From positions 1 through 43,508 of the forward strand of contig LT635931.1 of assembly GCA_900128565.1 (NCBI GenBank): a DNA stretch of 43,508 nt. The letters run 5' to 3'. This document shows positions 1-43,508 of this stretch, one piece after another (positions within the stretch are counted from its first letter, which is position 1; every line of letters starts with the position of its first letter). Source of the stretch: Stramenopiles sp. TOSAG23-6 (Eukaryota). The notes beneath the pieces were generated by a model. That model worked only from the letters and a program-made list of their open reading frames with translations, was not told the origin of the DNA and searched no databases. The position numbers and the translations under genes were made by a program.

Positions 1-81
1 AAAAATATTTCAAAAAAAAATCGTTAGGTACAAAATTTCGTACGAAAAATAAATTAAAAATTGAAAAAAAATAAAACATAC
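1..81 (-). other. Intron of the repeated family (5' part; acceptor outside window)
   Basis: Minus strand reads GTATGTTTTATTTTT...TTCGTACGAAATTTTGTACCTAACG...GAAATATTTTT, the family consensus. Confidence 0.8.
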
Positions 82-1177
82 ATACTTGGAGTGACCCTGT
101 TTTGTTTTGTGCTTTATTAAGTACATCATCAACTTTAACCTCATTATTAGTCGATGTGGGAGGGTGTGGGGGTAATTTCGACAAATTGTTATGAAATTTC
201 ACAACAGTAGTTTGCGGGACGCCGGCAAAACATTTTTCATATGTTTTATCAAGAAGATATGCCGCACATTCTCGAACAGCGCCTTTGCCAATACCAATAC
301 CACTCTTCATTCCCATACCTAAATTATCATAATCAATAGTTTTCATATCTAAATCATTTAAATCGTGAAAGAATAAATCACTCATTGAATTACTTGTAAA
401 TGTTGATTTCATATCTGTATATTTTTTAGATTTACTTGATGTAGTGGCATATATCGATTCTTCATTTGATATTTCATTTCGAGAATCCCGAGGTAAATAT
501 GATTTTGGGTTATTTTTAGCATATGGTTCTTCATCAGTTGGCTTAAAGACTGCAGCGATGCGACGCCCAGGACTACGCATAAAATATGCACCACCAGAAC
601 ATATTGAGTCTACAGGCGTCGGCGATAATCCAGATTGAAGACCAGCGATAACACTTGATATAAGAGAATTTCCATAATTGAAATACTTTTCTTCAAATAT
701 TTCTTTAGAAGAATTTTTACTTTCTTGGACATGTTTCCGAGGCGTCTCTTCATAATTATCCCAAAATTCAGAGTACGGTGACAATGTTCTCTCATTGTGA
801 AGTCTCTTTGGTGATGGGTGAATGACTTCAACGGAGCTGTTTGTATGTAAATTCAAACGATGACGCTTTTGCCCCATCCCTCCCCCATGTATTGCTTGAT
901 TATCTTTATTAACTCTATAACAGAATATTCTATCAGAAAAAGTAGCTGTCGTATACTCTGTCTTCACTCTGCTATCTGGGTGACTAGGCGTATATTTTTC
1001 ACCTATTTTTTGTTTATTTTGATCTTCTTCAGAGCTTTTAGTTTCTCCTTTTGTTCCCGATTTGTCAGCACACTCCACACACCCGCTTGTATCATCAGTC
1101 ATATTGGCTATTGTTAATTTTGCTAGACGTTGTTGTAATTGCTTAGCCTGGTCTACATGGGATATCGTAATAGACAT
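82..1177 (-). CDS. Type II (gamma-like) phosphatidylinositol 4-kinase, first exon; gene continues off the left edge
   Basis: Not in the ORF track; hand-translated from ATG at 1177 without stops. Motifs SGGAYFMR..AAVFKPTDEEPYAKNNPK, GKGAVRECAAYLLD, FAGVPQT and KTGSLQ match PI4K type II. The exon ends at an AT|GTATGT donor at 81. Confidence 0.85.
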
Positions 1178-1594
1178 TTTCTCCACAAATCCACAACACC
1201 GTACTTGTAATTTGTAACTGGCAAGTTCTTCGTCGCAAAGTCAGTCGACCCCTGCCAATTTCTTTCGAAAGAATTAGTATCAAACTAAAGCTGAGAGAAT
1301 TATTCGTACAAAAACAACACGAAGATGAACACCAAAATGCGCTTCCGCGCTAGCCGGCAAGGCAAACCGGTATTTGTTACTGACAAAACAAAAGTAAGTT
1401 CACAGTTGTAATATCTTTCGAAATGTCAAAAAAGACCGACCGGTTGTTCATTCCCGATATTTTCTTTTTCTTACGTATCAAAATTTGGTACAGATCCTTG
1501 GAAAGAACTCTCTTCAAATTTTGGTACAGATCCTTGAGGCCACTTGAGGTGACCGGGTAACTTCTCTGTGGTGTAACCGTTTTCAAAGAACTTT

Positions 1595-1969
1595 TAGTAA
1601 AATACCGTTAGATTTCTTACGAAATCTGATATTAAATTGGATTGAAATTGGTTAAAAGAGACTAGTAACCGATTAGTAAAAATAGGATCAGTAAATAATT
1701 ACCTCTGGTAGAGTGTACGTATTATGGCCAGTAATACGTATAGTTAACCAGAGTGAACAAAATAAATTGAACTTGTAATCAAATATAGATCTTTTATTGA
1801 AAACTAAAGTTAAGAGACAAAGCGCACAACAGAAACAGAAACAGCAAGACAAAGAGACAAATAAAGAGCACGAGGTACCCTAAGGTAACTGGCTTTAACT
1901 CTGACTCTAATTGCTTACTTCTTGCGCAAACCTGTCTTAAATATCACAAAATACCGTTGTATTTTGCCT
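1595..1969 (-). repeat. 3' LTR (375 bp)
   Basis: Matches 10784-11158 with no difference seen by eye; element-sense ends are AGGC...ACTA. Confidence 0.95.
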
Positions 1970-1976
1970 CTCCTCC
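1970..1976 (-). other. Polypurine tract
   Basis: GGAGGAG on the element sense strand directly abutting the 3' LTR. Confidence 0.65.
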
Positions 1977-2734
1977 ACATGTTGTAAAACATGCTCTCTG
2001 GATTTCTAAAGATTAAATGATGATTAACAAAACAATTCTTGAATATAAATAAATTAAAACGAAAATATTTTTCTACAATTTTTGATATGAGAAATTTTGA
2101 AGCAGGATTGTTCCCTCATTCGAAAGTGAGGGAACATTCCTGTTCCAATTGGTAAATCAGAGATTCTGAATTTCTGAAATTCTGATTCATCAAAATTCTT
2201 CGATAACACGAAATCATTCCCAATCATAAATCGCGCGCGAATGATGGATCCATCAAAACATCAAAGACATTTAAAGGTCTTCGATCATGAATACTATTCA
2301 TTCGCTAAATTCTTCGTTTTGTAAAGTGAAACTTCTCGGAATATGATATGTCAGCCGCTAAGCACAGTACCACGTGGGAAAGCCACGAAAGGTACTGCGC
2401 TTATGCTACATTCTTTCCTCAACGTCGTAACACTATGGATAAACTCAGGATTCGTTTGGTCAACCAGAATATCGCTATGACAAAGAGACTTGGTCAAACA
2501 TCTTTTAGGTCCCATTCCTTAGGGAATCGGTCCACTGTTAAAAGTGGAAGTGAGTCGAGTTCGAGATTGATCTAACCTCATACGGGTACGTGCTTCCCAT
2601 GGCACAATGACAACGACAGTGACCCTGTTCGGAGTCCCTGTATTGGGGTTAGTACACGATCAAGATACTTCACTGGCCTAAATTGATTGTATAACCAATA
2701 ATCTGTCTGCGATTATGGATAACATACCCCGCGC

Positions 2735-5700
2735 TTACGCGAAGTCCATGAAGAACTTACGTAATCTTTCAAAGGTTACTTTATCCAAAGGTTTGGTAAA
2801 GAAGTCTCCAATGTTGTCTTTCGATTCGACACGCATAACATCAACAACGTTATGTTTGACAGCCTCACGTAAGAACGCAACGCGAACACCAATGTGTCGA
2901 GCAGCACGATGATTACACTCACGTGCAGCATTCAACAAAGCAGCCATATTATCTTCATAAACCGGCACAGGAGCATGCATTTCGCCTGTAAGATCATGAT
3001 ATACATCACGAGCCCACATGGCATCACGCGCTCCTTCAGTAAGAGCATACAATTCGCTTTCAAAGGAAGAAAGACATACGACAGCTGTTCTTCGAGACAT
3101 CCATTTTACAAGAGAACCAAACATAAAGACAGCACCACCCATGACAGATTTATACTTCTTCGGATTTACGTCACCAGCAAAGTTCGCGTCAACATAAATT
3201 TCGACGTAGATACCTTTTGTACCTATGTACAACCGAACACCACCATCGAACGGACGAACCTTTTCACATTTGCGTCCATAAATCAACCCAAGTTTAGCTG
3301 TACGCTTCAAATAACCAAGAACTAGCTTTAACGCAGCTATATGATAACTCGTTTGAGCCACCAAATGCTGTTGCAACGCCAGCGTTGCATATGCAATATC
3401 AGGACGTACGGTATTACTTAACCAGGTAAGTTTACCAACAGCTTCACGAAATGGAATACAAAACGAATTATCTTGAACGTCATTCTCTTTGTCAAACTTA
3501 TTCAAACGTACATTAGGTAAATGCGGAAGATCAGATTCCTTGAGTTTACCATTCATGCGTTTTTCAAAGTCGGTTATCATCTTATTGATGAAATTTTCTT
3601 GGGATAAGATCCAAGATCCATCTTCACATGTACGAATAGTGATTCCAAGAAACATGTTCGCTTCTTCACCATATGCAACTGTAGACGTGAATTTGCTTCC
3701 AAACGCTCTTACATGTTCTTTAGCTATATTCGAATCTTTCTTATCAAATAAAACGATAACATCGTCAACGTAAATAGCACAAAACAACACAGCACCGTTC
3801 TGAGTGAGTTTATAGATACATGGATCTGATTTAGTTGGTACCCAACCTCGAGACATTAACCATTCGGAGAGCATTTTGTGCCATAGCATGCTACTTTGCT
3901 TACAACCATAACAGCTCTTTAGCAACTTATAAGACCAGTGTGACGCATTGAACTCTTTGTTATTCAGTACGTCAAGATACTCAGGATTATCTTTTGCTAA
4001 TTCTTTTAGAACTTCAACGCCGGTACCACGAGGTATCTTTACATTGAGTTGTATGTCCATTTCAGGGAGAAGAAAAGCTTGAGATACATCCTCCATAAGC
4101 TTAGATAGATTATTGTACGCTCCAAATGCAAATAATGCGCGGAGTGATGCAAATCTAGATACTGGACTAAATGTTTCCTTATAGTCAAGATCAATACGCT
4201 GAAGATTACCCAAGATGGTAAGGCGAGCTTTAAACTGCTCTATCGAAGAATCATCTTTAAACTTTGTCTTATAGACCCATTTTGTGCCTAAAAGACGTTT
4301 GTACGATTCCGGGTGATAGTCCAGTTTGAATACACCGTTATATCCCATGCCTTTTTGCTCATCATCTTTAGCGACAGACCAATACTGTCTTTCAATGTCG
4401 GGCATATGGTTGAAATCTCTTTCAAATACAGGAGTCACGTGCTGCCTTAAATCTACTTTGGAATAGTCAAGGAATTTACGCTTTTGAGTGTCTTCATATT
4501 TAATACCATTTTGTTCAGGAGCTTGCTGCAAATGTAATTGGTATACTTCAGATATAGACGCATCTATTGTATCCAATAAATCATCATTAGGTGATTTGTT
4601 AAATACGGAATAAGCCATGAATAAATGATTAATTTCATCACTTTCTGTTGTATATGAAGCATTAGCAGAGAAGAAGGCTTCAATGGACGTATCTTTAAGA
4701 TGGTAATCTGCAAGAAGGCTCAGGTTGGATTCCAGAAGTTTCTTCTCACGAATTCTTTTACTACGTCTGCATCGATTACTTTCAGAATTGGCAAAACGAG
4801 GACTACGACGACAAGGTTGTATAGTTTCAGATTCATCTGCATCTGATTCTATAGTTTCAACTTCAGAAATATCGTCGTTAGATACGTTAGAGTTATCGTC
4901 AGAAATATCGCCATTAGAGGTATTGTTTGATTGAACATTGACTCCTCCAGAATCGATATTGACTCCTCCAGATTCAGCATTCTCTCCTCCACATGTTGAT
5001 GGATCAATATGATTTACATGCTGAGAGACGGAATTAGAATCCAACTCATTCGAAATTGCATCGGATAATGCTTTTGAAACAGGATACGTAACATCCATAG
5101 CCTTTATTACATCATGAGGAACTTGAGGAAACGTTCCTGTGCGACGCATTAAGTCGATTTGATCTAACAAGATTCGCTGATCCACGTTAGGATGCTTACG
5201 ACTCAAAAGATCCAATAAAAGTTTTGCCGCTTTATCTTCTGCCATTTTAGTAGCATGATATACGGGAGATCGAACTTCGTCGCGAAACTCAGGAGAAGCA
5301 CCTTCACGAGCTTTAATCCGACGCGATTCGATATCTGGTCGGGGTTGCAAAGAACCAAGCTGAACATTTGGGTGACGTTCACGACGAAGTTGTCCAATGG
5401 AGTGCTTAGCTAAATGCCTTCGCACCCACTTTTGGATTATTACCGACGACTTCAATAGCTTTTCAAATGAATGATCAAATGATATTATTGCCATATCTGT
5501 CGTTGAGGTTTTTGGTTTCGTACTACCGTCTGTATAGATGGGTTTATAATACGAGATTTTTGGTTTTAAACCAGACGGATGTTTTACGATACCATCTGAT
5601 TTATTGTACGGGTTAGTGTACGGTTCAATCAGTGATCGAATTTCTAAGGAGTCCGCCGGGTGCATTTTGGTAGATGGAGACTTAAAACCGTTTAGGTGAC

Positions 5701-8700
5701 CATCCAAAATACTCTGGGCACGATTACCATTGCAGATACCAGTCTGTATATCAATATCAGAATAACGCTGCGATTCGAGGACTGCTTTAGCTGCAGGAGA
5801 TAATCTTTGGACATACCCAGGTTCCTTTTCAAATGGAATCAAAGGGTAATTATGCTTCGAGTTGTGGATTGCATCGTTAGGAAGCANCACAAATCCAAGT
5901 TTTTCTCCAGTATTGGTTATCTCGCCACAGGGCTGAAAGGGAAGAAGTTTGAACTGAGAAGACATATATATCGGTTCTGAATCGATTGAATATATCGGCG
6001 AAATGTGTATGGTCTTCAGCAAACAACGACGCTGAAAGTTATAACACAGGAAACTTATGCCATCCTGGATCGGGCGAAGTATGAAAACTTCTTCACCAGT
6101 TGTGTGCAACTTATTGATACCAGGCGTAATAGCACTATATTCACTTTCTGTTAAATCATCTCTTGACGTTCCATTTGGTAGGATCTTTGCTTTTGGCGTA
6201 ATATGGGCAATTGCAATTGTACCAGCTGGGACCATTTGACGCGCGATTATTGAAGGCTTTGGAGGATGTCCATATGCCAATGCATATGCTGAATTACCGC
6301 TTGAATCAATAGGAAAGATATTATGATCATCTCTCGCTTTAAGTAGTATTTCAGGTGCTAAATTCAACGGAATATCTTTATCTAAACATTGAACACGCAC
6401 AGATTTGAATGACACTCCAATAGAATTTTCGACAGGACCTTGGCCAGAACTATTGTAAGGACCATTATCCAGCAGCGCGACACCTTTAGAATGACACTTA
6501 CTCCGGTTCGAGTGTTTCAAACCCTCTTTACAGGAGTCGAAACAGATGAACTTTGGGGGAATTTTTCTGCCGAAACGATTCATATTTATCATGATTGTTT
6601 CGTCTATTACCCGCTGCGTACAAACTTCAGCTTCATGCTTAGATTTCATAAGATAAATGAACCAATATTTCGTTGCAGGACACACGGCATGAAACGAGTA
6701 TATTTCGCCACGTAAACTCGGGACTCGAAAAGGTCCAGCAAGATCACAATAGATGCCAAATACACCAAGGATGATCTCTGAGATTAGTTTCGAATTATAT
6801 AAGGTACGGTTAAACGAATTATGAACACGCGATTTCTTTGCACTTTTGCCTTTACCACATGCATTACACACAAAAGATAACATATCTTCTTTTGAAAACT
6901 TATATTTCTTGATACCAAAGTTTTCGTATGCACCTGAATTTTGCAAGCGCAGAAACTTTTCAACACCAGGATGACCAAGCTGCTTATGAGCCAATGCTGC
7001 CTGTTCGCTTTTCGTCATAACGGACTTCTTTCTGTCTGTTAATGGCAAACCGGATCTACGCATTTTGTCGCCTTTCATAAATTGATCAGAAGGATTTATC
7101 TTCTTTGATTTCATGAAACGAGATGACATAACTGGATAAGCTTCAAGCAAATGTTCATTATCATCATTGACAAGATCCAAAATAATAGTTTCAAACAAGT
7201 ATACTGCTACATCTTCTGGTGACGCATCACATTTTACTTCATTTATTGGAACTACATCTGGGATATCTTTTCTACACAAACGAACTTTTGATGTTTCATC
7301 AAGCAAATTGATTTCATCATTCAGAATATATATTCCACGTTTGGGGCAAGCTTTACCAATAATTACAGAATCTTCAATACTCGAAGCTGCTTTTGGCATT
7401 ACTGATAAATATTCATCAACAACGAATTTGCAGTCGAGTTGCTCTCTTATTCTATTTGCAGACAGCAGAAATAGTTTTGAAGGAAGTTCTGGTGAATACA
7501 GAACATCATTGTATCCATGTACCGTTTTGCCAATCAATTTGATTGGGACCGGCACATTTGATATGCCCAGTACTGCTGGGGGTCCACCAGATCTTATCCA
7601 ACATGGGTCGGAAGGTTTAGGAGGACGGAGCGATGATTCAATGAAAAGCTCACGATTACCAGTAATACTCTCAGCCGCACAAGTGTCAAATAGAACTTTC
7701 GGTGGAGCATCTGGTTGCACCTGATATATCTCAATAATTCTTGAAATATCATATAATTGGGCGCTAAAGGTATTGATGAAATTCCCTGATGCATAGTACA
7801 TGAAATTCTCCGCAAGCTTTTGAATCTTTTCATCAGAAACTGACGAAGTTGGAGGATCCGTGACAATCATCTTTGCTGTACCATCATTAAAATCTGCCGC
7901 AAAGGCTACAGATTTATGAGCTATTGGCTTGTTCCCTGTACGAGGACATGCCAAAGTTTCTCTAATTTCCTTGTACGATGGGAATGAAACACACAAGAAA
8001 GGACATTTGTCCTTTCCATATGGACAACGAATTTGCTCAACACAAAATGGACATTTGTCCCCTTTATTCTTCTTCTCCTCCCAATCTGGATTGAGACGAT
8101 TCAGAATGCACATGGAAGTTAAATGATGCTTTTGACCGCAAATATCGCATTTATTGCTTGATTTGACATTAGGGCAATCTCTTGGAGATTTATTTTTATG
8201 CGTTTTACCACAACGATAGCACTCACCATTTTTCAACGGAACTGTGATTTCACGAAGGACTTTGATAAACTTTGACGTATTTTCAACATTGTTACCACGT
8301 CTAAGTTCATTCGAACGATGAGTCGCAAGTGTATTATTATTCTTTGAATTGGAGTTCTTCTTAGAAGATCCAGACTTAGAATTTTGCATGTCTTTTACCT
8401 GTTTGCTGAGAGAACCAATTTGAGCTTTATAGGCTTCAATTTGTTCACTCGCAGGATTTGGAGCATACAATGGAAGACGACTTGCAATCGCTTTTCCAAA
8501 CATCGATGACATTGTGTCAGATGACCAGGAGTTATATTTCCTAGAAATAACCTGGATTTCATGAATTACGTACGAAAGATGCATCAATGGAAATTGACGC
8601 TTGACCATACAGGAATCTTCGTAGTCACTTTGCTTCAACGCTAAGATGACGGGAAGAATTCGTGGCGCAGTTATACCATTGAGGTATGCAATCATTATTA

Positions 8701-10483
8701 CGGATGCTGGAGTATTTCCTGGAAGGGAAAAATTCAACAGTGGACGAGCTGGTTTTGATTCCAGTGAGTCCAAGTTGATACAATCCAATTCACGATCAGG
8801 TGCATCTGGATTCATTATATTAAGATATAAAGAATAAGATCTACCTGATGCAACCCGACTCATAATGATCGCAAATAATTCAGCACTTGGGGTTTTATCC
8901 ATTTCAACAGAAGGCATAATCTTTTCTGTGACCAAATATGGAATACGATTTCTGAGAAACTCATGCGCATGGTGAGGTATGGGGGATGTATATCCCTTTA
9001 CCTCTGACTCATCAACTTGTAGAAAGGCTGCAGCTAGTTGTTTCCGAATAGTTCCAGGACCACAAGATACACGTCTGGCATTATCAAGATAAACTTTCTT
9101 GGTATCACCATTCGCAGTGGAAAAATTTACAGGTAGATGAAGGCTGTTCGTTAGTTGATCTTTCTTAATCAGCCTATCTAGATTTAGTAATTTATCATAG
9201 TCTACTTTTTGTAAATGACCACTAGCGAAAAACAAATCCAATTCATCACAGAGACGTTTATACCTCTGAGCTTGGCAAGTTAGACGTTCATTAGAGTACA
9301 AATCGAGAAATCTTGTCGTATATCGCAACAAAGATTCTTTATCTTTCTGTTTGATTTGAGTTAATCTTGTTAAAGATTTCGAGTGAGCAAAACCGCATTG
9401 CTGTTCTGCCCAGTTGAGAATTGTCGTCAAGATTTCATATGGCGACATCTTCTGTTGGATTGCTGGATCAATCGGCTTGAAGATTCTTTTCTCAATACTT
9501 GCTTCTATGCGTTCCGGGCATCTTAGCANATTTATTAACGCTTTTACAACCGTTCTCTGATGGTTATAATTCTGAGTATATTCGTCAGAAATACGAACCA
9601 GAGATTTAATTTGATTTCTGCGTGCAGAAACCATTTGTGCGTTTGTGACATAGTAGTTGTACGCTTTAAGTGCGTCATTATACTTGTCATATGTGTCATC
9701 TGAATTATTATCTTCTCCAGGAGACGGAATTTGACCTGAGGTACCACCCGACGTTGAGACATCAGCTGAATTATTAACGTCATTCAATGAACTAGTATTA
9801 TCATTTGTTTGACGATCCTCTTTATAATTAGGGTCTATTTTCTTTGCCTTGAGAATTCGCTTGTCCAATCTTTTAATATTTTTCTTTAAAACAATTTGTT
9901 GGTTTTCATATTTGGTAATCGATAAACCTAGATTAGAGAATTCATCCTTCAACAAAGAGATACGATGAGCAAGCCTCTCAATTTCTTGAATTTGAACTGG
10001 AGTACGAACTGCAGCAAGAATTTGAGATAACTTCTTATGTTCATTCTCAGCATCCTGTCCAGCTGTTTTAACGGCTTCCTGTTGGAAATTGAACGACGTT
10101 ATTTCGTCATTTAACTCCTCTATCTTATCTTCAATATCGTCCTTCTTTTGTGTAAGACTGATGATATATATACGAGATTCTTTAATTTCTCGAATTTTCT
10201 CAAACGCTTTTGGATACATGATTTCCTTCGGCTCTTGGACAGGCGTGACTTCTTGAATTTGTGTGTCACGTAACTGTTGAAGATCTTTTGAAAATTGCAT
10301 CTTGTCAGGGTGATCCAGTAATCTTTCTGTGTCATCAAGTAAATCTAAAGGATTAGATAACTTTGTGGCACGATTAGATTTAATTGACAATTTGGCTGCG
10401 GAAGTACGAATACCTCGTAGCCATGGGACTGAATCAGCAGGTCTGACTAAACGTACTATATTAGATTCTCCTCCTTTAGTCAT
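2735..10483 (-). CDS. Gag-Pol polyprotein, Ty1/copia order (2582 aa)
   Basis: Cys/His knuckles (CYRCGKTH..C, CDICGQKHH..C), protease LFDTCA, integrase HHCC (HKQLGH..CNAC) and DDE (CDLAGPF / FDSCKE / PVEN), RT (KWVYKTK..FKARL, LKSCYGCKQS, YVDD), RNase H (YVDANFA, ESELYAL, EDN, DFFTKPL). Two codons contain N. Confidence 0.95.
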   Translation of the reverse strand: MTKGGESNIVRLVRPADSVPWLRGIRTSAAKLSIKSNRATKLSNPLDLLDDTERLLDHPDKMQFSKDLQQLRDTQIQEVTPVQEPKEIMYPKAFEKIREIKESRIYIISLTQKKDDIEDKIEELNDEITSFNFQQEAVKTAGQDAENEHKKLSQILAAVRTPVQIQEIERLAHRISLLKDEFSNLGLSITKYENQQIVLKKNIKRLDKRILKAKKIDPNYKEDRQTNDNTSSLNDVNNSADVSTSGGTSGQIPSPGEDNNSDDTYDKYNDALKAYNYYVTNAQMVSARRNQIKSLVRISDEYTQNYNHQRTVVKALINXLRCPERIEASIEKRIFKPIDPAIQQKMSPYEILTTILNWAEQQCGFAHSKSLTRLTQIKQKDKESLLRYTTRFLDLYSNERLTCQAQRYKRLCDELDLFFASGHLQKVDYDKLLNLDRLIKKDQLTNSLHLPVNFSTANGDTKKVYLDNARRVSCGPGTIRKQLAAAFLQVDESEVKGYTSPIPHHAHEFLRNRIPYLVTEKIMPSVEMDKTPSAELFAIIMSRVASGRSYSLYLNIMNPDAPDRELDCINLDSLESKPARPLLNFSLPGNTPASVIMIAYLNGITAPRILPVILALKQSDYEDSCMVKRQFPLMHLSYVIHEIQVISRKYNSWSSDTMSSMFGKAIASRLPLYAPNPASEQIEAYKAQIGSLSKQVKDMQNSKSGSSKKNSNSKNNNTLATHRSNELRRGNNVENTSKFIKVLREITVPLKNGECYRCGKTHKNKSPRDCPNVKSSNKCDICGQKHHLTSMCILNRLNPDWEEKKNKGDKCPFCVEQIRCPYGKDKCPFLCVSFPSYKEIRETLACPRTGNKPIAHKSVAFAADFNDGTAKMIVTDPPTSSVSDEKIQKLAENFMYYASGNFINTFSAQLYDISRIIEIYQVQPDAPPKVLFDTCAAESITGNRELFIESSLRPPKPSDPCWIRSGGPPAVLGISNVPVPIKLIGKTVHGYNDVLYSPELPSKLFLLSANRIREQLDCKFVVDEYLSVMPKAASSIEDSVIIGKACPKRGIYILNDEINLLDETSKVRLCRKDIPDVVPINEVKCDASPEDVAVYLFETIILDLVNDDNEHLLEAYPVMSSRFMKSKKINPSDQFMKGDKMRRSGLPLTDRKKSVMTKSEQAALAHKQLGHPGVEKFLRLQNSGAYENFGIKKYKFSKEDMLSFVCNACGKGKSAKKSRVHNSFNRTLYNSKLISEIILGVFGIYCDLAGPFRVPSLRGEIYSFHAVCPATKYWFIYLMKSKHEAEVCTQRVIDETIMINMNRFGRKIPPKFICFDSCKEGLKHSNRSKCHSKGVALLDNGPYNSSGQGPVENSIGVSFKSVRVQCLDKDIPLNLAPEILLKARDDHNIFPIDSSGNSAYALAYGHPPKPSIIARQMVPAGTIAIAHITPKAKILPNGTSRDDLTESEYSAITPGINKLHTTGEEVFILRPIQDGISFLCYNFQRRCLLKTIHISPIYSIDSEPIYMSSQFKLLPFQPCGEITNTGEKLGFVXLPNDAIHNSKHNYPLIPFEKEPGYVQRLSPAAKAVLESQRYSDIDIQTGICNGNRAQSILDGHLNGFKSPSTKMHPADSLEIRSLIEPYTNPYNKSDGIVKHPSGLKPKISYYKPIYTDGSTKPKTSTTDMAIISFDHSFEKLLKSSVIIQKWVRRHLAKHSIGQLRRERHPNVQLGSLQPRPDIESRRIKAREGASPEFRDEVRSPVYHATKMAEDKAAKLLLDLLSRKHPNVDQRILLDQIDLMRRTGTFPQVPHDVIKAMDVTYPVSKALSDAISNELDSNSVSQHVNHIDPSTCGGENAESGGVNIDSGGVNVQSNNTSNGDISDDNSNVSNDDISEVETIESDADESETIQPCRRSPRFANSESNRCRRSKRIREKKLLESNLSLLADYHLKDTSIEAFFSANASYTTESDEINHLFMAYSVFNKSPNDDLLDTIDASISEVYQLHLQQAPEQNGIKYEDTQKRKFLDYSKVDLRQHVTPVFERDFNHMPDIERQYWSVAKDDEQKGMGYNGVFKLDYHPESYKRLLGTKWVYKTKFKDDSSIEQFKARLTILGNLQRIDLDYKETFSPVSRFASLRALFAFGAYNNLSKLMEDVSQAFLLPEMDIQLNVKIPRGTGVEVLKELAKDNPEYLDVLNNKEFNASHWSYKLLKSCYGCKQSSMLWHKMLSEWLMSRGWVPTKSDPCIYKLTQNGAVLFCAIYVDDVIVLFDKKDSNIAKEHVRAFGSKFTSTVAYGEEANMFLGITIRTCEDGSWILSQENFINKMITDFEKRMNGKLKESDLPHLPNVRLNKFDKENDVQDNSFCIPFREAVGKLTWLSNTVRPDIAYATLALQQHLVAQTSYHIAALKLVLGYLKRTAKLGLIYGRKCEKVRPFDGGVRLYIGTKGIYVEIYVDANFAGDVNPKKYKSVMGGAVFMFGSLVKWMSRRTAVVCLSSFESELYALTEGARDAMWARDVYHDLTGEMHAPVPVYEDNMAALLNAARECNHRAARHIGVRVAFLREAVKHNVVDVMRVESKDNIGDFFTKPLDKVTFERLRKFFMDFA

Positions 10484-10771
10484 GATTGGCTAAATGGTTA
10501 TGAAGGAGTAAATATTATAGGAAAAACTGTCTCTCAGGAGTTCCTGGTATACAGCTGATGAGAATAGACTCCTAAAAATGGAGATTATCCTCTTAGAACA
10601 AAACTTTGGTGTTTTCGTCAAAACACAAAGTTAATGCCGAAATCCGTGAAAGTAAAGTCACGGAAACGATACGTTTAAAAACGACAGTTACAGAAAATTA
10701 ACAGACCAGTAAGCTAGAATGTTAAGATTAGTCTACTATTATCAATGCACAATGAATGAAAGGGTAGAGAC

Positions 10772-10783
10772 CGACTGTTAATC
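10772..10783 (-). other. Putative primer-binding site complementary to the tRNA-Asn(GUU) anticodon arm
   Basis: No TGG follows the 5' LTR; the + strand reads CGACTGTTAATC abutting the LTR, the anticodon stem-loop sequence of tRNA-Asn. Confidence 0.6.
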
Positions 10784-11158
10784 TAGTAAAATACCGTTAG
10801 ATTTCTTACGAAATCTGATATTAAATTGGATTGAAATTGGTTAAAAGAGACTAGTAACCGATTAGTAAAAATAGGATCAGTAAATAATTACCTCTGGTAG
10901 AGTGTACGTATTATGGCCAGTAATACGTATAGTTAACCAGAGTGAACAAAATAAATTGAACTTGTAATCAAATATAGATCTTTTATTGAAAACTAAAGTT
11001 AAGAGACAAAGCGCACAACAGAAACAGAAACAGCAAGACAAAGAGACAAATAAAGAGCACGAGGTACCCTAAGGTAACTGGCTTTAACTCTGACTCTAAT
11101 TGCTTACTTCTTGCGCAAACCTGTCTTAAATATCACAAAATACCGTTGTATTTTGCCT
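10784..11158 (-). repeat. 5' LTR (375 bp)
   Basis: Direct repeat of 1595-1969. Confidence 0.95.
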
Positions 11159-11185
11159 ACTTTACTAGATCTTTTAAGGCTGGAG

Positions 11186-11223
11186 TCATTCACTGATTCA
11201 TTCACTGATTCTTTCACTGGTTC
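11186..11223 (+). repeat. Three imperfect 12-bp tandem units (TCATTCACTGAT) just upstream of an ATG
   Basis: tcattcactgat tcattcactgat tctttcactggt. Confidence 0.7.
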
Positions 11224-11232
11224 TCGCCTAAA

Positions 11233-13715
11233 ATGGATAGTAATGGCGGCGTGGATGAAGAAGGAGACGTAGTCGATACAATTGAAACAAACCCAGAAAT
11301 TTCTGAAGAAGAAAGTGTACAGAATAAAAATAGTAAGGAAAGGATTGATAGTGAGGTTGATTTCATTGTTAACAATATGGAGTTCGAAGATGCAACGCAG
11401 GAGTTTGACGATACAAATGAGAAAGAAAAAATCCTTTCAGGTATTCGTGATGGTATATTCAAAGCCATTGAGGAATTAAATATGTCGGATCTTGTACAAT
11501 TAACAAATCAAGCCAGAGAGCGAGGAGATGAGGTAATTAATATGGGAGATGAAATTGGTGATACTTCACTTCACCGCGCCGCTGGTTCTGGTTCACTTGA
11601 TATGATTTGTTTTCTTGTATCAGCTGGAGCGGATATGGGTGCCACAAATGCAAATGATGACACACCGCTTCATTATGCTTGCATGTTTGTTCCAGCTGAA
11701 GACGATCAAATGGTTGAACATTTTATGATGGTTGAAGCAATGTTCGCTGCTGGCGCAGCTTCTTATTGGGATTCTAAAAACAAAGAAGGCGAGACTCCAC
11801 AGTCATATGCCACAGACGCATTCCCTCCGAATCTTTATGAGAAGTTAGTCGCCAAGTCTCAAGAACATGCATTTATTGTTACGTATCATGAAGATTGTAT
11901 GCTTAAAGCAAAAAAAAATGTATGTTTTTTTTTTTTCAAATTCGATTTTTTTTTCGTACGAAATTTTGTACCTAACGACTTTTTTTTGAAATATTTTTCC
12001 AAAATACATGGCTTCTCTGGAAGGAAAACTAAAAGATAATTCAGCTTTGCCTTTACCAACAACTGAAAGCAATGCGAAGTTTAATAAGCCAAGGACAATA
12101 GGTCGGTTGCAGTGGCTAAGACGTCAATTAAAGAATTTATATATTACACCAGCTGCATGTATGTTTTATTTTTTTTCAATTTCGAATTTACTTTTCATAC
12201 GAAAATTTGTACCTAACGATATTTTTTTTGAAATATTTTTCCAAAGTACATTATTCAGCGCAATGGATGCAAATAAAGATGGTATGATTTCTTTGCCAGA
12301 GTTTGTGTCTGGCTTGGCAGAGGTTGGAATTTGTGTCAATGATTTCCAGTCTAAGCAACTCTTTATGTACATTTTCATTTTCAATTTCAATTTTTGTTTC
12401 TTCATAGTTTTTTATTTTTCGTGGATAATTTTGTACCGAACAAAAAAAGAAATTTTATCTAAAAATTGTTTTCGCTAATGTTTTGTAACTCAAAAAAAAA
12501 TATTCTTCACAATAAAGTATGATCGACCCGGATCGTGACTCAAAGATTAGTTGGACTGAACTTGAATCCTGTTTATCTCAAAATGTTGAAGAAGATGGTG
12601 CTCGAGAGTTGTTGGCAGATGAATTAGAGAAGAAACAAATTGCAGGTGTAGATGTTGAAGAGGAAGAATTAAAGACAAATTATATGGAAATGCTACATTT
12701 AAATGAAAAGGACCCAGAAGAGGTTGAAGAGAGGCGCGATATACAAAGATCTTCAGCTGTATTTCAAGAGATAAAAGCAGCTATTGAGCAAAACAAAACT
12801 CTTTTTGGTCGACAACTTCGAAGTGGAAAAGATCTTTTTGAGAGTATGGATCAAGATGGTGATGGGCATCTTACATATGAAGAGTTTACGAATGGTTTGA
12901 AACAAATGAATCTAGGTTTGAGCGATGAACAAATAAAGGAAGTAATTAATCAACTTGATGTAGACAAAGATGGTGAAATTGAATTTGAAGAGTTGTTTGA
13001 GGTACTTCAAATAGATGAAGATGATTTTAATCCTGTAAAACAAACTGAAAAACGTATTTTGGAAGTAAAAAAAAAAGTTCAAGAACAGGAGAAAGCCATC
13101 ACTCATTTGTGTGGATCTTTTGCGTTCAACAAAAGTGCGCGCGTAATAGCTTCACATATCGAGAAAAGAAAGAAATTAGAAATTCGAATGACTCGACAGA
13201 GAGCCCGGATTCGTCGTAAGTTTGAAAATCGACGTAGTCAAAGACGCAGTAAATGGTCACAGGTGTTGTCTCGATCTCCATATGGCGTTGATCAACATGC
13301 GGAACATAAGATTATAATGAATGCAAATAAAGAAAGAAATCGGTTAGAAGCAAGATTAAAAAAACGCCGCGAAAAAAAGCGTCTGAAATGTCTCGGTAAA
13401 CTCATTGTTGAAACATTGACAAATGCCGACCAATTAGGCGAAGTTCGAAGGGAAAGTCGCGAATTAGCTTTAGAAGAATCTCGTTTAAAGGCAATGGTAG
13501 ACCTAGAAAAAGCTCGAAGGAGAGGAATGAATAGTAAATACTACCGAGAAAAATTAAGTAGACAAGAAATTCGAGCTCGCATTCAAAGTAAAGAAGCTCA
13601 AAATAACGCTGATAGTCCAGAGATGTTGCTGAAGAATATTAACTTTAACCCCAGTGAAGAGAAGTTATCTGATGAAAATCCTATTACATTCATCGAAAGA
13701 AGTAATGAAGAATAG
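11233..13715 (+). CDS. Ankyrin-repeat, four-EF-hand, coiled-coil protein; exons approx. 11233-11919, 12010-12158, 12252-12366, 12518-13715
   Basis: Ankyrin motifs GDTSLHRAA and DDTPLHYAC; EF loops DANKDGMISLPE, DPDRDSKISWTE, DQDGDGHLTYEE, DVDKDGEIEFEE. The first junction is 1 nt out of frame as sequenced (next to an A9 run), so the one-gene model is uncertain. Confidence 0.65.
11920..12009 (+). other. GT-AT family intron (90 nt)
   Basis: AAT|GTATGTTTT...TTCGTACGAAATTTTGTACCTAAC...CCAAAATACAT|GG; full consensus, but the downstream frame is off by one. Confidence 0.65.
12159..12251 (+). other. GT-AT intron (93 nt)
   Basis: GCAT|GTATGT...TTTGTACCTAAC...CCAAAGTACAT|TA gives PAALFSAMD before the EF loop; the AG 5 nt upstream would frameshift. 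Confidence 0.8.
12367..12517 (+). other. Family-derived intron with GT-AG ends (151 nt)
   Basis: AT|GTACATTTT...TTTTGTACCGAAC...CACAATAAAG|T gives LFIMIDPD, placing Phe at the canonical -4 position of the EF-hand. Confidence 0.7.
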
Positions 13716-13813
13716 TATCCAAAAAAGTAAAAATAAATATCTAGAATTCATTTTATTTATATTATTATTTCTATACAAATATTTCTATACCACCCTTACT
13801 TAATAATTTACAA

Positions 13814-15072
13814 TTATCCATACCATCCATTGAATGTATTATTTTGAACAATACTGTTTTGCTGCCTTTTGATATTATATGAAGGGTCATCAGTTTTCAG
13901 TTCATATCGGCATAGTGGACAGGTATTTGTTTTATTTAACCATTTCATAATACAACCCGAATGATATATGTGATAGCATGGTAGTCTAGTACATTCTTTA
14001 TCTATAAAATCATCTTGACAAATGTTTTGTACATAAATATTTTTTTTTGTACAATTTTTTTTGTTAAGTACAAAATTTTCATAGAAAAAAAATGTAAGGT
14101 AAAAAACAAATTTAATTTTGAAAAACGTACATTGGACACATCACTTTTTCTTCTTTATTTCGTGTTATGTTGACTGAAATATTAATACTAGTATTAATAT
14201 TAGTTGTAGTACTATTTTTAGGTGCATTTATATCAATTAGGTCTACAGACTCTACACATTTTGTTTCTTGGCATGCTGCGACATTAGGGTTAGGGTTTGA
14301 CAGTAATTTTTGAAGTCTTTTTGAAGCATCTTTTTGAATCATTAAAGCAGGTATTGATGTAGAGGCATTATTTGAATTAGTCATTATATAAGGCCAAACA
14401 GTTTGATTTTGTCCAACAACAACACCAATCGCACCATGTATTGTGAAAAAATATTTTTTTGTAGTAAAATGTTTTTGTTAGGTACAAATTTTGGTACGAA
14501 AAAAAAAAAGTAAAAAAAAATTGAAAACGTACATAACTTTGTAAACGTATAATTTTTTCAACAAATGAACAACCCCCCCTTTCAACGAAAGCTATTACAC
14601 CTCTAATGGTAGAACTATTGATTAATTCAGTTGCAGCATTGAAAGGATTCGCCATAACTATTTTGGGGTATTGTGTTTTACCCAGTGGCCAATCAGGACC
14701 AAACCGAGCAGCTAAACAAGAAATTTCACCAACGATACCTGAAACACTCAGAGATAGCTGTTGCAACCACGGAGATTTTTTATCAACTATAGACCGTTCT
14801 AAAGATGCACACACAGATTTGGACGCTGCGGGTCGGCTGCTAAAGTGATGAAACTCCTCTGTAAAATTCCGGAAAAAATCTAAATCATCTACTGAAGCTG
14901 TTGCTGTACTGTTGGAGACTTCACTATCTCCAGGAAGGACCACCGACAAGTCAGCTCCACAAATTTCACACACTGGGTCACTTGCATAATATCGAACAGA
15001 CTCAAGACAATCTCCACACCATCGAAAATTTGAATTTCTTCTTGCGGGTGGTAAAGGAGGATTTGGTATCAT
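13814..15072 (-). CDS. RING-H2 E3 ubiquitin ligase with N-terminal zinc ribbon and PA domain; exons 15072-14533, 14435-14131, 14021-13814
   Basis: WCGDC..CEICG ribbon; PA motif IAFVERGGCSFVEKIIRLQSY|GAIGVVV; RING CPI|CQDD..LPCYHIYHSGCIMKWL..TCPLCR. Confidence 0.9.
14022..14130 (-). other. GT-AT intron (109 nt)
   Basis: CCA AT|GTACGTTTT...TTTTGTACTTAAC...CAAAACAT|T TGT restores the RING CxxC exactly; no usable AG. Confidence 0.9.
14436..14532 (-). other. GT-AT intron (97 nt)
   Basis: TAT|GTACGTTTT...TTTGTACCTAAC...CACAATACAT|GGT GCG restores frame and the PA-domain GA motif. Confidence 0.9.
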
Positions 15073-15311
15073 AGTATCATAATATTTTAATATTGTTCTT
15101 GAATCTTGATCATGGAGTTGAAGTCGAAGTTTGGAGAAAAAAAAAATTATTAGAAAATTTGATGTCAATCGCAAAATTTTGACCGCAATAAAAATCGAAA
15201 AATAGAGAGTATACTAGCTACTATAGGGTTAGGGTTACTATCAGAAAATAAATTCCAAAAAAAAAAAAAATTTGATATTATATTATTGGACATATTATTG
15301 CAATAACTATT

Positions 15312-16188
15312 TTATTTACTAGATGGTCCACCACAGAGAGCCATTACATTAAAATGAAGATTTTTAGGATCTCTCGACATAAAATCGTTTCGGATTATTT
15401 TCGCAGCATCTGAAAGTATGAATTTTGGAAAAATATTTGAAATGTTTTTTCGTTAGGTACAAAATTTCGTACGAAAAAATTCTTCGAATTTAAAAAAAAA
15501 AAAAAACATACATGTCACTGCATTTACCATGAGGAACTGGAAAATCCTGACATCCATCAAATTCTACAAGTATACCATTAATACAGACAAATACAATAAA
15601 ATGAGCATCCACTCTTTCATCTCTGTCAGGGGCTGCTGTTTGAGAAAGTGATTCGTCAGAGGCACTTTCTTCACTTACTTCATGAATTGGTTTTGCATCA
15701 GCCAACAATTGTCCTTTCTGTGAAGGCGACTCCTTCTGGTGCGAATCAATGAAATCATGTAATATTCCTGGAGCTAATTCGAAATTTGGATTATATAAAT
15801 GGTTATTAGAGAGTGCATGTACCATACCAATTGTACCACATGCATTTCCAAAACAAGACAGTTGTTTAACGAAGAAAGTTTTGCTTCCTAAAGTTTTATC
15901 AATGCTTGAGTTATTGCGATACTCAGATCGTCGAGGGCCACTAATATTCTTTGAAGGATACAATAAACACACAGCAACACAAGGTTTGGGCACCATACAG
16001 AGTAGCTCAGGATCTAGTCCGAAAACGTCAACCCACTCGAATGAAGATTGCATACCCATGCGAGTACAAAAGCTGTTTACTAAATCTGGATTGCTTTCAA
16101 GAGGAAGCCATCTCGGATTAGTGCTCTTCATATCATTATTTGAAGATTTGGCTGATGCAACTGCAATATTATCTTTATCACTCTCCAT
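15312..16188 (-). CDS. Ubiquitin C-terminal hydrolase, UCH-L3-like (peptidase C12); exons 16188-15512, 15417-15312
   Basis: WLPLESNP, QLSCFGNACGTIG, HFIVFV..LVEFDG, and spliced C-terminus DAAKII..FMSRDP.NLHFNVMAL. Confidence 0.92.
15418..15511 (-). other. GT-AT intron (94 nt)
   Basis: GAC AT|GTATGTTTT...TTCGTACGAAATTTTGTACCTAAC...CCAAAATTCAT|A CTT restores frame; the next AG, 8 nt downstream, would frameshift. Confidence 0.85.
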
Positions 16189-16354
16189 TATTCAGACGAT
16201 TCACTCTTTTTCAGGAAAATATTCATATGATTTCTTCTGGTCAAAAACAGTCAAAAATCGACTCGATTTTTGTCCAAATCCGCAAACAAACTCGATTTTG
16301 GGGAAATCTCGATTGCCCGCAATAGTTCTTCTTTTTAGCAAAGTTTTTTCTATA

Positions 16355-18677
16355 ATGTCATGCAAAGAGGGAATTGAAAAACTTGTAATTCTTGACGCCG
16401 GTGCACAGTATGCCAAGGTAATTGATCGACGTGTTCGCGAACTTGCTGTGCATTCCACAATCTTGCCTCTGGAAACTCCAGCTGACAAGTTGAAAGCTGA
16501 TGGATACAAAGCAATTATTATTTCTGGTGGACCAGAGAGCGTGTACGCAGAAAATGCCCCTAAATACGACCCTGGGCTGTTTGAATTGGGTATACCAATA
16601 TTCGGTATATGTTATGGAATGCAATTATTAAATAAGGTCCATGGAGGTTCTGTATTAAAAAAAAGTGAACGGGAAGATGGTGTTTTCAAAATACACACCA
16701 CTGGAAAATCTTTACTATTTGATAGTTTAGATGTAACTCAGACAGTATTGCTTACGCATGGTGACTCGGTATCAATGGTTGCTCCAGGTTTTCGTTGTGT
16801 GGGGAAATCGTCCAGCGGGATTGTGTCTGCTATAGACTCTTTTGAAAAAAAAATGTATGGCGTTCAATTTCACCCGGAAGTAGATTTGACTGTTCATGGC
16901 AAAGAAATGTTTTCTAATTTTTTATTCAAAGTTGCTGGATTTTCAGGTAATTTCACAATGGTTTCTAGAAAAGATGCAGCAATAAAATTAATCAGAGAAA
17001 CTGTAGGTGATGCCTCTGTTCTAACTCTTGTGAGTGGAGGTGTTGATTCTACAGTTTGTACCGCTTTGCTTCGTGAAGCTTTACCACACGAAAAAATATT
17101 TGCATTACATTTAGATTCTGGATTTATGCGGAAAAATGAAAGTTCTAATGTAAAACTGGCATTGGAAGCAATAGGCGTTAATTTAAAGGTGGTTGATGCT
17201 ACTGAAACATTTGCTAATGCTACAACTGAAATTCGAGGAAAGAAAACGAAACGTCTCTGTGAAACCATGTACGTTTTCAAAATTTCAAAATCAAATTTTT
17301 TTTTTTTCGTACCAAAATTTGTACCTAACAAAAAAAATCAAATTTTTGATTTTTTTTCACAATACATTGACCCGGAAGCAAAACGTAAAATTATTGGTGA
17401 TACTTTTATGACAATTAGTGATGTGGAAGCACGAAGATTTGGTTTAGACCCTAAAAAATGTTTTCTAGCACAAGGAACATTACGTCCAGACTTAATCGAA
17501 TCTGCGTCGAAAATTGCTTCTGGTTCTGGAAATGCACATTGCATTAAAACGCATCACAATGACACACAGTTGGTACGTGCTCTTCGCGAGCAAGGTAGAA
17601 TTATTGAGCCACTAAAAGATTATCATAAGGATGAGGTAAGAGCTTTGGGAATGGATTTAGGTTTATCTGAGTCTTTAGTATGGCGTCAACCTTTCCCTGG
17701 CCCTGTACGTTTTTCGTAATGAATTTCAAGTATATGTTTTTGTTTTTATACAAAATTTTATACCTAACAAAAAAAATGTACTAAAAAAAAAATATATTTT
17801 TTCATAGAACATGGACTAGCTATTAGAATAATTTGTGCCGATAAACCCTTCCTTCCTGCTATTCAAGACGATACCAATGGTCCTATAAAGATTGCAAAAA
17901 AGTTGCAGAAAGTTGTGGAAACTGTCTGTTCTCGTTTTAGCACAAGTCAAACATTTACTGGTAATAATGTATATTTTATTTTTTTCAATTTCGAATTTCG
18001 AATTTATTTTTTTTCGTACGAAATTTTATACCTAACAAATTTTATGAAAAAAAATATTTTTCACAATACATACAGAAAATAAAATAAAGAGACAAAAGAC
18101 ATTGCCATCATCTGTTACCGATGTTCAAGCGATTCTATTACCTTGTAGATCTGTTGGGGTTCAAGGAGATTGTCGTTCCTATAAGTCACTTTGTGCTCTC
18201 AGTTGGTCTGGTAAGAGTTCAATTAATTGGAAACTTTTACTTGAAATTGCAAGAGAAATTCCTAAATTGATACACCATGTAAACCGAGTAGTTTTTCTAT
18301 TTGGAGATTCAATGATGAATGGGGTGTCTTCAACAATAACTCCAACACGTCTGGAAGAACCTGTTATTAATATGCTTCGTGAGGCAGATGCAATCGTGAA
18401 TGAGTTGCTATTGAAGCACAAACTGACAAGAAAATTAAGTCAAGTGCCAGTCATTTTATTTCCAGCGGATTTTGGGCTCCCAGGTAAAAGAAGTATTGCC
18501 ATTCGAACATTTATTACTAGAGATTTTATGACTGGGTTGCCAGCGCAGCCAGGAAAAGACATTCAGATTGCTATTATTGAAGAAATGGCTCGTCGAATAT
18601 TGACTGAGGTTGAAGGCATTGGTCGTGTAACCTATGATCTTACTTCAAAACCTCCCGCAACAACAGAGTGGGAATAA
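16355..18677 (+). CDS. GMPS: GMP synthase (glutamine-hydrolysing); exons 16355-17268, 17368-17704, 17813-17968, 18072-18677
   Basis: ILDAGAQY, GICYGMQ, QFHPEV, SGGVDS, PEAKRKIIGDTF, QGTLRPDLIES, IKTHHN, QPFPGP|GLAIR, SVGVQGD.RSY, YDLTSKPPATTEWE. Confidence 0.96.
17269..17367 (+). other. GT-AT intron (99 nt, in frame and stop-free)
   Basis: ACC AT|GTACGTTTT...TTTGTACCTAAC...CACAATACAT|T GAC CCG gives LCETIDPEAKRK and removes an F/K/N-rich insert; the intron contains no AG at all. Confidence 0.88.
17705..17812 (+). other. GT-AT intron (108 nt)
   Basis: CCT|GTACGTTTT...TTTTATACCTAAC...CATAGAACAT|GGA restores the invariant PFPGPGLAIR; the TAG 5 nt upstream would frameshift. Confidence 0.92.
17969..18071 (+). 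other. GT-AT intron (103 nt); a canonical alternative 17961-18075 is also in frame
   Basis: AAT|GTATATTTT...TTCGTACGAAATTTTATACCTAAC...CACAATACAT|ACA matches the family consensus. Confidence 0.7.
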
Positions 18678-18830
18678 CTATAATAAAAATGCACATTATT
18701 TTGAAAAATTACAATTATTTACTATTCTATAAGTAGCTATACTCTGATATACAAGACATTTCTATCCATTCTCAGTCGTTTGAAATCGTCTTTTACAAGC
18801 GAGATAGCGTATTTTGAGATGTTCACTACT

Positions 18831-19106
18831 TCATTTATCTTCTTTTATGTCTGTGCTATTCTGGCTATTTGGCTTATATGTGTACGTTTTCATGTCCCAA
18901 TCAGGATCAGGACCAGCATCTCTACTACCAGAGTTCATATAAGGTCCTCGCATGACTTGTGAACCTGTCAGAGGTTTATCCATTCGGTTTAAACCAGAAC
19001 GACCTTGGCTCTCGTGATATTTTATTAAAAGAACAGGAAAAGAATATACAAAACCAATGAAACCACAAAGACCAGCTCCAACTAGTAAATTACGGTTACG
19101 ATACAT
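18831..19106 (-). CDS. Small single-pass membrane protein (91 aa)
   Basis: N-terminal hydrophobic helix, then KPL..SQVMRGPYMNSGSRDAGPDP, which resembles (from memory) a conserved uncharacterised small-protein family of plants and algae. Confidence 0.7.
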   Translation of the reverse strand: MYRNRNLLVGAGLCGFIGFVYSFPVLLIKYHESQGRSGLNRMDKPLTGSQVMRGPYMNSGSRDAGPDPDWDMKTYTYKPNSQNSTDIKEDK

Positions 19107-19502
19107 GCTAATGTGTATAGAAAATAAATATTCAATACTATTCTGTATTTATATGGAACACTTAGTAGTGTATACAAAAAGTGATAGTGTGTGCGCGTGG
19201 TGTAAATTCGGTCATAACAGAAAAAACATGTTAGAGTGTTATAGGGTTAGGGACTATAATATCCGTGGTCGAGTTTAGGTACAGAATTTGGTTGATAAAA
19301 AACACTACTATATAACAAAAAAATCCACAGACTCTACTTTTAATATTAAAATCTAATCTAAATAGTAGATGCACAAAATAATATACTTATTTAGACATGG
19401 TCGGCTATCACATAAACATTATTCCGTACTTAAATGGTACGGTGGACATAGTCAATGTAAATAACACGTTTTTCATATTCTCGCAAACACAAAATACAAA
19501 CT

Positions 19503-20374
19503 TTACTTTTTGATCTTACGGAGGTAAAAAGCAAGTTCAGGTCCTTCAAGAATGTATCCATCAGCACGTCCAGACTGTCCTGGACGAGATGAGATGCAAG
19601 CCAAAAGGCGACCATTGTTGAATTGATCAGCAAGGTTTTCATCAATTTCACGAGTTTTGCAATTCTTTGCTTGACGTCTAAGAACCTTGTTAGATTTTTT
19701 CTTGTCGGCTTCATCCTCGCCCTGTAGTGTAAAATGAGTATAGTAGTGGTATTGATGGGGCCGACACCATCAATTTATCAATGAGTAAAACGAATCAAAA
19801 AACAAAAAGTAATAGTATTGAGGTGAAAAAGAGGGGGGGGATAATTAGTAGAACCAAGATAAGTGCTACAGTCGACTTTCAAGGGTTTGACTTGAAATGG
19901 CTGTACACGTAAAATATCATGATGTAACAAAATGATATACTAAAGCTCTAATATACAATACATTGGATAATTAATACGTACATCTTTCTTCTTAAGTCCA
20001 GCCTTTTTGTTGAGCTCGATCCCGTAGTGGGTTTTGTACCAACTTCTGTAAGGTGCACTGTCAACTTGGACGATGCAGTTCTTTACAAGAGTCTTGGTAC
20101 GGACAAGCTCATTGTTAGAAGCATTGTAGACAACATTGAGAATACGAGCTTTACGGGTGCAGACTTCGGATCCCCAGGAAAAGTTACCGGTCTCAAGACG
20201 AAGAGCACGGAATTTCTTGTTTCCACCACGGGTGCGGACAGTGTGAACACGCTTAGCACCAATACGAGTATTAGCAGCTGGGCGTCCAAGCTCAAACTTC
20301 CTCTTCTTTACATGAATAACACGTTTACCACCAGTGTTACGGCGTTTGTGGCGTGAGTCGCGAGAGATACCCAT
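19503..20374 (-). CDS. RPS8: 40S ribosomal protein S8 (eS8); exons 20374-19982, 19721-19503
   Basis: [36 protein letters not shown]; exon 2 has [20 protein letters not shown]. Confidence 0.97.
19722..19981 (-). other. Canonical GT-AG intron (260 nt)
   Basis: GAT|GTACGT...TACTCAT..ACACTACAG|GGC, phase 0; lacks the TTTTGTACCTAAC motif. Confidence 0.9.
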
Positions 20375-20993
<619 letters not shown>

Positions 20994-21697
20994 AGTTGTT
21001 GTTTACGATACGATACTTTCTTATGGTGCATGGCTTGGTTTCGCATTATATACGAATCTAACTAGATATTATAGGAATATATACGAACAAATAGGATGCT
21101 GAAGAGAAAAGAGACATAACTTTGAAGAAAACAGACTTCGTCTGTGATCATTTAAAGTTTTACTTGTGAAGCATAGACATGTTTTATGCCTCAATTTTCA
21201 TTGTTATATTTGTAAATTGGATCTACCGCACGTACCTGCGTGTGCAAAAAATAAATCTGAATAAGCCAAAAATATTTTTCTCTTATTTATTTCTCATTTA
21301 TTTCTTTACTTTTTTAATTTCTCTGAGATGAAACACGATGCACTAAAAATATCCTTGTCTGTACACAAAAAGACTTTCCAAACATGGTATTCTCATCACC
21401 GGATGCTCAAGAAAGTAGATTCAAGATCAACTGTTTTGTCATCTATGTTTTTAAGATACAAGTCATCAAGATTAGAATATTATTTTCAACCCTCAACTAT
21501 CAAGCTTGAATTTCGTACTACACGAAATTTCAAATTTGCAATTTTTGCAACGGTCATAAAAATTTGCGCGTCATTAAAAAAAATCTGAAGCAGTCATTGA
21601 TCATCGTCGAATTGAAATCTCGAATTTTTCTCTCTTCAGGATGCTATGTGGATTACTTTCTGATTAGATTACTTTAAAAGATTGTAAAAGATTGTCC

Positions 21698-22671
21698 ATG
21701 GAAGAAGACTTGGTTAGCCGGGATTTATTCAAAGTTGGAAAAAGTGCTATAGATTTATGTGCTTCCGTTGAACGTATTCAAAGAGGCCTTTTTCTTCCTT
21801 TCTGGAATCATGTCGCACGTGTTGTACTTCCTGTAAAAATTCGTGGTTTCCCCTCAAAATTTATTGCAGCTGAGCCAAACAATACAACAACTGGACATCC
21901 GGTGTATTTAATTGAGGGTTGTAGTCTAGTTGCAGTATTTTTATTGAAAGCTCGTGATCACCAGAGGCATTCACAATATACTTGTCCTATCGCTGGACCA
22001 ACTCAGCATGGATTTCGAGTGAAGTTTGATCCTGTCGGGGGGTTCTTGACATATCATAGTGATGATCCTCGTTTTGCAGAAAAACATATAGTCTTGTGTA
22101 TATTTCCACAAAATTATTGGCAAAGTGGAGACGTTGTATCTGAAATGCGTCGCTCTGGTATTAACTCCGCATCAAGTCCGAATTGGGGTACGTTTTCATC
22201 ATAAATTTATTTTTTTCATACCAAATCCAAAAAGGTTTTATACCTAACAAATTTCACTTTTTTGCAATATTTTCTCAAAACACATGTCCCATTCTAGATG
22301 ACTTTAGTGCTGTACAGGCGAGACTTCACCGTTTACAGGAGGAAGTTGTACCCTCTTTAAAATATTGGTTATTTCAACCTCATCAATTAACTCATGCTAT
22401 ACCTACACTTCTTACAAGCCGTATTCTTGTTGAAATTGAGAAAGCAGATGACTCAATTGCCCGTTCAGCCAATTGGGGCGTATTTAAAGCCATGGCGAAT
22501 AATTTTATAAAGGATTCTCTTAATTCTTCATCGCTGTCAGATAGTTCAGATAATGTTGAAAATTTTAATTCGAATGGTGATTCTAAACTTCCATCCCTTC
22601 AGAAAATCACAGGACACTACAATGCGATGTGTCAAAATATTTTTGAAGATTATAAAGAAAAATGCAAATAG
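21698..22671 (+). CDS. Probable Mediator subunit MED8-like protein; exons 21698-22187, 22286-22671
   Basis: Spliced PNWGPILDDFSAVQARL..L..WLFQP..AIPTLLTSRILVEIE resembles the MED8 core (W..IL.QFS...V.P...LP.LL.SK..PE.E) from memory. Confidence 0.55.
22188..22285 (+). other. GT-AT intron (98 nt)
   Basis: TGG G|GTACGTTTT...TTTTATACCTAAC...CAAAACACAT|GT CCC joins two ORFs in frame. Confidence 0.8.
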
Positions 22672-22789
22672 ACAACTACTTTTCATTTTTTTTTTAAATA
22701 ACGCCCAGCCCTACTTAATGAATAATAAAAATCTAAATTAATACAAGGATAATAAAAAAGCCAAATTAATTGTCAATAAAACTTTGATA

Positions 22790-22894
22790 TTTTTATTTGT
22801 TGTTGTTACATAACCAAGTCGAGTACTCTTTTGTACAATGTTTTTATTTGTTTTTGTTACATAACCAAGTCGAGTACTCTTTTGTACAATGTTT
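22790..22894. repeat. 51-bp tandem duplication across the TTL stop codon and 3' UTR
   Basis: TAACCAAGTCGAGTACTCTTTTGTACAATGTTT starts at 22811 and at 22862. Confidence 0.9.
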
Positions 22895-24933
22895 AGGATC
22901 CCAAAGAATTTCAAAACCTCTCAGAAAAGGAATATATTGTGAAAAAATATTTTGTTTTGGTTTACAAAAATTCATTAGGTACAAAATTTTCTATAAAAAA
23001 AATTAAAATTTCAAAATTGAAAACGTACACACCAGATCTGGACATTCCGCTTGACTGCTTCATTTCCGCTGTTTCAATTTCTTTCCTTAATAAATCGTCG
23101 TCATCAATTGTATTAAAAACATCTTCTAATCCCTCTATATTCTCTTTTGTTTCCGAGTGTTGAGGCAAAGCTTCAACAATTTCGTCATTTTTATCTGTTA
23201 ATCCGTCTATATTCTCTTTTGTTTCCGAGTGTTGAGGCCAAGCTTCAACAATTTCGTCACTTTTATTTCTCAGAGCAATGGTTTGGTCAACTGTTAGATA
23301 TTTTGCAGCTGCTCTTGCCGCCTTAATAGCTATCCCAATATTACCATTACTACTATTCTGCAAGATATCCGAATCAAGTATTGGAGCTATTGGATCTATA
23401 GCACAATGTACTAAGTCTTCAGTCATATTGGGCATCAAATCAGCTGCAACAGCTGGTGATGAATTTACTTCAATTAATGATACTTGAAAATCAGGTTCGG
23501 CACTTACCATGAGATCAAATCCAAATAAATGAAAACTGGAATAGGACACAAATTCAGCATTTTCCATCATATTTCTTGCTGCAAGTAGTGTATGCACTAC
23601 AATAGCCTTAATTTGAGGATATATTTTTGTATAAAAACTATTTGTTTTGCCATGTGTAGCAATCATCCAATTATCAAAATCAGCCCACCACATTTCGTTT
23701 GTAGGTTCATGTATTGTGAAGAAATATTTCAAAAAAAAAATTTTAATTTGTTAGGTACGAAATTTCGTACGAAAACAAAATTAAATTAGAAATTCATATA
23801 AAACGTACATATTTTCCATATTCTGGATGTTCCTTTGCAATACAGTGATTTGATAAATGTGTAAAACGATCGTTCAAGTTATCTAAGTTATATGGTGTAG
23901 CAGCCGTTCGAAGTACACCTTCACGATAGAGACAAATTCTATAATCGCTTGTCAATAAAACCCATGCATTGTAAAATATATTTAAGTCTGAAATCAGTTA
24001 GGTACAAAATTTCGTACGAAACCAAAAACAAAAAAAATGAAATTGAAATTGAAATGAAGACACACATGCTCTAATGTCAAACTTTCTATTACCAACAACA
24101 GTCAACGGTCGTTCTAAATATTTTTGAACAACAAATCGGTCTTTTAAACCTCGTTCTGTTGAAGCTCTTAATAAGGCTATGATTTCAGAAATATCACTGG
24201 ATAAAACAATGTAAAGTGAAAAATATGTCGCGAAAAAATCGTTAGGTACAGAATGTACTATGAAAAATATAAAAATACAAAAATAAAACTGAAATGATTA
24301 ATGATTAATGAAAATGTACATGTCATCACCACAACCGCCGGCGCTAGGTTTCACAATCCAAATATTCTTTTTATCACTATTCTGGGATTCTATATTGAAT
24401 CTATCGCGTAAGTCTGATAACTCCTTTTCATTTGGATGCTCAGAATTATAAACTATAGCAAAAGGCATTATTTTTGATATATCATACCCTTCATCAAGAC
24501 AATAATCACGAAGTGTTATCGTTTGTTGAGCTTTATCACAAATTGTACGCCAGCCACGGCAAAAATTGACAAGCATTTTGGATCCCCCGTCACCATTACG
24601 TGATCGGACACCGCCTAATACTTTAAAATCGAATCCTTTTCCACACCAACCACCAATTAAAAGATCCAGTCCGCCAATGCATTCTTTATCCTCCTCTTCA
24701 CGCCAACCACCACGATCACGAAGATAAATTGCAACACTGCGATAGATTGATATCGTATGTTTGTACCAGTAATAAGGCCTTAATGATAGCTTCTTATCTA
24801 CCATTGCGGTAAGTGTTTCAGATTTTTTTACTCTTTCGGCGGCCTGCTTCTCAGAAATAGCTAACATGTGAGCTTTCCAATAGGCCATTTCCTCCTCTGG
24901 AGTCGAAAAGGTTGCAGGAATCTCTTTGTCCAT
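22844..24933 (-). CDS. TTL: Tubulin-tyrosine ligase (TTL/TTLL family); exons 24933-24320, 24208-24066, 23963-23809, 23708-23029, 22931-22844
   Basis: WIVKPSAGGCGDDI, VVQKYLERPL..RKFDIRAWVL, LYREGVLRTA, HLSNHCI..YGKYEPTNEM, FHLFGFDLM, LIEVNSSPA; closest in my recollection to TTL proper. Confidence 0.88.
22932..23028 (-). other. GT-AT intron (97 nt)
   Basis: GT|GTACGTTTT...TTTTGTACCTAAT...CACAATATAT|T CCT opens a last exon containing GFEILW. Confidence 0.72.
23127..23266 (-). repeat. 72-bp in-frame tandem duplication within TTL
   Basis: DEIVEAWPQHSETKENIDGL / DEIVEALPQHSETKENIEGL. Confidence 0.9.
23709..23808 (-). other. GT-AT intron (100 nt)
   Basis: TAT|GTACGTTTT...TTCGTACGAAATTTCGTACCTAAC...CACAATACAT|GAA gives YGKYEPTNEM. 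Confidence 0.9.
23964..24065 (-). other. GT-AT intron (102 nt)
   Basis: GCA T|GTGTGT...TTCGTACGAAATTTTGTACCTAAC...TACAATGCAT|GG gives KFDIRAWVL. Confidence 0.9.
24209..24319 (-). other. GT-AT intron (111 nt)
   Basis: GAC AT|GTACATTTT...TTCTGTACCTAAC...CACTTTACAT|T GTT gives GCGDDIVL. Confidence 0.85.
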
Positions 24934-25091
24934 TGCTTTTTTTTCTTGACTACAATTACTGCAGTGTTATATCCTAACAGTGAAATTAAATACCTTTAAG
25001 GGTCAGTAAATTAATGGTGATGTCTTCAATAACTAGTGAATTATAAAATATATCCTTATAGTACAAGTATAAACCACTCACTGTAACGTTC

Positions 25092-25138
25092 AGGTCAACT
25101 CGAGAACGGACGTCCGTTTATTGGACCAACGGCATACC
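25092..25138 (+). repeat. Left copy of a ~47-bp direct repeat flanking the GC-rich gene
   Basis: AGGTCAACTCGAGAACGG-A-CGTCCGTTTAT-TGGACCAACGGCATACC. Confidence 0.85.
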
Positions 25139-25370
25139 AAAACCCCCCCAAAACCCCTTAATGGTCCCAGGAAGTGTTAAATTTTTGTATAATTTTAAAA
25201 ATTCATTAAGTGCGCAAGAAGTGGACGTTTTAAGTATCTTGTGGTCCAGAGACATTAAATTATACAAAGTACAAACAACTAACTGTCAAACCACAAGACT
25301 ATCTAGTGCAAACGCGCTGTCCGCTTTCTAATGTCAAGCACCAAATATAAGATCTTACATCTCTTTTTCA

Positions 25371-26663
25371 TCATTTCTTGTTCTTGGCCCTGAGCATCTC
25401 AACAGCCTTGACACCCATGAGGTCAGTCAGCTGGCAGGCATCGTAGTAGTCTTCGTCAGAGATATCCGCGAGGGTCTTGGAGCCACCGCAAACGGCCTGG
25501 AACTTGGAGACACCGACGCATGAGCAGTTGAACTCACCGACAACGTACTCGGTCTTGCCCTTAGTGCCATCCTCAGCATCCTTGGGAATGTAATCGGCGG
25601 TCCAGAGGAGGGGCAGAGGCTCTCCAGTAAGGTCGAGGGCGTCCATCATGTGAGGCACATCCTTCTTGAGGTTAGCAAGCAAGCCTGCGTACTTGGCATC
25701 ACCTGGCTTATAGTAGGTGTAGGCAGAGTTGCCACCGACGGCGGAGAGACCACCCTCGGGCTTCTTGTGGATCATCATTTGGCAGGTGTCACCGACCATG
25801 AGGATACGGACCTCACCTTCGGAAATGCGGGGGAGGAGGCGCTGATCGACGAGCTGGGCGCCGGCTTCGCGGCCACCCTTGAGGTACTGACCGGGGAAGG
25901 TAGACTTCCACTCACCAGCATCGGGGTGGTCGGGGCCATCATTGCAGAAGGCAAGGAACTCCTTGACAGTGTGGTACTCAACGTGGTTGTCGTTCATCTC
26001 CATAAGCTTAAGCTTGTCGTCGTCCTCGAGCGAGGCCTCACCGAAGGTCTTGGAGTAGTCCTTGTCCTGGAGCCAGACGAGCCAGATACCTTCACCAGCG
26101 GAGCCACGGTTCTGCTTGATGACACGGGGCTGGAAAGCGCAGGTCTTCTTGAAGCCCTCAGCGAGGGACTCAGCATCGTAGTAAGCGAAGGTGTCAACGA
26201 GACCGCAGCCCATGTTGGCGATCTTGCAGAGAGCATACTTAGCTCCCATCTTGGTCTGCACATCAGGAGAGGACCAGACGAGGACACCCTGGGAGACTCT
26301 TTGTCTCATGGTGGCGTCGAAGCGAGCCTGAGTACCATCAGGGGTGCCCTGGGAAAGCTGACCTGGGTTGATACGGACGATGAGCGCATTGTACTTCTGG
26401 ATGGCGGCCTCGAATGCAGCGTGGTCGTTGGCGTCATAGAGGAGCATATCGCAGGAGGCACCAGCCTTGATGCAACCGTTCGCGATGGGGATGGAGTCAA
26501 TACGGTTACCATCGGGTCCCTTGTCGGTACCACCGTTGGGATGGCTGTTAACCTTGAACTGGACGACGGCACAAGCGAATGAGGGATTTTCGGGTTGGTC
26601 CATCAAAACATTGTGTCTCTTTTGCGAGGCGGCAGAGGCGCCTGAGGAAGCTGAGCAGCCCAT
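25371..26663 (-). CDS. Cj0069-family-like ATP-grasp protein with N-terminal MGC acylation motif (430 aa, intronless)
   Basis: GGTDKGPDGNRIDSIPI, IVRINPG, KMGAK, RVIKQNRGSAGEGIW, VDQRLLPRISEGEVRI, LPLLWTAD, GEFNCSCVG; strong C/G-ending codon bias. Family assignment is from recall. Confidence 0.75.
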   Translation of the reverse strand: MGCSASSGASAASQKRHNVLMDQPENPSFACAVVQFKVNSHPNGGTDKGPDGNRIDSIPIANGCIKAGASCDMLLYDANDHAAFEAAIQKYNALIVRINPGQLSQGTPDGTQARFDATMRQRVSQGVLVWSSPDVQTKMGAKYALCKIANMGCGLVDTFAYYDAESLAEGFKKTCAFQPRVIKQNRGSAGEGIWLVWLQDKDYSKTFGEASLEDDDKLKLMEMNDNHVEYHTVKEFLAFCNDGPDHPDAGEWKSTFPGQYLKGGREAGAQLVDQRLLPRISEGEVRILMVGDTCQMMIHKKPEGGLSAVGGNSAYTYYKPGDAKYAGLLANLKKDVPHMMDALDLTGEPLPLLWTADYIPKDAEDGTKGKTEYVVGEFNCSCVGVSKFQAVCGGSKTLADISDEDYYDACQLTDLMGVKAVEMLRAKNKK

Positions 26664-26723
26664 ATAGGATCTTTGATTTATGACGCGGTTTAAAATTAAT
26701 TACAAATTAATCAATCTCGGTCG

Positions 26724-26789
26724 AGGTCAACTCGAGAACGGTCACGGTATCACGGTCGTCCGTTTATTGCCATGGACCAACGGCATACC
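26724..26789 (+). repeat. Right copy of the flanking direct repeat, with small insertions
   Basis: AGGTCAACTCGAGAACGG[tcacggtatcacggt]CGTCCGTTTAT[tgcca]TGGACCAACGGCATACC. Confidence 0.85.
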
Positions 26790-26837
26790 GTATAGATCAA
26801 GTTCGAACTTGACTTCGAGTTACCAGTCATCAATCAG

Positions 26838-28613
26838 ATGCCGCATTTAGCTGATACTTCGATCATTCCTGGTGATGATCAAAGTAAAGAGCTGAATGTG
26901 AATGAAATATCACATGGAAGTACTCAACTACCTGTGTTGAATTCTCATACCAACAGTGTAACAACAAATATGGGTCAAACAAACTGCGACGGACAAAATT
27001 TAATGTCCACTGTAAGTCCTTTGTTAGAATGTTCAACAACAGAAAATGTTGTAGATACAGCTCCCAATATGCGTACATCGCCGCCGTTGGTCATTAGTAC
27101 GGATATATCGAATCATTTAATAAGCGGTACATACGCAGATAATGTTACCAATTTGCGTGAACAAGAAACCTCAGTCGAAATTTCAACAAACCGAAATGAA
27201 CGACAAATAAGTGGATGGAAAGTTTACTGTCCACATATTTACACCCCTAGTCGAATATTTCTCGCATTTTGTAGCATCATATTTTTCATTATGATGGTAG
27301 TGTTGATATTGTTATTGTTTTTTAGAGTATCGGCTCTTTCTGCTCATAAGTTAAATACAGTCGAACAACTTCAGACAGTCGGCTATAATGAGACTCTAAG
27401 TCTCTATCGAAATTCACTAGCGGGTAAATTTACTGAAACATATACTGAAAGTATACATGGATGTGTGACAGATATAACATTTTCCGAAACGTATTGTGGA
27501 AAGTCGCAATTTTGGGTTCCAAGTGATAAAGACACACAAGAACAGACTTTGGGGGAAAGCGATACAGAAAACGAAGTGAAAAAAGTAATTCTTTGCACTT
27601 GGTTGGTGACATTTCCAACTAATAATAATGAACTTTTTTCAATATCGACTTTTATCAATGTTTCAAAGTATTCGTCTGGTCTAATTATGGTGTATGATGG
27701 CATCTATTCAAATGCAATAGCTCCGCCGTCACAATCGCTAATATTCTCAAGTGAACCCGGTAATGAATTTTCCTTTGATATTTACAGAAACACAACCATC
27801 GAAATTTTGTTTTCGTCCAACGATGATGGGAAGTATGATATTCCACAGTCGTGGCTTGGTCAAAACACTATAAAACCACACATATTTAATACTGAATGCA
27901 GTTTGACGTTTAGTCAGTTCATGTTTTGGGGGCTTGCTCTGGCGTGTAGTGTATTTCTTGCTTCATTTTGGTTGGCTAATTTTGCCTTTCCTTCTTTCAA
28001 AATATTTTGTGAAAACCGAAAAAGCATAAGACGATCTAAAATAATTGATAAAACTTGCCCAATACTAAAAATCACAGAATCTCAATTAACTTATAAAACA
28101 AATCCTACACAAACAAAAACAAATCTAACATCAGAAAGTAAATATGATTCAGGTGTAAAAGAATCGGAACCAAAACCAATTCTTAAAAGTTGCGTTAATA
28201 CTCTGAAAACTTCAATGAATAAACAAAACAGTAAGTCGCAAAGTCGAATTATCATCAAACCGTTAAAAGTATCAAAATACTTGAGACCAATAACACAGAA
28301 AATCAAAAGTCATAAATATCGGAAATCGGCGCGCGTTGTACCACTAACAAACTTAAGAAAAGCAAAGTTGAGGACAAGCTTGGGAGTGATTCCTTCATGT
28401 ATCATTTGTTTATCAGATTTTCTTCCTGGTACCTCCGTTAGATCTCTCCCTTGTGGGCATTATTTTCATGTTAACTGTATCGATCAGTGGTTGAATAAAG
28501 TAACAAAAGATACAAAGAAAAGTCCCGAGAAAAAACATATATCCATAAAATGCCCAATATGTAATTGTGATGTATCGAAAGGCAAACAAACAAACTGGGG
28601 ACTAAATCATTGA
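26838..28613 (+). CDS. Transmembrane RING-H2 E3 ubiquitin ligase with possible CUB-like luminal domain
   Basis: Two hydrophobic helices flanking CTWLV..MVYDG; C-terminal [28 protein letters not shown]. Confidence 0.85.
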
Positions 28614-28741
28614 ACTTGTTGTACATAAATATCTAATATAAAGAAATGCAAACAAAATATGGAAAATCGATATAAAAATAAAATATGGAACATTGAATAT
28701 AAATAAAAGATGTACTTATATCCAATTTTTTATATCTATTA

Positions 28742-29431
28742 TTAATTACTTCTTTTTTCATCAACAAGTGCTGGCAAAACACCGTTTCCTCCTCCAATAC
28801 TATCAAATATAGCATGAGGTGTAGAATCACCGGGTAATAATGCAGCAACAAACTCACAGGTTCCACTAGTTGGATCGCCTTGAACATACATTATACCTTC
28901 TCCTCTGGGACCATACATTTTGAAACGTAAGCGAATACGCTCTTCTTTAGGATTATCTACACAATATATACGCTCAGTGCGATATCCAGTGCGATCAAAA
29001 CCTATAGGAAATCCTAAGCCTCTCTCTACCTCTGGATGGCGGGCAATGCACTTCTGAGCGTGGAGACGGACCATTAGTTCAGGGTTATACTCGAAAAAAC
29101 TTAATATATATTCATGTATTGTCTCTGCCCCCCAAGCTACATATGCTGTAAATGTCAGAGTCAAAGCTATTGCGGTGGATACTACAACCCGACGAGTCGT
29201 TGACCACGGCTGAATTGCTTCTTCGCCACCAATAAGTTGAGCAAGTCGAGAACCTTGATGAGTCAAACCTGGGTGCACTTCGTTTTTTATGTTGGGATTC
29301 GTATTCGTTGAAAAACATTTTCTTGGACGACGACGAATACATGAAATGAAAGGTTTGGTAAAATAACGTTCTCCTAATGATATATGGTGAAATTGAGCAT
29401 GACTAATTAACAATCTGCTATGACGCAGCAT
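28742..29431 (-). CDS. Mitochondrial Tim21/Coa1-like inner-membrane protein
   Basis: Arg-rich presequence-like N-terminus, one TM helix, then HPEVERGLGFPI..RLRFKMYGPRGEG. Confidence 0.6.
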   Translation of the reverse strand: MLRHSRLLISHAQFHHISLGERYFTKPFISCIRRRPRKCFSTNTNPNIKNEVHPGLTHQGSRLAQLIGGEEAIQPWSTTRRVVVSTAIALTLTFTAYVAWGAETIHEYILSFFEYNPELMVRLHAQKCIARHPEVERGLGFPIGFDRTGYRTERIYCVDNPKEERIRLRFKMYGPRGEGIMYVQGDPTSGTCEFVAALLPGDSTPHAIFDSIGGGNGVLPALVDEKRSN

Positions 29432-29629
29432 AATCAATCTAATAGTGAGTAGAGTTGTTGTTGTCTAATTCAACACCAAAGCCTAAAGTTGCGTTTGCGT
29501 TTGCTGTTGTGACATTGCGATTGACACGTGGTGCGGCGCAAAAAACTTTTTTTCAAAAAAAAAAAATCCGAAAGATACGTCGTCTTTCTCGTCAATTATT
29601 TCAAAAACATTTTCTCTCTTCCGCCTACA

Positions 29630-30262
29630 ATGGATGCGAGCGTAGAACCACCTCCAGGGAAAATACACGAATATTTGGAGAAACGCTACTGGGAAAAACG
29701 CTTTGAGAAAGAAGAAAACTTTGAGTGGGTCTGTAGCTATAAGGAGGTTCAAAGTTATCTCTTAAGAGACCTCAAGGTAAACGACCGAATTCTAGTCGTT
29801 GGTTGTGGAAACTCAAATCTATCTGCCGAAATCTTTGATGCAGGGTTCCAAACTGTCGCAAGTGTTGACTTTTCTACAGGGGTGATTGACAAAATGCGAA
29901 AAAGATACAAGGATTCACATCCAAATCTCCAGTGGTCTGTTGCCGATGTATGCAATTTAAAGAATTTCAAAGATGGTAGGTTTGATGTAGTCATAGAAAA
30001 GTGCTTACTAGACACATTAACGACAAATGAAGGAAGCGTTTGGAATCCGAATAATCAAACGAAGTCAAGAATGAAAGAAGCACTCACAAGCATTGACCGA
30101 GTTCTCACAAATAAGGGTACATTAATATCAATTCACTTTCAGCAACCTCATTTTCGTAATGAATACTTGAAGTGTGATTCTTTTAGGTGGAGTGATAGAA
30201 TAAGTACATTTCCAATTGATTATGGTCTGGGCTACTTTTATACACTGTGTAGTAATAAATAA
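29630..30262 (+). CDS. SAM-dependent methyltransferase, EEF1AKMT4/METTL13-N-like
   Basis: Y..KRYWEKRF..FEW, ILVVGCGNSNLS, VDFS, FDVVIEKCLLD, F.QPHFR. Confidence 0.85.
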   Translation: MDASVEPPPGKIHEYLEKRYWEKRFEKEENFEWVCSYKEVQSYLLRDLKVNDRILVVGCGNSNLSAEIFDAGFQTVASVDFSTGVIDKMRKRYKDSHPNLQWSVADVCNLKNFKDGRFDVVIEKCLLDTLTTNEGSVWNPNNQTKSRMKEALTSIDRVLTNKGTLISIHFQQPHFRNEYLKCDSFRWSDRISTFPIDYGLGYFYTLCSNK

Positions 30263-30631
30263 ATGTACAGTTGATTCAACCCTGTGCCGGTAAAACTATT
30301 TTTTTTTCTTACAAAAAATACTCACATTTTGAGATTACTTTAGCGGATTATTTCTTCAAAAGTGTATTTTCATATTTTGTCAATTTTCAATATGCTGAGA
30401 TTTTTGATTTGTAATTTCTGGGAGACGGACCAGACTGACCTATTTTCCATGTCGTATCCGCCAGGGGCGCAACATCGCATGCGAAAAGAAATGAAAATGG
30501 ACAAGCCACGGTTATAGTGATATGAAACATTTATTATTTCAATATAAGAGTGAAGGAATGACTTATAAAGATATACTCAATAACTGTTTAACATAACATT
30601 ATTTTCTCTTTTCCCAAGTCACATATCAACA

Positions 30632-31996
30632 TCAATGATGACCCATTGAGTCACAGTAACTCATGGATTTATAATACAAATCAGCTAAATGAGCTAAAAA
30701 ACCATTGCCGTTATAATTGACATTTTCTCGGTATGCTAAAAACATGAATGCAATTTTGGGAAAACTGGTATAAAAACTCCCCGGGGTCATGTGCAAAGTC
30801 AGTTGAGAGAGAAGTAAAAAGGCATGTTCAATTTCTCCGGCATCGCATCCTTTCTCAATAACTTGTAACATTCTCTCAATCAATTGGGTGAGACTTTTTC
30901 GTGTCTCTGCCCTTGTGTTTTTGTTACCCTCAATCATGTCTACACCAGCTTCAACACCTTTCGCAATCGGTTTTCCAAATGGTAATACGGACATACCTTT
31001 TAGGAGAGACCCTACTCCTCGTGCACCGTTTTTCCAACTCACTTTTTTTTTCGCATTGCGTTCCTTCTTTGACTGAATTTCATCCGCAAAATTCATCACC
31101 ATGCGCCAGCTTTCTACTGTGATTGCAATGTTCGGGATATTATCTTCTTTGAGGGTGAAATCGCTCGAATTAACACCATACCAATGTCTGTACTCTTCTT
31201 CGCGCATTCTTTCCAAATCAGTAGCTTCTTCCAATCCTCTTGCTTTCTTCAATAGTTTTGCTTCAAGTCTTACTCTGAAAGCACTTTTCTGTTCGCCTTT
31301 AAGTTCTTCAAGTTCTTTCTTCCGAAGGGATTGAAAATTAAAGAGAAATGTAGCGAATCTAACCATGGATGGCTCGTACATGCCCTCAAATTCGCAAGCA
31401 TACTGTAATCCAGTTGAACGGATTATTCTTTCGTTTTCGTGAATCACATGATTTATTTTTGCAAAATTCCAGAAGTTCCGAAACTCCTCGCAGCCACTCA
31501 TTCGCAGCAGAATTTTTTTCATCTTTACGAGGTTTGAAGGAGCCTTTTCTTCGGCCGCGGCGAAAGAGATTTGCTTATCCTTCAATGCCTGGAAACACAT
31601 AGGCTTGGTTGAAAGTATTTCTGAATATTTATCAAACTGGTCAGAGTATAGATTCTTATCAGATTTCATGTTTAACATAGGATGGATATTCCCGCGTAAT
31701 TTTTGGCCTGGCAAAGAACTCCAACGCGGGGGAATTTTGCCCTGTTCCTGCATAATCTTTGCGCTTTCATCATATAAAGCTTTCTCTTTTGGGATCAGTT
31801 GCGAGAATTCTGGAGGAATTGCTGAAAAATGAGAATGGCACCGTTCAGCCACTTTGTTTTTAGCATCATCTGCTGCTTCAACAAATTTATGTTGAAAGAG
31901 CAAAGCTTCGCCACTGTCTTCGTTTTCAGCATCATCTGCTGCTTCAACAAATTTATGTTGAAAGAGCAACACAAGAATAAGCAATGTTTTCTTCAT
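30632..31996 (-). CDS. Hypothetical secreted protein (454 aa)
   Basis: Long intronless ORF with signal-peptide-like start MKKTLLILVLLF; no family recognised. Confidence 0.7.
   Translation of the reverse strand: MKKTLLILVLLFQHKFVEAADDAENEDSGEALLFQHKFVEAADDAKNKVAERCHSHFSAIPPEFSQLIPKEKALYDESAKIMQEQGKIPPRWSSLPGQKLRGNIHPMLNMKSDKNLYSDQFDKYSEILSTKPMCFQALKDKQISFAAAEEKAPSNLVKMKKILLRMSGCEEFRNFWNFAKINHVIHENERIIRSTGLQYACEFEGMYEPSMVRFATFLFNFQSLRKKELEELKGEQKSAFRVRLEAKLLKKARGLEEATDLERMREEEYRHWYGVNSSDFTLKEDNIPNIAITVESWRMVMNFADEIQSKKERNAKKKVSWKNGARGVGSLLKGMSVLPFGKPIAKGVEAGVDMIEGNKNTRAETRKSLTQLIERMLQVIEKGCDAGEIEHAFLLLSQLTLHMTPGSFYTSFPKIAFMFLAYRENVNYNGNGFLAHLADLYYKSMSYCDSMGHH
31856..31969 (-). repeat. 48-bp in-frame duplication (66-nt period) of the signal-peptide end region
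   Basis: LLFQHKFVEAADDA encoded twice. Confidence 0.9.
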
Positions 31997-32383
31997 AATT
32001 CAATTGTCCACGCAATAAGATTTTATAATAGAGGGAAGGACGATGACAATTATAAAATAATATTAGTTTTGTCGTAGAAATGTTTGTGATTGTAAATGAT
32101 ACAAGTACGATCGAAAGCTAATAATTATAATACAGTAGTGTCGGTTCCTTCCTGTCTTTTTTTTTTTTTTTTTAACGGACATTTTTTGATACGCGCACAT
32201 GATAGAAAAATTTGAATTTCATCATCAAATACCACAAACCTGCTTATAATTTTTCAAACCGTCAACTGATAAAGAAAATATAGTATACCGACAAAAAGTG
32301 CACAATCTGACCGTTAGGTATCAGATTTTCTGCAACAATTAGTCAACTAACACAAATCAAAAGATTGTACTTGTAAAATAATG

Positions 32384-32428
32384 TATTATTATATCTCTCA
32401 TTTATTATTATATCTCTCATTTATTATT
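32384..32428. repeat. 19-bp tandem repeat in 3' flank
   Basis: TTATTATATCTCTCAT present twice. Confidence 0.7.
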
Positions 32429-32484
32429 GATTTTGATAAATCATGGTAATGGAACTTAAAAATTACATGCATCTACTATTGAGA

Positions 32485-35400
32485 TCATTCTATTTTTGTA
32501 TTCATATTATTCTTCAGCTTTGCATTTTCATCTTCCAACTCTTTCAAAATATGTTTTAGTTCCTTTACACGCTTTGACTTTTTCATTTTATGTTTAAAGC
32601 TTTTCGAAGTATTTTGAAATGTCGACTTTGGTATCGTTTTTGTCTCTATATTGTTATCATAGTCAGTCGAAGATTTCATGCTACCTACAATGCGATTTAA
32701 TTCTGACTCCTGTTGAAAACCTGGTGGTGAGAAATTTGATGTACGATACTCTTCATGAATTTGCTCGTCAACTGATGGTGTTCCAAAGGGCAATGCTTTT
32801 GTATTATATCGTTTGACGGAAGTTGATCCGCTTTCCTTTTTCTCTGGGTGACTAATGCTCTGATTACTCACTTCGTTTTGTTCATTTTTCCAGACTATAA
32901 AATCATGCCAATTTACTTCTTTGGTATTTTGAGTAGATTTGGGCATTCCATTAATAATCTTGCTTCTTTGTTCATTTGTTAATTGTGCCTGGATTCTTCT
33001 GAGAGCTACCTGTAACTGATCACTTGAAATTAATCCAGTATTATCAGTATCTATAGCAAGAAAGAAATCCGAAATGGAATTAATCTTATGACCATTTAGA
33101 ATCATTCCTTTTTTTAAGGCAATTCGAATTACACGTAACAGCATTTTTCTTCCCAACTTGTCGCGATGTCGTATACGACTCTCTCTCGTTGAACTTCCAT
33201 GTTTTGTTTCTATCAATCTACTAGATGATTTCCGCAATTTTTCTTCTTTGCGAATCTTTCGATGGTTTTTCGATCCATTCATGTTATTCCTACCAATCTT
33301 GCGCCTTTTATTTTTCTTGCCTCTGTATAACAACGTATTTGGTAACTCAAACGTTTTTACTCCAGAAGCTTTGAAACCTTCAACTTCATCCTTTGAAAAC
33401 CCAAGCTCGTCTAATATGTTAGTGTACTCCGCAGAACCGATTTCAGAAATATAAGCTCTACTCCCACTCATGAGCTGTTTTGATTTTGATAGTATACCTG
33501 AGGCATTGTTTATATCGAATGCTGGGGTACCTCCAGCCAAGTCCTTGAGACGCCTACGCCGCATCTTTTCTACATGTTGCTTCTTTTTCTGACCAATTTC
33601 TTTTGCTTTAATCAACTCCTGCTCAGTTTTCCATCGACTGAGTTGATGTTTCAATTGTTTATCTGGAGACATTTTCGGATTGCGAAGATGTCCAGGGTGT
33701 TTTTGTTTCTTTGACATGGCACTCTTATTACGCTGAATTGGAATATGCTTTCGTTTCTTCACCAAAACTTGCTGCGTTCCAAAATGGTTTAGTCCTATAC
33801 TTGGAAGACTGGGTATGCCTTGCTTTTCATTATTTTTTCTTCTGATACGATCCTTTTGCTTGATCATCAAATTGACTCGTGCCTCGCGGGCCTTCTGTTG
33901 CTGATCTTCACCATATAATCGATTAACGAACCCGGGAATTGGCGAATCTGATTTAGCTTGTGCTAATGCTTCTTTGTGCTCTCTCTCTCTTTGGCGACGC
34001 TCTTGGTCCCTTCTGCGTTTTATTCCAAGCCGTTTCTGAAATTGCTTCCACTCCTCATCGCGCTGAATTCGGTCAGACTTTTGTTTTTCTAATCTTTCTA
34101 CTTCTCGTTTCGCTAAATTTCTTGGTGGGCCAATGACTGGGCCAGTGTGCAGTGATGTATGAGCATTTGAATGAAAATGTTTGACACCCTCAAATCCACC
34201 GGCTGCGCCGATTGATAATGTATCATCACTACTATAATCAACTCCTTCAATGGTATCGCTTTTCGCCAGTGCTTTGTCCATGAAATCGTTTTGAATATGA
34301 TCAATATTATAAGTATGTTTTTTTTCCTTCCTCCTACTAGAATACCCTCGCTGTAGTGCTTGAATCTTAACAGCAGACGAATTTCTATTTTGCTTTTGAT
34401 CGGATAATGTTGTTTTGCGTCTACTTGACCTTCCACGTTGTATTGCTTGTATTTTTGTAGCTGCTACAGATGTGTCCCTTGACAATTGAGGTGCTTTAAT
34501 TATTCCAGCAAGGATAGCAGCCTTCTCTGCCTTTTCCTTTCTAGCATTTTCCATTCGTTCAACGTGCGATTTTATATCCTTAGTAGCCTTTTCTCTATCT
34601 ATTGCTCGAGTCCTTGGTGATGTTCGATCTCCTTTCCATCCAAACTCATTAAATAAAACTCGCTGTAAACCATGCCAAGTAGTTTCCCAGATCCGATTTG
34701 TTTTCCCTAAACTTTGCATTAGTTCACTAAGAATTTTATCACTTGTGTGTATACCCATAGAAGATAAAACTTGTCGCATGCTTCTTTTGGTAACTCTATC
34801 AGAACGAAGTAAATTTTTGGTATTCCATAATAAACCTCGAGTGCGTGCTTTCTTCTGGAGCTCAAACCGCAAAAACCTCGCCGCCTCAACTGGTGGACGG
34901 CTACGCCATCCTGTCTTTCGCTCTGAGGTGTATGTCAAACTTGATTTCCTTCCTTTAACAACAGATGCTATCATGGGTGCAGCTTTTTCTTCCCGAGCAT
35001 ACCTCAGACGCGAGGCATGTCGAGAACGTGCCATATTTCCTCGGTGTACTGATTGTATTGTCCTTACTGCGGAATTCACTTTATTATCTATATTGCGAGT
35101 AATATCATTTGTACCTTTTCCGGCATCTTGCCATTCAATTCCATCTTCATCATCTTTATTATCGAAGAAAATATCATTACCACTTACATCAAAGGTACCC
35201 TCAGTATCATTTTCATTATCTCTCGGTGACAAATTTTGAGTAACATGAATCCCGCGAGGAGTTACATGTGGATTTGATCCTTTCAATTCCAACCGCCAAC
35301 GTTTGTCACTCGAAATACTTCGTACAAACTTGGAGCGTTGCATTGCTTGGATTTTAACTGCTGCAGAAGTTTCTTCGCTTCGTTTTCGACTGAAAATTAT

Positions 35401-38400
35401 CCGATCACGTCGACCACGAAAAATCGCTTGGACTTTAGATGAGGCTTGTTCATACATCAAGTCATCATACTTAGACATCTCAGATGATTGAACCACGTGG
35501 AAGCCTCGTGGAGTGACATGTGGATTCGCTCGCTTGAGCTCGGCACGCCAGCGTATATCTCTTTTACGACTACGTACATATCGCCCTCTTTGAATGGCTT
35601 GGATTTTTACAATTGCATTTGATTTTGATTCATCATTATCGTGTGTACCTCTTGTATCAAATGGGGATGCCTTTTCATTCTTGTTTTGTCGAAGAAACTG
35701 CACGCCAAATGGTCGCTTTGTGTTCTGAAGTTTACTTATTATACCATCATATCCAAAGTCTCGTACATCATCATTGCCTATACTAACAATACAATCACCA
35801 ACTTTGACACCTTGTTTCTGTGCCATTTCACCCTCAATAACTTCACCTACTACAACTCGGCCTTCGCCTTCTTCTTGTAGAGTGACTCCAAGAGAGCCCC
35901 TTTTCAACAAAACATTGTATACAAAATGATCACTTTTTGTACTGAATTTCGCGGCTGCTCCTTCATTCAAAGTTTCAGTTTCAGATACTAGACCACCATC
36001 CCTGGACCAAATCAAACTACGTGCACTTTGATCTAGGCGAAAACTACTATCACTTGCATCATCAAAATGTTCCTGGCGTTCTTGTTGTTGAAGTAATGCC
36101 TGCTTTGCAAGGTCCGATGTATTCATTGTCAACAAAGGTTTTGATTTTGAATCTTTTGCAGTAATAGAACCACCTGCCGTTTTCATTGCCTCTACAATAC
36201 TTACTCGTACATCGCCATCAAATCCAGCTTGTCGTAACTCAAGAATCATCTGTTTACCATTCATCATCATAGGCTGTCGCGAAATTATCCGAGAAATTGG
36301 CGTCTTTCGTCTCGACGTTGGACTTATAAATGGTCCCTTCATGCTTTCATCATCAAGCGGTTCATCTTCTCTAATTGACATTGGACGGGACTTATCACCA
36401 AAGTACGTACCCATAAAACGTCTTCTAGAAACAGCTAATCGTCCCTCTTCATCTCTTGGGATAATTTTTACATCCCATCCATCGGGATCCACCAATTTCC
36501 CTTTTGCTTTGTCGGGTACAAAAACCATTTCTCCTCCCGCCTCTGGCCCAAAGTCAATTACAAGTTCTGCAGTAGATACAAAAACAATAACACCAGAAAA
36601 TTTATAAGGAACATCCGGGAAAGCCGCTTGAAACTGAGAACCATATGCGACATCGACATCCATACCTGCCATTAATGCTACAACATCATCATCTGTGAGT
36701 CCGTCAGCTTCTGTGCTTTCTTGTCCCAATTTAGCAAGTCTATGTTGCCTACGACGTTCGTTCAATGGACTTTGTCCATCGAGCATATAAGATTCAACCG
36801 GCTTGATATCAGCATTATTGGATTTTTTTTCAAAATTGGCTTCTTCTTCCATAATTGGCCCCATTAAAACCATCTCTTTTCGAACCATTCGACCACGTTG
36901 TCTCGCTTGAATCCGTGTAGCCATTGAATAACGCTCTCGGGCACCAAGCGCACGCCGCCGTCCAGCAACACCTCGGTAACTTGCCTGGATCTTTATTGCC
37001 GCGTTTGTGTCATATTGAGATACTTTGCCTTTCACAAAGGGTACACTTCTGTCACAATTGCTTGTTTGAATTTGAATTCCAGCATTGTTGATTTTCTTAA
37101 TGAGTATCATTTCTCTACGAGCTTTCCATCCTCGAAAACGAGCTTGCACTACAGTTGCAGCTTTTCTATTTCCAGTGTGATACCGTCTTGTAGTGTGTGC
37201 ACGTGCTCGTGCTTGAATCTTTGTCGCTGCTGCAATTCGTCTGTCATAAGGCCTAGTAAAATTCTCGGGGAACCACCCGTATTGCCCAACTGGTGTTTCT
37301 CCCTCCCACCAACCATCATCTTGTCTCTGTACAACTCTCAATTCCATACCAGTCACAAGTGTCAATTCATCATCATCTTGAGCAACGTAATCATGTGTAA
37401 CTAAGACATAGTTATCATCTATAATTCCATTAGTTTCATTATCGCTTGTCTGAGTTGAATTTCTATAAATGCTTGCTCTGTAGGCTGATTGAATAATCAT
37501 TGCAGCCCATTCAGTTTGAAGACAACAGTAATTACCAGGAAATACACCAGATTTTTCTGAATTGCATTCTTTGCCATTCCACCAGCCATCCACGCCACGA
37601 TCAAATACACGCAATACCATTCCTCTGACGAGAGAAATTTCGTCGATATCTTGGGCTTCATAAGGAAACTTTGCAACAACTATATCAGTGCCCCTAAGAT
37701 TTGTTGTATTAAGTTTTTTATTAACAAGAGTTCTTCGTACTGAATAGCCGCGATGAGCTGCTTGGATAGTACTTGCTGCAGCAAATTGCCTTGATTTCTT
37801 GGAACGTACAATCCCACCACGAGAGCGAGCTTGTATGCGAGTCGCTGCATGTTCTTTTCGCGTGCACGTATAATTGCCGGGAAATATCCCGCGTTGTCGG
37901 CGGTCGGGAGTCTCACCTTCCCACCACCCATCGTTACCTCTATATAAAACACGTAATACCATGCCTTTAATAAGTGTAATTTCGTCATCTTCTACAGCAA
38001 TGTATGGATGCTTTACAACAACCCAGTCGTTGAGTGGAGCTTGAACTAAAAGATTTTGACTTCGTACAGCTTTCCCACGTAGTTGAGCCTGAATTTTTGT
38101 AGCTGCTTTGATTTTCACTTTGACACAATGTCGATGAGCTTTACCTCTTTGATGTGCTTGTAACTTTGTGGCAGCTTTGTGCTTCTGCATTGTCTTGCGG
38201 CGTTGAACTATGCCTCTTTGTTGTGCTTGTAACTTTGTGGCAGCTTTGTGCTTCTGTGTTGTCTTCAGTCGCTGAATTTTACCTCTTTGATATGCTTGCA
38301 ACTTTGTGGCAGCTTTGTGCTTCTGTATTGTCTTGCGGCGTTGAACTTTACCTCTTTGGTGTGCTTGTAACTTTGTGGCAACTTCATGTTTCTGTGCTGT

Positions 38401-41400
38401 TTTGTGTCGCTGAACTTTACCTCTTTGATATGCTTGTAACTTTGTGGCAGCTTTGTGCTTCTGTAGTGTCTTGCGGCGTTGAACTTTACCTCTTTGGTGT
38501 GCTTGTAACTTTGTGGCTGCATTGGCTTCTAATAAATGAAAGCAACATTTTCTCCACCACCGCTGAATAATTACTGTTGGGTTTCGTCCCCGAGAAAACG
38601 CCGTTACAGCCAATCGTCGTAATTCAACAAGATTCAGTGTTTGGAAAGTAATTTTCCTTGATTTCCCACTCGTTTTTGTAATCAAATTCAAAATATTTTT
38701 CCATTTCATCTTTGATAAATCATGATTATCTATTTTTGCTAGAAACATTCCAGGTCTGACTCCTTTGTTTTTATATATTTGGCGCAATCGCTTCACAATA
38801 ACACCTTGGCCATCACTATATGGGACTACAGCGAGACCTAAACTACCAGGATTTACCGTCACTGTAATTTCTTCTCTGGATTTGTTCACTGTATACCGAT
38901 TTGCATTCGTTGTATCATTATTTTCATCTTTTTGTTTTTCATCAAAGTCTTCATCAAAGTTGTTGATATATATATTGTTAATATACACCAAAAGAGTATT
39001 TCTAATAAACCGCTGAATAATTTTAGCTGCTTTGGCAGCACCTTGATCTAGTCCCATTGCTTCGAGTGTTGCTACTTGCATTGCTCTATCTGTCGGGTGG
39101 GATGAAAAATTTAGCTCTAATACATATGGCCATACTTTATGTAAACTTGCTTTTAAACCCCGTAGTATCTTGAGCACCGAGCGAAAGTTTTCTACAGAGA
39201 CATCATTGCCATTGATACTATTCAGATACATTCCTACTTCAACCCCATCAGCCTCAAGTTGTCCAGGAGAACCATCGGCCAATACAAACCCAGATATACG
39301 AACACCTACACCACCAAATCCACGTTGAAGTTGAATACCCAAGGGGGCTTCACTTGAAGTTATCGATACTTTAACATTCTTCTTTATGTGTTTTTCCCCA
39401 TCTGTACATAAAGTGTCTACATTACCCTCAACTGCACGCTCCCATACAAGTGTAACTTTTGCTTGATTATCCCCCAATTCCATTAATGGTAATAAACTTT
39501 GCATTGGTATTATAAGAGGTTTCTCACCAGAACTCCTTTCTTTTGGCAGTAAACAAGAAAATTCTGCGAGCATTCGTTGCTCAGTTTTGTTTGTTTTCTT
39601 ATTTACAACTTCATCAATTACACGCATTGTGAGTTCAGGATTCAGCAATGATCCAACCTTCAGCCAATGCGATTCAACAAATTCAAGTATGTCGCTTTTT
39701 GGTATTTTTTTGCTAACACATGATAGAGAACCACGTCCTGGGGTATTATTTGCAACTTTTGACAAACTCATTTTTTTGTTCCAATTTTGACCACGTTCGC
39801 CAACAGCTCCAAGAACAAAAGTTACAACATCAGAACCTTTCCTACGCTTTGTATTTGGCAGCCCTTTAATATTCATGATTAGCACACGTACTGACGTTGC
39901 AAGTTTTTGGGATGCGTTTCTTATTGATCTTTCGTAATCGTCAAAACTCTTATACCGCTTCATTCTATTATACCTGGTAAAGTTATCTTTCAAAGCTTTT
40001 TTCTCTCTAAATATCCGCTGCAATGTAGAAATTGCTCGATTTTGTCGACCTAAAGCAAATGCTTCCAAAGTAGCTAATTTCATTACCAATTCTGTTGGTC
40101 TGGTACAAAATGTAAGTTTTCTATGAAATTCTGTGTATCTTTGAAGAAATTTAGAAAGTTCGGAAAATTTCATATTCCCAACGTTAGCCTCAAAATCCCC
40201 AGTTTCATCGGTACCAGTCATATATGTGAGGTACGAACCAAGTGAACAACCCTGTCTTTCCAAAGGACCTGGTTTGCCATTTACAAGAACAAATGATGCA
40301 AGCCGCGCACCCAATCCCATAAAACCAGGCTGAAAGCGAACGCCCAGAGTCCCCGGATCAACTTTTAGAGTTAATGTACGTTCCCTTGGTTGATGGCTTT
40401 TTCTAATGGCAAGATTTGTAATACCATCTATTGTCACATTACGTTCCCACTCGAAAAATATAAGCCCAACTGTATTCATTTGTGAAGATATTAGAGGCAT
40501 CTGAATTGTCCCATCTGAACTGCGTTTATCTGGTATATCCATTGTTGCTTCACAAATTACATACCCAGACTTTACGTGCCTTACATCTACCAACTGTATT
40601 GTAAGCTCTGGGATTTTAATATTCGCCATGTTCAAATTAATGAGACCTTGGTTCCACACAGGTTTCTTCGACCACTTGATACCAGGCAATACTCCTACTC
40701 TAGAATACTGACTAATAGACTGCTCATTATTTCTTAATTCGGAAGCACTCTCTATTTTACTTTGCCACCTGTGGTCTTTTTCTCCAATTACTGCTCGTAA
40801 AACCAAGCTTTCAGATTTTCTCTCCCCTTTTTTAAACTTGGGAATTACAATTCCTGTAGCTTTTTTTATAGACAACATAAAATCACCACCAATCATAGAG
40901 GATAATAATGATACTCGACCACTCAGCAAGTCATCAGCACGCATACGAGCAAGTCTTTTGCGTAAAACACGTTTAATAAGATTACTTGCCGCATCCTCTC
41001 GTTTTTCTTGGAGGAATTTTAATGTACCTAATTGCATCGCCCGTTTACTAGGCCGGGTGCTAAATAAAAACGTACGCACTATCTGTGTTGAATCTTTCAA
41101 TATCTTTAAAACATCTGGGAATTCCATTGATGATATTTCTGTATCTCCATTAACTTTTAGCATATACATTCCCGGTAAAACTCCTTCAACTTCAAGTTTA
41201 CCTGGCTTTCCTTCTAATAAGAGAAATTGTGTAACCATAACACCCAAACCGGCAAATCCAGGGTCTAATCTACAACCCAAAGGTCCTGGTGGTACTGTGA
41301 CTTGAATCTTTCGAATTGGGGCAAATTTAGAAAGACTTGCTAAAGTTTTTTTTTTTGGCGAGGACACATGCAATCCAACAATCCTTTGCCATGATACTTT

Positions 41401-43508
41401 GACTTCACCTGTCCAATTTATATCTCCTACTCCTCGCCATCGAATATCAATAGATCCACCAGAGCTACGAGCATTTGCAACGCGCACTGTTGCTTCACAT
41501 TTTGTAATTTCATTACCATCTGTATCAATATCATATACACGCAATGAGACTTCTGGACGCCGCAATCGACTCAATGATAATTTCGCTGTTTCATTTGGCC
41601 ATGATGGTGACCAACTCTTTAGTATTTTAGATGTTTCTACCGCTTTGGAACATGGTAATGGTGTTGTAAACCCCTTTGTAGCTCGTGCCATTTTCTGTTC
41701 CCAGGGCTCGCCTTCTTCACCAGCAACAAAACGCACAAAAGTCATGCGATCATCCACATTATTAGGTCCATCAAGATTAGTTACTTCATTGATAGTCATA
41801 TGTATTGATGTCGTTTTTGATTGCTTCATTTGATTGCCACTTTCAACCTTTGTGATTATCGCATCTACTAAATTATCTGAACGAGTTTTGTTTAACATTG
41901 TTTGTTCACGCGAAGCAAATGCTCGTTTAAACATTTTGTATGCCTGTCGACGTCTTATGACATTCTGTATTATCGTTGCTGCATTTGTTTGAGAATTACC
42001 AAGTGATATGACAGAAATTGCATTTTTCAAAGCAATATCTGTGGGTCTACTAGAAAAAGTAATAATTCTACGCTGTTTTGCACTTGACGATACAATTCTT
42101 TTAATGTCTGAAAAAGGCAATTCATCAAGGCTATTTCCAGATATGAGCATAAATGAGTTTTCCTTTGAAAGTGTAGGGTCACATTTGATTGAAGTTATAT
42201 ACATCCCAGCTTCGACTCCTTGAGATTCTAATGGACCAGGCATTCCATTCGAATTAAGTGTAAATGAAGCAATTTTTGCCCCAATGCCACCAAAGCCTTG
42301 TTCCATTTCGCAAAATAAGGACCCAGGATTAACTTTAACAACTATTGTTCGTCGCCTTATGCGCCCTAATTCTTCAAGCGTTATTTTTTTATCTCCTTGA
42401 ATGAGAGGGCGTTCCCATGAAATTAGCAGCGAGCCAGCCATTTTACCTGCGAGCGTGGCCATGGGAATACTGACAATACCATTAGAAGTACGCGTATTTG
42501 CTACCTCGAGCACACCATGGCACAGAATCTTTTCTGATACATTATCAAATACATCTTCTACACCACGCTCAATTATACAAAAGGTAATTTCCGGATTAAC
42601 TAAACTATTAATAGTGATCCATTTGGAAGTACCCCATATTTGATTCGAAGCTTTTGGGCGAGTAGACCAAGATGCTTCATGAGTGTACATCGGAGAGTCT
42701 CTAATATGTGTGTTTTGTTTAGTTCCAAGTCTTTTATATTTAGTTTCCCAAGTTTCACCTATTTCTCCTGATCTTACTCTAATAAATATTTTACCCTTAG
42801 TTGACCTTTTTGGTGATGAAATCTCAACAGACTTCAAAGCAGTGATTTTTATATCTGAACCTAATACCATTGGTATGTGTGTTCTATTATCTCTACCACC
42901 GAGAGACACATCATGACTGTATTCTTTTGAATGCTGTTGTGCAAGCCATTTTCGTACCGATTTTTGCAGTATTTTACATGCGTTCTTGCGTCTATTTCCC
43001 TTCAAAATTTTCAACACTTCAACTTTTATAGCTGCTTCCGATGGTCGATTACTAAATGTTAGACACCTAGTTAATTTCTGTTTAACTTTGAGTATTAAAA
43101 TAACATCATCATACATGGCATCTCCAACATCGGTGTCATCAATATCTATGAGATACATGTATGGTGAAACAATATTTCAAAAAGTTGTTTTTTTTTGTTA
43201 AAATACAAAATTTTGTAGAAAACAAAATTTAGATGAAAATATCCATTGCAAAACGTACATGTTTGGAAGTATACCAGATTTTTCAAGTGGCCCTGGTCGA
43301 CCATCAACGAGTTTGAAATAAACAAGTCTTACACCAACTCCGCCAAACCCCGGAGCAAATGCAGCGCCAATTGGCCCAGGCTCGCAGACAACTTTAACTT
43401 TTTTACGATTTACCACTGATTTAATACGCGATTTTTGTGCTTGGCCCATCACCCGCTCCCAATGTATTTTAACAAGACCAGACTTTTGTTTTTGGTGCTG
43501 AGAGAGGA
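32485..43508 (-). CDS. Giant (>3600 aa) scaffold with repeated C2-like/PDZ-like/IQ modules, IQ array, three SH3, PDZ, coiled coil and EF-hand; 5'-partial; exons >43508-43259 and 43156-32485
   Basis: PGxLG PDZ-like starts, many IQxxxRG motifs, SH3 motifs (Y.A...DE..L..G....DGWWEG...G.FP.N) three times, EF loop DTDNTGLISSDQ. The upstream exon is open to the window edge. Confidence 0.88.
38140..38520 (-). repeat. 69-bp tandem array encoding 23-aa IQ motifs (about 6 units)
   Basis: AATKLQAHQRGKVQRRKTLQKHK repeated with high DNA identity. Confidence 0.92.
43157..43258 (-). other. GT-AT intron (102 nt)
   Basis: AAC AT|GTACGTTTT...TTTTGTATTTTAAC...CACCATACAT|G TAT gives GILPNMYL, matching the protein's own repeats GVLPGMYM and GVEVGMYL. 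Confidence 0.88.

Follow-up and report, generated by a model that had tools for sequence, protein, structure and literature searches.

The stretch of DNA analysed here, referred to as the window, is contig C446 (43,508 nt) of an assembly of Stramenopiles sp. TOSAG23-6, which amounts to 21.1 Mb in 6,236 contigs, is incomplete and contains duplicated contigs. On its minus strand the window carries a UCH-L3 gene that is split by an apparent intron with GT..AT ends. The first exon is 100% identical to a database protein whose source label is MAST-3 marine stramenopiles. The features of the gene, in window coordinates, are as follows.

15512..16188, minus strand: UCH-L3 exon 1 (Peptidase_C12)
15512..15513, minus strand: exon-end AT, the left copy of a 2-bp repeat, predicted to pair with U1 positions 9-10
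15503..15511, minus strand: donor GTATGTTTT, from the sequence and the family consensus
15418..15511, minus strand: family copy, a GT..AT intron of 94 nt in phase 2, from homologue scoring
15466..15475, no strand assigned: palindrome TTCGTACGAA, from the sequence
15452..15459, minus strand: branch-type motif TACCTAAC, the CTAAC core of which would pair with the standard U2 sequence
15418..15420, minus strand: acceptor CAT, the right copy of the 2-bp repeat
15312..15417, minus strand: UCH-L3 exon 2 with the stop codon, giving a 260-aa product

All AT and AG ends between 15251 and 15440 were scored against 52 homologues. The CAT end had the highest mean score (448.9), followed by the next AT (445.8), the best AG (404.6) and the unspliced sequence (396.7). 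The GT..AT product could be aligned without gaps to P0136 and P0148, two of the three homologues compared pairwise. An AG found 8 nt past the CAT acceptor leads into a different frame. The public model of this gene (P0128) uses the downstream AG, and its protein is shorter at the junction, where the homologues align gaplessly to the GT..AT product. From these alignments the public model appears to be mis-spliced.

A family of similar introns

A sequence-only reading of the window had noticed the same internal layout in introns of unrelated genes. The shared layout is real, and the UCH-L3 intron is one of 16 copies in the window. The family profile called 14 of these, one of which is cut by the window start, and the remaining two lie at 24209-24319 and 43157-43258. 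The other copies are listed below together with one intron that is not a member; the letters before and after the slash are the last two bases of the exon and of the intron, respectively.

1..81, minus strand: family copy truncated by the window start (profile)
11920..12009, plus strand: family copy, AT/AT (profile)
12159..12251, plus strand: family copy, AT/AT (profile)
12367..12520, plus strand: long, diverged copy, in frame with its end at AG 12517 or AT 12520
14022..14130, minus strand: family copy, AT/AT (profile)
14436..14532, minus strand: family copy, AT/AT (profile)
17269..17367, plus strand: family copy in the GMP synthase gene, AT/AT
17705..17812, plus strand: family copy in the GMP synthase gene, CT/AT, skipping a TAG 5 nt before its own end (homology)
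17969..18071, plus strand: family copy in the GMP synthase gene, AT/AT, in frame, its end left ambiguous by homology
19722..19981, minus strand: non-member, a GT..AG intron of 260 nt, excision of which gives a single open 205-aa frame
22188..22285, plus strand: family copy, GG/AT; a register shifted by 2 meets a stop
22932..23028, minus strand: family copy, GT/AT (profile)
23709..23808, minus strand: family copy, AT/AT, subfamily C (profile)
23964..24065, minus strand: family copy, AT/AT, GCAT repeated (profile)
24209..24319, minus strand: family copy, AT/AT
43157..43258, minus strand: family copy, AT/AT, ACATGTA repeated

The longer junction repeats at 23964-24065 (GCAT) and 43157-43258 (ACATGTA) had already been pointed out in the sequence-only reading and are present as described. 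The non-member lies in a gene that we take to encode ribosomal protein S8, so AG acceptors also exist in this genome.

A 3,563-codon frame (32485-43176) is devoid of family copies throughout its 10.7 kb, although the average density would predict about three. An LTR retrotransposon, which we presume to be of the Ty1/copia type from its protein motifs, occupies 1595-11158, with a 2,584-codon frame (2735-10489, minus strand) between two stretches that share 375 identical bases. It, too, is free of family copies and probably postdates the intron bursts. A search for Rfam families in the window gave no hits.

A scan of the whole genome, as the sequence-only reading had suggested, found the strict branch-to-end pattern at 3,722 places versus 1 in the reversed control. 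With the family profile, 30 sources gave 125 calls on the real sequence and none on the same sources reversed. The copy density in unbiased stretches (0.30/kb) corresponds to roughly 6,000-6,300 copies in the assembly, duplicates counted. The properties of the family were taken from a sample of 815 kb in 80 stretches, 20 of which were picked around known hits. Score cut-offs and de-duplication left 217 unique copies from 380 candidates anchored on the branch motif. The genome-wide row counts given below include duplicated contigs.

The sampled copies have a median length of 98 nt, the donor consensus GTAYGTTTT and, in 164 of 217 cases, the branch motif GTACCTAAC, on which the sample itself was anchored. 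The perfect palindrome TTCGTACGAA is present in 67 of the 217; in the window it occurs once in each of the six copies for which it had been claimed, at 37, 11953, 15466, 18013, 23764 and 24011. The intron phases are nearly even (79/66/63, n = 208). Almost all copies (145/152) lie inside long sense frames, and several of the seven outside are mis-calls; long frames cover ≈88% of the DNA, leaving ≈12% outside. The lengths of exons between copies peak at 100-200 nt (n = 124). A periodicity indicative of nucleosome phasing was not significant (n = 117; p 0.01-0.15 according to the null used, the maximum lying at the edge of the range). Some copies directly follow one another head to tail without an intervening exon, as in L058 near 2550-2740, and with 7 rows genome-wide there is no excess of such dimers.

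The core of the element had no matches in viral contigs. A metagenome scan returned 80 loci, with proteins that are just 35-48% identical, and these were left out of any comparison of intron positions. Public sequencing runs containing the region exist, the RNA runs at shares of at most 0.18. The assembly also includes rRNA genes that match bacterial-type models (L102, G000:C137).

With the last two exon bases included, typical copies had been described as bounded by an inverted repeat, ATGTA...TACAT. Among the 217 copies, complementarity is 83-89% at positions 1-3 and 96% at position 7, about half at positions 4 and 6 and 1% at position 5. A near-perfect repeat thus spans 3 bp only, with position 5 hardly ever complementary. 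The UCH-L3 copy terminates in TTCAT and not TACAT, and its own inverted repeat is thus imperfect.

Diagnostic sites at the 5' and 3' ends are linked (Fisher p 2e-10 and 6e-17, n = 217), in agreement with the proposal of one family of copied elements. Copies in unrelated genes reach ∼96% identity from end to end. A neighbour with at least 90% identity was found for 67 of the 217 copies and one with at least 95% for 11, while no two copies are identical. The flanks of the top near-identical pairs shown are unrelated. Subfamily A has a median nearest-neighbour identity of 0.91 and intact repeats in 71 of 76 copies, and subfamily B has 0.81 and 41 of 69. These divergences indicate that subfamily A is younger than subfamily B and that the invasion was not one burst, contrary to the single old burst suggested before. 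Similarity confined to splice signals, with no subfamilies, had been named as part of the outcome that would speak against a mobile family. Since subfamilies do exist, the copies were mobile and are more than selected signals.

Excision, register and the junction repeat

Excision was modelled by removing everything from the GT up to and including the two bases that follow the terminal TAC. Among 194 testable copies, exact excision leaves an open sense frame in 184, compared with 68 at an offset of +1, 50 at an offset of +2 and 49 in the antisense direction. It is in frame in all 15 complete window copies, and the frame is also restored in 18/18 copies with the same non-AT dinucleotide at both junctions (GT, TT ends etc.). 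In the GMP synthase gene only GT..AT removal of 17705-17812 yields PFPGP/GLAIR, which is identical in all five homologues shown. The third intron of the same gene (17969-18071) lies in a variable region, and there the family end ranks fifth among 280 in-frame combinations. P0002 (78%) spans the GMP synthase junctions and was not used for any inference on intron absence.

The register could be compared in 31 listed copies, in which either the last exon base is other than T or an exon AT is combined with a non-AT intron end. A shifted register gives stops in three of these copies, the GT register in none. The intron ends of the 217 copies are AT (181), TT (10), GT (8), AG (8) and others (10), and the acceptor is CAT in 156. 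In 53 of 184 copies the stretch from the branch site to the end contains an AG, and the acceptor is thus not just the first AG met. AG appears still to work as an acceptor, judging from the eight copies that end in AG and from the intron at 19722-19981. Removal of the GT..AT introns by the spliceosome, which is common to our preferred explanation and to the first two alternatives discussed below, is in our view very probable.

An ab initio search for non-family introns was too noisy for counting. AG/GTAAGT is not enriched (8/243), and ordinary introns therefore look scarce. Two candidate GT-AG introns, in L021 near 6181 (plus strand) and in L065 near 2924 (counted on the minus strand), have exons ending in AAG and standard branch sites. 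Their pairing with the altered U1 described below is poorer.

The AT at the junction had been proposed to be duplicated, with the duplicate serving as acceptor. Of the 15 complete window copies, three follow CT, GG and GT instead of AT. The proposal is otherwise borne out: the repeat is exactly 2 bp and specific to the locus, and its right-hand copy is the acceptor. Identical non-AT flanks were counted 19 times in the 217 copies, versus a permutation mean of 1.8 and a maximum of 8 in 10,000 permutations. Strong locus specificity is restricted to positions -2 and -1; position -3 (75 vs 73.5) is not locus-specific. Genome-wide, the rows for exon and intron end number 1,372 for AT/AT, 12 for AT/GT, 91 for GT/AT, 57 for GT/GT and 77 for TT/TT. 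A GT intron end is thus seen in 57/148 rows after exon GT and in 12/1,384 after exon AT. The difference between GT/AT (91 rows) and AT/GT (12 rows) suggests a preference for AT at the acceptor. With its 2-bp junction repeat the family gives a positive result in the locus-specific duplication test that the available text of the 2022 introner survey describes (10.1101/2022.06.06.494994).

U1 and the rest of the spliceosome

The only U1 found (E 7.5e-12; 54.1 bits, Rfam cut-off 69.5; Sm site present) has the 5' end AAACGUACAUG. Compared with the start of the Rfam consensus, AUACUUACCUG, it is changed at positions 2, 5 and 9, and it is exactly complementary to CAT/GTACGTTT (11/11 pairs; the slash marks the exon-intron junction). 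The median duplex over 216 donors is -9.6 kcal/mol with this U1, -1.9 with the Rfam-consensus end and -6.6 when position 9 is set to C. The computed duplex of this U1 is better than that of the consensus end in 215 of the 216 donors and better than that of the position-9-C version in 205. The Rfam search for U1 returned the variant only, on two duplicate contigs. The standard U1 10-mer has 24 occurrences versus 21 for a control, and it is possible that a second, standard U1 is absent from the incomplete assembly.

Because the U1 of this genome is complementary to CAT/GTACGTTT, the exon-end AT and the donor are also selected signals. Insertion and selected splicing signals had been set against each other in the sequence-only reading; each holds, and the two are not mutually exclusive. 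By its sequence the exon-end AT would be a relic of insertion and, at the same time, a signal readable by U1. In fission yeast, changes in U1 can reportedly suppress 3' splice-site mutations (work of Reich et al. from 1992), and this prompted the idea that positions 9-11 of the present U1 (AUG) could pair with the CAT acceptor as well as with the exon end. GT and TT ends restore frames too, so such pairing at the acceptor cannot be a strict requirement.

The branch-pairing region of U2, the U5 loop and the ACAGAGA box of U6 are all standard. No U11 or U12 was found at E ≤ 1 in the incomplete assembly. A 450-aa segment of Prp8, which we assume to include the alpha-finger, is gapless against human Prp8 and nearly identical to it, and a Prp8 change was rejected for this segment.

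U5, U2, U1 and U4 follow one another on the same strand, head to tail, in a 640-bp cluster, with gaps of 2, 23 and 5 nt (L033:9-645, G000:C1146; duplicate C6122), and may be made as a single precursor transcript. One U2AF65-like gene was recognised among two genes opened from nine hits (L208:664-2628, G000:C433). Its product has an RS-like region, two RRM1-looking domains and a C-terminal UHM, with no RRM2-like domain evident. Among 16 CCCH hits no U2AF35 was recognised by eye.

Spread of the family and known systems

Our preferred explanation is that the copies represent a non-autonomous, MITE-like DNA element, GTA..TAC, of ∼96 bp; the short inverted ends and the 2-bp repeat suggest a MITE. 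The element would have inserted into coding sequence and created a 2-bp target repeat, mostly AT but also GT and TT. The major (U2) spliceosome would then remove the element together with the right-hand repeat and leave an exact mRNA, which would be the reason why sense copies survive. The donor would be read by the changed 5' end of U1, AAACGUACAUG, and the CTAAC branch site by the standard U2. The 3' end might be set by position, ∼38 nt past the branch site and at a fixed terminal motif, with YAT preferred and AG dispensable. Splicing, the function of U1, the choice of acceptor and the cut-and-paste movement are all deduced from the DNA, and for the whole chain, including a duplication made by a transposase, our confidence is evenly divided.

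The autonomous copy with a transposase that might be expected from the sequence-only reading was not found among the five enzyme families searched. No partner transposase with GTA..TAC ends turned up among the five Harbinger-type and two Tc1/IS630-type hits, with no matching ends seen at L199 and the two DDE_3 loci. YqaJ, serine recombinase (PF00239 resolvase) and tyrosine recombinase gave no hits in the incomplete assembly. The Harbinger-type element in L200 (G000:C2432) was rejected as a partner, its one available end, judged by the Harbinger end pattern (PMC4482050), being TTA/GGCCGG and unlike GTA..TAC. The element has a transposase and a second frame in convergent orientation, with a short, internally deleted family copy between both frames; the end of this copy coincides with the stop codon of the second frame.

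The transposase-made target duplication that had been proposed is thus not established, as no partner enzyme was found and the GT/GT copies are concentrated in one subfamily. This subfamily, C, is defined by the donor followed by ATATGAATTTC. Counted by eye, with one of the search patterns looser than the others, it makes up 28/57 GT/GT and 14/77 TT/TT rows, 0/91 GT/AT rows and at most 24 of the ∼1,372 AT/AT rows. By eye and with duplicate contigs dropped, 21 of 24 GT-ended copies of subfamily C follow exon GT and 22 of 22 AT-ended copies follow AT. The +4 base, also by eye, is T in 19/21 GT/GT, 4/22 AT/AT and 4/12 TT/TT copies (chi-square p 6e-6). The concentration of GT/GT in subfamily C may mean that the junction dinucleotide is inherited; such a pattern is not expected if the duplication comes purely from the target. 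The shortness of the inverted repeat also speaks against the preferred explanation.

The same splicing could be combined with another way of moving. An end-joined circle with the junction TAC-NT-GTA (for NT = AT, the palindrome TACATGTA) would carry the core dinucleotide and recombine into a matching dinucleotide, as proposed for IS607, or circles of cDNA would do so by microhomology. A crossover anywhere in the shared letters would then give a perfect intron. Subfamily C copies that land after their own end dinucleotide, with a +4 base that tracks the junction, point in this direction. So do the copies with a broken repeat, in which the next exon begins with GT in 20/52 cases versus 21/165 in the others, and the donor deviations, which equal the next exon in 19/43 cases where 10.9 are expected. 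However, neither a serine nor a tyrosine recombinase is found in the assembly, and 63/77 TT/TT and 29/57 GT/GT rows fall outside subfamily C. Nearest neighbours do not share non-AT ends beyond expectation (2 vs 1.05, p 0.29, 217-copy sample), and head-to-tail joins are rare (7 rows). Subfamily C, counted in part with the looser pattern, may also just have moved with a relaxed choice of target. We consider the carried core possible but less likely than a transposase-made duplication.

More speculative is a joint reading, to which we give a low probability. A mobile intron would have taken over an almost intron-free genome, a change of U1 positions 9-11 from CUG to AUG would let U1 recognise the exon end as well as the CAT acceptor and replace the AG rule, and core-matched recombination of an end-joined intermediate would make each sense insertion a perfect intron.

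The rarity of copies outside coding frames is explained by neither DNA model, except via selection in a frame-dense genome. The near-exclusive location in sense coding sequence (145/152) would fit reverse splicing into CAT/G sites that match the genome's own U1, with fixation via cDNA and the repeat as a proto-splice site. The flank consensus, C35 A77 T90 / G56, likewise mirrors the usual exon-flank pattern MAG/G with G changed to T, and fits U1. Yet the intron end that reverse splicing inserts is fixed, which leaves GT and TT ends after the same exon letters unexplained, and we regard this route as improbable. In the available text of the 2022 survey the RNA model is also tied to families without duplications and inverted repeats (10.1101/2022.06.06.494994).

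It is very unlikely that the copies are removed other than as spliceosomal GT..AT introns, be it as AT-AC minor introns, by use of a nearby AG, or at the level of structure or DNA. The repeat makes the register ambiguous in 165/217 copies, and P0128 takes a downstream AG, but the register tests favour GT..NT and the first AG past the branch site keeps the frame in just 48/184 copies. P0128 is also shorter at a junction where homologues are gapless against the GT..AT product. A fold joining the ends is no better than shuffles in 5/5 copies (z -0.06 to -1.36), U11 and U12 were not found, and the donor and branch signals, which are strand-specific, fit the snRNAs. A U12-type intron was rejected on the same negative search of the incomplete assembly and on the donor, GTAYGTTTT instead of the U12-type consensus RTATCCTT. 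That old, unrelated introns converged by selection on splicing signals alone is hardly credible and already contradicted for most copies, for although donor and exon end do fit U1 and GT/AT outnumbers AT/GT, it conflicts with the end-to-end identity of ∼96% in unrelated genes, the linked 5' and 3' sites, subfamilies of different age, locus-specific non-AT repeats and near-even phases.

AG at intron ends is among the most conserved rules in eukaryotes. A second lineage, unrelated to Fritillaria, here seems to drop AG yet keep GT donors, and its U1 is changed at precisely the place that lies opposite the last bases of the exon. With this pair of U1 and intron, nature offers a way to test whether the acceptor is defined with the help of U1, and why exon ends and acceptors look alike. 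Families of this kind would escape surveys and gene finders built on AG or AC ends.

A literature search on GT-AT introns in stramenopiles and MAST-3, with most subscription papers outside its range, gave no report of this family, and a comparative paper on MAST leaves introns unmentioned in its main text. The 2025 introner survey, the available text of which gives AG and AC as expected 3' sites (PMC12130899), has no MAST entry in the 12 of 14 supplementary files that were word-searched. According to the available text of the 2022 survey, its inputs include uncultured stramenopile assemblies (10.1101/2022.06.06.494994), and the family is possibly listed in its family tables. The parts of the U1 and Fritillaria literature compared contain no precedent for the change at position 9 of U1.

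In the available parts of two other atypical systems, Entamoeba (U1 AACAAAC) and Mastigamoeba balamuthi (ACGUAC), U1 is likewise matched to an atypical donor, and the ACGUAC core is common to M. balamuthi and the U1 found here. No change at positions 9-11, link to a mobile family or non-AG ends are described in those parts (10.1101/2022.06.08.495308). Among mobile elements, the portions consulted of the work on ISL2EU report the same 2-bp AT duplication, with the target A/AT/T, ends that are usually GG and YqaJ partners (PMC4482050), whereas the target here is approximately C/AT/G, the ends are GTA..TAC and there is no YqaJ. The IS607 serine transposases, in the sections available, also have a two-base overlap between short inverted ends and need a target that offers a matching dinucleotide, but their core is GG (PMC4058570); here it is AT, the element is a spliceosomal intron, and no serine recombinase was found.

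The introns of Fritillaria borealis and F. pellucida are alike in being transposon-derived and U2-spliced, with the minor spliceosome absent and a motif repeated at the junctions, and 34% and 44% of them, respectively, have a 3' AT (PMC13326754, available text). The same text differs from our case in that introns beginning with AG form the commonest classes, a YAY triplet is repeated, the 5' end of U1 is strictly conserved and U2AF is duplicated. Here we see GT donors, a 2-bp repeat, one dominant family and a changed U1, in an unrelated lineage. A Fritillaria-type intron was therefore rejected, on the GT donors, the absence of locus specificity at -3 and the changed U1; the 3' AT acceptor derived from a junction repeat is a shared feature. 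GT-AT is mentioned in the literature consulted in part as a rare minor-intron subtype. From its sequence, the present family would belong neither to the minor class nor to the Fritillaria class.

The closest resemblance is to introners. In the available parts of the work on Micromonas pusilla IE1 and Chrysochromulina sp. there are likewise thousands of look-alike short introns, in which the element brings the donor, the duplicated target gives the acceptor and the mRNA length is unchanged (PMC11282704; 10.1101/2022.06.06.494994; PMC12130899). The repeat is 3-4 bp in these sources, with AG in the IE1 example, while it is 2 bp here with AT, GT or TT as acceptor. Judged by its sequence the family works like an introner and behaves as one in the tests that gave a clear outcome (similar introns in unrelated genes, locus-specific junction repeat), and it departs from ordinary U2 introns in the AG test.

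What the first reader, a model, noticed from the sequence alone, without database searches (positions are those of the whole stretch)
17308..17367. Extended branch-point-like motif TTTTGTACCTAAC plus a second 3' motif may replace AG recognition
Seen: every GT-AT intron has GTACCTAAC or a close variant (ATACCTAAC, GTACTTAAC, GTACCTAAT, GTATTTTAAC). The putative branch A lies about 34-45 nt from the 3' end in the copies I measured, followed by AATATTTTT-C-(8-9 nt). Established: the U2 site is TACTAAC; the U12 site is TCCTTAAC, 10-20 nt from the end and paired with an RTATCCT donor, which is absent here. Inference: TACCTAAC is one C longer than the U2 consensus, which could predict a variant U2-like snRNA (GUAGGUA-type pairing), with the acceptor measured from the T-tract rather than found by AG scanning.
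Basis: partly seen in the sequence, partly recalled or inferred. Interest (0 to 1): 0.7.

Follow-up and report, generated by a model that had tools for sequence, protein, structure and literature searches.

The report
Mobile AT-ending introns, matching U1 RNA
A marine protist carries thousands of copies of one small mobile intron that appears to end in AT instead of the usual AG; the conserved motif in it is probably an ordinary branch site inherited with the copies, and it is the intron-start-reading U1 RNA, not U2, that has changed to fit them.

Summary
The motif is real: 8,338 genome-wide hits against 17 for the reversed control. It lies in a family of roughly 100-nt GT-AT introns in a MAST-3-like stramenopile. 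The predicted variant U2 was not found: the only U2 has canonical GUAGUA, and no second U2, U12 or GUAGGUA guide turned up. The long consensus is best explained by shared ancestry. Copies at unrelated loci reach 97% identity, and the last two intron bases copy the two exon bases before the donor (a 2-nt target-site duplication), as in introners. The acceptor idea holds better. An end placed from the 3' block keeps the reading frame in 111 of 123 introns. Fixed branch distance (51-56 of 123) and nearest-AG choice (44-50 of 123) fail. The only U1 found differs from consensus at three 5' positions, all complementary to the CAT|GTAYGTTT donor. Prp18 and U2AF35 were not found in this fragmented assembly. 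No RNA or lariat evidence was obtained. The scan has reported this intron family before on other pieces of this genome; the notes shown to me did not mention U1.

The parts
17269..17367 (+). Family intron 1 of GMP synthase, GT...AT, 99 nt (holds the finding)
   Evidence: removal gives ...CETIDPEAKRK, co-linear with homologues; homology score alone does not fix this junction
17321..17329 (+). GTACCTAAC, putative branch-site motif; candidate branch A at 17328, 39 nt from the intron end
   Evidence: branch function inferred, no lariat data
17266..17277 (+). Donor region CAT|GTACGTTTT, fully complementary to the 5' end of the genome's U1 snRNA
17346..17367 (+). 3' block (T-tract, CACAATAC, then AT, the duplicated target dinucleotide)
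16355..18677 (+). GMP synthase host gene, 670 aa after removal of three family introns
17705..17812 (+). Family intron 2 of GMP synthase; only the GT-AT cut (or its two slide-equivalents) restores the conserved PGPGLA
   Evidence: score 1053 against 995 for the best GT-AG and 1017 for the CT-AC shift
17969..18071 (+). Family intron 3 of GMP synthase (variable region; frame-restoring, not fixed by homology)
11920..12009 (+). Family intron, 97% identical to a copy on another contig
12159..12251 (+). Family intron GT-AT
22188..22285 (+). Family intron GT-AT after exon GGG; the register shifted by 2 nt would create a stop
14022..14130 (-). Family intron with GTACTTAAC; removal restores a RING-finger-like CPIC
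   Evidence: RING motif recognised from general knowledge
14436..14532 (-). Family intron GT-AT
15418..15511 (-). Family intron GT-AT
22932..23028 (-). Family intron GT-AT with GTACCTAAT
23709..23808 (-). Family intron GT-AT
43157..43258 (-). Family intron GT-AT with the degenerate GTATTTTAAC
19722..19981 (-). Non-family GT-AG intron in RPS8 (260 nt): donor GAT|GTACGT fits the variant U1; no TACCTAAC
   Evidence: boundaries from frame and sequence only

Best explanation
The motif is the branch-site part of a ~100-nt introner, a non-autonomous transposon-like element present in at least 8,000 copies. The element runs GTAYGTTTT...ATAC and duplicates two target bases, usually AT, on insertion. 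The second copy of the target forms the intron's last two bases, so most introns read GT...AT. The major spliceosome removes them. U1, changed at positions 2, 5 and 9, pairs with CAT|GTAYGTTT, and U6 ACAGAGA fits +4..+6. Canonical U2 pairs with the CUAAC core and bulges the second A. The 3' end is set by the element's own conserved tail (T-tract plus AATAC-NT), with AT preferred but not required, and U(-1) probably docks on G(+1) as proposed for HAU sites in yeast lacking Prp18. The bases around CUAAC are long and fixed mainly because all copies share an ancestor. Shown: motif, family, duplication signature, frame restoration, snRNA sequences. Inferred: splicing itself, branch nucleotide, mobility mechanism, second-step chemistry.
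For: Family: nearest-neighbour identity median 0.87, maximum 0.97 among 155 introns; shuffled pairs median 0.61 against 0.74 for real pairs; 5' and 3' subtypes are linked. Duplication: 13 of 23 non-AT ends repeat the two bases before the donor (shuffle mean 1.2, maximum 6 in 5,000). AT preferred at the intron end: the exon copy alone differs in 28 cases, the intron-end copy alone in 8 (p=0.001). Frame: 120 of 127 open against 23-31 at +/-1 or 2; 22 of 23 non-AT ends open; sense 143 against antisense 19 of 157. Register: GPG conserved in 9 of 9 homologues shown; the 2-nt-shifted register gives stops in 2 of the discordant cases. U1: mean 9.3 Watson-Crick pairs of 11 and -9.7 kcal/mol, against 7.0 and -1.8 for the consensus 5' end; better in 156 of 156 donors. 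U2, U4, U5, U6 canonical. Prp8 alpha-finger region matches human Prp8 except for two residues. Slu7 and a U2AF65-like gene are present. The weakest positions of the extended motif are the CpG sites (62-79%); the unseeded core -6..0 is 96-99%.
Against: No RNA junction or lariat evidence was obtained. The frame test fixes the end only modulo 3 (shifts of 3 or 6 also pass: 112-121 of 127). For 44-50 of 123 introns the nearest AG also keeps the frame, so single introns can have an AG alternative. Only one junction (GMP synthase intron 2) is fixed to the base by alignment scoring; introns 1 and 3 are not. No autonomous transposase was searched for, and the terminal inverted repeat is only about 4 nt. 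Ancestry and selection on the extended motif were not separated. The snRNA searches scored only the best candidates (47 of 1,185 for U2; 41 of 253 for U1; 42 of 1,595 for U12) in a 6,236-contig assembly. The U1 scores 54.1 bits, below the Rfam gathering score of 69.5 (E 1e-11).
Confidence: 0.7

Rival explanations
1. One reading: a variant U2-like snRNA (GUAGGUA-type) pairs with the extended TACCTAAC and defines a separate splicing class.
For: The motif is near-invariant (core 96-99%) and TACTAAC itself occurs in only 1 of 157 introns. The assembly is fragmented, so a gene can be missing.
Against: Only canonical U2 found; no snRNA match at 24 of the 33 guide-pattern hits that were scanned; shared ancestry explains the uniformity; variants such as GTACTTAAC, GTATTTTAAC and GTACGTAAC occur in frame-restoring copies.
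Confidence: 0.07
2. The extended motif is under its own selection as a binding site for a protein (SF1/BBP, the divergent U2AF65, or a transposase), on top of U2 pairing.
For: Positions -14..0 are 83-99% conserved in 138 copies (upstream positions were used as the anchor, so they are biased upward). The 3' arm of the palindrome stays fixed while the 5' arm varies. The U2AF65-like protein is only about 24-26% identical to its two canonical-type hits and has an RRM1-like second domain.
Against: Non-CpG positions upstream are just as conserved. The same U2AF65 layout occurs in 4 unnamed relatives whose intron type is unknown. This reading is compatible with the best explanation rather than exclusive of it.
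Confidence: 0.3
3. The introns are cut at other boundaries: an AT-AC register shifted by 2 nt, or nearby AG acceptors.
For: In 106 of 157 introns both ends carry AT, so mRNA cannot tell GT-AT from AT-AC. An in-frame AG exists for about 40%. A public model of this gene (P0004) uses GT-AG.
Against: The shifted register turns conserved GPG into GHG and makes stops in 2 cases. U1 and U6 pairing place +1 at G. Nearest-AG choice opens only 44-50 of 123 frames against 120 of 127. P0004's GT-AG junction inserts VQH into an invariant motif.
Confidence: 0.1
4. Minor (U12-type) spliceosome, which tolerates GT-AT ends.
For: GT-AT is a known functional U12 combination (PMC1557818 passages). The donor has a T-run at +6..+9.
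Against: No RTATCCT donor; no U12 match; branch distance 31-55 nt; the donor matches U1 and U6. U11, U4atac and U6atac were not searched.
Confidence: 0.04
5. Structure-guided, non-spliceosomal excision as in euglenid nonconventional introns, through pairing of the two ends.
For: The ends are self-complementary (ATGTA/TACAT) and pair in 4 of 6 folds printed.
Against: No covariation between the ends (+4 C faces A in 63 of about 157); whole-intron fold z median -1.0; branch-to-end hairpin z median -0.5 (22 of 135 below -2); a U1 matched to the donor argues for the spliceosome.
Confidence: 0.05

Closest known systems
Non-canonical, transposon-derived U2 introns of Fritillaria borealis and F. pellucida (PMC13326754: abstract, section 21, first part of section 26; PMC11282704 passages)
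   Same: Mass use of 3' AT (34% and 44% of introns there), a repeated triplet before the donor and at the intron end, major spliceosome, no U12 system.
   Different: There donors are mostly AG and diverse, the two U1 versions have identical 5' ends that pair poorly with them, and U2AF is duplicated. Here the donor stays GT, one family dominates the sample, U1's 5' sequence is changed, and no U2AF35 was found.
Introners of Micromonas and other aquatic eukaryotes (PMC11282704 and PMC12130899 passages)
   Same: Thousands of similar introns, target-site duplication that supplies one splice site, short inverted ends, sense orientation in exons.
   Different: The duplicated target supplies AT (or TT, GT, CT) instead of AG. 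PMC12130899's curation names only AG and AC as expected 3' sites; its main text has no hit for GT-AT or MAST (supplements not seen).
Co-evolved U1 snRNA of Entamoeba, Mastigamoeba and Physarum (bioRxiv 10.1101/2022.06.08.495308: abstract, section 22)
   Same: U1 5' end altered to pair with an atypical donor.
   Different: As far as the parts read go, those changes face intron positions; here one change (position 9, C to A) faces exon position -1, and it goes with AT at both junction repeats and non-AG acceptors.
HAU 3' splice sites in S. cerevisiae lacking Prp18 (PMC10711555 passages)
   Same: CAU/UAU acceptors after a poly(U) tract used by a U2 spliceosome; proposed U(-1) with G(+1) pairing.
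   Different: There a low-level error in a mutant; here apparently the main route. Loss of Prp18 here is not established.
Strong branch consensus and fixed branch-AG distance in Yarrowia, Trichomonas, Giardia (PMC2483917 passages)
   Same: Highly uniform branch motif.
   Different: Those are intron-poor with 2-4 nt fixed spacing and AG; here spacing is 31-55 nt and the uniformity comes from copying.

Membership tests
U2-type (major) spliceosomal intron | GT donor pairing with U1 and with U6 ACAGAGA | tested here: met
   GT in 126 of 138; +5 G 96%, +6 T 98%; U1 duplex; U6 canonical
U2-type (major) spliceosomal intron | Branch site able to pair with U2 GUAGUA | tested here: inconclusive
   CTAAC in 134 of 157, YTAAY in 150 of 157; only about 4 base pairs by inspection; branch nucleotide not mapped
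U2-type (major) spliceosomal intron | 3' terminal AG | tested here: not met
   AG in 4 of 138, AT in 115 of 138
U2-type (major) spliceosomal intron | Removal as a lariat in RNA | not testable with these tools
   no RNA reads were laid
U12-type intron | RTATCCTT donor and TCCTTAAC branch 10-20 nt from the end | tested here: not met
   donor GTAYGTTTT, distance 31-55 nt
U12-type intron | Minor snRNAs in the genome | tested here: inconclusive
   U12 not found at E<=5 in a fragmented assembly; U11, U4atac, U6atac not searched
Introner | Many sequence-similar introns at unrelated loci | tested here: met
   8,338 motif hits; up to 97% identity
Introner | Target-site duplication | tested here: met
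   2-nt direct repeat covaries: 13 of 23 against 1.2 expected; no signal at -3 to -6
Introner | Terminal inverted repeats | tested here: inconclusive
   GTA/TAC in most copies, fourth position only partly, none beyond
Introner | Autonomous partner or presence/absence polymorphism | not tested
   no transposase search; orthologous DNA of relatives not obtained
Variant-U2 splicing class (proposed) | U2-like RNA with GUAGGUA | tested here: not met
Euglenid-type nonconventional intron | Conserved, covarying structure joining the ends | tested here: not met

The most novel reading that the evidence does not exclude
A major spliceosome that has given up AG recognition altogether: U2AF35 and Prp18 are really lost, a divergent U2AF65 reads the element's tail, and the U1 change at position 9 lets U1 read AU at both junction repeats (cf. 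the U1-3' site suppression of Reich et al. 1992, seen only as a cited title). A single transposon family and one snRNA would then have rewritten the AG|GT...AG rule to AT|GT...AT across a genome.
Probability: 0.2. Interest if true: 0.88.

Novelty: new variant of a known kind. Interest (0 to 1): 0.62.

Why it matters
The 3' AG is among the most conserved splicing signals. Mass use of AT ends was, in the papers I saw, described for Fritillaria tunicates, with different donors and without a U1 sequence change. A protist with GT-AT introners and a complementary U1 gives a second, independent case and a natural test of how AG recognition can be relaxed and how snRNAs co-evolve with invading introns. 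It also means AG-only gene models for this lineage are wrong at many junctions, as one public model shows. The specific claim of a new U2 would have mattered more, but it is not supported.

Tried and rejected
RNA: 21 runs were listed, all with a small word share (0.05-0.14); no reads were laid, so they are no evidence. Hairpin between branch point and 3' end as a distance-shortening device: striking in the finding's own copy, but median z -0.5 over 135 introns and effective length became more variable (sd 8.0 against 4.9); rejected as a general rule. Palindrome around the branch motif as an RNA hairpin: no compensatory changes. Fixed ruler from the branch point: 51-56 of 123 frames open. Scanning to the first HAT: 38 of 123; to the first CAT: 81 of 123. 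Family motif in viral contigs: 0 hits. U2-U1 tandem pattern in metagenome contigs: 2 hits, neither an snRNA locus, so U1 in relatives is unknown. De novo search for non-family GT-AG introns: 112 interruptions, 58 family-like, 54 others that look mostly intergenic; not usable, so the share of ordinary introns is unknown. Rfam on the window: 0 hits. Prp18: 0 candidates and the control rang nowhere. U2AF35: none of 17 CCCH matches looked like it by recalled motif. Both absences are weak. Literature searches for a published GT-AT class in this lineage found none; two single-cell genomics papers had no hit for 'splic' or 'non-canonical' in their main text (passages only, supplements not seen). The library lacks most subscription journals.

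Full report
Observation. The finding lies in a 99-nt insert (17269-17367, +) in a GMP synthase gene. GTACCTAAC is at 17321-17329 and the candidate branch A is 39 nt from the end. This copy has three T's before the motif and no AATATTTTT block, so the title's consensus fits other copies better. In the window 12 of 13 ACCTAAC hits are in family context, and 12 copies could be delimited, all GT-AT and frame-restoring. Genome-wide the 12-mer occurs 8,338 times against 17 for the reversed control. Among 157 introns found by their ends only, in about 750 kb of fetched DNA, 138 carry TACCTAAY and 150 YTAAY. The one non-family GT-AG intron I could examine (RPS8) lacks the motif.

Organism. The nearest GMP synthase relatives include a public model whose source label indicates a MAST-3 stramenopile (P0004). 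It matches this gene's residues in the stretches printed but joins exons at GT-AG, which inserts VQH into the invariant PGPGLA. I take the lineage as MAST-3-like and go no further.

Boundaries. From 194 branch-motif seeds, 138 had both a donor and an acceptor block above threshold (56 dropped). Consensus: AT|GTAYGTTTT, then TTTTTCGTACGAAATTTTGTACCTAAC, then GAAATATTTTTYCAMAATACAT|G. GT-AT made up 107 of 138; lengths 82-142 nt; branch-to-end 31-55 nt with peaks near 34 and 43. Of these, 127 were far enough from neighbours to test: removal left an open frame in 120, against 23-31 at shifts of 1 or 2, 19 unspliced, and 44-50 of 123 at the nearest AG. Shifts of 3 or 6 also pass, so this fixes the end only modulo 3. 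Because AT usually flanks both ends, GT-AT and a 2-nt-shifted AT-AC are equivalent in mRNA for 106 of 157 introns. Where the flanks differ, the GT register gives the conserved GPG in GMP synthase and avoids stops in two cases. No RNA reads were laid, so splicing is inferred.

How the 3' end is placed. With the anchor on the 3' block and blind to the last 8 nt, 111 of 123 frames open and 98 land on AT. A fixed distance from the branch point opens 51-56, scanning to the first HAT 38, to the first CAT 81. In 41 of 140 introns an AG lies at least 8 nt after the branch point and before the end (26 with YAG; 12 with an in-frame one). In three copies with small indels the frame-restoring end follows the terminal word, not the count from the T-tract. 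This shows what must be removed for intact proteins, not how the spliceosome finds it.

Why the motif is so uniform. Introns at unrelated loci are up to 97% identical (nearest-neighbour median 87%, n=155), their 5' linkers are more alike than shuffles, and 5' and 3' subtypes are linked. When an intron ends in TT, GT, CT, AG or AC, the exon often ends in the same two bases: 13 of 23, against 1.2 expected. That is a 2-nt target-site duplication, the mark of an introner. AT is still preferred at the intron end (28 against 8 one-sided differences, p=0.001), and 22 of 23 non-AT ends keep the frame. The least conserved positions of the extended motif are CpG sites, so ancestry accounts for its length; extra selection on it is possible and untested.

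snRNAs. A compact cluster U5-U2-U1-U4 (L001, identical over 664 nt in L002) and a U6 (L033) were found. U2 has canonical GUAGUA. No second U2, no U12 and no snRNA at the predicted guide pattern (33 hits, 25 viewed, 24 scanned) were found; these searches score only top candidates in a fragmented assembly. The only U1 found (E 1e-11, 54.1 bits, below gathering) differs from the Rfam consensus at positions 2, 5 and 9. Each change complements the donor: +7 T, +4 C or T, and exon -1 T. It pairs better than the consensus end with 156 of 156 donors (mean -9.7 against -1.8 kcal/mol). The non-family RPS8 donor fits it too, which suggests one spliceosome for both types.

Proteins. The Prp8 region holding the alpha finger matches human Prp8 closely (its role in 3' site docking is recalled). 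Slu7 is present. A divergent U2AF65-like gene is present with an RRM1-like second domain, shared with four unnamed relatives. Prp18 gave no candidate and none of 17 CCCH matches resembled U2AF35 by recalled motif. These absences are leads only. Yeast lacking Prp18 uses HAU acceptors after poly(U) tracts, with a proposed U(-1) to G(+1) pair (PMC10711555 passages), which offers a chemistry for CAT and TAT ends.

Comparison. Closest are the Fritillaria non-canonical introns (PMC13326754: abstract, section 21, first part of section 26), introners (passages of PMC11282704 and PMC12130899) and the co-evolved U1 of Entamoeba (bioRxiv 10.1101/2022.06.08.495308: abstract and section 22). Rare GT-AT introns are known in both U2 and U12 classes (PMC1557818 passages). 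Six searches found no paper on a GT-AT class in this lineage; supplements were not seen and the library is incomplete. Earlier notes of this scan describe the same family on other pieces of the genome; the lines shown did not mention U1, and a word search for an altered U1 returned two notes from other genomes. One note says the introns are really spliced; I could not test that.

Verdict. Most likely this is a GT-AT introner family handled by a major spliceosome with a changed U1 (0.7). New variant of a known kind; interest 0.62.

Noticed in passing
L001:9-645 (G000:C1146; same in L002): U5, U2, U1 and U4 genes lie head to tail on one strand with gaps of only 2, 23 and 5 nt by the Rfam match ends, which suggests one precursor transcript. 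One paper search listed no obvious precedent.
   Followed up: partly
L147:664-2628 (-): U2AF65-like protein whose second RRM resembles RRM1; the same layout is in P0121-P0124.
   Followed up: partly
L101 (Prp8, human-equivalent residues about 1440-1452): A short run of substitutions in an otherwise near-identical region; meaning unknown.
   Followed up: no
window 2735-10489 (-): A 2,584-aa open frame that looks like a Ty1/copia retrotransposon polyprotein by eye; it has no family introns.
   Followed up: no
window 12367-12515 (+), approximate: A degenerate family copy with GTACCGAAC that seems to end in AG, inside an EF-hand gene.
   Followed up: no
window 24247, 24003 and 29 (-): Three more motif hits in family-like copies that the scripts did not delimit; one has no clear GT donor and one runs off the window end.
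   Followed up: no
L003:1407-1503, L053:9033-9096, L032 (-) 1274-1370: Tandem or internally duplicated family copies, some directly back to back.
   Followed up: no
family consensus: CpG positions show CA/TG variants in 16-59% of copies, including donor +4, which hints at methylation of these elements.
   Followed up: no
G000:C13 and C14; C1580, C1588-C1590: Near-duplicate contigs occur, so the genome-wide count of 8,338 includes some repeats of the same locus.
   Followed up: no
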